The notes beneath the pieces are model-generated. The model saw only the letters and a list, made by a program, of their open reading frames with translations. It was not told the origin of the DNA and searched no databases. A stretch of DNA of 63,670 bases, the filler included, from Bigelowiella natans CCMP2755 (lineage: Eukaryota; Protista; Cercozoa), in the NCBI GenBank assembly GCA_000320545.1. It is 7 parts of 7 records of this genome, joined end to end, with 100 filler letters (N's around TTAATTAATTAA, not from the genome) between each part and the next. Parts side by side here need not be neighbours in the genome. Positions count along the whole stretch, not along the records: positions 17,631 to 36,650 come from ADNK01002113.1; 6 more parts are not named here. One strand, given 5' to 3'. The translations under genes and the position numbers were made by a program. This document shows positions 1 through 63,670 of this stretch, piece by piece (position 1 is the stretch's first letter; the number at the start of each line of letters is the position of its first letter).

Positions 1-1551
1 TGAATGCTCCTCCTATTCAACAACCGGAAGAGAGTTCTCAACATTATGTGATCGAGATATACAGGGACACAGTGATTCTCAGACAATGAGATAAGCGTGC
101 GGGCTGGCAAGAATTTGGGGAAGGGTGGGGAGATAGTGGTAATGTACAAACTTCTTAATCATTTTCAAGGATAGCAGTGTCCCAAAAGCAATCTTTAATG
201 TGTAGTGTGGAAAAAAAAGCCTTCACGGGCAGAGGAAGGTCCGAAGAAGGAAAAGGATACAATAAGATAGAAGAGGGGACCTACGCTTTACAGATCGCTT
301 GCTCTTCCCGGAAGAGATCGCAGAGAATTTTAGAAAAGGGGGGGGGGGGGGGGGAGGATTGTACCACGTCAACACAGAGAACTGCCTTCCGATGGCCCTT
401 TAGCGTCATGTCGAGACTGAGCGTCTCTGAATCATACAGCTTGATTACGGGGTTTCCTATTATAAGATAGAAGAACCATTTATCAGTGACAAGGTCCCCG
501 TGGTATGAATGCAGAATAATTTCCCAAAATCGTGGATAACGTTGTCTTTGAAACGGTGAATAACAGACGATCTTCTATTCTCCTTCTTGCTACCCCTCCC
601 TTCCCCCCCACGCCGATCATGGACGCGAAATCCTCCCTATGTAAGCACCAACCTCTCTCGACGAGAACGGTCTTGTTGATGGTGTTATAGTGCTGTATAA
701 AAGCGATCTTATTGTCGTGGTGGCTGTGATCCCGCACATGCTCGCTCGGAGCATACTCCTTCGTCTCTAAGTTGGCACCTAGAGAGGCAAGAAGAGGAGG
801 AGGGGAGGGGATATGAACGGCGCATGATTTTATAAAGGAATCTCTTATAAAAACAAAATAAAATTGAGTGGGCAGCAGCATCTGAACACCACTGAAGCTT
901 AGGTTAATAAGATTGCATAAAAAAAGGTAGAGCTCTGCGAGAGAGCAGCGAAACTCCATCCTCAATTGAGCTTTTTCCTGCAGCACTTCTGATAGTGCCG
1001 GAGAGACAACAGATGCGGCAGAGAGCTTGCACAGCATTCGTATTATTTTTGAACTATTTGTAACGGAGGTGGTCCTGGCGTTTCTCCCTCTAGGATGTGC
1101 GAGTCGTCTCACTTTTTTTACCGTGCATTTTGTGGTATTGGACAGCCATCTCTGCAAGGTGGTCCAGGAGCGTCTCCCACCGAATTACTTTCTGTCCTCG
1201 GATGTCTATATCCTGCGTAGGGGGGGGGGAGGGGGGGAGGGACGAGGCCAGTGTGGTTGGAAGTTAATAGCGGAACCGAGAACTTAATGAATGGAACGTT
1301 TAAGATTGAATAAGTGTTAATAATACGCGCAAAAAAGACGGTGAGTGCAGGTTTTCTCGCAATCACCTCGAACACGTGCATGAGCGCACTGAGGATCTCA
1401 TTCTTGTTCGCTAATGGGAAATACATCCCCAGTGTGTCGTAGAATATGGTGCAAAAGTCGGGTAGATCGACCTGAATTTTCAAAGAGAGATGTACACGAA
1501 GTGTCAAATACACACACACACACACACACACAGTACATTATATTTCTATTT

Positions 1552-1595
<44 letters not shown>

Positions 1596-1600
1596 CTAGT

Positions 1601-1643
<43 letters not shown>

Positions 1644-1912
1644 GCACCCCTCTCCGACCCAGCCGAAGAAACTTTCGCTTCAGTCTCGCAATCATCAAAT
1701 CGTCAATAGTCATAACGATGCGTAGAATATCTGCCAGCCTTTTCTTCTTCTGCTCGCTGTACTCGGAGCGCGGGGTAAGGCCTTTCTTCTGTTCTCGATC
1801 GCCTTTGTCCTTCTTTGCTGGCACGGCGGAGGAGTCGAGGGAGGATGACCCAGCATAGTGCCTGATTCAAAACGTAAAAATGTATCACCTTGCCCAACTA
1901 TATCTCTTCGAT

Positions 1913-1948
<36 letters not shown>

Positions 1949-2322
1949 TGTGTGTGTGTGCGTGACTCTTCTCCCGGAGTGATATGTTGGTTGCTACTCA
2001 GAGGAAAGAAGACAGCTCATTGGTGAAAGCAGGATGTTGAGCTTGATATATTCCTGCCCTCTCACTTAATTCAGCTATTTTACATCACTGCAGCAACCAA
2101 TAGCCCAAGGACGGTGCAAGCATAACCATCGCGAAGAGCAGGAGAGTGAATACGCGTGCGTGTTCTCGAATGTGAGTGTCTATGGCTCCACAGAATGAAT
2201 GCCACAACAGAATAGATATTGGTGCGTACATGCTGCCAGGATTGAGCTCCTCGTTGGCGAGCAGCTCTTTCTTTAGTAAAGCGTAAGCATCGTTCTCGGA
2301 GGACGTCTTTTAGTTCAATACG

Positions 2323-2365
<43 letters not shown>

Positions 2366-2437
2366 CACGCACGACATACAGTTAGTATTGTGGGTATGTA
2401 AATGTATATATGTACACACACACACACACACACATAA

Positions 2438-2474
<37 letters not shown>

Positions 2475-3316
2475 CATATATAATATTAAACGAATATCTC
2501 TCCCCTCCCTCTGGTGTGTGAGACCGATCAGTATCACAATCAGTTGCATATGTCTTTGGAGCATGTGCAGCATCGTCATCTATTTCTACTGTGAGGCTAT
2601 TAACCCTGTCATAGAGCATTCCCAGCTCCATCTTCGCCATTTGACGGTTACGCGAGCTAGTGCGCGACGACGCTCGCATCTGGCCTTTCGAGCGGCTTCG
2701 AGGCCTTCGGCCTGTACCAGAAAATCAGTGAGAGACGTGGTGTGTGCTCGGAAATATTTATTTAATATCGCAGGACGTGTCCTACCCTCGCTATCTCGGC
2801 CTCTTCGCTTCGAGGCTGGTTTACTCGCGCGCATTCTCCGAGAGACCAATGAATTAGCGACTTTCTTATTCTCGGATTTTTTCGCCTTTCCTGTACTTTT
2901 TTGCACTGATTGCAACATCGAAGAAATACCAAAATTGGATCAAACAATGAAAATACATCATATTTACAGCTTTATTTAGTATAGTTTATAGGGAAAAGTT
3001 TCAGTAGTAGTAGTAGTAGTAGTTTTTGTTGTTGTTGCTTGAGTTGGTCCTCACTTTGCTGGTCGCTGAGCATCTTCTTGGGGTCCATATTGCGTAAGTA
3101 GAGCTTCAGCATCTCGATCATGTTGCCTGTTGATTCCTCGTCCTGCAATCGGATTGAGTTTCGCTCCGCATGCATTAAAAGGTGATTAAGCGCAAGCTCT
3201 TGCTGGAAGTCTCCCAAATCGTCGTCATCGAGATATGCATCGATCACGGGATACTTAGCCTTTTTTCCTTGCCCGCCCTCATTGTTCCCGTCCGTGTTTC
3301 CTCCCTCGATATCCAC
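1..3316 (-). CDS. Multi-exon WD40-repeat protein, possibly with an EF-hand-like region; runs off the window start, 5' end uncertain
   Basis: Minus-strand exons separated by SSR-rich introns. The exon at about 363-460 reads GNPVIKLYDSETLSLDMTLKGHRKAVLCVDV (WD40 signature). VDLPDFCTIFYDTL...EILSALMHVFEVI at about 1290-1470 is EF-hand-like. Further coding blocks at 640-790, 880-1120, 1640-1850, 2080-2320, 2530-2920 and 3040-3316. Confidence 0.6.
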
Positions 3317-4248
3317 CTTGATGAGATTTAATGAATCAAGGTTAGTTATCGACGTGAATGAGGCACGATATTAGGTAGTATGCAAGGTGTATGTGTGAGA
3401 GAAAAAACACGGTCAAAGATGTTGCAATCCTTAACGGGATCTCGAAAAACTATGTTTATCATCGTGCGTGTGACCGTTGTCAAGTCAAAAATTGAGTACC
3501 TCGGGGACCTCCACTGGCCCATCATTCTCGCCCTCCATCAGAGGCGATGCCACAGGAAAACTCTTGCAGAGTCAGAGTTGAAAGCTCTGTTTCCTTGAGA
3601 CAGGCAAATTGCACATAATAGTTTCAGTTCGAGCACGAAATCCACCAACAACTGTCCTTGGCGTTCTAATGCACTAATAGGCCGTGGAAAAGGTAGTGGT
3701 GAGGACATATGGGGGTAGAATGCTTTTCAATTTGTTAACTATACATCAAACTGCGTCTTTTGGGAAGGGAGGTGAGAGGCAGCAGCGAGACCAAAGTGGA
3801 AACCTATGCTCGAGGGGCAACAACAACGCCTATGCCTTTATTCAGACTTTGTTGCCGCTGTTTCTAGCTCGAAGGAAGGGTGATTTAGAAAAAATAATGT
3901 CACATTGGTATGACGCTTTCCAATAACGGCAAACGATCCCGTGGCACACTTAGATGCGTTTTTCTCAAGGCCGTTTCAGTAACTGTGCAATAATTCCCTC
4001 TTCATATTTTACTTTTGCGACAACAACACTTGTTGTCGCAGAGCATTGAAGGAGTATGTGTGCGTTACACTTCGTACGAGGTTCTTTCTTGTGCCTGCGC
4101 TCGTGGTAGTTTGACCGACAATTAATACCAAATGACGAACGGGGATATTGCTGAAAGAAACAACCTATCTGGGATGTCGTAGCTCCGGAACATCACATAT
4201 TTTTTCGATCAAATATCCGACAAGATTCCAAACCTTCGCCCCTTCTTC

Positions 4249-7200
4249 ATGCTTCTGTTTCTCCTCGGGTTGGGGTTCCTCAGCCACGAAGTCGATGCCC
4301 AGATCGCTGCTACGGCTACCTTCGACTATGGAACACTATCAGGCACTATCAGGTTTTCTCAGGTAAGATTTTTTTTAACTTTGACCCTTTCAGCGAGAAG
4401 TAATCTTCTGTTTGGCAGAACTCGGCTTCGGACTCCACCATCATCACAGTGAATCTGACGGGAATCACGGAAAACAACAACAAATGGCATGTTCATGTTT
4501 TTCCCGTGGAAGACGGATGTCATTCCTCGTCCACCGGAGGTACGCACATCTCATCTCTCTCGATACGTACTGCTAGATTCCGTAAACTTGGACGCCCCTC
4601 AGGGAGTTGATATGCTCGTTAGGTCACTACAACCCCCTTAACGTGGCTCTAGGATACGCAACTCCATGCGTTCCCCAATCAGTTTGCGAAATAGGAGACC
4701 TCTCAGGAAAGCATGGACAGTTTTCAGCAGCGATTGTGAATGCAGAGTACAATGATACCAATTTGCCTCTCTTCGGCGTGAACAGCATTGTTGGGCGTTC
4801 AATTGTGATTCACGCCAGTGGTGGAGCTCGGATGGCCTGCGCGACAATCATGCCTGACGGACTCGTGAAAACTGTGAGAGCTGGTTTCGATGGTGAAGCC
4901 TTGCTGGGAAGCGTGACTCTGATGGAGTACGGCCCATCCAATGCGAAACAGACTATGGTGCTGGCCAATGTCAACCTGCAGTCTTCATATCAGTCGCGTT
5001 ACGGAGATAGCGGACCAGTTTCTTGGAACGTATATTCGGTGCATCCAAACGCTACCCTGGGATTCGACTACCTTTCAACAGGTACTACTCGTTGCTGGCC
5101 TAAATTCATATAAGCAGGGACGGGGCAGATACATATATTTTTTGTTTCCTTCAGGTGCTTCAGGCGGAGGCTGCGATGTCATGGAAAACAGCGCATCTGT
5201 GTTCAATACAGCTACGATCGGCAACCTAACTCTGAAACACGGGCTGCTCACTCTAGGATCCAAGTCTTTCTTCACCGACAGCAACCTTCCATTGAGTGGA
5301 GCCAATTCCGTAGGTGCGCTGGGATTATCTATTGGACGCCTTGGATGTGCAACCATCGGGCGACACGTGCGAGCAGAGTTTGACATAAATGGTGTCTACG
5401 GCTATATTGAAATGGTCCAGGCTTCTGAGACCGATACGACGGCTGTTACAGTTAGCCTCGACGGGCTCTCCGACCTCGGCAATAAGTGGCATGTACATGA
5501 ATTCCCTATTATAGACGGCTGTCAGAGCAGCTCTGTGGGTGGGCACTACAATCCTTACGACGTTTCTCTCGGCTACTCCACCCCGTGTATAGACATGTCA
5601 GTGTGCGAGGTGGGAGACTTGTCCGGGAAGCATGTGAGGCTTTCCTCGGCCGCCGTGATGCAAACGTACAATGACACCAATCTACCCCTGAGTGGTAAGT
5701 ATTCCGTTGTGGGGAGGTCGATCGTACTTCACAGAAACAGCGACGGATCTCGATACGCGTGTGCTACAATTTTGCCTACTCTAAGGTTCAAGACGATCAG
5801 AGCTATATTTGACACGGATGTGCGCGGGGTGATGACTTTCAGTCAGGAGCGTTTCGACTCTAAGGCAGATTCTTGGGTGCTCGCTGATATTGAACATAGC
5901 ACCTCTACGTCAAGCATCCAGCATAAATATCACGTCCATGTCAATCCAACAAGTATTGACAACCCCACCGATTGTGGGTCTAGCGTGACAGGAGGCCATT
6001 GGAATCCATCCATGGTTTCTAATTCACACTGCAGTGCAGGAAACTGGTCTTTATGCGAGATTGGCGATCTAAGCGGTAAGCATGACAAAATCGCTATTCC
6101 ATCCTCAAATTCCTCCAAAGTTTTCTACACGGATAATACTCTTCCGCTCTCGGGAGCGTATTCTATCGAATCAAGATCCATTGTGATCCATGCGGCCAAT
6201 GCAGGGGCTGCACGAATTGCATGCGCCACCTTGGGCAAGTATGCTAGGGCCACGTTTCCCTCCTACGGTTCTATCGATTTCCTTCAAGCCAGCGAATATA
6301 GCAGCAGCCAAATCACTGTTCTGTTGCCTGGATTACCCGCAAGTGTTACAGGATGGGAAATCCGATCAAGTCCCTCCACAGGCGGATTATGCGACTCTCT
6401 CATTTACTCGCCAGGTTCTCTCTTTAATCCGAACACAACATCGCTGGACAACAACGCAGTCGGGGCGCTAACTGCGAAATTTGGCAACCTCGTCGCAAGT
6501 GGCAATTTCACAGACGCAAACTTGCTATTTGGTAAGAGCTCCGTCGTAGGTCGTAGCGTAGTCCTCCTCGATGGCACCACGATTCATGCGTGCAGCACTA
6601 TTGAAGGGACACTAACGCCTTCAGTGTTGAGAGCTAGCTTTTCTGGCTACGATTTGGATGGAACAATCCTCATCAAACAGCCTCGTTCAGACCCTCGATC
6701 CGAGACTGTCGTCAGCATTTCCTTGCAATATTCAGCGCCTCATGCCGCGGCCCAGACTGTGAATCACAAATATCATGTGCACGTCAACCCTGTGGATTCA
6801 ACACAAACTGGCACATCGCGTTGCGGCTCCGCCTCCACTGGGGGGCATTGGAACCCTAATGCTGTGGGCAACCAGTATTGCGGTGCTAATGAGGATGAGT
6901 GGGCTCATTGTGAAGTTGGAGACCTTTCAAATAAGCACGGACTTCTTTCCTTTCCTGCGGTAGGGAGCGGACGCGTGGTATACAGCGATAATATGTTGCC
7001 CTTACAGGGTGCATGGCTCATATCCGGGCGTTCCATAGTGGTTCACGCCGAAAACTCTGGAAGCAGTCGCATCGATTGCGCCACGCTGGAAGTTGCTGAT
7101 CCTGGTGCGACATTCTACGTGACACTCACGATCCAGGGAGACATCAGCCAGGTTGACTCGTCTTATAGATCTACATTCAAATCCAATTTGGCTTCGTTGA

Positions 7201-7691
7201 TGGGAGTTCCAACCTCTGATATTGCCATCGAGTATTCAGCCGGCAGCATTATCGCTTCTGTATTATTCACTTCCTCCATTCCTGGGGTTACAAATTATGA
7301 GCTAGCACACACATTATCACATCTGCACACGTCCACACTCTCCTCGGCACTGGCTGTGACTGTTTCGGGTGTTTCGACTCCTAGCCAAGCCCCTCCAACG
7401 CCAAGCCCGACTCCTACTCCAGCACCGGCGCCCAGTAGTACTAAGGACGATGAGAAATTAGACAAGGCCACTCTGATCGTCATTTATATTTTGATGGCGT
7501 TGATGGTTGCAATGTTGCTGTTGATGATATACTTCTGCTGCCGTAAACTGCGGATCGATAAGGGGCGTAGATCATCCCTTTTGGATGCGGCCGGGAGGTC
7601 TGACGCCGCCGTTTTCGATGGACGAAAGAGTAAGGTCAATGAAATCAAGGCGATGGAGATGCAAGGTTACAATGGTGGTGGAAATGTCTAA
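4249..7691 (+). CDS. Copper-only superoxide dismutase repeat protein: signal peptide, 6 SOD-like domains, SEA-like domain, P/T linker, TM helix, cytoplasmic tail; about 1076 aa
   Basis: Exons 4249-4362, 4419-4539, 4623-5081 and 5155-7691 join in frame with GT-AG sites (3231 nt). The motif set (W/Y)HVH...GGH(Y/W)NP...CE(I/V)GDLS(G/N)KH...RSIV(I/L/V)H...R(x)2CAT occurs four times, plus two degenerate copies. N-terminal MLLFLLGLGFLSHEVDA; TM LIVIYILMALMVAMLLLMIYFCC. Confidence 0.9.
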
Positions 7692-8681
7692 AATGCTACC
7701 TTCCCGCACCTGATAACGGGCCATCTTATGAGACTGAATTTTCATTTCATCGCCTTAATCCATAGTGATGTTGCATGGGATGTTATTTCTGATCTTCAGA
7801 ATGAGTGTTGAAAATGCTTGTGTTTTGCGGACGGATCAGTCGCTTGACACACAAGTCGTGTCATCATGCACTTGTTGCAGAGCCATGCATCGCTGCCATG
7901 CTAGCATGTCATTCACGCACACAGTTGCATGAAACGCCATGAGGCTAATGCGCGCTGTCAGAACAAAGCCATGCCATGCGCAGCGACAATGTGAAGCATG
8001 CTAGCATGAAGCGATGACATTTCAATGTGAACGAACAAGCGAAAATGGAAAGAGAAGCGATGCCTTGCCATGCGATGCAAAGAAACGTGGCAAAATGTGA
8101 AGCAATTTTGGCAAAAAGATGTGATGCCAGCAAAGTTTCACATTTCATCCTCAAAAGCGTTTCCCAGATTTTTTGGCGATCATTGTGATCACTCCTACCA
8201 ACCGCAAAACACTTGCCATCCCCAAACAAAACGTCTCAATCTGCCATCAATCAAGGAGATTCTTCCACCCCGCCGCCACGTTCTTCAAACCCATCAAGGC
8301 TCTTCCCATGCATCAGATTTTCAAATTTGAGGAAACCGCATCAGATTCGAGCCATTCACAATCTTCCCTGTCAAGCGCAACAGCTTGCTGCACAGTCTGT
8401 GTCTTCCTTCTTGTCCACTTGGATGACAAGAATGCGCAGACGTGGGCATTTCATTGGCAGGCAACACAATTTTTGAATTTTTTTTTGTCAGTTTGATTGC
8501 ATGTCGCAGGGCTAAAACCCCATGTGTTTTTTTGTCAGTAGAAGACAAAAGACAGTCGAGAAAAACACTCCTAACGCGACAAAGGATAACGGCAACACAA
8601 ACAACATTGCTGCCCCCCAACCCCTGGAACTGTTCTCACCCCCCCTGCCTTGCTGGGGGGAATTTTAGGCCTCCGAATCAT

Positions 8682-9707
8682 ATGACATCTGGATCTCCAT
8701 TACGCTTCCATGATGTTGAGGTGTTAATGTGTGACTCGCATGCAATTCTCGAACCTCCATCACGTGGAAGTTCCTTCATTCTTGCCGATTCTCGAAATTT
8801 CTCTTCCGTCGCCCCTTCCACTCGTAATTTTATCTCTCTTGTTGTGAGGCCTGAACGTAAACGAACCAATTCGTCAACTTAAACTCAAAAATGCTATTCC
8901 CTGACCAAGTTTTTCGTGAACAAAAAGGCGGAGAGCGGCGAGGACCAGGATGGGCACGAGCACGAGATCACTCCAGAGCGGTTACTTCTAATTTCACACC
9001 ATAGATGAGTCGCAAGAATCAGATTGCACGCGTGCAAATGTGAAAAAAAGACACCTCTCAATCCAGTTATTTATAGGCTGCGGGAATTGCTAGACTGTAA
9101 GGAGCTGAAGGATGTGACGAGCGCGCGGTTAAATCTGAGTGCTCGTACGCAATCGCTGGATAGTATCGGCGAGATTTTGCCTAATTTGACTGAACTAGAC
9201 CTTAGTGGTAGTGAAATAGCCACCTTGCGCGACTTGGGGCAGTCTATGTGCTGCAATCTAAGGTAATCATCGCCAGCCAATGATAGATATGAATATTGCA
9301 CAGCCAAAACCCAATCGCTTATTTCTCATTTTTCTAATCTTTTCATCGTGAATATGTTGTGTCTATTCACAAGAAGATAACAGAGTATCTAGATGCTCTC
9401 TGCCTATCTCTTTCCTCCTCCTGTCTTCCCTCCTTTTTCCTCCTTGCGCATATGCAAGTGCCAACATGTCTGCGTGCCAATATGCTGATCTGACAGCCCC
9501 CTGTGCATTTTTCACCGAAGGGTATTATGGCTCGCACACTGCAACCTGAAGGACCTGGACTGCGTCGATACGATGGAGCAGTTAGAGGAGCTCTACATTC
9601 CATTTAACCAGATCAAGGATGTCTCGCAGCTTTTCCTACACCCTACTCTCCAGGTCGGTCAGTAGCAGCAACAGACAAATCTTGATTTTGTATTATATTA
9701 TCAAAAT

Positions 9708-9738
<31 letters not shown>

Positions 9739-10127
9739 CACACACGCACATAATGATCATCATCATCGTCATCATCATGATCTCGAAATAGGTCCTGGAT
9801 TTAGACGACAACCAAGTTGCAAATGTGGAAAGCGTCGACTTCCTAGCCTCGATCAAGAAGCTTCAAGTACTCAACCTCGACAACAACCCGATCGCGCTGA
9901 AGACCTACTACCGCAACATTGTTTGCTCTAGGATCACGCATCTGGAAACGCTGGACAACGTATGCGTGTATATGTCTATGTATGTGTGTATGTGTTTATG
10001 TTTGGGTACATAGCATGACTGCCGTTGTCACCGTCATCAATGCCTTCGGTACGAGAGGGAGAGACACAAACTTCCGTGAGTAAAGCCCTCAAGAGAAACT
10101 ATCGTGATCATCATCCTCCTTTAGCTC

Positions 10128-10164
<37 letters not shown>

Positions 10165-10804
10165 TATTGTGTGTGTGTGTGTGTGTGTTGCATGCTTGTT
10201 CTTGTGCGCTTCTTTCCTATACCATGCCCCCCCAAAGATCAAGGTGTCGGACATGGAACGGAAGCGTGTGACGGATGAGGACGAAGCAATTGAGGACTAC
10301 GCCCGGCGAGAGGCAGCTGAACAATCGGAAAAGATGCGTAAAGGCATCTTTCCCGGCCATGAGGTGCCCCTCACGAAGCAGCAGCCTTTCTCGTCGTCCT
10401 CCGTTTCTTCGGTGGCAACAACTCCGCGAACGCCAAGAACCGCTCGATTCTTCCCTGAATTCCCTAACACATCGCGGTCCACTAGCCTCCCTCACTACTC
10501 CTCCTTCTCGGGAAGCACGCCGCGCCTCTTTGACTCGCCGTCATCTTCCGCTCGCGGTGGAACAGCGTCGCCGTTGACGTTCTCTCCGTCTCGCCCGTCG
10601 ACGGCGCACCGTAGTGCTCCAGAGACGCCAACCGCTGCTGGCGCTTCAATGATGAAGGGAAACATGGCCGGAAGCGAGCTTACCTTCGGCACTCAGCAGG
10701 CTATTCGTGGTAGCTTCATCAACTCATTGAGAGAGCGCCGGAGGACCAACTCCGCCTCTCAAAGGCGGCGGAGCTCGAGTAGGGGGAACAATAGCGGTAG
10801 ATGA
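8682..10804 (+). CDS. LRRC56: Leucine-rich repeat protein 56 (ODA8-like outer dynein arm assembly factor)
   Basis: Spliced exons give EITPERLRELL...LPNLTELDLSGSEIATLRDLGQSM..NLRVLWLAHCNLKDLD...LEELYIPFNQIKDVSQL...LQVLDLDDNQV...LNLDNNPI...YRNIVCSRITHLETLDN, plus C-terminal GSELTFG..AIRGSFINSLRERR. Both match LRRC56 motifs. The first exon (8682-8720) is inferred from splice phase. Confidence 0.8.
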
Positions 10805-11689
10805 CTTCTTAGTTGATGCTGTGACTTTGTTCACGGCCAACGTATGAGACGGATGTAATGAAACGATTAACTCCTTTCAATGGTCATCCTGATGTAGCTA
10901 TGCAAAGCAACGTATGCTATGCATGTAAACATACTGCAAAGCGCTCACATCTAGATATGTTTAGGTGTAGCTAGTCAGTTACCTGCTTAATGTGTTGCTT
11001 GTCTGCGCCCTACCACGTGCGCGTCTAGGTGTACGTACGCATCCTGATGTGGACATTATGATGCGACCTCGCATGCAGCTAGTCGATTGTGTTACTGTCA
11101 TGCACACTACGCCCCATGCTCGAGCCTTCGACCGTCTGCCGCGGAATTATTTGTCGGGTCCATTGTTGTTACATGCAGCTTGGCTTTATTATTCCGATCT
11201 GATACACAGCATGGCGGGCATGCACATCGTAAGCTCGCACCAACTTGCCTTGCATTCGCTACGCTTTGCATGCAATACCATGCCATACGTATCGTGCGAT
11301 TTTAATTCGTGGCAGTACATTTTCATTACCGAATAATTTCTTTTCTACCTCAATTCTAATATTAATTCGTATCATACGCTCCATGAGCTCTACTGTAAAT
11401 CCGTGTTTGTCCTTCGTGGCACTCGCTTGTATTTTAACATTATGTTGTGCAGCTCCAAGTATCGCCGTAGTTTTGACTGTACGAGTGGCTCTTTTTCTTT
11501 CAGCCGTAATTTCCAAGTTGCTGTTGTGGAATGTCGATATTTAGGTAGGTTGGCTGCACAAAAAATTGAAAAGGATAATGAGCGCGTGCAAATCATTAGG
11601 AGAGGAAGGGAAAAGAAAAAGAGTTTTGTGTAGTCAACTAACCAATCTGGCTTGCAACACCGCTGTCCACCGCCGTGCCCTCTTCTGAG

Positions 11690-12092
11690 GGTTTGCTATG
11701 TCTCTGGGCGGCAGCAGCTGCAAAGAGGGAACTATAGAGGGAGAGGTCCTCCTGTAGCTCGAGATATCTGCAGTATATTTACAATTGGTCAAGTTTCATT
11801 GTCCTTCCCGCGCTCTCTCACACTTTTTTTAGTAGTAGAAGAAGTAGTTGTGGTTGCTATTATTGTAGTCGTAGTACTATCAGCAGCAGTACTTTATCTC
11901 AACGGTCATAAATCTCCCAATGGCGTGGGGCAAACGGCGTTTGTGACCAAGATAATTCTCTCAACACCCCTTGTCTCTCTTCGCCCTCCACCCCCCCCTC
12001 TCTCGCTCGCGTCTTTCGTAATACATACTCTTGGTAGAGAAGGCTCACTGAAACTTCCTCTTCTTCGCTACTGATACGCCTGCGACGTTGGC

Positions 12093-12123
<31 letters not shown>

Positions 12124-12826
12124 ACTTGCTGAACTTTTCTTTCCTCCTCCTTCGCGCGGCTTGCTCTTCCCTGTACGCACTGGCGATGTTGCAGAAGAAG
12201 AAGAGGGCTCTAGCGGCTGCTTTCTCTTTAGCTTCCTCATCCTTTTCATCTGATCGTGGTATGCATCACAACGGATACGATTAGTGATAACTGCATTCAT
12301 ACGTGTCTGTCTGTCTGTGTGTGCGTGTGTGTTTGTTGGTGCGCGCTTCATTTTTCTCCATTCGAATGTCCGATATGGCGGTTTATACAGCTTCCATCAT
12401 CAGCATCCTCAGTATCATCAGCATCGATTCAGCATCACCAGCTGACTCCCTTTTCCCTGTCACGTCACTATCCCATTTATGCTACGGTGTACCCAAGGAT
12501 GTGGCTTCGGCGATCTCTTTTTGTTGCCATTCCCCTCTGCCCTCGATTGCGATGTCGAAGATGGTGATGAGGGTAATGGTATTGTAGGTGAGGGCAGGGG
12601 CGGCTGTTGTTCCTCTGGAGCAAGGTGATCTAGGGCCGTGATAACTGCAGGGTATTCTTTGCTTCGTGTAGCGGTGAGATCTTCTCTTTTGACGTCGTCA
12701 GGCATAGTAGCATTCTGGAGGGTAAGCTTTCTGTGGCAAGAGGCGCGGATGCTGTTGATATCCGGTCACGGAGATTGGTCATAATCAAGAATGTGATAGG
12801 CCACATATATATAATATTATATATAA

Positions 12827-12869
<43 letters not shown>

Positions 12870-13755
12870 TTTACATTAATATATATCAATATGTATTTGT
12901 TGTGTAAAATGGGATCGAGATGAATTTTACAAATTTGACTTTTTAATGAGGTTATGTTCGGTGGCTTACGCAACTTGTAGCTATTCTCCCCAGTCCTCTC
13001 GTAGATCTATGTGGAGAACGAGAAAATAGCACGATGCACGTGAGGGGTGTGGAAAGGATGAAACTTCAGCTAAATTGAATAAGCGTTGCATTTGAGTTCA
13101 AGGGTCATTTAACTGCATAAACAGTATTAACAGCTGATCAAGAAGAATTCGAAAACATGGATCATTCCTCCGCCAAAACCATCGCCATCCCACTACCAAA
13201 AGGTTTCTGCAAAATGAATCATTCTTTTTGTGGAATGGAACTAAATAGGTTCTTCGATGAAGTCGTCGTGGTGAGAGGGGCATCGCGTAAAAACCTGGTA
13301 CAACTTCGGGTCCTGGATGAGGTTTGTGAACAGATACTTCTCTTCGCCAACAGTGAGCATCTGGATGTGTGTGTGTGTGTGTGTGTGTGTGTGGGAAGAA
13401 AGACGATTTCGAAAGGAAACAAGCGCCAAGTAAGGAGTTGCGCAGATGCAGACACATTCGCTCTCTACACTTGCAAAACGTCATAATGCTTTCCAGAATG
13501 AAAGGTAAAGTCAAGGGCTAACACAGAATGGCGGCATCAATGCGGGGAGCATTGTGCTAAGAGCAGCAGCTCGACACCCACCCCTGAGCCTTCCGACCCA
13601 ACAAGAATCCGGATTTTATCCTCTGCGCTCAAAATTTTCTTCATCATTCCCTTGTTCAACTTAATGGAGAATCCTATCGCAGATGGATGCTTTCGAATCA
13701 GGTGGCCGGAGGCGGGGGGAGAGGCCATACCCTGACCAGCAGAAGAAGACACCAT
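11690..13755 (-). CDS. Hypothetical multi-exon protein
   Basis: Coding-like minus blocks MVSSSAGQ (13755), AIGFSIKLNKGMMKKILSAEDKIRILVG, MLTVGEEKYLFTNLIQDPKLYQVF, MPDDVKREDLTATRSKEYPAVITALDHLAPE and CDAYHDQMKRMRKLKRK. No family recognised; ends approximate. Confidence 0.45.
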
Positions 13756-14222
13756 CGTCTGAGCTCTGAAGTATTAGATAAATAATTATGCTAAAAATAT
13801 CTAATAAAAGTCTTCTAAGACTAGTTGACAAGCATCAGGATTTTATATTCGATGAGTTTTTGTTCCTGAATTTCTCTATTCTAATATTCCTAATAGTATC
13901 CTAAAAATATTTACCAAAAGTAGTAGATGCACGATAATATTTAGTCCTGAAAACTACCCATTGCCAGACTCCTTGAAGACAAAGCCCCTCCCTGCATTTT
14001 TTCTATGTCGCAGGGCAAAATTCCACTGGTATACTTGCAATTTCGCAAAAGATTTCTCCAGCTGGCAAAAGAATGTTCTACGAAGCTTCTTTCCTCGCGT
14101 CATCAGAATCCAACTATCGCTCCTCCTGAAGGCTCAATCCAGGTGTTGAGCGCTATGTAACGAAAAGTGTTGTACTACCTCCCAAAATTGACACATGCAC
14201 GTTTCACTGGCTGCAGATAATC

Positions 14223-15305
14223 ATGGTTAAGCTGTTGGCTCTCGCGGTTCTACACAAAAGCAAGCAAGAAAGCAAGGAGCAGCCAGTCTTCATTGCGCTC
14301 GCAGAGGACCTCTCTTCTTTTGGGTAGTGATAGTCCGTTTCTGCCCTTCTTGGGAATACTATTTCATCTCCCTTCGGAAGATTTCTCGCTTATTAGCTTG
14401 GATGATATGTATCTGATCTTGCAGCTGGTTCACGCGTGGGGCCATTCAGGAACACATCCGGTTTGGATTTCGGACAGTTTGCCAGAGGACGGACTTTGGG
14501 TTACGCCAAACCGTAAGAATGGAGAAGTTCGACTACGTTGTCCATGTAATAGTCAAACAACCATCGTTATCATCATCATAATCATCGAATTTCTCGAAAG
14601 CTTGTTTACTTTTTCCTGCCGCAGTCCTCATGATAATACCTTTTCCTCGATTGAACTGGGGCATCATTAATCGTAAACCAAATTCATGTCAGGCGCACGT
14701 CCGAAGTGATGGTCTTTGTGGAATAGCTATCACCGATGAGGAGTATCCCACACAAGCCGTTTTCGGTGGTATTTCTCAAATGCTGAGCGAAATCTTGAAG
14801 GCATCCAAGCAAAGCGTTGATAGAGCAAAGGACGCTAAACATAATGTTTCGGCTTCTATTGAATTACACCCTTCAAAGGACAGCTTCGAAACCCCAACCT
14901 TCCTGAAAAGCATGCTATCAAGATTCCAGGACCCCAAAGAGGTATGACTCAACAAGCAACTAGGCAGTGGCGTAGACGGGAGGAAATAGTGACGTTGTCA
15001 GTTTACGTTCCTCATTCTTCCTCTTCTTTTTCCTTCCCCCTCTTCGTTTTCACCTTGCTGTTGCTACTGGTACATCTGCTCTCCGTGTCGAAAACTTTCA
15101 CCTCATGTAGGCTGACAAGGCGCACAAGATACAGCAAACCATAAAGGACGTTAAAGACGTTCTCCAGAAGAATGTTGTCCAGCTCCTCGAGAGGGGCGAA
15201 ACGCTTGATAAACTGATGGAGGACACGAAGGACCTGTCTTATACTTCCAAGGCTTTCCATGATCGAGCAGCTAGGATGAACTATTGGTGCTGCCGTATAT
15301 ACTGA
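14223..15305 (+). CDS. YKT6: Longin R-SNARE Ykt6
   Basis: MVKLLALAVL...EDLSSFG|WFTRGAIQEHIRFGFRTVCQRT...|AHVRSDGLCGIAITDEEYP...RFQDPKE|ADKAHKIQQTIKDVKDVLQKNVVQLLERGETLDKLM...KAFHDRAARMNYWCCRIY*. Longin domain, R-SNARE motif and terminal CCaaX with no TM helix. Confidence 0.92.
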
Positions 15306-15765
15306 TAATGAGCTTCACGCTAAATGGAGCTTACATCGGAAAGATAATGCTGTCTAATAACTACTCAACCTCTCGAGTTCCAACTTTAAGGAACTAAAAA
15401 TGATTCATCTGGGCACCAGTGTTGTTTAATCTGTTGTATCTAAGCATGCCTACACGTAGATATGCCATGAACCACAACATAGTTGTCATTGCGAATAGCT
15501 TGTATCACGGTTAACTTTAAAACCACACAAGCTGAAAGACTTTCCACAAAGACTCGCAGCAGGACTGCATGCATATCAAAGCTACCTGCGCTCTAACCAC
15601 GCAATTCTGTTATAGTGGTAGCTCATCTAGCACGCTCGCTCATGATCGCACACGTTTAGAGGGACACGCATGCGTGCATGATAATGAGGCAGCGTATCAT
15701 GATTGTAAACACTAGATACGCTGGGTACGGCAAAATTTACGGCTAGTAAAGCTAGCAAGTCCTCT

Positions 15766-16090
15766 TCAGATTGTCCCATAACCCTTATCAAATTCATGTG
15801 GCTGTACAACAACGGTCTCCTTTCGATTGGCGGGCTCTTCGGCCGCATTTCCTCGAGAGGCCTTCTCCTTATTGTCATCACTGCCATCATTATAGTCGTC
15901 GTCTTCGTCATCGTCGCGTCTACGCGCTCCAGTGTTTTCAGCACCGCCTTTCCCCAAGAACCTATCCATTAACTTGGCGATATCCTTCGTATCCCACATC
16001 ATCAACAATTTCAGGATTGATTAGAAGGAGATATGAACACTAACACGCAGCAATAGATGAGTAGCAACTCACTGAAGTTGTGACGCGAAA

Positions 16091-16128
<38 letters not shown>

Positions 16129-16731
16129 CGCCATACACTACACTCTGCCTCCCAGGTGTGGCCTCCCAAGTGTGATTCGTCGGTATTTAGCGTGTCGCTT
16201 ATTGTTGGTCGCTCGCTACTACAACGCAGCTACCACTATGACAACCACACCAACAACTACTGCTGCTGCCACTGCTACTACTGGTACGGTATTGACATAG
16301 GACAGCAACCTCTTCGACGCCTTCGAGCTCGCTTTCGTCCTCGGAGCTCCTCGTCGCTCCGAGCGCTTCGGCTTGCTCCGGGACGAATTGCCGCACGACT
16401 CGACGCGCATTGCGTTCATCGCGCGCACCCTCACCTAGCTCCTCACCGTTGATGAGCCTTTGTAGGGAAAGAAATGCCTCATTTTGTTCTGCCGTTCGCC
16501 CTTTGTCCTTCCGTACTAGGCTGGACTCGTTCTTCATGCGCTCAGTGCGCCACTTCTTGTAATCACGGAGAATCCCCGGGTAGATCCCGCAGATACCGCC
16601 ATCCTCGTTGTACAGACGCTGCAGCTCAACAAACTCGTTTGTGATGCTGTCGGGAAAAACGGAAAGGGAGGGGGGGGATATTGATATAGGAATTATATTC
16701 GATTGCATGAGGGATATGGATGGAAAACATG

Positions 16732-16767
<36 letters not shown>

Positions 16768-16816
16768 ACACGTAAACTGCTAACAGATAATAAAATATTT
16801 TCATCGTATCATCAAT

Positions 16817-16851
<35 letters not shown>

Positions 16852-16960
16852 GGGCATGCCCAATTGCTGGTGATGAGTGTGGTCAGTTTAGTGACGACTT
16901 TGCTGGATCTGGATTCATGTTGAAAGGCATCCCAGGAGCTTCAGCCGTACCTCTGGTGTA

Positions 16961-17016
<56 letters not shown>

Positions 17017-17440
17017 CGAGGGGAAGAAGAACATGAAAGGAGGGAGGGGGGAGAGGAGCCAGGGAGGAATCGAGGGCGAAATAGTATAATAATGGAACCC
17101 GATTGCATGAGACACAGCAATCTCTTCAACGATGACATAATCACGACACAATATGTCTGATTCTTTGTCCTGGCGCTTCTTACTTATTCAGCCAATTTTT
17201 GCCGGGAAACCGCCGGCTCGGGACCAGACTATGCCATTCCCACGGCATCGTGATGTGCTGCGCTTTCAGCGTCTCCTCTGGATACAGTTTGAACCCGCGC
17301 GCGTCGACCTTTTCCTTTGGGAGCTTGGCAGCGAATTTACGTGCGGCCTCTGCCTCCTCCCGAGCTATCTCCTTGGACAGTGGCTCATCCTCTTTCGCCG
17401 CATCCTCGAAGTCGCGCCCAAGAGCCAATTCGTGGAGGTA
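15766..17440 (-). CDS. 3' part of a hypothetical multi-exon protein (5' end lost in the gap)
   Basis: Coding-like exons ALGRDFEDAAKEDEPLSKEIAREEAEAARKFAAKLPKEK..., SITNEFVELQRLYNEDGGICGIYPGILRDYKKWR... and KLMDRFLGKGG...DKGYGTI*. Does not resemble the TBCD C-terminus as far as I can tell. Confidence 0.5.
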
Positions 17441-17497
17441 GGCCTGCGGAGTATGGGGAGGACGGGTGTGTGTGTGTGTGTGTGTCTGTGTGTCTGT

Positions 17498-17530
<33 letters not shown>

Positions 17531-17630
17531 NNNNNNNNNNNNNNNNNNNNNNNNNNNNNNNNNNNNNNNNNNNNTTAATTAATTAANNNNNNNNNNNNNN
17601 NNNNNNNNNNNNNNNNNNNNNNNNNNNNNN
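17531..17630. other. Assembly gap with TTAATTAATTAA linker (same at 36651-36750, 53454-53553, 55292-55391, 60352-60451, 62394-62493)
   Basis: N44-TTAATTAATTAA-N44, identical at six sites. The linker gives stops in all six frames. Confidence 0.97.
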
Positions 17631-22659
<5,029 letters not shown>

Positions 22660-24026
22660 GTTCACAGGCTGTGAAGGCAGGCAGCAGGGGCGCAACCAAA
22701 ATTCGCGGGAAAACCGAAGCTCATAAAAAACGAAAACTCGAGTAAAAAACCAGAAAAAACACCCAATTTTCTCTTAAAAAAGCAAAGCGAACTTCAGAAC
22801 ATCGGAAAATTCGAAAAATCTGGGATTCACCTGCGGGAACCGGTATCTCGGGGGATCCCCCGAGACTAGATTAGTCGACGCAAGAAGCACGTAGTGCACA
22901 TAGATCTACAGAACAAATCCAGCAAATTATTTTAACTAGATCTCGAACAGTTCGCACATGTGGTACCTCGCCGAAAAGGTAGGAGCACGTGTTGCCATTG
23001 TTCAACAGCAACTTAGGTTCTCTTTCGGTGGTTTTGCCCAAAATAGGGATCGAACAGCTTCACCATGATGTCCGTGGCCGCATGACGTACACGTTCTGGT
23101 TCCACGTTGTTGAGAGTCCTTCGACGTTTCTCCTGTGGTTTCCAGCACTATTTCATGTCTCTCAGACCTGGAGCTAGCAGAAGACCTGTGGAAATGGCCT
23201 GCTGAAATCCAACATCATTTGGCCGATGGAGTCCAATGTGCTCATTTCCCATGTTTGGTGGTCATGGCGATCTGAAAAAATAAATCTTCCAAGATCGGCA
23301 AGCAACCAGATGTACATTTATCACAACCACTGTGCCCCACAGAAATGCATACGGGTTCTGCAAAGCTCTGGGTGCTTCTGGATTCTCTGAATCTCAGCAT
23401 ACGCAGAGACAAATCGGAGTGATGTTTGAGACCATTCGCCTAGATTTTGAAGCATGGAGCGATTTCCTAATTTCCGTAATTCCCTCACTAATGTCACGTT
23501 TTTTTCTGAATGCCCTGCAATCTGCGCGAAACTCTTAACATTGTTGGAAAACGATCCATTATTGGAGTAGAAATTTGGAGTTGTGAAATTAGTTCCCCAT
23601 GGAAAAACCTCGCAAGCTGTGTCTCACGAGTCCGCTCATTTTCTCTTAGAAATTGACCAATATGTTTTGAGCATTGAACAAAAAGCAACGGGTCATGAAC
23701 TTCATCTATTTTCCATGGAATTCATGGGTCGCAAGGCCAACAAGCCCACGAACTACAGGACGTCGGAAGATAAAGGTGATCTATCATATCCAGAAAGATG
23801 TGAAACCAGTCACAGCAAAACCCCTCGTGTTTGCATGAATAGACAAGCGAATCGATACAAGTAAGAAAGAAACGTCCTAGGTTCCGATACATCTCTGCAG
23901 ATGCATGCTGACGATCGGTCTGGATATTGCAGTTTGCCTGAGTCTTACCTGCTGTACTCGAGCGTGGGACCCTACTTCTCGTGCCCTTCCCTGCTCATCG
24001 CGCCAAAACCGGAAGGCCACAGAATT

Positions 24027-25207
24027 ATGATAGCACTCCTCCTCCCCTCCCTTTGCCTACTACCCCTTCTCCTGGCTTCTCCCGTTTCAGAACAACGCGC
24101 AAGAACACGTCTTCCGGAGTTTTCCACCTCGGCACTGCCGAGACAGTCTCAGCATCCGAAAAAGCTAGTATTGCCCAGACGACTCGAAAGAAACACGAAG
24201 TTATACGTAACGCAGGAAAGACCGCCTTTAGATTTCACAGATACAGCTACCGCAGGTCGAACTCCTGATGTAAAGAGGGCACCTCTATCACGGATGAAGG
24301 TAATCCATGTCTTAAATCGAACGCCGAGTTCCAACTAACCTAGTCGTTTTCGTAAATCTTAGAGAGGTTACACTCCGAGCGAAGCTGTCCTCGGAATGTA
24401 TAATGCTTTCAACGACCGGAACGCGAAATTAGCTTCATCTTTCCTGACAGAGGATTGCTTGTACGAGGATTTGCTTCTTGGACCAGGTACGAATGTCGAG
24501 AAACGATACTGAAGCTAAGTCGCGCGGACTGAAGTTTCTATACTCTTTAGCGACCATCTGCAGAGGCAAAAAGGCGTTCGAAGAGGCACTGAGGTTGACG
24601 ACACCGTCGTAGACCTTTCGATTGATCCTGAAACGCCTTTCTCCCGTCATCACTGAAGGTATCATCCGGCGTTCGTAATGGGAGAGCTAGACAAGTACCT
24701 GCCTTTCAAAGCACCAGGTAACAGCTTACAGACATGCTCAAATGCCTTCAGATCCCCAAACTTGTGACACTTCTTCTTTGCTGCCAAATCAGATTTTCAC
24801 TTGGTTGTGGACAGTGTAGCTGAAGGGGAAGACTCCGGTAGGGTCGAGCATATGAACAATGCTCATATTCAGCATCAACTTTGTGTTTTCGTGTTCTTGA
24901 CAGTCGGGGTGGAGTGGCATGTGGAAGTGAATAGGAAGCCGTTCCCGATGGGAAGAGGACTAACACAGGTTTTTGAGTGACGTTGGACGGAGGTATTGGT
25001 CTGAACGTAACACCATTTTATGTTGATCTTTAGGCTCGCATATGTTCACGAACAGGGAAGATCTGCCGAGTTGTTGACATCGCTGAGGTACAGCAGCTCA
25101 TTGAAGAGAAAAGGCGGGTGGTTCAAACGCCTAGAGCGGTTACGTAAATAATAATTGTACACAATCACACACCCAAACACACACACACGCGCGCGCACAC
25201 ACACATG

Positions 25208-25248
<41 letters not shown>

Positions 25249-25423
25249 TCAGGCTCCGTGGCGTGTGATTGGACTATTCACCGCACCGCTTGTTCAGTTT
25301 CTTTTTCGTCCATACGTAAATTTCAAAGTGCCTTGGCTGAAGCACAATCATCAGCCTCGGCCACAGCCTAAACCTGTCGTTGTTCCTGTCAACCCTCGAC
25401 TCCCAAAACGGCATAGAGGATAA
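24027..25423 (+). CDS. SnoaL-like/NTF2-fold protein with a bipartite (signal + transit-like) N-terminus
   Basis: MIALLLPSLCLLPLLLA, then an R/S/T-rich leader. Spliced exons read PSEAVLGMYNAFNDRNAKLASSFLTEDCLYEDLLLGP|ATICRGKKAF...|DFHLVVDSVAEGEDS|VGVEWHVEVNRKPFPMGRGLTQ|ARICSRTGKICRVVDIAE|APWR..., similar to plant/cyanobacterial SnoaL-like proteins. Confidence 0.8.
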
Positions 25424-27565
25424 AGTAGTGAATCGTTTTGGGGAGGACGATGACGGAGTCAGCTGCTCGTTATTTGTTCGATAGTCATTATTTTGTCAAT
25501 TAAGGTTGTATATAATCGAGCCCTATCCATTGCTCACGTGTTCCTAGTCACTCGCTACTGAAGGCAGTTTCTACTAACCATTGCCAGCTGTGTCTGCAGC
25601 CACCACAGCGTTTGTGTTTCCACCCGCAAATTTTACCATTGTGGGCAGCGAGTTGGAGGCTTGGAGATTTCAAAAGTGTGTACAGTCCGAGGAATGAACA
25701 AAATTCAGCAGGTAATTTTTTATTGCTCGAAGCAAAAGGCAATTTACGCTCCCCGACAGTTTTTTGTTCGTTCGATTTGGTCGGGAGGTCTCCGTGTGTA
25801 AATTCTAAGTGTAATACCCTTGTCGTATATGCCGCACGTAAAGATAATCTGTCGTCGCGTGGCGTGCGTGTCGATCAGCACACTGCTATATTTTCATCTA
25901 AACTCTTTTTGAAATAGAAATTCCTAGTATTCTAGCTTGATGCTGCATGTTGCGAATGATATGACGGAACGGCATGCACATATACATGCACGAGCTATAT
26001 ACATATGCACATATTACGTATCATAAGAACAGCTATCACATACGCATATGCGCAATATAGACGGCGTCGAGCGTGTCGTGCATACTGGACTCTTATATAT
26101 AAAATACGCACATGGTCGACCTGCTACTGTGTCTAAAGCGTGGATGTGAGATGTATATAAGTGAACGATGTAGGCATGTGTACAGCATGCACGAGTTGAA
26201 TTCTATTTGACTGCATGCAATGTACATGTTAGGGTACCCAGTAACCTTCCTCTATAATTATTATAGCTGGTAATGGCGTGGCGCGTACGCACATGGCCGT
26301 TGTAGACATCTCCCTTCTATCTACAGTCCTTGCAGAGCGGCAACGCCACTACATATTACGTACATAGTACATACCACTGTCCTAAGCGTAATCCTCACCA
26401 CATACAACACACGTGCGCGATGGCATGCATGTGAAAACAATCAAATCAAATAACGGTTCCTGATGATAAATGGAATCTACATGACAATTCAAAAGCTAAC
26501 ATTTTGTTAACTGTACGCCTAGATTCTTGGCTGAATAATACGAACTAGTAAGCTTAAATCTTTACAGATAACGTTTCAAATCTATACAAATAAATTTTAG
26601 ATCCTCGGAGATAAGACATGGGTGAATGTTTCTGGAATATATGATGTATTTTATATGATATATACGTTTGTTAGAGAGAGAGAGAGGATCTTTGTATTAT
26701 ATGATTTTTGAGGATCTTTGTAATATATGATTTTTTTCAAATCTCAAACGCTTAGGGTTCCGAGAAGGGGCGGCGCTCATAACATGATTTTATGTTATTA
26801 TTCTAGATGTGATGTCGTAGCGGATTTTCCCAGGTGGATTCTCCTGTGTTTGCATTGTGCCAATACGCCTGTCCCGTGACTTCGTCCTCATATTCTGTCC
26901 ACCCATTGCTTCTCTCGGCTGCTCTCGTGCTCGTGATCTGGCCTGGAGTCATGCAACCGTTGGTTTTTCCTGTACGATGGGGAGTAAAGTAATGATAAGA
27001 TGAATGAACAAGATGGCACCAGAAAAGATGTGTTGAAACCCCTGAACTTTTGTGTACATGCCCTCATATTTAATCATCGTTTCGCGGCACGACCTTCACG
27101 CGCATTCGGACTTGTCGAACGCGGAGATGCCGAAATGCTTCTCGGGGAGAATTCTTGAGTGTTTCCGAGCATAACGTCATCCGTGACTCCGAGGGTCCCC
27201 ATTCGTCCGATGGGAGGTACACCCACGGCCCCTTCATTGCTAAAAAAGATGCGATATGAAGAGGAGGGGGAGGAAATTAAATGATGCACCAATTGCCTCC
27301 TTCCTACTGTGTATCATGCATGCACGTTGTGAATGGCGCGGAATAGGTTACCTCGATGTTTGTGTTTCTCCTCCTGAGGGGCCACAGGCTTCGTTCATTA
27401 TCTTTACGACTGCCTGCTTGTCGTTGCTAAGCTGTCCTTGAACTGTGACTCTGCCAGCCAGAAACTACAAACGCAAGTATATCAAGCACACGTTATTTTG
27501 TGGATTTTACCACGATGACACACAACTGTATTGCTTACTCACCTCTCTTCTCCCCCCCCCCCCTC

Positions 27566-29247
27566 TTACACTTCTACATAGGTACTAACCTGCTTGCTCG
27601 TCTTAGTTTCAGCTGCGATGTTTCGACGGTAGAGGTTCCATCCACATCCAATAAGAATGATAACGCTTCCGACAGCAGCAATAACGACTATCGCAACTTG
27701 CGAGTAATCCGAATCGTCCACCTTCTCGCTGTCCTCCTTACTTTCATCACCAATGTCGATGAGGGTGGGGGAGGATACGCTCTCTACCGTCAAGTTTAGT
27801 GCTCGGGTAAGATTCTGAACCGGTGTTGTCGCGACCTGGCTAGCTAGTGACTCGCCGCTGTTGTCAACGAAGGTGATCTCTGCGACAATGCTGCCCGGGG
27901 AGAAGACAACTACGAAGCTGCTTTCTTCCACGCCAAGCATGTCTGCGAGCCTTCTCTTGAAGCGCCGGCGGAACTGATTATTGACTGAGTCGAAGCTCCC
28001 CGTAACCCGAACTCGCAGCCGGTACTGTTTCCGCGCGGTTGGCGCCGTGGTGGGTGCTCGAGATGGTCTTGGCGTCGGTGCTGGAGCCGGGGAAGGGCGC
28101 GGAGTCGGCCTAGTGCTGATGCTAGTGGTGGGCCGAGCAGTCGGTTCAGAAGTATCTGAGCCTGGAGACGGGCTCGGCGTTGGTCGCGGAGTTGGGCCAG
28201 GAGACGGCCTTGGCGTTGGTCGCGGAGTTGGGCCTGGAGACGGCCTTGGCGTTGGGAATGGGGTTGGCCTTGGCGTTGGGCGTGGTGTTGGCCCGGGAGA
28301 TGGCATTGGCGTTGGGAATGGGGTTGGGCCGGGAGATGGCCTTCGCGTAGGTGTGGACGTCAAAGGGTCCAGATTGGCTTCCCCCCATGCTGGCGTTGTC
28401 CCCACACAACTCTTGCAGGCGTTTGAGAGCCACCAGTGCGGAGTCTCTGCGGGGGAGCGAGCCTTGTTCGCCTCGAAGCTGCCGCAGTCCAGGCACGCAT
28501 CGTTGAACGACCAGCGCGGCTTCGGCACTGCCGGAGTGCTGATGGGCAGCCAGGAGATGACCCGCGAACGAACGTAGCAGGTTGAGTAGAAGATAGGGTC
28601 TTTGGCGTCATTGGTTGTGAGGAACTCCGGATCCGTGATCGTAGCTGCGCGTGCCTCCACCCCATAGCAAACCATAGGACGCTTGCTCTTTGGAGCGCTG
28701 CTGGCGATCGCCGTGTGTTTGGCCTCTGACCGAGCGACGGAAATCTTCTTAAAGGCGAGGTAGCGGCCCCCGTTCCCGCGCGCTCGTAAGCGGAGAAATC
28801 GCCCCTTCTTACCGGCACAATTAACTAGGATGGGACAGAGCATCTCACCACGGCGACGATTTTTGGATTCACAGTTTTGTGGTCTCGTTACCACCTCGCA
28901 CACGTCCTCATCGGCGCTACGGCATTGATTGTCTGTGCATGCTACGTCGCTGAGCGCGACAACAACCCCCTCGTCCGATCCCTTAAAAGGTCCCCACGCA
29001 ATGGCAGGGCCGGTCGGCGAAAACGTGTTGGCTGGGAGGCCGTTAAGCGACTGCTGGTAGAGGTCGAAGATGGAGAAATATCCAGTATTTTTGTTCGAAA
29101 GTACGTGAAGCCGATTCGGTTTGTAGCACTTCTGCTTCGCAGTGAAGAACCACCAGTGCGTACATCTCGGCTGGAAAGTGGCACCCGAAGTCTGAGGACA
29201 GAAAGGGTAATTACTGATGGGTATGGACGACATACATTCATGTATCG

Positions 29248-29292
<45 letters not shown>

Positions 29293-29510
29293 TCTTTGCG
29301 TGCGCGTCGGTAGGATATTTGAGGGGTGCCCAACCTCGTCAGGAAATTTAGCGGTCGAGTAGCTGTTCGTTCGTGGAAGATCAATAGAGACATAGCCAAC
29401 GCCGGAATTCTGATCGTCAAGCTCCAGCTGCCACCAGGCTGCTTTTGTGTCCATGGCTTTTGGCGCCCACGCCTCGGGGTATGAATCTTGCAGACGATCG
29501 ATCTACACAT

Positions 29511-29566
<56 letters not shown>

Positions 29567-30111
29567 CTGATTATATTTATATTTAGGCATGCGTGTGCGA
29601 AAACTTGCACATCACAAAGCCTTCTTTGGTTTAGCACAGAATTCAGCACTACCTGGATCCAGTGTATGTCAGGACACAGCAGCTCTTCTTCGGAGCCAGT
29701 GGTGTAGCGATCCCGCACGGTCCCGCCCAACGACGTCAAGGTCAAGCGCCCGTCGTTCACCTCCACGGTGATGTACTTCGTCGTGTACATCTCGTCGTTT
29801 TGGTTGCGCAGGAACTTGGCGCTCTCCATCGCGCACCCCACCCCCCGGTAAAGGCCATCGAAGCCCCCGGTGTAGATCGTGACGACGTACACCCCGTTAG
29901 CGACTGCTATTTCCCACTCATTCATGGCGCCGCCCGGGCACTTGGTTCTCCAGGAGCCCTTCGGCGCCTTCCCCGTTAGAACACCGGTGTTAGACGTGTC
30001 GATTGTCGGCCGGTTTGTCTGGATGGCCATATTAATCGCGCATTTCCATCCGTAGCTGAGTCCTGAGTGCATTCGAACAGACACACACTTATTCACTACT
30101 CTGGTGCGCGC

Positions 30112-30152
<41 letters not shown>

Positions 30153-31381
30153 CGAAAGCTTGTACTACCATTGCCACGATCTCCAAACGTCTTTCCGCTG
30201 TCAATATTCCAGCCAGTGCCAAGATTGATGGTGAAGGGGTTGCCATTGTACACAGGATTTTCGGGCTGGAAGCTGATCTTTGTGCGATAATGGTTACTGT
30301 CGGTCCAAGTTGCGGGATTTGTGTACCCGGCGGGGGCGGACACACTAGGAGAGGGAGGATCGTCCGGCTTCTCATACCTGGGCAAGGATAATTGAAAGGG
30401 GGTAGGTAAGATCGCGAGTGACGAGAAGAAAGGGGACAAGTCAAAGGAAACCTCCCCCCCTTCTCACCAACTCATCATTTATCCCCACTTACAGAGTCCA
30501 GCCCGTCGTCGCAATAAGATTGGTGTTGCTCTTTCGGCAGACCCGAACAGTTTTGCCGCTACCCTTGGAAAGGGTACTGATATCGGCCCCATTGTGCTGC
30601 CAGGCAATGGCCCAGCAGTCCCCGTGGATGCACTCATCGAGCGCATCGATGAAGTTAGAGAAGGTCGGGCCTCGATTGCAGCGCGTATCGGCCCTGACGG
30701 CCTTGGCGCTGTTAACAAATCGGGTCCAATTGTACGTAGAGGACGTCTCCGTGCCGGTGTGCTTCATGTAGGGCGACGAGAGGCTAAACGGGAAAATATT
30801 AGGGCGGGGGGGAGCACGAGGAGGAGGTTGAAGAAATCAAGCGAGTTGCAAGTTGCACTACTCTCATTGAGGGGCAGGGGGGGGGGGGGGAGAGAGGAGA
30901 GAGAAAGGAGAGAGAGGAAGAATACGTTTGCAGCATCATTACCCAACGCCGATATAGTCCCTCGGCCATCGAAGACCGGTGACGTCAGGCTCGGTGACGG
31001 GGGAGAACGGGATGGCCCTAACATCACTCACGCTTGCAAGGGATGCGGGGGCAGGAAAGTGCGCAAGTGGCACGACGTTTAGCCCGAGGTTCCCAAGAGC
31101 CTCTCCCCTGCCTGCAATCTCGAGCTGATTGAGGCAAGTGCTCACGTTGTCAGTAGCAGGGTAGATACCTGCATGATATTTGATATTGTATTCACCGCTG
31201 CAAGTTGGCCTTAGAACCCCCCCCCCCCCTGAATCTCCTACATCCCTCTCCCTAAGGCTGATGTTCCTGCTGCGTGTTCCTCACCGGTGGCGATGCCGGC
31301 TGGCTGCACAAACTGACAGTGGTCGATTCTGTTGATTTCGTACGTTCCTGTGTCGTTGCCGTAGATAAGTTCCTGCGGTAC

Positions 31382-31426
<45 letters not shown>

Positions 31427-33142
31427 GTGTGTGGTGTATAGCGAAGCAGAGTAGAACCTGGCTGAAATGCGCATGCACATCGACAGCGTCATAGTAGCCG
31501 TTCCAGAACCAATGCACGATGTGGTGGGCGTTCGTGCCCTGTCGACGGGGCACTGGCATGCAGATGATGTCGGCATCGCGAGGCATATGCGCAATATGCG
31601 GGTATCTCATCGCCCCGATGATCCATGGGTACTGACATAACAAAACGAGAAATCAATTAGTCCTACGTCGGGTGCTGCATCGTCGTGTCGCTACATATGC
31701 TGCAAGAAAGTGCAACCTTTGGATTGTCGTATATAACGTAGCGATCCTCCTGCCGAAGATTGCTCTTCCACCGATGCAGGGTTCCGGAGGGATACTTGGT
31801 GTGATCGCAAAAGTCGGCGTCCGTTGGCTGCACTGCCCCGGTGAAATACGCTGTGTTCTGGCATGCAGCGCCGTCGCGACACCAGTGCAGTCGCGGCTTA
31901 GTAGCTGCCTGATTGGCCGATGCGGGAGCGCTGTCGACGTAGTCCTTCACCCAGTCCTTGTACTCATTCTGCCATATGTAGTCCTCGTCGTCGCCGTTGA
32001 TGATTACAAAGTAGGTGTCGCGGCCGTGGCCCGTCGCCCATTTGACGGCCATCTCCTGCCCGGGCCCCAGCTGAGCGTGCACGTCGGTGGATCGACGCTG
32101 GCGGAAGGGATTCGTCGTCGACGCCTCGAACATTGCCCGCCCGGGACTACGGAGCCAGTTATGCGCCGCTGCGGGGCGCGCTTGCAGGAGGAAGGCCGTA
32201 GCTGCTGTCAGCGCCGGGGACGCACCCCGAAATAATGCCCCCCCGCGCGCGCCCAGCAACCCCATGACTGCGAAAAGAATTGCTGGTGCGAATGCAGCTG
32301 ATGCCTTGACAGGAACGCTATCAGCCTGAGAGTGGCGATTACTACTATCGGGAATTCCAGCGGTTTTTGACGCAGCAGCCCCTGCTGCCGGTTCTGTAGA
32401 CTCCTTGTTGACACTGGACGGAGCAGCTTGCAGATTGGCCGCCTGCGACTCTTTACACGGACAGAAACGCCTCGCGGATGGATGGCTGGAGTAGCAGCTG
32501 GCCTCGAGGCGATAAGACGCGCCGGGAGCTGAGACGCACAGAGACTTTGGAGAAGAGCTGGGGGACAGGGAGGAGCTGATGCCGTTGTAGAAGCACGCCC
32601 CGGTATTGTCCATGGCCGGCGCTACGGAGGCGCACGAGGGCTTATACGGTAGTGGGCAACCAGAGATCGATGCAAGCGTGGACTCCATTCCTGTCGTTAC
32701 AACACAGACACAACACACAAGGCGAACGAGAATGTCGCATTCAGATGAGGGCTGCAGAATTTGGAAGAGGAAGGAGGGGTTTGGAAGGCAGTTGTCAGGT
32801 CCTTATTTACCGTTGGGTGTGTTGACTGCTGCAGCCCTCAGCGCTGCCCCATCGCATACTTTACTTCCTCCAGCCATCGATGCACAGAATTCAGAGCAAG
32901 AGACGCCGAGTGGGGCCACGCCCCAGGAGGGAGAGGGCGAGGAGGAAGGTGGAGATGCTTCGGTGAGCTGGAGGTCCGTACCCGTGCCTGGAAAGTCGCC
33001 CGTTGGAATCGCTTTTCGGATGTTGGGCTCGACGCCGTTAGGGTAGTAAAAATAGCCTACGATACGCGCGCGCGCGCACACACACACGCACACACATGCA
33101 GATTCCCAAATGACCACAAATATAAATTGAAATGTAGCACAC

Positions 33143-33179
<37 letters not shown>

Positions 33180-33916
33180 GGGTGGCGATCAAGCCCAGCG
33201 GGTTTGACAGGAAGACGTACCAGTATTCGCTGGGCCTATCTTAATGAGAGCATGAAAAGTAATCGTGCCAGTTCCTGCGGGGGGTGCTTTAAAACGGAAC
33301 TCAACCTGCAACGGCTTCAAGTCGGCCTGGGCGTGCATGATACATTCCTGCCATAGCCAGTGCCAACAACACCACAGGTATGTTAGAACTACAAACATAA
33401 GTAAAATTATTGGCCGGCCACTCACTAAAAATACATATTCCATTTTCATAAGACCACCCATGTACGGAAATGGTTATGCATATGCATACAAAGATTCCGT
33501 TAGATTCGAGAGACCTTTCCCACTGTCGGGTTCCAAAACTCCCGGTTCTCGGCGTCATTGCCGGTGGTCTGCCACTGGCCGACATGGCGAGAGGAGGAGC
33601 TGGACGCATGCAGGACCAGCCCGCGATACTTGAACGGGTAGCGATTCACTTCGAGCACAACTGTTATCCATTCCTGGGGCACGTAGGATGTTCTGCCGGT
33701 ATCCTTGAGGCGCAGCGTATACATGCTCGAGTATTTCGGCCGCCCAGCCCAGTTCATCGACAAGATGACGTTCTGCCGGCAGTCGAGGAAGTCACCCTTA
33801 TGCCAGTCTCGAGGGTCGCAGCCGATATCGGCCATCGCGTCAAAGCAGTACGGAGCGCCGGAGCCTAGCTTTCCGTTGGACGCGGCATCTGTTGCGACAA
33901 ACAAGTTATATGCAAT

Positions 33917-33953
<37 letters not shown>

Positions 33954-34081
33954 TTATTTATACAAATAAGCTCGGGTATCAAGGGTCATCGTCTCATTTC
34001 AAAATGATAGAACTAACCGGTAAGTGAGGCGATTGCTCCGAGGCACAAGACCCAAACGGCAATCTGCTCGATCCTGCGCAT
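27566..34081 (-). CDS. Large cell-surface polyprotein: signal peptide, Reeler, Cys-rich domain, TM/GPI-like segment, internal signal peptide, His-brace (LPMO-like) domain, CBM-like beta-sandwich, F-type lectin/F5-8C-like domain, Pro/Thr stalk, SEA-like domain, TM
   Basis: ATG at 34081 (MRRIEQIAVWVLCLGAIASLT). About a dozen GT-AG exons; the junctions I checked are phase-consistent (e.g. 32811^32690 G|GA ATG; 31717^31631 K|Y). Reeler motifs YVPQEWITVVL..FKYRGLVLHA..VGQW..CIMH..K..VEFRFKAPPAGTGTITFHAL. TM VAIVVIAAVGSVIILIGCGW. The cytoplasmic tail may splice on to further exons down to about 27070. Confidence 0.8.
28040..28360 (-). repeat. Coding tandem repeat, PTPRPSPG/PTPF mucin-like stalk
   Basis: 12/24/36-nt units such as GGAGACGGCCTTGGCGTTGGTCGCGGAGTTGGGCC recur on the + strand. 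The minus strand translates to (PSPGPTPRPTPR)n. Confidence 0.9.
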
Positions 34082-35129
34082 GATGATACGCGTCTTGTTC
34101 GTTTGGGAGAGGGAGAGGGAGAGGCCGGAATGATGCGTGGGTTATATTCGTTAAGATAGAAAATAGAAGGGAGGGGACGGGGTAGCGCAGGCGGTGCTAT
34201 CGTTGTTCTCTTCCGTGTTTTTTATGTTCACGCTAGATGGGATGTGGACAGCTGAGAAAGTGGAGTGAGACTCGGATCCTATCTCAGCCCCATATCTTCT
34301 GAAAACGCCCCCCCATTTCCGCAGCCGGTAAAGTCTGGGGACGAATTCCATGAAATTCGCGGGCTACGCCGCGCACGTGCAGAGAGGCGACTCCCAGCTT
34401 CCAGCACGTGGGAGGAAACGAAGAAAAACGCCAAAAGAAACGCCCATTCCGCTATTTGAGACGTAAAAAACAATAGTTTTTTGAAATTCGACAACATTTC
34501 AGAGTTGACGCGAATCCATTTATTCCCGTGTGAACCAGACGTTTTTTGCCCCAAAACACCTGGCATAGAAAGTGTGTCTGGATTAATGCTCTGCGACATG
34601 AAAAATGGTAAGTTTCATCCCGGAATCCGACCTGTTTTTATCAGAGAACGATGACACGTGCCGCGTTGTTTAATTTCCATGCAAGCTCCAGACAGACAGA
34701 CAGATCGCATTAGTTCGGGATAAAAAACGTTATTATTTTTCCCTTTGCACTGTTTACTGGTGACGTACGATGCGATGGCCCGTCAAGGCATAACGACGGC
34801 TGGCTTTACACTGATCACAAAGAAAGAACTGGGCAGATGATCTCGATTGTTGTGGCAGTTGTGGCTAGGTGTTTTTAAGGATGGACATAATTTGACCTCA
34901 ATTTAACAGGGACATGGCAGAGTGCCCAATCGGGATCCGCGATTACCTTCAAAGACAACCAAATAATTTAGATAAAAATAATTAGGATATATAATGCTTT
35001 ATAAATTTTCTAAATTCGCACACAACACAAGTCTCTGAGGGGCAAACACCCAAAAGCACTCTATTTCCTATCGGGCCTGCAGCCCAGGGCGGAAAGCGAG
35101 CTCTGCAACACAGCCTGGCTCTGAGTAGA

Positions 35130-36311
35130 GGGCTGTCCTAGAGCCCTTCCCTTCCGCCACTACACCCGTAAAGGGTTTATGAGGCTGGGTGCCAAGGTCC
35201 TAGTGAGAGAGATCATTTCCCTGAATTGTTGTTGAGATACATATGTTTTCTCCTCCTCCTCCTCCTCCTCCTCCTCCTCCTCCTATTATTATTATTTTTG
35301 TGGCAGTTCCCTCTCGCCTTGCTGATTCGCAGCAGTCCTTTCGAAATCTTCTTCCTGGGGATCATCACTGGCTTCGGGTAGGAGGGACGGGGGATGGGCG
35401 AGCGGAGGGCATAAAACTCATTTCGAACCAACATGGCTCGGCGTCGTTGATCGGGCTAGGGAGAGCTTCCTTGTTGCCGTATAGATGGCCAGTACATGTC
35501 ATGTCCCGCGTTAGCTATATCACGATGTTTTGGTCAACCTATATCTTGTGTAAGGTTATGGCTCGTTTTGACGATAAATCTCTGGTCCACGGGGATATTG
35601 TTCTCACCGACATTGCCCCCGACGCCACGGATTACCGCTCGTTCTGCTGCGGTGCCTCCGCCAGAGTTCTCGAATCTGTAGGATATTGTATCTACCTCTT
35701 CCTCCTGCATCCCCCCCTCCATTCTCTCCACGCACCTGACACAAACGCAAAAGTGTGAATGTACACAATTTTCATACCTTTATATTTTCAACACACGCGG
35801 GTCAACGTACACCGCTCAGGCCACCATACACGAAGACGGTGCACGAAGAGGACGATCATCATGGCAAGAGGAAAGATGACGGTGTTATAAAGAGTATCGA
35901 CGAAAAGACCATTGACGATGAAAGAGCGGCCACGTCTTCCGCGTCATCCAGCACACCTGCAGCATCACCAGTTTCATCGTCATCATCATCATCTTCAGCA
36001 GCAGCAGCGGCATCATCGTCATCGAAGACAGAGAATGCCCACATCCCTGACAACGGGGAGAACGATCAGAAGGAGATGTTCTTCGACCTCCTACCCCCCC
36101 CCGGCTCAGAGCACGACGGCGATGACAGCAACGGTTTGTAGTGAGTGGAGCTTTGACAGCCTGTACCAAGATGAGAATTCTCTGTTTGCTTGTGTTGCGA
36201 TGGAGTCGTTAGCTAGCACATGATAAGAGGGGCGGTTCTAAGAATAGCGCCACGAAGCTGCACATTTTAAAACTGTTGGGTTCATGTTCCCTTTCTTCCT
36301 GGCATTTACTG

Positions 36312-36342
<31 letters not shown>

Positions 36343-36650
36343 TTACTACTCTTTCAACTACTTCTACTGCCACACAGGGGTAGTCGTGCATGCGGGACTC
36401 CCAGTCATTTCTGAGGAAAGATCAGCATTGCATATAGGTGAGGTGTGTGTGTGTGTGTGTGTGTGTTTATGTGTGTGTCATCTCCTAAACAAAGCCAGTC
36501 ATTACTTATACCGTGCTAATTACTGGCAATCGTAGGACTTGGGGCGGGGGGGGGGGGAAACAGACTCATATTCACAAATAACTGCCCGCCCTCCTGGAAC
36601 GCAATGACGAACTGCGCGTGTAACACATCGCAGTCACACAGGATGAGCTG
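35130..36650 (+). CDS. Hypothetical multi-exon protein, truncated by the gap; start uncertain (possibly near 34598)
   Basis: Exon-like blocks GFMRLGAKVL|VPSRLADSQQSFRNLLPGDHHWLR, VMARFDDKSLVHGDIVLTDIAPDATDYRSFCCGASARVLES and CSEWSFDSLYQDENSLFACVAMES, flanked by GT/AG. Confidence 0.4.
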
Positions 36651-36750
36651 NNNNNNNNNNNNNNNNNNNNNNNNNNNNNNNNNNNNNNNNNNNNTTAATT
36701 AATTAANNNNNNNNNNNNNNNNNNNNNNNNNNNNNNNNNNNNNNNNNNNN

Positions 36751-36972
36751 GAGAGAGAGAGAGAGAGAGATGCATCTCTCGCCCCCTCTCTATATGTGTC
36801 GAGAGCGAGAGAGAGAGATATGTAGCGCGCTCTCTCTCTCTCTCACGCTGTGTGTGCTCCCCCATATAGAGCTCGAGAGATATAGAGAGAGAGAGATATC
36901 TCTATATATACATATATATATACACATATCTATATATACCCCCCCCCCCCCCCCCCCCAGAGATATATATAG

Positions 36973-37066
<94 letters not shown>

Positions 37067-37070
37067 TTCA
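36751..37070. repeat. Compound microsatellite (GA/CT/TA/CA/polyC), representative of dozens of intronic SSRs across the window
   Basis: Directly visible (GA)n, (TA)n, (CA)n and poly-C tracts. Similar (CA)n, (TA)n, (GA)n, (CAT)n and (TAG)n tracts occur in most introns. Confidence 0.95.
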
Positions 37071-37099
37071 AATTTATTTATACTTTCATACGCTTGATG

Positions 37100-37571
37100 G
37101 AAGTAGGGGGGGGGACGGCACAATTGAAAACAGGGATGTTCTTTCATCAGTTCAAATAGAGGCTTCTCTCGCCCTTCATAACTCATTCGAGCTATATAGG
37201 GGTCACCCACATCGCATTTTCCAGAGAGATCGCCCTCCATAACTGTCTTTCCCTCAAGCTTTAGACTTATCTTGGTAGGCTTCAAGATGAGCTTCACACT
37301 CTTCGACTTGATCCCTTCGCCGACAGGGATAACCACCTATAATACCATCACAGTCCATTAGTAAATATTGTGCAATCACATACGATCGGTAGTGTTTCGA
37401 AGACGCTATTTGTCCAACCTTGACCATCCCCAGCCTGTGAAGTAAAGAATGGAGATCAGATTCGAAAGAACGACGATGGAGAAATCACAAAAAACACTGC
37501 TAAATGCACACATATTTCTGATGTAGACATACTTCTCGTCAGCATCGCGGTATTGCTCCCATGTATATCCT
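37100..37571 (-). CDS. CS-domain (NudC/p23-like) co-chaperone; 3' end unresolved
   Basis: MSKHECKGYTWEQ...; VVIPVGEGIKSKSVKLILKPTKISLKLEGKTVMEGDLSGKCD matches the NudC-type CS pattern YxWxQ..V.v.ipv..g.ksk.v....G.L. Confidence 0.65.
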
Positions 37572-38267
37572 TTACACTCGTGCTTTGACATGTGTTCCTC
37601 TATCTCTCCTTCCCGGCGTATCTTTCGTATGGACTCTGGCGGGTGGGGGGCAGACTACTGGCGCAACTTCCACAGAAGAAATTCCGGAAATCGTCCATAA
37701 AATTGTAAAACGACATCGATATAGTGTTGTCGCATGAATAAAAAGGACTTGATCTTTCGCTTGAATGACATCTTCCTCGAATGATCAATTGCTCTTTGGA
37801 AACAAAGCGCCCAAGTTTGAACAGTGGAAATCGTTATTTTAGAGGTGATTCCTCAAGAGATATACTAAAAGTCGTATGACGTAGAAAAGAATTATAGCAC
37901 ATATGTGCTTGAGTAATTTATACGGGTCAAGTAGTACGTCTTATTCCTCCTTCGCAACCGAGAAGTCTTCGGGAATTTCGGAAAGGTCAAGAAAGTCGGA
38001 ATCCAACAGACGAACAACGGAATCCACAATTTCAAGAGAAAATGAGATATATTCCGGATCTAATTTTGTCTAAAATACTTCCAGTGAACAGATGTCCAAC
38101 ATTGCGTTCTAACTCAAGAACGATGAAATATCTGCGGAATTCGAAACACTAATTTAGGATGTTTTCCGCATGTTTTAACTCTGAATCGCTTCTGCACTTG
38201 AGATAGTTTTTAGACTAAAATTTCAGCCAAAATTATCCTAGTCAATTTTGCGTGTTTCACTCTCTGA

Positions 38268-38804
38268 AATGGCCCGGTTTGTGGGGCCTGTCTCAATGGG
38301 GTTTCTTCTCTTAGGAATCACGAGGTTCCCTTCTCCCTGGCTTTTACCCCGCAGCCTCCTCTAGATCAACTATGTACTTATCATGCTCTGTTAATAGGAC
38401 GCCGAGTTGTCTACTAAGGCGTTCAAGCGTTGGATGGTGAGAGTTAACGATGTACTTGTGGTAATACCCTACTATATGTGAGCATTATCTCTTCCTCCTC
38501 CTCAGCGCTAAACGGGAACTTGCCCGCTCTCGAAACATAAGGGCACGCGGCCTTCTCCTCTCTTCCCCATTTCCGTTGACGCCTACTTCTCCTGCCCTAC
38601 AACAACAACCAGGGAGGAGAGTTTTTTCACCATCTTCCCTTTTAAGGTGCTAGTTTCATCTGCGGAGTTAAAACCCTGTATTTGCCAGCATGAGAGCGTC
38701 GCGAGATTGTTTCTCCGCTAATCTCGTTGTTGGATCACCTAGGAACCTCTGCTTTCGAGTACGGTCCCAAGATGACGACATTACGGTCGGAAAAATATGA
38801 TGAA

Positions 38805-38851
<47 letters not shown>

Positions 38852-38867
38852 TATTGATGTCTTTAGT

Positions 38868-38916
<49 letters not shown>

Positions 38917-39036
38917 TACATATGTTATTGCACGTTGAAACGACTTTGAAGCTTGCGTGTAGTATCATGCCCCCCCCCCCTTCCATACAAACGCTGCCTA
39001 GACCCAACAGTGCGACACGCAGTAACTCGTAGAATG

Positions 39037-39077
<41 letters not shown>

Positions 39078-40494
39078 TTGCAGACGGACGATGGCAAGCT
39101 CTCCAACGTCGTGAGAGATTTGAGGTACCGAACAATCCCTATTTATCGAAGACTGTGAGCCTACTTGATAAACTTCTGAAGTCATTCTTCTTCTTCTTCT
39201 TTTTCTTTTTCCTCATCCTTTGCGCTGAAGACGATAGCCCTTGTCAATTCCATGAGAGATGTACGGATATATTGTTACACAGAACTGACAGCGCCCAACA
39301 CATATGGGACCAGCAAGAGATTAACGTATTAAGCACAGGGTTAAAGAGAGAGGGGGAGGTAAGGGGGGGTATAAGTGGACGCGTACGGCGTGAATTCCAG
39401 TACTTTCCTTCGGTGACAACGAACAATCCTCTATTGCAGATCGAAGGGGAAGAAGGAGACGATATCAAAGATGCGCCCTTGTCCTCCTCCCCCTCCCCCT
39501 TCCCTCCATCTTCATCGAGGAATTTAATCCCGGTTATTTATCAGTCGTTTCCTCATTTAAGGTCTTGACTTGAACAAAACTTTTGCAATAGTGTGGTACA
39601 GCAATGATAACAGTCAATTCAAACAGATAGTAATTGCGATTAATGGTAGTAACAATGATAATAAAGACAACACCATCACAGATTTATAAGAGTGGGCCTT
39701 CTACATATCGAGATAACGTGCGGAGCAAAGTAGGCAACTTCTTTATTTTGAAACAGAGGGGAGGGGAGGGGGAGGGGGAGGGGGGCAAGGAATAACGCTA
39801 AGAGCCATCTCATGTCACTGATAATGTTACATTAAGATACATGCGCAAGTATTTCATCGAAGTATTTCCCTTAGGCACGGATCACTGTCATTATCATCAT
39901 CTGCATCATCGTCGTCATCAACGCCTCCTCCCCAAACACCTTACGTAACTCTGGCGATAAAGTCAGATAAGAACAACTTTATATAGATGATAGTGCTCAC
40001 CGGACAATACCCCTTCTTCTCTTTGCATAAAAACACAGAGAGTGGGAGAGGGGGGGAGTGGGAGAGAGGGGGGGTGCTAAGATCAATCATCAATCATATC
40101 GTCAGTTCATTCGCTGTTGTGTTGTGTTACCAATCGTGCAGAAATGGAAGAGTAATGTCCGGCAGCAACGTAGCAAGCCTCTCTCTACTATCACAAGAGT
40201 AGCCGTGCAATCCGATACAAACAACTCATTTCTGTTTATTATACCTCATATGTAATATGCGAGTGCATCATTGTGTGTATTGTGTGTGTGTGTGCGTGTT
40301 TGTATTAGCATGTGTGTGTTTTTATGCGCGAAATTACCAAACAGTAGGTCAAGGAGCTTCTGTCTTCGAGCAACCCTTCATGGAGAGAAATACCCAGTAA
40401 AATTAGCACGCACGTCATCATATATATCCTCAAAAATGCTTTTATATATATAATATATGTATATACATGTAAAAGCGCGTGTTTGTGTGCTTGC

Positions 40495-40538
<44 letters not shown>

Positions 40539-40864
40539 ATGTGTGTATGTGTGTGTGTATGTGTGTATGTTTGTGTGTGTATGTGTGTGTGTTTGTTTTG
40601 CTACCTAAACAACGTTCACAATATGAGCCAAGTCTCTCGAAGATGTAGTATGCAAACAATGATCACCTTGCATCCCCTTCTCCCTCCCCCCCACCCTTCT
40701 TTTGTCTGAAATCACACCACAACCCCAGACGCGAAACAAGGGGGAGGACGGCAACACAATGTCAACTACCATCGCGCTGATGCCGGAGGCAATGCTGATG
40801 AGAGGTACTTCCAGCTGGCGCGTTTTGTAAACTGCATTTAGGATATACACACACACGCGCGCAC

Positions 40865-40922
<58 letters not shown>

Positions 40923-41308
40923 TACGAACACTATATATAATTCATATGGTTAAAATGTGTGTTGGTATCCAAAGACGGACACTTCTGGACAGCGCACTCG
41001 AGCAATACGGTATGAGAGAAATCGGTATGCATACTACCGTTGTTTGCCCTCCCCCTGCAGGACAATGGAAATGCTTGTGACAAACCTCAAAATGATTTTT
41101 TTTTTTTTTATAAGTCTTCTTCGATGTATAACATTGGCTGCTTTTCTTTGTCCAAACGACGGTGCTTGCGTCCTGTATCTGGCAGGGGGTGACCCGAGGG
41201 AACTCAATGATGACGATGGGAAGGTTGCTTCTTCGTCTCTAGGTAGGAAGGATCAAATGTGGTGGAAAGTGTGACTTCGCTTCGTACATATAGCATACGC
41301 ACGTATCA

Positions 41309-41352
<44 letters not shown>

Positions 41353-41550
41353 AGAATAGGAAATTCAATAATATATATATATTATGTTAGATATTTATTC
41401 CACGTATTTACATATGCATATCTCATACGTGTTAATTGCCACTCCCAACGGAGTCGCAGATCTTCCATTAGCTTGGGTGAAGACCAAGCTTTTGGGGAGC
41501 TTAGATGTCATCACCATCATCGCCATCATCACCATCATCACCATCATCAC

Positions 41551-41582
<32 letters not shown>

Positions 41583-41755
41583 CCATCATCATCGTTCTTC
41601 CTACGAAGTGTGATTGTTTTGAAAGACGCGAAAGAACGGTGTGTGAAGAAGGGCTGCTTGTGTGCTGTTACTTGGTAGGAAATCCGGCGATTAAGGCATA
41701 CATGAGCTTCATATACCCGAAACCAAACACGGGTTGGTATGCATATGTAAGATGA

Positions 41756-41830
<75 letters not shown>

Positions 41831-42119
41831 TTCTCAGCTATGCACGTGCATAGTCTCAAGAAACACGCGCAGCTAATTGCCGCTCAGGTATTATTTTTCC
41901 ACGTGTAGTAAAGATGTAGTTCCACCCCCATCCAATGGCCTGTTTATTAGAGGAATGATTGATAACAAAGCGCCAATGAGCTGACGGCATGCAATTTATT
42001 CACTTGCAGGTGATGATGCTGAATCGTGAGCACAATGTAAGCAATGATACCTCACTCAAATACAATATATGAAATATGAGTTTTTTTAGTGATACTTGCT
42101 CGTTTTTGTGTTTTTCGAT

Positions 42120-42164
<45 letters not shown>

Positions 42165-43141
42165 TTCTCTCTCTCTAGGCTCGACAAGCTGAATATCTCC
42201 GTAACATTGACAACGCGCAAAGACAAGTGACGGTACACTCCTATCTGACTTTGCCTGCTGCGAGGAAGGGGGGGGGGGGGGGGGGGATGGCGTGTATATT
42301 TGCATCGAATCATATATTGTTTTTGATTGTTAGAAACGACACGAGTTGGTAGTTGTGCTTGACAATGTGCGGTCAGCCTTTAATGTCGGTCAGATCTTCC
42401 GCACTGCAGAGGCAGCAGCACTTCAGGAGGTATGCTGTGGTAGCAATCACCCCGACATGTATAGTTACGTTCTGTGTGTGTGTGTGTGTATCTCTCTCTC
42501 TCTCTTTCTCTCTCTCTCTTTTTCACTCTTTCTCTCTCTTTCTCTCTCTTTCTCTATCTTTCTCTCTGTGTGCGTATGTATACGTCTTTCTCTCTGTGTG
42601 TGTATGTATATATGTCTGTCTGTGTGTGTGTGTGTGTGTGCGTGCGTGAGGAAGAGAAAGGGGGAGAGAGGGAGAGAGAAGAATGTGTATATGCTTTTTT
42701 GCAGAGAATCATGGTTTTGCTGGGAATGCATCGCTACAGCTGCTAGTACTGTGTAGCTGCTACTATTTATATCTCCTATAAAATAACACGTGTTCTTTTC
42801 CTTACGATTCTCGCAATTCGGTTGTACCAGGTGGTTACGTGTGGGATTACTCCTCATCCTCCGCATCCTCAGGTGCGTGGTGTTTGCACAAAACAAGACG
42901 ATGCTTAACCCACTATCTTCCATTTAGTCAACTACCCGCAGCCTACAGCTCTCATCGTCGGAAATGAAGTGTCTGGTATATGTACTGAGGTGAGGAGGCC
43001 TTTTTACCCGCAAACACGCGACACCTTCCAGCGCTTATGACACGGGAAATATTGGCGAATAAAGGAGCGTCGTTCATGATATACGACCCCGTTTGCCGCT
43101 GTTTGTGCGGTGCTGCTGCATTTGATTTCGTACATAAATAT

Positions 43142-43181
<40 letters not shown>

Positions 43182-43302
43182 TTATATATCATGCTTTTGC
43201 ATTGTTGTTGCAGGTGATGGACAAGTGTGATGAGTTGGTAGAGATTCCATGTTTCGGCGTCAAGAACAGCTTGAATGTGAGTATTAGCGTGACTCTGGCT
43301 CC

Positions 43303-43348
<46 letters not shown>

Positions 43349-43363
43349 CTTCCTTTGTGTATG

Positions 43364-43400
<37 letters not shown>

Positions 43401-43514
43401 ATGTGGTGTTTCTCTAATACCTCGATGTCTCTGATCTAGGTAGCTGCGGCTGTCGCGACAAACGTCTTTGAAGTCGTACGACAGTGGAATGACAAAGTAG
43501 CTGATGATTCATAA
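38268..43514 (+). CDS. SpoU/TrmH-family tRNA/rRNA 2'-O-methyltransferase with a long, probably organelle-targeting N-terminus
   Basis: YLRNIDNAQRQ|KRHELVVVLDNVRSAFNVGQIFRTAEAA..|VVTCGITPHPPHPQ|..PTALIVGNEVSGICTE|VMDKCDELVEIPCFGVKNSLN|VAAAVATNVFEVVRQW gives SPOUT motifs 1-3 (42330-43514 secure). Upstream small exons and the hydrophobic start MARFVGPVSMGFLLLGIT are tentative. Confidence 0.8.
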
Positions 43515-45019
43515 AACCGCACGCCACTTGATTATAGTTGTCATCAGTAAAAACTAGCAGGCAGCGCTTATTAAAAGGCTGCAACGGCAAGAAGAGTGCA
43601 AAAATACCCACAATACTAATGCAATGATATTCGTTGTGCCCTCATATCGTCGTGTCTAGTACTAAGCCATGATGCTGTCAGTAAAGACATAAACCTGTCA
43701 TTCATGTGCTATGCATGCGTACGGTGCTACGTAGCAGAGATGTATGAAGCGGCGCAATCTAGCAATGATCGCGAGCAGGATGCCCTTGTAATCTGATCAC
43801 AAAAGCTGACTCCCGCTGTGATGTGTCGTCCATGTAGTAAGTGCGGCGTTATTAATCCATCTAAATTTCCAGCAAGAGCCCAGTACATGCCCCTTTAGGG
43901 TGTGTACGGAAGCTCGATCTAGCTAGCTAGCTGGACATGCTGCACACACGTTGGAAACAACAATGATTGACATCGCTGTTGCGCAAGCCACAGGGCGTCA
44001 CGTCATGCTAGCAGCATGCTAGCATGCTGCTAGCATGTGCAGTACAAATAAGCACATTTGGACATGTCCAGCATGTCCTTTTAGCTAGGGCATGCAGCTC
44101 TAGAGCTAGACAGTGTGGGGGGTCTCTAGTTCCATGCATCGATCACTGTGCGCACCACATGCAGTCCATTAGCTGTGCGCGCACAAAGTAGCTCGACCGA
44201 GCTAGCGAGAGATGCATGCGCGATTGTTGCATCGCATGTTTCGATCAAACGGCGCGCGATGACTGACACAGACACAGCTAGATAGTAGTTATGTGCATTT
44301 GTGCCTCACCATATACACGCAACTGTCGCTGAATGATTTCCGACTTATGTGCGCTATGTTTGTTGCGCAGGCGCACATGTGGCGTGCTACTTGAATTTGC
44401 TAGTTTGTTGTGCAGTTGTGCAATGCACACAAATCCACATGACAGAATGCACGCTATCGTCGCTACGATCTAGCGATGCGTGTTGCATATTTATGTGATG
44501 CCATGAACAGCACATCATGATGTACGTGTCATGCACATCATTGCGTGCGTCATAAAGACCTTGATAGTCCGCGCGATACATGCATAACTAGGTAATGGAT
44601 ACAACCTATATTATATATGCTTAAGTGCTGTGTAGCCGCTGCTTTCTAGCTTTGCATAGCTACATTAGGATGACTATATATTGAAAGATTTAATCACTTC
44701 ATATTGCATCCGTCTCAAATAGCTTATGCGTATGTGTACTAAATAACGTTACACGTTCGTCGCGGTCATGCGCGCATAAATAACGATCTAAATAGACTGC
44801 GAGAAATAGCAAATTTATAAGCGTGCAACACTATTAATTGATAGCGCTTCATGTAAGCAAGAGTGCGTGCAGCTACACATGCACATGCCATATACATGCG
44901 TCAATCGTTTCGTTCCAGCTCTATTTACTTGGTTTAGAGATTTTCAGTGAGCCTTATCATGTGATGTGGCCATGCATAAAGTAGAAATCGCTGTAAATTA
45001 TTATCGTCTTCCCGCCTCA

Positions 45020-45118
45020 TCATCCTGATTTCCATACAAGTACGAACATATCTCTAAACCGTATGGATACGTAGCGCTTTGCCATATGTGTCACCTGAAT
45101 TATTAGGCGTAGAAGATG

Positions 45119-45191
<73 letters not shown>

Positions 45192-46247
45192 TGATTAATA
45201 TAAACTACATGTATACACATGAAGGTTACATATAAGATCTGCTCAATGTATAGAAGGGTGGTGTAAACGGAATGAAAACACAAGTTTTTCTCTCCGTACA
45301 GAACACAGCCAGTATCATGTTTCGGGATAATAATCCCTGTGCGTCACAGTCGAACCAAAAAATAAAAGAAGCCCGCATTGAAATTCTGGGAAAAGAGATT
45401 TCTAAAGAGACTCTATGATCGCGTACAAACACAAGCGTCTAGATATCATTAATTACGTCAGATCCGTAGTCTCGTCCAACCACTACATTCCAGAATTTCC
45501 TACATCGCAGCAGCAACAAATGCATGAGCCCAAACAAAACTCACGAAGTTCAATCAATTCCTTAATAATATTTGCATTTAGTAAGCATCATCCAATCATC
45601 GATTATGCTGTTAATAGCTGAGCTGTTTTTCTCAATCTAATGAACATGTGTACATATATTTAGTCAAAATAGTGCCTGCATGCCAGAATGTGTCAGGCTT
45701 GGAACATACGAGTTAAAAATTCACTGTACAACAAGCCTACCCTTCAGGCGATTCGTCGCATTTTTGCCTAATGTACTTTGCCACTTCGGAAGGCCGTTGC
45801 GCCTTCATAAAACCTTCCTTAACGGTCTCCACCACCATTTTCTTAAGTTCCTCCGTCTACCAATAAAATCAAAAATTCAATTCCAAAGCGCATGTATACA
45901 ATTTTTGGCTTTTTTTTTAAACGAAACGCTGATTTGGTGGGGATGCATATCAGAAAAGAGAAAGACTGCCAGAGCATAGGCCAGTTGGTGCTCTGTGAGA
46001 ACACAAATATTCGTTTCCTCAAGAACATGAACCATATGCCCCGTAGTCAACTTGCCCCCTACCCTATCTCCTTTAAAATTGAGCCCTTACATCTCTAAAA
46101 TAACATTCTAATCCTCCTCATGGTCTATTTTAGAACAACTTGCGGACGTCTCTTCATGTAACGTCCTTTGCCCTCCCTCTCCCGGAAATTTCGTACCATA
46201 TCGACGTTCTTGAAAACAATATCATCTGCGCCCTTCTTATCAGCCAT
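45020..46247 (-). CDS. Dynein light chain, LC8 (DLC1) family, divergent member
   Basis: Exons 46247-46197, 45856-45741, 45499-45457 and 45094-45020 give MADKKGADDIVFKNVDMTEELKKMVVETVKEGFMKAQRPSEVAKYIRQKCDESPEGKFWNVVVGRDYGSDVTHMAKRYVSIRFRDMFVLVWKSG*. Not visible in the ORF track. Confidence 0.9.
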
Positions 46248-46702
46248 CGGTTAGACGGGGGAGTAGCACTACCGCGTTTAAGTCTACTTCAACTGAATCG
46301 ATCTTCTGCCACAGTGCAGAGGAGGAGGGGGCGGGGTCGTTACACGGGTGAAGTTGAATCTGGCAGACTCAGTAAATATTGGGTATTTATCAAGTACGAC
46401 AAAATTAAAACTGTTGTCGCAGCCTTAAAATACTCAAAATGATTAATGTTACATGCAACGTCACGGTACATTCCTTGTCGTTAACTAAAAATGTACAGGC
46501 ATAAAGCAGATTAGTGAGGACGCCGTGAATGTGCATTTAGGGCACTTTTCCACACCAGAAACAACTGAACTCCAGATTGAAAAAGGACAGGGCTGAATAA
46601 CCAAAATAAAAACAGAATACCCATCGTTTTCAACCTGCGACAAAGATAGTTTGAAGTCGCACAAAAATTATCTCTTCCAACTTCGGAATCGCAGATGATG
46701 AG

Positions 46703-47138
46703 ATGGGCCCTGCCCGAGCTCCCCGACACATCGCCTTCGTCGCTTTTGCAGCCATGGTAATGATTCTCGGAGGGCCCCTTGGCATGTTCCCGACGATAGA
46801 AGGTATACCTAAAAATATCAACGCTATATTCCTTCTCACTACTTCTCTTTATGTATCATGCAATCTCCAGGAAAACCTGCGGTTGAGTTACGCGGAAGTG
46901 CCAAAACCACGAATATAGAACTCTCCGACAGATTGCGTGCTCCTAGGAGGAAGAACAAAAAGGGCGTTCCCCCGCGTCGTCGGATGGTACTGTTATTTGG
47001 AAGTTTCTAATTGATACAGGGTTGGTCGCTTATGATATATGCCGTGGCAGCACCCCACTCCGGCGATGCTCTTGCATAAAGGAACTCCTCTGGTATCTTC
47101 AGTGTCGAATACACACACACACACACACACACGCACAA

Positions 47139-47177
<39 letters not shown>

Positions 47178-47528
47178 ATTACATACATCGAAAGAGAAAA
47201 ATATAACGAGAGCGGGGTGGGGGGGGGAGAGAGAGGGAGATTGCTTGCGGATGAGTTCTTTGAGAAAATAACAATCTGCATCATCCTCAGCGCCTCCAGG
47301 CATGTGCACTTTCTAACTGCCTTTTACAAAAAACAGAATCCAAAATCGCGCCGAAAGAATACAAACGAGGAGAAGGTGGGCTATGGAAGCTTTCATGCCG
47401 CATTACACAGTTGTCATCGTTAGCTCGTGCTTGTTCTCCGACAAAGCTCTAATCGCTGTTCTCATGCAGATGCTGCGGAGATATCATCTTCAGGATATAC
47501 AATACCGTTTCTTCGTTCGACTAGCAGG

Positions 47529-47569
<41 letters not shown>

Positions 47570-48015
47570 TACACACACATACGCAGACTCACTCGCGGAG
47601 AGAGGTAGAGCGGGGGGGGAGGGGCTTCCTATTTGCCGCATTATTCTCTAAAAAGAAACAGTAGAAAGTGCTTAAAATATATTTTGAGCAAGATATTTTA
47701 AATATGACCTGCTATATGTGGACTGTACCCGAAATGATAGTTGTAACAACTAATATCCATGCACAACATGCTGCTGCTACTTCTCAAATACTATCACCAC
47801 AGGCAGAGTGACATCACTGGCGCATACGATCTCTCGGTTACCAGAGGACAGTGAGAAAAGAAGAAAGGCGACGAACGTGCTTATTGACGAGTGAGCAATA
47901 CATCTTTCAACGTGCCACAACCTGTATCCCCCCCCCCCCTCCCTCCCCCCATCTTGCGATACGTGCATTTATTCGCCATGTCTTCATTCATTCGAGGTTC
48001 TGTGTTCGTCGCTGT

Positions 48016-48052
<37 letters not shown>

Positions 48053-48741
48053 ACTTGGGATTGAATTTGGCCATTAGGTTGTTTAACTATGGCGTAATTC
48101 CGAGCAAGCTTATTAAAATAGATGACTTAAAGAACTTTCCAGCGACAGCATTTGCACGGTAAGAGAACATCTATATATGTACATATAATATATACACACA
48201 CACATGGTGTTTCTTTCTCACTTTGATTGTGCTTGCTTGGGAAACGAGCGAAAATGAGGAGGGGAGATGGGTATGTTGTGTGAGTCGGTGAAAATCTATG
48301 TGACCCTGCGAAGGCAATATCGTAAATACGAATAAATGAAGAACAGATTTATATATTGTAAAAATAAATAATATATAGGCGGCAGTTATGGGTCATTGCA
48401 CTGAAGAGGGGTCTAGGTAATAAGCATCGATATTCAGCCTTAGCAGCCTAAAAATGGCTGCGAAATCAGCACTAGCGAAGGGCATGCTGGTGGCGACACG
48501 TATGATTGAAATGTGTAGTGAAAAAATAATGGATGTTTGTACGCATGTATGGGGTCGTATGCGGTGAAATTCACTGCATTATCACGCGATCCTGTACACG
48601 CGAAAACTCAAAAAAAAAAAAATGCGGTATTGGCTGCAATGTTGGCTGTACGCTCAGGTGCTGGATATCAAGTGACTCGAGACTTCATCCGTAACGTATG
48701 TTTCAACGCACGGAAAGATATGCATACTGTATTGTCATATA

Positions 48742-48779
<38 letters not shown>

Positions 48780-49526
48780 TATCAGATAATGTAAACTGTT
48801 ATGCATGATTAGGGCGATGTATTCGTCGGGGTTGATTGCGTTCGCAACCCCTTCTTCTTCGTGAATCGAGAAGTGGAACAGATGGTACACCTCACCACAA
48901 AACCCGAAATGGCATCTCCTTCATCACTTTGCACGGCGGCGAGGGCGTTGTCATAATAAACCGCATTTTTCTTCTTTTTTTCGAAAAAACAACTGAAACG
49001 GCAACCACCCTGCTTGGCTGGCTACTGCGCCATTCCTCCCAATCGACGGGATGCGAGCAGTATCATCCTTTTTGACGTTGACCCCGATGCGTTGGAAAAG
49101 GTGCGATGGAATCCGGTGAGCAAGATACGGGAGAAGATCCGGCGCTTTCACCACACTCACGACGACTACGAGGTGCTCCTTCGTTCAAACAATAAAGGAC
49201 AAAAACATAAACTAGACGTGTGTGTGTTTGTGTGCGTGTGTGTGTGTGTGTATGCCTCTCACGGTTATCGCGGAGCAGCTAAAAAGCCATTCCAACGCGA
49301 ATACAGCAAAAATCAAAAGCAGCATCGTTGATGGCAGAACGAGCAATTTGCTTGCAAAAGCCGCATATAACATTGACTGCTGCAGATCTTAACATCAAAT
49401 TGGAACTGCGTCTTGACACCAGCTGCCATTCGCTTTTTGCGCTTATAGGTAATGAATGGCCAATACGTTGTTCCAGAGGCCGAGTTGGAGAACCTGCGTC
49501 CTTTACTGTAAGACATCTGCATACCG

Positions 49527-49562
<36 letters not shown>

Positions 49563-49856
49563 CAATGATAATTTCGAAGAGGCTCACGACATATGAGAAA
49601 CCGCTGGCATGAACATGAGCTCAACTATCGTCGGGGTTGATGAAGATGCTACAATTCGTTATTGCACTAGCCCTAAATCGCGCACATTGAAAGGACAGTT
49701 CTTCACGCAATGGTTTTGTGCTTCTCGCGCTAATCGGCAGCTATATTCGCCTTTGTTCTTTCTTGTTGTAGGGATGATGACATCTTTGACCCCTACACGG
49801 CTTTCCGAAGGGTGAAATCAGATTTTGCAGTAGTGTTGATTTGACTGATTGTAAGA

Positions 49857-49895
<39 letters not shown>

Positions 49896-49930
49896 CACGC
49901 TTTACGTCTGAGTGCGTAGATCCTTTAGTT

Positions 49931-49970
<40 letters not shown>

Positions 49971-50651
49971 TATATTAATATATTAATATATATTCGTTAT
50001 TCATCCGAGGCCACGCTTATAAACAACATAGACTGAAGCCGAATTGATACAAGACAAGAGAAAGATGCTCAAAGATCCATATTCCACCGGGAGACTTCCG
50101 CACTTCCAAACGTTAGAGGAGGTCCACGAGTACCAAAAGGTAGCGCTCGACGAAAAGGACACAAAGCTCATCGTATCGATAGAGTGCCACATCGATCACT
50201 GTCAGGGTTTTTTTCTTCAGAAGTTCTATTCTTTTCCTTTTTTCAATTTAAAAAAAAAAAAAAAAAAACTGTTTTTCGTTTTTCCTTCCTCGGCGAGTCA
50301 TACGACTGTGCACACCGCCCTTTTGCTTCGAAAAAAGACAAGGACGCGTCAGCGTGCCAAACATCCCAGTGAGCCGTCTCCTTCAAGAGGAATCTCGATT
50401 CACAACTTTTCGCTTCGCAGTGCCTCCCTGTGGTTTTTCATTGAAAAGGCATTTGTAAGTCTTTGCATACAACGCGCACTGTTTACGCATCCCCAGAACA
50501 CGATGGTGGAGAAGACAAAGCTGCCTGGGGGTGCAGTCGCATTCCGATTTGTCGAGCCGTTTGCCTCGCGAATAATGCACGACGAGAAGGTTGGCGATAT
50601 GCTTCGATCTTACGACATGAAGAAAGGTAATTTCGAACATCTCAATAAATA

Positions 50652-50692
<41 letters not shown>

Positions 50693-50716
50693 GTGTGTGT
50701 GTGTGTGTGTGTGTGT

Positions 50717-50764
<48 letters not shown>

Positions 50765-51075
50765 TTTGATTTACGTTATGATGACGCGAGAAACTGCGCG
50801 GTCGTCACTTTCATTTAAGTATTTTAATTTCATGGTTTTTCATTGATGGGTATTCTTTCCTTTTTACCAATTGATGAGGATACGCATTGGCATGCTCATC
50901 GCCCATAAATATTCTATGATGCTGCGGTGAAATTAGGCCGACTGGAAGCTCCTCCTGGCACCGCCATATACGCAAGAAGAAAGCGACTCGCAGAGAAGAA
51001 TCATAGAGAGACGAAGGAGCACAGCGCCCCTGGGGCAGTGTTATAATGATGACCTTAAAACAAACGTCAACTAGC
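46703..51075 (+). CDS. Hypothetical multi-exon protein with an N-terminal signal peptide
   Basis: MGPARAPRHIAFVAFAAMVMILGGPLG.. followed by many short GT-AG exons (LFNYGVIPSKLIKIDDLKNFPATAFAR; IILFDVDPDALEKVRWNP...; TEAELIQDKRKMLKDPYSTGRLPHFQTLEEVHEYQK; NTMVEKTKLPGGAVAFRFVEPF...). Whether this is a single gene is not established. Confidence 0.4.
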
Positions 51076-53239
51076 ATGCTCTAGTGCTAGCTAGCTGAAT
51101 TAGGCTCGTATAAATTCTTGTCTTATCGTTATCGCTGCTAAATATAATGTCCATATGTAGCCTTACTTCAGGCACTCCTAGACTCTCTAATTCTCACCAA
51201 TGCATGCTAGCATGCTCCGGCCGCACTCGCTCAGCCGCAAGCCGAATGCGCGATAAGAATATGGCTTGATCACACTACTCACTTGCTTTCATTTACGCAT
51301 CTTTAGTAAATCATCAACTTAACCGTAGTAGTGACCATGCACATTTCATCATAAGCTGCAGCAGCCATTGCAGTGAGATATGAATGATGATAGCGGTATG
51401 AACATTACTGAACCTCGGTTTCTTTACATGTGTACACTTGCTGTTGCGACATCACGCATGCACTTCTACTGACCAGCTAAGCTGGCATCATAGCTCTCGT
51501 ACGAGGCGCGAATAATAGCCGAATAATCACGTCTTCTGCTGCTTGGAACTTGAAAAAAGCACCTCCATTTCGCCCTCCAATCTGAATAACATAGCAATAA
51601 AAATTCATCCTAGATAGCATGCTTTTTCCCTTCTCACGTTGGAACTTTACCAACGCATAGACGACCGCTCTGGCCGTGAAATCGATTTCTTGCACGGATT
51701 AGCTAGTTTCGAAATTAAAAAAAAAACCAACCTGAATCCTTCCAGAAGGAAGACGGACTTCTCCGACCTACCAGCGTAACAGGTGAGCATTCTGCTAGCA
51801 ATCGCTTGTCGTAGCTATAAAACACAACGCGCCTTCCAATCCAATCATGTGCGTGAAGTAGGGGGTATTTATGCTAGACATCGTCCTTATCGAAGCCGGG
51901 TTCAAAGCGTATGCGAATCACATGAATGCTTGGCACAATACCAAAAATAGCCACCAAATTCGCTATGTTTGTAACCAGAATCCTGTCTATTTCGCAAGAT
52001 AATATACCATCTCCCCCCCCCCGCCCCCCCGTTCCCACGGGGACAAAAAGGAAAAGTCATTACCCGAAAGTCCCCGGCACGTACGCAACCTACCATATAC
52101 CCGAATAGTTAAAAACAAATCATCAGTTATCAATCAGCAGTCGGTAAGACCTCCACACACGCACACAGGCATAAATACACACCGCCACTCGAATAGAAAA
52201 GTCAAGTCTTTGACTATTCGATTAAATGCTCGCCGTTAGCCATGTTTGGTGGTAAACAAACACCCCGTCAATGAAGGGCCGCTCACACGCATGTTTATAG
52301 GGTGATAATAACTGCGAAGTCAGCACGAATTAATGCCCTCCCCCCTCCCCCCTCCCTCACCATTTCTTTCGTCTCCGCCCCTCATATGCATTGCAGACAT
52401 ACGTGTGCATTTTGAGACTATATTATGAAAATTTTTCGCAATAATATATATGCATTTGCATGTATGATACTTACAGAATCGATGTCAGGCCGAAGAAGGC
52501 CCAGCTCTTTATAGGCTGCAGCAATCACCTCTGATATGGTAGTTTGATTTCTTTGAGCGTCGTTAGATTTTCATTCAGTACGGATTGTATCACTTCAAAT
52601 AAGTGCTGACTCAAATTAACTGCAAAGGGTATTCTCCCCCCCCCACCCCCTTATATTGCTGAGCAGCACATCTTTTCTCGCCATTTCCTCTCTTAAAAAC
52701 GTGCGCCGTATCACCATCACCTGAACAACAGAAAGTGTCCTTTTCCATCTCCTTCTGAGCGCTCTGTGCGCTATTCGTCGAGCCGTACCAAGCATGAAAC
52801 ATCTACAACAACAACAACAACAACAACCACAACCAAAGCAAACAAGAGAGTCATTACTCTCTTTCATCACCCCAGCCTTCTGGCTTTACGTGCAAAGCAC
52901 TCTGAACAACAGATGCCGGCGAACAAAACCAACACGACTGCACGAAGTGGTAGGGAAAGCAAGATTCATGCTGCGTTCTAGACGCCGTGAGTATGAAATG
53001 ACATCGAGCATCTCTCATTGGCTACGATTGGCCAGTCACCTTCCATGCCTTGATCTGGTACCGTCGCCCAGAGATAGATCGAGAGAACCTATCGAGTTTT
53101 TTCTCGACGTCCAAGCGCTCTCTGGGGCCGACGAGTCTATCAAAGAAGAGGAGGAGGGGGGAGGGGGGAGCAAAATAGTGGTAGTGGTGGTTGAAGTATA
53201 CGCTCAATTGCACCGACGACGATGATGATGATGATAATC

Positions 53240-53275
<36 letters not shown>

Positions 53276-53553
53276 GCAAAAACTGTGGTTTCGTGTTGAT
53301 ATGGACATTGTCGATAGCGGTATTTCTAGAACAAGCCAATACTACCTTCGTAACGCTATGTGCTCATACTGTGTGTACCAGGCTGAAGATCGAAATACAT
53401 AAGCATAACAGATATAAAAGTTATAATTCGCACACATCCACACACACACACACNNNNNNNNNNNNNNNNNNNNNNNNNNNNNNNNNNNNNNNNNNNNTTA
53501 ATTAATTAANNNNNNNNNNNNNNNNNNNNNNNNNNNNNNNNNNNNNNNNNNNN

Positions 53554-53648
53554 AATTATTCTGCGCCTTGGGGGATGGATGTGCTGATTATCATGCATTA
53601 TTCGACAGGTGGCGAGCCAGCAGATGACTCCTTCCTTCGGGTAGTGGC

Positions 53649-53680
<32 letters not shown>

Positions 53681-54013
53681 AAGCAACAGCAGCAGTAGAG
53701 TCTCTGCCGTTTTCTAAGAATAACAGCAAAACAGCACCACGCGCGCAGAGGCATGGCGGGAGCGAAACATCGTCAGAAGCTTGATTTTTGATAAACTAAA
53801 TCTGTAGGAACCGCCCCTTCCGCGTGATCAGCCGATAATATCCAATAGCATGTGGAGGTAGCAGCAGCAGCAGCAGCAACTGCCCAAAGGAGAACCAGAA
53901 GAAGAAGAAGAAGAAGAAGAAGAAGACATACAATTGCTGGAATTTTGATTGACTCTCCCTCACTGTTATTCCCCTCTCCTCTGCCTCTCCCTCTGCACCC
54001 CCCCCTCGTTCTC

Positions 54014-54068
<55 letters not shown>

Positions 54069-54487
54069 GCAAAGATCGATCGTATGTAACGGGCTGTACA
54101 TCACGTTTTGCTCCGTGAATTTCCTGACCTGGGACCAGATCCGAGTAAGCAGAAGCAGCAGTTGTTGGTGTTTCTCCCACATGAAGGAGGGGGGGGGGGG
54201 GGGGGAGACGATCGATATATTTTTACACTCGTGTACCACACGATAACAAAGAGTTGCTAATGATGATGATGATGATGACGATGAAGATGACGATGATGAG
54301 TCTCTCCGCCACAGAACATGCATGTTCTGATGACTTCGCTCATGTTCTGATGACTTCTCTCTCTCCTTCTCTCTCCCTCTCTCTCCCCACTTTTAAATAG
54401 GGCATGTTTGATCGACGCATCAGTGCTGCACTCGCTCCAGTGGATATTGACGATCTAGACTTTAAAGAGACCGCCAAGGTGACGCGA

Positions 54488-54523
<36 letters not shown>

Positions 54524-54851
54524 ATTTCTGGCAATATAATAAAAGAATGGAGGGTCTGGGAGGAGAACTTACTGTTTTTTGGCTCTCATCCTCCTTACAT
54601 TTCTGGTTTTTCAATGGATTTCTCTCTGTTCCCCACACGTGGTCGTCGTCAAAATCTTATGCCCCCCCTCTCTCTCTGTCCCCCCCTTAAACGACTTAGG
54701 TGGAAGATATCCGCGACCTACGGATTCAGGTTGCCGCGTGTGTGTATGTGTGTGCGTGTGTGTTTGGAGGGGGGCGGTGAGAAATAATCTGGACAAAATA
54801 CGTGCTGATCTTTCCAAGCACGCTGACGATGGGGAGACGGTTCTTTCGATG
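53554..54851 (+). CDS. Exon fragments of an unidentified protein on a gap-bounded contig
   Basis: SIVCNGLYITFCSVNFLTWDQIR|GMFDRRISAALAPVDIDDLDFKETAK|VEDIRDLRIQ|..NLDKIRADLSKHADDGETVLSM, bounded by splice-like sites. Confidence 0.35.
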
Positions 54852-55391
54852 GTGAGTATCTATCTGCTGGTGGTGGTGCTGCATTTGCTAATCGATGATC
54901 AGGGTGGTCCGGTGTTTCTTACCGCATTCTTCTCCTTCTTCATCTTCATCTGCACCTTCAATGGTCCGTTGGTTCACGCACAAACATCATACAAACATCC
55001 ATCATAGGGAGAGGAAAGAGAGATAGATAATCCCTTTTATATTGATCACGTTGTCATCATTCCACAAGGTCATCATTTTCGAGTCCTCCTCCTCCTCCTC
55101 CTCTCTCCACCGCTTTCTAAAGCAATAATAGCCCTTCATCGTCGCCTTCATCTTGTTGTCCAACCATCGCTCCCCCCCCCCCCTCCTTCCGGTCTCCTCC
55201 TATAGCATGAATCTCTCTCTCTTTCTCTCCCCACGGAGGATTTTTTTTTTATTAACCAATATAAAGATTGAGGAAGGGGGCTACCGCTAATNNNNNNNNN
55301 NNNNNNNNNNNNNNNNNNNNNNNNNNNNNNNNNNNTTAATTAATTAANNNNNNNNNNNNNNNNNNNNNNNNNNNNNNNNNNNNNNNNNNNN

Positions 55392-59491
<4,100 letters not shown>

Positions 59492-59612
59492 TGAAGATGC
59501 TTTGCATATAATCAAGAATCCTTTAACCATCAATCTTACATGTCCACCCTCTGTCGTATCGTACTACTGCCACTATAACTACTATTTCACGTCAATCAAC
59601 AAAAATGTACCC

Positions 59613-59649
<37 letters not shown>

Positions 59650-60519
59650 CATGCTGAAACGATAGTACGACATTTGTTCAGGTGCCGTAAATCCTCTTGA
59701 TTGTGATTTTGGCTGGGGCAAGCTTGGAAATGAAACAAACAACTATAATGTAGGTGTTTCCTTCTTCCAACTCTCTTAGCCTGTTATGTTTCTTTGGGAT
59801 TGAAGGGCCTATATAAACGCTCTCTCTCTCTCTCTCCCAGCATCTCCTTTCAAAATACATATCTGCCAGTGTGTTTTTATACAAGCAAATATTTGGACAA
59901 ATGGAAATGTCGTTGGTCCTTCATTTATCTGTGCTCCTATTTTCTTCAATAATATGCATTTTAGCACTCACGCTACTCACATCCGCATGCAGCACGAAGA
60001 CCCTTACGTTGTGTCTTGATAGTCTGATAGTGCGAATAAATTCTAAAGTATCATATGCGAATAAATTTGAAAATTTAGTGTCGATATGAGGAAATAGCCT
60101 GCAGTTGTACATGGTCACCTACGGTATCTCCAAGTGTAACGTCGGTTCGATTGGTGAGGCAAACAACTAATTCTTTTCATCGTAAAACGATAGGCAGACT
60201 CATATGCATTAAAAATCAATATTGGTACTCCCACGAGCGTGCAAAGGGGGGGGAGGGGATGGGGTGGGGACATAATCCCTTCTTGGCATGAGTATAGACA
60301 CAAATAAGGTGGCTGGCGGGCCAGGAGATGGCATCAGCAGCGGCCGAGTGGNNNNNNNNNNNNNNNNNNNNNNNNNNNNNNNNNNNNNNNNNNNNTTAAT
60401 TAATTAANNNNNNNNNNNNNNNNNNNNNNNNNNNNNNNNNNNNNNNNNNNNAAGGACAGAACGGATAGGAATGTCGCTGTAAGCTGCTCACTGACACTTC
60501 TTCTTTTCAGAAAATCGAA

Positions 60520-60878
60520 TTAAATTCTCTCCCCACGCCATCGGGCTTTTCTTTTTCTTATTTTCTTTTCTTCTTTTTTCGTCGTCCATCGTGCTTCATC
60601 ATCCAATCCCCCATCCCCCCCATCCCTTTGGGAATAGTTGATCCTCACTCTCGTGGGCGATGCCGTCCCCCCCCCCATCACCGCTCTTATTCCTCTTGCT
60701 ACAGTTCTGCTCCACGTAGCTAATGCTAAAGCTGTTGGGGGGGGCGGAAGGGAGACCCGGCTGCAGGAGTGAAATTCTAGCGTCCACATCGTCGTCTTCT
60801 TCAGGGTCGTGGTCTTCCTGGGCGGCCATCCCCCCGCCGCGCCTCTCCGCCATCGGCGCTTCTGTGTGTATATATATG

Positions 60879-60923
<45 letters not shown>

Positions 60924-61336
60924 ATTTCCTTTTCTTCTTTTCTTTTTAAGAAATCAATTTTTTTTTAAAAAACACACATCCAAAATCTTATCAAAGAAAC
61001 GACCGAACGGAACATCAAGGAGGAGGAGATGTTCGTCGTCGGTGATGATGATGATGATGATGATGATGAGAAAGGATCTAAGCCATTTTGAGACACGCCA
61101 TAACGGCAAGGAATGGCGGTGGCGGTTGCGAAGCAGCTGTATTAATTAATGAGAATCATATTACGCAAGATTTGCGCTGGTCCTGCCCTTTCGTCGTCGT
61201 CATCGTTATCGTCATCATCATCGTGCAGCTCGAGAACAACAGAGCTATCACCTTTTTAGGGGAGGACGAGGAGCAATGGAGAGTGTGTGCATGTGCATGT
61301 GTATGTGTATGTGTACGTGTACGTGTACGTGTATAA

Positions 61337-61367
<31 letters not shown>

Positions 61368-62250
61368 TATATGAGTGTGTGTGAGAGAGAGAGCACACGA
61401 ATCAATACTCATCTTCCACATCGTAGGTAGGTACAAATATACACGTATTTCCATAAATCCTCTCTCCTTTCCGTGCAGTACAGACCGTCGTGGCGCTTGT
61501 CCAAAACCACGTCGTCATCGTCATCTTCCATGGCTGCCTTCGCCATCATCATCAGCCTCCTTCGGCGATCATCGGCCTCCGCCCACGGGGCCTGGTTCAT
61601 CGCGCATTAGTCAAGCAAAAGAGAAGAAATGGAGGGAGGGAGCGGTTGACGACGACGATGACGTTTTCGTTGTATAAATGATGACGATGCCGATTATTGC
61701 ACCTAGAAAATAGGTGTGTGGGATGTGGTGGTATTCACCTTCAGCGGCGGCGACTTTTCGTCGCCGGACGCAAAGGCAGCGGGCAAGGGTGGGATGGGGT
61801 TGATATCATCGAGGTGGGCTTGCATATCTGACTCGTGGCCACTTGTAGTCGCAGCGTTGTTATCGACGTTGTAGCTGCTCTTCTGGCTCGGGGGGGGCGG
61901 ATTGGGTGTGTTGGAGAACACCCGCATTGTGGAGATGTTACAAGGGCTTTTCTTCGCGCCGTGGGGGGGGGCGGCCTCCTTCTCTGTGCTCGTCTGGAGG
62001 CCTAGCATCGACGAGAGGGGCAGCTGCTGATGGTAGTGAACGCAGCATCAACCAAAAATTGCGATCTCAGGATGGAGGTGAGGAAGGGGGGGGGGGAGGG
62101 GCAGGGCTACTGCATATACGCGAATATGATGGGGCGTGCCATGAGCACCAAGCAAGTGTCCTTCGACTTCATCTCGCCAGATCCAAGGGAATGCGCGGGG
62201 GGGGCGAGATCATCAGGTTTGGGAGGAGGGGGAGAGGGGAGAGGGGTTGA
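60520..62250 (-). CDS. Low-complexity exon fragments of an unidentified protein
   Basis: Minus-strand coding-like blocks (AAQEDHDPEEDDDVDARISLLQPGLP...; AKAAMEDDDDDVVLDKRHDGL; LGLQTSTEKEAAPPHGAKKSPC...). No domain recognised. Confidence 0.3.
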
Positions 62251-62664
62251 GGAAAAAAAACTAAACAGAAACATCTATCACAATAAATGAACTAGGCGGC
62301 CTCCTGGATAGGGAGGGATACGTATCGGCAAAACTAAGAATTATCAAATGCCTGACAGCCACCCTGAAAGGGATCGCTTAGAACTTGGGACCCNNNNNNN
62401 NNNNNNNNNNNNNNNNNNNNNNNNNNNNNNNNNNNNNTTAATTAATTAANNNNNNNNNNNNNNNNNNNNNNNNNNNNNNNNNNNNNNNNNNNNGGTTTGC
62501 GTTTCGCAGGGCTCCGTCTTGCAGCACGCCGCCGCCGCGCAGCAGATTGACGTCAAATGTTAAGTATCCTCCCTGGGTAGCGATTTTTTTGGGGGGGGGG
62601 CGGGCGAACAACAAAAGAACAGTGAACACACACACACACACACAGAGAGAGGAGAGAGAGAGAG

Positions 62665-62711
<47 letters not shown>

Positions 62712-62854
62712 CGCGCGACAACACTAAATACGCAAGTGACGTGAATACAATCCCGCGTGCCCTAAGTTGTGTGAGCACGGCACGGCGCTAAAATATCGTT
62801 CATGAGGAGGAGGTGCTCAGCAAGCACATATCACCGACAATAACACACCGACAG

Positions 62855-63153
62855 GATTACTTACACTCGCTTCCCCACGTGCGGGAGGCCGAAGTTGTCG
62901 GTGTGCCTGATGAGCGTTACGGAGAGGCGCTGTGTGCATTTGTGGTATGTTAGCCTCTGTCCCCCCCCCCCCCCCCCCTCCTCCATCCTCTCCGCGTGTA
63001 CGCGCGTGTGTATGCGTGCGCGCGCGTGTGTGTGTGTGTGTGTGTGTGTGTGCTTACGTGATTATTACTCTCATATGTTGTGTTGTTAAGGTTCCCAATG
63101 AAAAGGAGTTCCAAAATTGTATCGCGGACGCTCCAGAGGCCGCCAAGGAGGAG
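62855..63153 (+). CDS. AMP-binding enzyme (acyl-CoA synthetase) C-terminal domain exons
   Basis: Exon 62855-62944 DYLHSLPHVREAEVVGVPDERYGEALCAFV is the AMP-binding_C signature. Next exon 63091-63153 reads VPNEKEF... Confidence 0.8.
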
Positions 63154-63312
63154 GTTTGTTGTTGGCTAGGCTTTGACGCTTCTTCTTTGATATTGCATGC
63201 ATGTGTATTGCTGGATGCAGGGAAAGAAACTACTTGGGCACATTTGTAAAAGGGGGACGGGGGCGGGGGGTTGATAAGGATAAGGATTTATAGAACAAAT
63301 ATTATAAATATA

Positions 63313-63345
<33 letters not shown>

Positions 63346-63409
63346 GCTTGTGTATGTCGTACTTATATACCTCTATATTGTGCAATTTTGGAACTTGCTC
63401 TCATAACTC

Positions 63410-63478
<69 letters not shown>

Positions 63479-63670
63479 GGCGCGCTCTCGCAAGCGCGAG
63501 CGCGCGCGATAGCGAGATCAAGGGAGATATAAAATGAGTTAAAAACGAGATTCTCACGTTCGCATATATCGCCTGACGCCACACACTGGCAAGAATTAAC
63601 CAATTCGTCTTTAAGAGTGGCGAAGTCAATGCACGTACCAGCACGCGCAAGCGCATATACACCTATGCCA

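What the first reader, a model, noticed from the sequence alone, without database searches (positions are those of the whole stretch)
31458..32163. Candidate new histidine-brace (LPMO-like) copper protein family domain
Seen: a roughly 200-aa domain begins at His (minus-strand codon 32163-32161) right after A-A-A: HNWLRSPGRA...; a second His lies 45 residues on in VKWATGH (32028-32026); the domain ends HHIVHWFWNGYYDAVDVH (about 31530-31470). Established: bacterial AA10 LPMOs such as CBP21 begin HGYVESPASRA and end HVILAVW...FYQAIDV, using His1, a second His and an aromatic axial residue as the copper site. Inference: both ends, the size and the His spacing fit a His-brace Ig-like fold, while the interior matches no AA9-AA17 consensus I recognise. 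It may be an undescribed protist LPMO-like family.
Basis: partly seen in the sequence, partly recalled or inferred. Interest (0 to 1): 0.92.

Follow-up and report, generated by a model that had tools for sequence, protein, structure and literature searches.

The report
Unannotated LPMO-like histidine-brace protein family
A cell-surface gene of a chlorarachniophyte alga carries a roughly 210-residue domain with the sequence hallmarks of the copper "histidine brace" of polysaccharide-oxidising LPMO enzymes, yet it belongs to a large protist family that no database names, so it is a good candidate for a new LPMO-like family.

Summary
On the minus strand, His (32163-32161) follows A-A-A, a second His lies 45 residues on (32028-32026), and the WFWNGYYDAVDV motif sits in the next exon.

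The domain defines a family of at least 233 cluster representatives from marine protists (chlorarachniophytes, a choanoflagellate, uncultured algae). All named members are called hypothetical. No Pfam, NCBIfam or PDB sequence match was found.

- In 127 of 127 homologues the domain starts with His. It follows a hydrophobic segment and a small-x-small signal-peptidase motif.
- His1, His46 and Tyr195 are practically invariant.
- Language-model look-alikes are LPMO_10 clusters.

The order is signal peptide, Reeler-like domain, Cys-rich domain, membrane hairpin with an internal signal sequence, His domain, PAN/apple and lectin-like modules, PT linker, TM helix and a WW tail.

I read it as a new LPMO-superfamily copper domain. 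Copper binding, brace geometry and activity remain untested.

The parts
34018..34081 (-). Exon 1: ATG (34081-34079) and the N-terminal signal peptide of the precursor; donor G|gt at 34018/34017
   Evidence: Read. In frame with exon 2, where the Reeler-like domain begins as in P0002/P0004.
33221..33888 (-). Exons 2 (33888-33515) and 3 (33347-33221): Reeler-like domain
   Evidence: tblastn of P0004 residues 9-178 at 53-75% identity. P0004, P0015 and others carry Pfam Reeler. The family profile hits the Spondin-1 reeler domain. The window exons alone give no Pfam hit.
32302..33056 (-). Exon 4 (33056-32811) and the start of exon 5 (32690-32302): end of the Reeler-like domain, the conserved Cys-rich module and the linker that follows it
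   Evidence: Junctions read. The module lies upstream of the His domain in 68 homologues. The profile weakly resembles a region of GnT-V.
32164..32301 (-). Membrane hairpin: hydrophobic helix (32301-32248), Arg-containing loop (32247-32218), signal-peptide-like h-region ending A-A-A (32217-32164)
   Evidence: Sequence. Across homologues the residue at -1 is A/G/S in 122/124 and the residue at -3 is A/V/T/C/S/G in 121/124. A hydrophobic 9-mer is present in 97%.
31717..32163 (-). His-brace-like domain, residues 1-149 (rest of exon 5); His1 32163-32161, His29 32079-32077, Gln31 32073-32071, His46 32028-32026
31458..31631 (-). His-brace-like domain, residues 150-207 (exon 6); Trp192, Gly194, Tyr195 (31496-31494), Asp197, Asp200
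31285..31381 (-). Exon 7: conserved C-terminal extension (IYG ... IDHCQ), HMM positions 208-240
   Evidence: pLDDT is lower (67-74) in the model.
30943..31168 (-). Exon 8: conserved linker region (NVVP motif)
30493..30783 (-). Exon 9: PAN/apple-like module
29653..30377 (-). Exons 10 (30377-30169) and 11 (30062-29653): beta-sandwich, carbohydrate-binding-module-like domain
   Evidence: Family profile positions 743-863 match the N-terminal domain of YxiM, E 1e-4. The window exon alone gives no hit.
27590..29502 (-). Exons 12-13 (inner boundaries approximate, about 29330 and 29185): F-type-lectin-like domain, Cys-rich FYSTCY module, PT-rich linker (about 28366-28036), SEA-like region, TM helix 27697-27638; likely donor CAG|gt at 27590/27589
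   Evidence: Family profile versus FBP32, E 1.6e-10. PT repeats. Sequence. tblastn.
26803..26967 (-). Terminal exon: cytoplasmic WW domain (26904-26821) and stop codon
   Evidence: Pfam WW, E 1.3e-9, 38.4 bits. P0022 and P0133 have a WW domain at the same place.

Best explanation
The domain is a new, unannotated family within the LPMO (histidine-brace) superfamily. It sits in a large type-I cell-surface protein of a chlorarachniophyte. The proposed mechanism is as follows. The precursor enters the ER through its N-terminal signal peptide, so the Reeler-like and Cys-rich modules are luminal. A first hydrophobic helix stops transfer. A short Arg-containing loop stays cytosolic. A second, signal-peptide-like segment re-initiates translocation and is cut by signal peptidase after A-A-A. 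This frees the alpha-amino group of His1. His1 (amine and ring N) and His46 then hold one copper ion in a histidine brace, with Tyr195 as the axial residue and His29/Gln31 as likely second-sphere residues. The copper domain stays tethered to the membrane by its own C-terminal TM helix. PAN/apple, beta-sandwich and F-type-lectin-like modules hold it against a glycan, where I expect it to act as an LPMO-type oxidase. The upstream fragment (Reeler-like; in some homologues cupredoxin, and in one a sub-threshold DOMON match) stays beside it and may deliver electrons. Shown: sequence features, conservation, family size, fold similarity and architecture. Inferred: cleavage, copper binding, geometry, substrate and electron transfer. 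My odds: histidine-brace copper domain about 0.8; true glycan-cleaving LPMO about 0.5.
Confidence: 0.55

Rival explanations
1. It is a histidine-brace copper protein but not a polysaccharide-cleaving enzyme. Like fungal X325/Bim1, it would be a membrane-tethered copper-binding module used for copper acquisition or another cell-surface redox task, for example with the Reeler-like or cupredoxin partner in metal reduction or uptake by marine protists.
Against: No Pfam match to the X325 family model (DUF6595) appeared in scans of 88 members at E<=5. The anchor is a TM helix, not GPI. The protein carries several lectin or CBM-type modules (PAN/apple, F-type lectin, F5/8 type C in the choanoflagellate member), which fit a glycan-directed enzyme better. 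The axial Tyr and an invariant His/Gln pair resemble catalytic LPMOs.
Confidence: 0.27
2. It is simply a divergent member of the known AA10/AA15 (Pfam LPMO_10, chitin-binding type 4) family, which is already known from algae, so it is real but not new.
Against: PF03067 did not match any of 88 members even at E<=5. The family profile finds no PDB chain at E<=10, although many AA10 and AA15 chains are there. The second His is at position 46 against 91 in TdAA15A. None of the proteins found by sequence search carries a precomputed Pfam domain.
Confidence: 0.06
3. It is a non-metal Ig-like adhesion or spacer module of a surface receptor. The conserved His residues would then serve structure or some other ligand.
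Against: An invariant His exactly at a signal-peptidase site in 127/127 homologues, with a second invariant His and an invariant late-strand Tyr, is the defining pattern of histidine-brace proteins. It has no obvious reason in a spacer.
Confidence: 0.12

Closest known systems
AA15 LPMOs (TdAA15A, PDB 5msz)
   Different: No PF03067 match. The second His is at 46 rather than 91. There is a large insertion after the second His instead of before it. The His is exposed from an internal signal sequence in most members. The protein is membrane-anchored and fused to Reeler-like and Cys-rich modules.
AA10 LPMOs (CBP21, PDB 2bem)
   Different: Bacterial or viral and soluble. The axial residue is mostly Phe. 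No sequence-profile link was found.
X325 / Bim1 LPMO-like copper proteins (LaX325, PDB 6ibh)
   Different: X325 is fungal and GPI-anchored, with an Asp as fourth copper ligand and no lectin modules (PMC10952591). No Pfam link was found. Whether an Asp ligates copper here is unknown.

Membership tests
LPMO / histidine-brace superfamily | His is the first residue of the mature protein (directly after a signal-peptidase site) | tested here: met
   127/127 homologous domains start with His. The -1 residue is A/G/S in 122/124, the -3 residue is small or aliphatic in 121/124, and a hydrophobic h-region is present in 97%. The window has A-A-A|H. Cleavage itself is inferred.
LPMO / histidine-brace superfamily | A second, invariant copper-ligand His | tested here: met
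   His46 is kept in 61/61 full-length domains.
LPMO / histidine-brace superfamily | An aromatic axial residue (Tyr or Phe) on a late beta-strand | tested here: met
   Tyr195 in 60/61 and Phe in 1/61. It lies at the start of the last strand of the model. Its position relative to the metal was not measured.
LPMO / histidine-brace superfamily | Ig/FnIII-like beta-sandwich fold shared with solved LPMOs | tested here: met
   [not shown]
LPMO / histidine-brace superfamily | T-shaped N3 copper geometry; copper binding | not testable with these tools
   No model coordinates are returned and Cu is not an available ligand. This needs a structure with Cu, or EPR/ITC.
LPMO / histidine-brace superfamily | Oxidative cleavage of a polysaccharide | not testable with these tools
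   Needs a biochemical assay.
AA10/AA15 (Pfam PF03067 LPMO_10) | Significant match to the family model | tested here: not met
   No PF03067 hit at E<=5 in 88 members, nor in the window exons. The profile finds 0 PDB chains at E<=10.
X325 / Bim1 (DUF6595) | Match to the family model; GPI anchor; Asp as fourth ligand | tested here: not met
   No Pfam hit. The anchor is a TM helix followed by a WW tail. The Asp ligand cannot be tested here.

The most novel reading that the evidence does not exclude
A new CAZy-level LPMO family whose catalytic N-terminal His is made by signal-peptidase cleavage at an internal signal sequence of a polyprotein-like precursor. Cleavage would leave a membrane-tethered Reeler-like or cupredoxin electron-donor fragment next to a membrane-tethered, lectin-guided LPMO in 1:1 stoichiometry. 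That would be a self-contained two-part extracellular copper redox machine on the surface of marine protists.
Probability: 0.3. Interest if true: 0.9.

Novelty: new variant of a known kind. Interest (0 to 1): 0.78.

Why it matters
Each new LPMO or LPMO-like family (AA14-AA17, X325) has opened new substrates or new biology. This one is widespread in marine protists, including chlorarachniophytes, a choanoflagellate and uncultured algae. It is expressed in ocean metatranscriptomes and is wholly unannotated.

If it is catalytic, it would add an oxidative glycan-cleaving activity to protist cell surfaces, with possible roles in prey handling, cell-covering remodelling or marine polysaccharide turnover. 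If it is a copper-handling protein, it bears on trace-metal acquisition in phytoplankton.

The conserved fusion to Reeler-like or cupredoxin modules would be a built-in candidate for the long-sought physiological electron donor of an LPMO. The apparent use of an internal signal sequence to create the essential free N-terminal His would be a new maturation route for this enzyme class.

Tried and rejected
- **Pfam:** scans of the window exons and of 88 family members found no AA family, LPMO_10 or DUF6595.
- **NCBIfam:** nothing.
- **PDB sequence searches:** exon 5 alone and the domain profile gave nothing relevant.
- **Foldseek:** no match at E<=1e-3 against PDB or BFVD.
- **The search for homologous proteins:** the 351-residue ORF gave no hit because of the tool's length limits on candidates. 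The domain profile and P0043 returned only unnamed relatives without Pfam domains.
- **tblastn against plasmids:** only chance hits.
- **The search for related loci:** The viral scan found no relative.
- **Read laying:** No read-level splice or transcript evidence was obtained, and those places were sent to no search afterwards.
- **Complex prediction:** This says nothing about binding.
- **Literature:** searches for LPMO or histidine brace together with chlorarachniophytes, Reeler, protist names or AA18-AA21 found no paper on this family.
- **Tandem-paralogue idea:** rejected, because the window piece holds only one copy.
- **Second AF2 model (region after the His domain):** only moderate quality (pLDDT 72). 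Only its PAN/apple sub-domain is interpreted.

Full report
**1. What is at the coordinates**

On the minus strand the sequence reads R-P-A-A-A | H-N-W-L-R-S-P-G-R-A, with the His codon at 32163-32161. Residue 46 is the His of KWATGH (32028-32026). The reading frame runs to AAG|gt at 31717. It resumes after cag| at 31631 (YPWIIG...) and runs to CAG|gt at 31458. This second exon holds HHIVHWFWNGYYDAVDVH, with Tyr195 at 31496-31494. A third short exon (31381-31285) carries a conserved IYG...IDHCQ extension.

Two results confirm the junctions:
- A family HMM covers the three pieces contiguously, at positions 1-150, 149-208 and 208-240.
- The transcript-derived orthologue P0001 maps colinearly by tblastn.

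**2. The gene around it**

The gene is much larger than the finding. The ATG lies at 34081, followed by a classical signal peptide. Exons 2-4 (33888-33515, 33347-33221, 33056-32811) and the start of exon 5 (from 32690) encode a Reeler-like domain and a Cys-rich module.

All exon lengths add up in frame from the ATG to the His codon: 64+374+127+246+527 = 1338 nt. His "1" is therefore residue 447 of the precursor.

Directly upstream of the His lie three elements:
- an 18-residue hydrophobic helix (32301-32248);
- a 10-residue loop with two Arg (32247-32218);
- a short signal-peptide-like hydrophobic stretch ending A-A-A (32217-32164).

Downstream, the exons encode the following, in order:
- a conserved linker;
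- a PAN/apple-like module;
- a beta-sandwich module resembling the N-terminal domain of YxiM, and an F-type-lectin-like domain (family profile against PDB, E 1e-4 and 1.6e-10);
- a Cys-rich module, a PT-rich linker, a SEA-like stretch and a TM helix (27697-27638).

After a likely donor at 27590 comes a terminal exon with a WW domain (Pfam E 1.3e-9).

I searched the spliced model exon by exon, by reference. I did not build, search or fold the joined protein.

**3. A real family**

phmmer of the 149 residues of exon 5 against 1.84 billion cluster representatives gave 233 hits at E<=1e-3, 72 at E<=1e-10 and 5 at E<=1e-30.

- The best hit (73% identity) is an uncharacterised protein of *Lotharella globosa*, a chlorarachniophyte.
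- Others come from *Amorphochlora amoebiformis*, *Norrisiella sphaerica*, the choanoflagellate *Diaphanoeca grandis*, the EukProt entry Colp12, and many marine metagenome and metatranscriptome contigs.
- Every source name is "hypothetical" or "uncharacterized".
- One algal contig, with light-harvesting-protein genes nearby, has the Reeler ORF directly upstream on the same strand.

The window is thus most likely chlorarachniophyte nuclear DNA.

**4. Hallmarks of a histidine brace**

In all 127 homologues whose match reaches profile position 1, that residue is His. The residue before it is Ala (89), Gly (20) or Ser (13) in 122 of 124. The residue at -3 is A/V/T/C/S/G in 121 of 124. A hydrophobic 9-mer precedes the site in 97%. 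That is the signal-peptidase -3/-1 rule.

Thirty-nine proteins have the site after an ordinary N-terminal signal peptide. Eighty-four, like the window, have it inside a longer protein.

In 61 full-length domains the near-invariant residues are as follows:

| Residue | Kept in |
|---|---|
| His1 | 60/61 |
| Trp3 | 60/61 |
| Arg9 | 59/61 |
| Pro19 | 59/61 |
| His29 | 59/61 |
| Gln31 | 60/61 |
| His46 | 61/61 |
| Tyr75 | 60/61 |
| Trp192 | 56/61 |
| Gly194 | 57/61 |
| Tyr195 | 60/61 (the other is Phe) |
| Asp200 | 60/61 |

An invariant His at a processing site, a second invariant His and an invariant late aromatic residue together make up the sequence definition of LPMO-type copper sites (PMC10952591, PMC5823890).

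**5. Fold**

The window domain is split by an intron. I therefore modelled the orthologous domain from an intronless transcript contig (L001:1161-1910, protein P0004; 54% and 57% identical to the two window exons) with a 69-sequence alignment. The model has mean pLDDT 92.3 and pTM 0.87. Its first ten residues average pLDDT 91, so the N-terminus is ordered.

|---|---|
| LaX325 | 7.5 |
| Thermus hypothetical protein TTHA1873 | 7.0 |
| AA15 TdAA15A | 7.0 |
| AA13 | 6.2 |
| Several AA10 | 5.5-5.9 |
| AA16 | 5.7 |
| AA9 | 5.1 |
| AA11 | 5.1 |

Independently, ESM Atlas look-alikes of the 210-residue domain are three LPMO_10 clusters (0.89 with 192 shared features, 0.89/188, 0.86/181) and a bacterial polysaccharide monooxygenase family.

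I could not check the brace geometry, because coordinates are not returned.

**6. Not a member of a described family**

- Pfam does not match the window exons or any of 88 family members at E<=5.
- NCBIfam gives nothing.
- A domain profile finds no PDB chain at E<=10, although AA9-AA17 and X325 chains are in that set.
- The second His lies 45 residues after His1. In TdAA15A it is His91, with axial Tyr184 (PMC5823890).
- Full-text searches found no paper on such a family.

**7. Context that bears on mechanism**

Among the 74 retrieved proteins with at least 150 residues upstream of His1, 68 of the retrieved set have the Cys-rich module upstream and 59 have the Reeler-like domain upstream. These counts include six members of clusters already represented in the set.

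- Two distinct members (P0011, P0048) carry a plastocyanin/azurin-type copper domain upstream, above Pfam's threshold.
- One member (P0141) has a sub-threshold DOMON match.
- The fusions are single ORFs in transcriptome-derived proteins, so they are not gene-prediction artefacts.
- Downstream, members carry lectin or CBM-type modules: F-type lectin, F5/8 type C, PA14, Laminin_G_3 and PAN/apple.
- Several members end in a cytoplasmic WW domain.

**8. How it most likely works**

The topology fits cleavage of an internal signal sequence. The luminal N-terminal modules are followed by a stop-transfer helix, a positively charged cytosolic loop and a signal-like segment with its A-x-A site on the luminal side. 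Cleavage would free the His1 amine that a histidine brace needs. It would also leave two membrane-tethered fragments side by side.

I propose a cell-surface copper oxidoreductase guided to a glycan by its lectin modules, possibly supplied with electrons by the upstream fragment. The main rival is an X325/Bim1-like copper-handling role. The top structural match, the membrane tether and the short loop region before the second His favour that rival. The lectin modules and the catalytic-type second-sphere residues argue against it.

**9. Expression**

Fifteen transcriptome-like contig sets of one organism hold 58-69% of the sampled words of 27566-34100. That is close to the exon share of the stretch (about 78% by my own estimate from the exon lengths). 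Three marine metatranscriptomes hold 45-51%.

**10. Verdict**

The domain is a new family-level variant of a known kind, the histidine-brace (LPMO-like) proteins. It has two unusual features worth testing: maturation at an internal signal sequence, and a conserved fusion to Reeler-like or cupredoxin modules. Copper binding, geometry and activity remain to be shown.

Noticed in passing
window 26803-26967 (minus): A WW domain (Pfam E 1.3e-9) lies on a terminal exon downstream of the apparent stop at 27566. There is a good donor (CAG|gttagt) at 27590, so the gene probably ends in a cytoplasmic WW tail, as in homologues P0022 and P0133.
   Followed up: partly
window 18000-22700 (minus): The neighbouring gene encodes a tubulin-specific chaperone D. 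Pfam ARM_TBCD_2nd matches at E 1.9e-47 and 6.2e-44 on two exons.
   Followed up: partly
[not shown]
   Followed up: yes
P0011 (L002) and P0048; P0141: Some family members have a plastocyanin/azurin-type cupredoxin upstream of the His domain, with or instead of the Reeler-like domain. In P0141 there is a sub-threshold DOMON match at that place.
   Followed up: partly
window 32812-33054 and 32302-32688 (minus): A conserved Cys-rich module lies between the Reeler-like domain and the membrane hairpin. Its profile weakly matches a region of GnT-V/MGAT5 (PDB E about 4e-5; Pfam Glyco_transf_18 at E 0.036 in three members). Its function is unknown.
   Followed up: no
window introns, e.g. 31382-31457, 33057-33220, 30063-30168, 29503-29652: The introns are full of (TA)n, (CA)n and (CT)n microsatellites.
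   Followed up: no
L003:8866-11647: On an uncultured alga's contig, with light-harvesting-protein genes nearby, a Reeler ORF sits directly upstream of the His-domain ORF on the same strand. It is probably one gene that the gene caller split.
   Followed up: partly

What the first reader, a model, noticed from the sequence alone, without database searches (positions are those of the whole stretch)
32140..32340. Internal second signal peptide: a polyprotein that could release a free His1 from mid-chain
Seen: inside one uninterrupted exon (32690-31717), which is spliced in frame to the upstream Reeler exons, a low-complexity linker is followed by hydrophobic SAAFAPAILFAVMGLLGA, a short Arg/Gly loop (RGGALFRG), then ASPALTAATAFLLQARPAAA-H. 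Established: a His brace needs a free N-terminal amine, so LPMO domains normally sit directly behind the N-terminal signal peptide. Inference: stop-transfer or GPI-like anchor, cytosolic loop, then an internal signal cleaved at AAA|H would give two membrane-anchored products from one ORF, a strategy familiar from viral envelope polyproteins. Alternative: an internal start at Met 32265 gives a stand-alone 34-aa signal peptide.
Basis: partly seen in the sequence, partly recalled or inferred. Interest (0 to 1): 0.88.

Follow-up and report, generated by a model that had tools for sequence, protein, structure and literature searches.

The report
Internal signal peptide frees N-terminal histidine
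One gene of a chlorarachniophyte-type alga encodes two surface membrane proteins in a single reading frame, joined by a membrane hairpin whose second half looks like a cleavable signal peptide ending exactly before an invariant histidine; about a hundred related protist sequences share this layout, which so far is familiar mainly from viral envelope polyproteins.

Summary
A public 5886-nt transcript contig (L002) aligns to the window as 16 GT-AG exons (34231-26455, minus strand). Exon 5 (32690-31717) is unspliced and 100% identical. One 1795-aa reading frame therefore runs from an N-terminal signal peptide, through a Reeler-like and a Cys-rich domain, a hydrophobic segment (TM1), an 8-aa Arg/Gly loop and a second hydrophobic segment ending AAA, into His447-Asn-Trp ("HNW").

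The layout is conserved. Of 139 relatives with an identifiable His, 96 have it mid-chain. All 96 have A/G/S at -1 and A/V/T/S/C/G at -3. Most have two hydrophobic peaks separated by a short basic loop (K+R 179, D+E 23). No Met is conserved there. Stand-alone paralogues carry the same His directly behind an ordinary N-terminal signal peptide.

The best reading is co-translational signal-peptidase cleavage giving two membrane proteins. Cleavage itself is inferred, not shown.

The "LPMO" label is not supported. There is no Pfam or PDB sequence match. A confident AlphaFold model (pLDDT 88.8) has no significant Foldseek hit. HHalign against genuine AA10 gives 1% probability. The domain is an uncharacterised beta-sandwich family with invariant His1, Arg9 and His46, so a histidine-brace metal site is plausible but unproven.

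The parts
26455..34231 (-). Whole transcription unit: 16 exons, all introns GT-AG and 76-167 nt. The CDS runs from ATG 34081 to the stop at 26805-26803 and encodes 1795 aa (= P0156).
   Evidence: blastn of transcript contig L002 against the window, 98-100% identity per exon. Junctions refined to GT-AG. tblastn of P0156. An in-frame stop lies upstream of the ATG.
34019..34081 (-). N-terminal signal peptide of the precursor (aa 1-21, MRRIEQIAVWVLCLGAIASLT).
   Evidence: Read from the sequence. Identical to the N-terminus of transcript-derived P0156.
33221..33888 (-). Exons 2 and 3 (33888-33515 and 33347-33221): Reeler-like domain.
   Evidence: 53-75% identical to P0152, the longer member of P0003's 90% cluster. 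P0003 itself passes Pfam Reeler (27.7 bits, cutoff 21). Five of 41 relatives pass, best E 8.9e-10. The profile gives a weak spondin-1 reeler match, E 0.03. The window's own sequence gives no Pfam hit.
32449..32904 (-). Cys-rich domain (aa ~240-351). It spans intron 4 (32810-32691) and ends in RFCPC.
   Evidence: The family profile matches the C-terminal domain of GnT-V/MGAT5 (PDB 5zic, 6yjq), E about 6e-7. It is present upstream of the hairpin in 89 of 95 mid-chain relatives. It is collinear with the Lotharella transcript protein P0001 across the exon 4/5 junction.
31717..32690 (-). Exon 5 (974 nt). It holds the end of the Cys-rich domain, a low-complexity linker, the hairpin, and the first 149 aa of the His domain.
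   Evidence: L002 962-1935 at 100% identity with no gap. The frame is open.
32248..32298 (-). TM1 (aa 402-418), the proposed stop-transfer segment. It contains Met413 (ATG 32265-32263).
   Evidence: Highest hydropathy in the exon: KD 2.31 over 15 aa. An equivalent segment has KD15 >= 1.6 in 82 and >= 1.3 in 91 of 99 relatives.
32224..32247 (-). Short loop RGGALFRG (aa 419-426), proposed to be cytosolic.
   Evidence: In the family the loop has a median length of 10 aa, with K+R 179 against D+E 23, and 88 of 99 loops hold at least one K or R.
32164..32223 (-). Internal signal-peptide-like segment (aa 427-446), ending RPAAA. The proposed signal-peptidase site lies between 32164 and 32163.
   Evidence: Across the family the hydrophobic core spans -17 to -6, there is a polar dip at -5/-4, and small residues occupy -3 and -1 in 96 of 96.
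32161..32163 (-). His447 codon, the proposed residue 1 of the mature downstream protein.
   Evidence: Invariant column in alignments A1 and A2. Always preceded by AxA-type residues.
32026..32028 (-). Second invariant His (mature residue 46, in the motif T-G-H-G).
   Evidence: Invariant column in A1 and A2. It sits in the turn between strands 37-44 and 49-56 of the model.
31285..32163 (-). 'HNW' beta-sandwich domain. Mature aa 1 to ~240 are carried on exon 5 from 32163, exon 6 (31631-31458) and exon 7 (31381-31285). It includes HHIVHWFWNGYYDAVDV at 31526-31476.
   Evidence: AlphaFold2 model of L002:1489-2220 with alignment A2: pLDDT 88.8, pTM 0.84, residues 1-210 confident. No Pfam, PDB or Foldseek match.
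27590..31168 (-). Exons 8-13: large ectodomain of unknown folds, a Pro/Thr-rich stalk, and TM3 (aa 1619-1638, 27697-27638).
   Evidence: Collinear with P0001 and P0152. No Pfam hits.
26803..27464 (-). Exons 14-16 (coding part): cytosolic tail ending in a WW domain (26904-26821), then the stop at 26805-26803.
   Evidence: Pfam WW, E 6.3e-8, 33 bits against cutoff 26.9. Exon map.

Best explanation
The window carries a 16-exon gene of a chlorarachniophyte-type alga. Its single 1795-aa reading frame is a cellular polyprotein.

Order of parts: N-terminal signal peptide; Reeler-like domain; Cys-rich domain resembling the GnT-V C-terminal domain; linker; TM1; 8-aa Arg/Gly loop; an internal signal peptide ending Ala-Ala-Ala; then His447 and a new beta-sandwich 'HNW' domain; a large ectodomain; a Pro/Thr-rich stalk; TM3; and a cytosolic tail with a WW domain.

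Proposed steps (inferred):
1. The first signal peptide takes the Reeler/Cys-rich part into the ER lumen.
2. TM1 stops transfer, and the basic loop stays in the cytosol.
3. The second hydrophobic segment re-starts translocation.
4. Signal peptidase cuts it after Ala446.

This would yield two products. Product A is a Reeler/Cys-rich ectodomain held by a TM1-loop-TM2 hairpin. Product B is a type-I surface protein whose first residue is the invariant His. The free amine of His1, together with invariant His46, probably forms a histidine-brace-type metal site, with copper the likely metal.

Shown: one mRNA and one ORF; the hairpin and its conservation; the stand-alone paralogues. Inferred: the cleavage, the topology and the metal site. 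A likely origin is fusion of two tandem genes, a membrane-anchored one and a secreted one, with both targeting signals kept.
For: 1. One mRNA. Transcript contig L002 (5886 nt, ORF 151-5538) matches the window in 16 exons. Exon 5 is unspliced at 100% identity. P0156 equals the window's exon translations.

2. The Cys-rich domain spans the exon 4/5 junction. The upstream part therefore has no stop of its own before the His domain.

3. Many independent full-length fused ORFs sit on transcript-sized contigs. Examples: P0002/P0151 (1829 aa on 6025 nt), P0005 (1680 aa on 5159 nt), P0011, P0015, P0018, P0020. P0158 is annotated as fused in the Amorphochlora genome.

4. Signal-peptidase signature. The -1 residue is A 85, G 7, S 4. 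The -3 residue is A 57, V 16, T 10, S 6, C 6, G 1, out of 96. The hydrophobic core is only about 13 aa long, with a polar dip at -5/-4 and a K/R peak at -22/-21.

5. Hairpin. TM1 is present in 82-91 of 99 relatives, and the loop is short and basic.

6. Stand-alone paralogues have the same His behind a normal N-terminal signal peptide, with no Reeler gene upstream of P0006.

7. On a tree of the His domain, fused forms occupy both deep halves and stand-alone forms are nested among them, so the fusion has been kept over long divergence.

8. His1, Arg9 and His46 are invariant.

9. The WW tail argues that the C-terminus is cytosolic. That requires an even number of membrane spans between the two ectodomains.
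Against: - No cleavage predictor (SignalP, DeepTMHMM) and no protein data were available, so cleavage is inferred only from sequence statistics.
- L002 is a short-read assembly. It cannot exclude an additional shorter transcript starting inside exon 5.
- Five to eight relatives (for example P0067 and P0064) show only one clear hydrophobic segment before the His. This breaks the parity argument for them.
- The phmmer query included the Cys-rich part, so the 96:37 ratio of mid-chain to N-terminal His is biased towards fused forms.
- The metal-site idea lacks support from known families. There is no Pfam or PDB sequence hit. Foldseek's best E is 6e-3 with TM below 0.31. HHalign against AA10 gives probability 1%.
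- Model coordinates could not be inspected, so the His1-His46 distance is unknown.
Confidence: 0.65

Rival explanations
1. The His-domain protein is made separately, from an internal promoter or start codon (Met413, ATG 32265). This would give a 34-aa N-terminal signal peptide. The fused frame would then be incidental or a minor isoform.
For: Met413 exists, and the Met-to-AAA stretch has the n-h-c shape of a signal peptide. The Amorphochlora annotation starts P0004 at a Met in the equivalent place. Sixty-six of 98 relatives have some Met at -45 to -13.
Against: Met frequency at any single position is at most 0.07, so no Met is conserved there. Thirty-two of 98 relatives have none. The open frame through a poorly conserved linker is kept in about 100 diverged sequences. 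Full-length fused transcripts exist for this very gene. P0004's first exon is open upstream of its Met, and a Reeler gene lies directly upstream, which suggests a split annotation.
Confidence: 0.12
2. No cleavage occurs. The precursor stays a three-span membrane protein, with the hairpin serving only as an anchor or hinge between two ectodomains, and the His is an ordinary internal residue.
For: Cleavage has not been observed. The domain cannot be tied to any family that needs a free His1.
Against: Such a model would not explain small residues at -1 and -3 in 96 of 96 relatives. Nor would it explain a hydrophobic core of only about 13 aa with a polar c-region, which is too short for a stable span. 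It also leaves unexplained why stand-alone paralogues place the same invariant His exactly at the predicted end of an N-terminal signal peptide.
Confidence: 0.15
3. Cleavage occurs as proposed, but TM1 is a GPI-attachment signal, so product A ends up lipid-anchored rather than hairpin-anchored.
For: Small residues S-A-A precede TM1 in the window. The upstream part has the overall look of a GPI-anchored ectodomain with a low-complexity stalk.
Against: There is no spacer between the candidate omega site and the hydrophobic stretch. GPI signals normally lie at the extreme C-terminus, whereas here a basic loop and a second segment follow. No predictor was available and this was not tested.
Confidence: 0.08
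4. Artefact: the fused frame comes from a chimeric transcript assembly or read-through of two neighbouring genes.
For: De novo short-read assemblies can join neighbouring genes. One genome annotation splits a paralogue.
Against: There is no intergenic DNA. Both halves share exon 5, the Cys-rich domain crosses the exon 4/5 junction, and there is no in-frame stop. The same frame is seen in many independent assemblies from different organisms.
Confidence: 0.03

Closest known systems
Viral envelope glycoprotein polyproteins cut by host signal peptidase at internal signal peptides (bunyavirus Gn/Gc, PMC7926653 and PMC4974537; pestivirus, flavivirus and alphavirus structural polyproteins from general knowledge)
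   Same: One ORF. An upstream ectodomain is anchored by a TM segment. A short cytosolic loop follows, then a second hydrophobic segment that acts as the signal peptide of the next protein, with an AxA-type site. Two membrane proteins are made in fixed 1:1 amounts.
   Different: This is a spliced nuclear gene of a cellular organism. It is conserved in many protists (Cercozoa, with further relatives in unnamed metatranscriptomes). The downstream product begins with an invariant His. No viral sequence similarity was found (BFVD search).
LPMOs and other histidine-brace proteins (AA9-AA17, X325/Bim1, CopC, PmoB)
   Same: - An invariant His sits exactly at the predicted signal-peptidase site.
- A second invariant His is present.
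- The predicted domain is a beta-sandwich.
- The N-terminal motif H-x-[YW]-[VL]-x-x-P-x-(x)-R and the C-terminal hairpin H-[IV]-[IV]-..-W ... [FY]-Y-x-[AC]-[IV]-D-V resemble AA10.
   Different: - No Pfam hit beyond one faint AA9 match, E 0.065, in one of ten proteins.
- No PDB sequence hit.
- LPMO structures appear only among non-significant Foldseek hits, E 0.03-0.08, TM 0.15-0.28.
- HHalign probability is 1%.
- The second His lies 45 residues after His1 and does not align with AA10's.
- The domain often sits mid-chain.
Reeler-domain proteins (spondin-1, reelin N-terminus; FRRS1/SDR2 from general knowledge)
   Same: The upstream domain of relatives passes Pfam Reeler. The family profile weakly matches the spondin-1 reeler structure.
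   Different: Here the domain is followed by a GnT-V-C-like Cys-rich module and a TM hairpin, and it is co-translated with another protein. The window's own copy is too diverged for Pfam.
C-terminal domain of GnT-V / MGAT5 (PDB 5zic, 6yjq)
   Same: The Cys pattern ending in R-x-C-P-C aligns with E about 6e-7.
   Different: No glycosyltransferase catalytic domain is present. Here the module is a stand-alone stalk next to the membrane.
LPMO redox partners encoded separately (cellobiose dehydrogenase and similar; general knowledge)
   Same: Two relatives (P0007 and P0049) carry a plastocyanin-type cupredoxin upstream of the hairpin. This hints that the upstream product could be a redox or metal partner.
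   Different: This is purely an idea. Nothing shows electron transfer, and most members carry Reeler rather than cupredoxin.

Membership tests
Signal-peptidase-processed membrane polyprotein (viral Gn/Gc type) | Both products are encoded in one ORF on one mRNA. | tested here: met
   Transcript L002 spans all 16 exons and exon 5 is unspliced. P0156 is 1795 aa.
Signal-peptidase-processed membrane polyprotein (viral Gn/Gc type) | A stop-transfer TM, a short positively charged cytosolic loop, and an internal signal with small residues at -3 and -1. | tested here: met
   Window coordinates. Family figures: 96 of 96 have small -1/-3 residues. TM1 is present in 82-91 of 99, and loop K+R is 179 against D+E 23.
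Signal-peptidase-processed membrane polyprotein (viral Gn/Gc type) | Actual cleavage by signal peptidase. | not testable with these tools
   No SignalP or DeepTMHMM was available, and there are no proteomic data.
LPMO (CAZy AA9-AA17) | His is the first residue of the mature protein, directly after a signal-peptidase site. | tested here: met
   At the sequence level only. His is invariant and always preceded by an AxA-type site, both mid-chain and in stand-alone forms.
LPMO (CAZy AA9-AA17) | A second conserved His, plus an axial Tyr or Phe, completes the copper site in three dimensions. | tested here: inconclusive
   His46 is invariant. Tyr75 and the GYYD motif are conserved.
LPMO (CAZy AA9-AA17) | Sequence match to a family model. 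| tested here: not met
   - Pfam gives no LPMO_10, and only one faint AA9 hit, E 0.065.
- PDB profile searches return no LPMO.
- HHalign against 62 AA10 domains, verified as LPMO_10, gives probability 1% and P 0.055.
LPMO (CAZy AA9-AA17) | Structural similarity to solved LPMOs. | tested here: not met
   With the pLDDT 88.8 model, Foldseek against PDB has a best E of 6e-3. LPMO-type entries (4yn2, 4opb, 9i1u, 6ibh, 8c5n) reach only E 0.03-0.08 and TM 0.15-0.28.
LPMO (CAZy AA9-AA17) | Copper binding and oxidative polysaccharide cleavage. | not testable with these tools
   Needs protein.
Reeler domain (PF02014) | Score above the Pfam gathering threshold. | tested here: inconclusive
   The window's own N-terminal 446 aa give no hit. 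Relative P0003 scores 27.7 bits against a cutoff of 21. Five of 41 relatives pass, best E 8.9e-10. The window is 53-75% identical here to P0152, the longer member of P0003's 90% cluster.
WW domain (PF00397) | Score above the Pfam gathering threshold. | tested here: met
   33 bits against a cutoff of 26.9, E 6.3e-8, at the C-terminus.

The most novel reading that the evidence does not exclude
A widespread family of protist surface polyproteins uses the cell's own signal peptidase at an internal signal peptide. This would free the N-terminal histidine of a previously undescribed histidine-brace (copper) domain. In the same translation event it would make, in 1:1 amounts and at the same membrane, a partner protein (Reeler/Cys-rich, or cupredoxin in some lineages) that serves it as a redox or metal donor. 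That would be the first cellular counterpart of the viral Gn/Gc strategy, and a new fold class of His1 metalloprotein.
Probability: 0.3. Interest if true: 0.88.

Novelty: new variant of a known kind. Interest (0 to 1): 0.75.

Why it matters
Proteins that need a free N-terminal histidine are assumed to sit directly behind the N-terminal signal peptide. Domains found mid-chain are usually written off as annotation errors.

Here a mid-chain position is conserved together with the exact features that would still deliver a free His1. If confirmed, three things follow:
- A cellular, non-viral use of internal signal peptides to make two membrane proteins from one ORF would be established.
- Gene annotators would have reason not to split, or distrust, such models. 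One paralogue in Amorphochlora appears to have been split.
- A large uncharacterised family of protist cell-surface proteins would be defined (286 cluster representatives at E <= 1e-3), with an invariant His1/Arg9/His46 signature that can be tested directly for copper binding and oxidative activity.

It would also give a natural test case for how helical hairpins and signal peptidase interact outside virology.

Tried and rejected
- **Pfam.** Every window exon and the spliced natural protein were scanned. Only the WW domain hit.
- **PDB sequence searches.** Family profiles hit only the GnT-V C-terminal domain and, weakly, spondin; a plain phmmer search with the window's own downstream part gave only low-complexity and WW-domain matches. 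Nothing matched the His domain.
- **Foldseek.** Two AlphaFold models were searched, against PDB (twice) and BFVD. Nothing was significant.
- **HHalign against AA10.** I fetched 73 bacterial loci with a degenerate HGYVESPASR pattern. I extracted 62 catalytic domains and verified two as LPMO_10. Probability was 1%. Only the C-terminal hairpin aligned locally, and the N-terminal motif aligned only in greedy mode.
- **Internal Met start as a family mechanism.** Rejected.
- **Chimeric assembly.** Rejected.
- **Literature.** Six full-text searches were run: four on LPMO/histidine-brace terms, one joining LPMO with polyprotein and internal-signal terms, and one on internal signal peptides, signal peptidase and polyproteins. 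None found a paper linking a His1 domain to an internal signal peptide or polyprotein, or LPMOs to chlorarachniophytes. The Bigelowiella iron-response paper (PMC7883536) does not mention such a protein.
- **Technical failures.** An alignment of 85 long proteins failed and was redone with shorter sets. Model coordinates are not exposed.
- I did not build or search a joined spliced model from the window. Searches used exon 5 by reference and, for the spliced protein, the public transcript contig L002 by reference.

The contig is not human. No toxin or animal, human or crop virus issue arose.
Full report
**1. The observation**

On the minus strand the frame is open from 32802 to 31666. Within it lie these features:
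- a low-complexity linker;
- the hydrophobic segment AAFAPAILFAVMGLLGA (32298-32248);
- the loop RGGALFRG (32247-32224);
- a second, weaker hydrophobic segment ending RPAAA (32223-32164);
- the His codon at 32163-32161;

**2. Gene structure**

I searched exon 5 by reference (window:31717-32688:-) against 1.84 billion representative proteins and found 286 relatives at E <= 1e-3. A word-based search with the best hit, P0001 from Lotharella globosa, returned P0156. P0156 is a 1795-aa "complete" ORF from an MMETSP transcript, also present on a 5886-nt JGI contig. Its N-terminus and the 130 residues before the His are identical to the window's exon translations.

I fetched that contig as L002 and aligned it to the window. 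It gives sixteen blocks at 98-100% identity from 34231 to 26455. Refined to GT-AG junctions, the introns are 76-167 nt. It joins exon 4 (33056-32811) upstream and exon 6 (31631-31458) downstream.

The CDS starts at ATG 34081, with an in-frame stop upstream, and ends at 26805-26803. All work on the spliced protein used L002 by reference.

Two separate genes are excluded on structural grounds. The Cys-rich domain of the upstream part crosses the exon 4/5 junction and is collinear with Lotharella P0001. Intron 4 carries an in-frame TAA, so it must be spliced out. After it there is no stop before the His domain.

**3. Anatomy of the precursor (P0156 numbering)**

| Part | Residues | Evidence |
|---|---|---|
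| Signal peptide | 1-21 | |
| Reeler-like domain | about 25-190 | relatives pass Pfam Reeler; the window's copy does not |
| Cys-rich module | about 240-351 | profile matches the C-terminal domain of GnT-V/MGAT5, E about 6e-7 |
| Linker | 352-401 | |
| TM1 | 402-418 | |
| Loop | 419-426 | |
| Internal signal-like segment | 427-446 | |
| His-domain ("HNW") | 447 to about 690 | |
| Further ectodomain, no recognisable families | to about 1400 | |
| Pro/Thr-rich stalk, then TM3 (1619-1638) | about 1400-1638 | |
| Cytosolic tail with WW domain | ends 1795 | Pfam E 6e-8 |

**4. Is the hairpin conserved?**

I located the His in 139 relatives. In 96 it lies at position 100 or later, in 37 at position 60 or earlier, and in 6 in between.

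Among the 96 mid-chain cases:
- The residue at -1 is A (85), G (7) or S (4).
- The residue at -3 is A, V, T, S, C or G in all 96.
- Mean hydropathy is high from -17 to -6, dips at -5/-4, and shows a second plateau at -39 to -27.
- K/R peaks at -22/-21, and D/E are almost absent from -45 to -3.

Sequence by sequence, in a slightly larger set of 99 internal-type relatives:
- 97 of 99 have a signal-type core.
- 82 have a clear TM1 (91 at a laxer threshold).
- The loop has a median length of 10 aa, with 179 K+R against 23 D+E.

These are the n-, h- and c-regions of a cleavable signal peptide preceded by a stop-transfer segment and a positive-inside loop. The core of about 13 residues is too short for a permanent span.

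Upstream of the hairpin, 89 of 95 have the Cys-rich module and 67 also have the Reeler-like domain. The others are mostly 5'-truncated. Two lineages (P0007 and P0049) carry a plastocyanin-type cupredoxin there.

Many of these ORFs fill contigs barely longer than themselves, which marks them as transcripts. Named sources are Lotharella, Amorphochlora, Norrisiella, Bigelowiella, Mataza (all Cercozoa) and, for a stand-alone "HTW" subfamily, the choanoflagellate Diaphanoeca.

**5. Stand-alone forms and the internal-start alternative**

Some paralogues have an ordinary N-terminal signal peptide directly before the same His. P0006 in Amorphochlora is one, and it has no Reeler gene upstream. The mature N-terminus is therefore expected to be His in both layouts.

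On a tree of the His domain, fused forms occupy both deep halves and stand-alone forms are nested in at least six places. The root is unknown, and a few stand-alone labels are artefacts. P0004, for example, is sister to the fused P0159. Its annotated start lies inside TM1, with a Reeler gene directly upstream.

No Met is conserved between TM1 and the His, and 32 of 98 relatives have none at -45 to -13. An internal AUG therefore cannot be the general route. For this particular gene an extra internal transcript is not excluded.

**6. What is the His domain?**

Three columns are invariant, His1, Arg9 and His46; Trp3, Pro19, Gln36, Tyr75 and Pro80 are conserved in at least 90% of rows.

AlphaFold2 on the natural mature sequence (L002:1489-2220) with a 71-row alignment gives pLDDT 88.8 and pTM 0.84. 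The model is a beta-sandwich with two helices.

All tests for LPMO membership failed or were inconclusive:
- No Pfam hit, apart from one faint AA9 match, E 0.065, in one of ten proteins.
- No PDB sequence hit.
- Foldseek's best E is 6e-3, to unrelated Ig-like folds.
- Fusolin, an AA13, two AA10s and X325 appear only at E 0.03-0.08 with TM 0.15-0.28.

As a direct test I fetched natural AA10 genes from bacterial genomes, verified them as LPMO_10, and ran HHalign. Probability is 1% and P is 0.055. The local match covers only the final beta-hairpin (HNW 177-210 against AA10 134-172). In greedy mode the N-terminal H-x-[YW]-[VL]-x-x-P-x-(x)-R motif also aligns, but the second His does not.

The domain should therefore not be filed as an LPMO. 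It is an uncharacterised family. A histidine-brace-type site remains the only known reason for an invariant His at a signal-peptidase site, so I keep it as an inference at about even odds.

**7. Mechanism**

- Shown: one mRNA, one ORF, a conserved hairpin with a signal-peptidase signature, and stand-alone paralogues.
- Inferred: the first signal peptide translocates the Reeler/Cys-rich part. TM1 stops transfer. The basic loop stays cytosolic. The second segment re-initiates translocation and is cut after Ala446.
- Result: a hairpin-anchored product A and a type-I product B starting with His.
- Topology check: Cys-rich ectodomains on both sides and a cytosolic WW tail fit this arrangement.
- Origin: the simplest is fusion of a membrane-anchored gene with a downstream secreted one, with both signals retained.

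**8. Weak points**

- No cleavage predictor or protein data were available.
- The transcript evidence is a short-read assembly.
- A few relatives have only one hydrophobic segment.
- The phmmer query favoured fused forms.
- The model's coordinates could not be inspected.

**9. Comparison and novelty**

The mechanism is that of viral glycoprotein polyproteins such as bunyavirus Gn/Gc (PMC7926653, PMC4974537). I found no paper describing a cellular His1 domain released in this way, nor any LPMO work in these algae.

I rate it a new variant of a known kind: a known processing logic used by a cellular, widely conserved and otherwise undescribed protein family.

**Verdict**

- The polyprotein reading is well supported comparatively, but cleavage is unproven.
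- The LPMO label is not supported.

Noticed in passing
window 19475-19966 and 20021-20629 (minus strand); wider gene about 17631-22700: The neighbouring gene encodes tubulin-specific chaperone D (PF25767 ARM_TBCD_2nd, E 6e-44 and 2e-47). Flanking ORFs show long homopolymer amino-acid runs of V, L, S, H and T.
   Followed up: partly
window 29248-29295, 29505-29582, 30114-30150, 31383-31424, 33145-33184, 33920-33962: Six of the 15 introns of the polyprotein gene each carry a dinucleotide microsatellite (CT, AC/AT, AG, TA, TG, AT). The Amorphochlora paralogues have much longer TA-rich introns, with genes spanning 27-37 kb.
   Followed up: no
window 32691-32810: Intron 4 is exactly 120 nt and in frame, interrupted by a single TAA. 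tblastn therefore runs straight through it. Retention of this intron would truncate the protein before the hairpin.
   Followed up: no
window 26821-26904: The cytosolic tail of the downstream product ends in a WW domain (Pfam E 6e-8). This suggests coupling of the surface protein to PPxY-type partners such as endocytic or ubiquitin-ligase adaptors.
   Followed up: partly
L001 1-6800 (Amorphochlora amoebiformis BAAHQB010000079): The annotated gene P0004 starts at a Met inside the first hydrophobic segment. Its first exon is open upstream, and a Reeler-domain gene lies directly upstream on the same strand. This is probably a fused gene split by annotation. Three paralogues (P0158, P0004, P0159) lie on this one contig.
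   Followed up: partly
P0007 residues 1-60; P0049: Two relatives carry a plastocyanin/azurin-type cupredoxin (PF00127, E 5.5e-5; motif C-x-P-H-x-x-M) upstream of the Cys-rich module and hairpin. This hints at a copper or redox theme for the upstream product.
   Followed up: partly
P0017, P0039, P0064, P0067, P0087: These mid-chain relatives show only one clear hydrophobic segment before AxA|HNW. That does not fit the two-span topology. It is unresolved whether these are fragments, assembly errors or a different arrangement.
   Followed up: no
window 17631-36650: There are no tRNA genes and no Rfam family at gathering threshold in the piece. GC falls to 41-46% across 22.1-27.6 kb; the top of that range (26455-27590) holds the gene's 3' UTR and last three exons, and below 26455 lies DNA with no gene identified here.
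   Followed up: no
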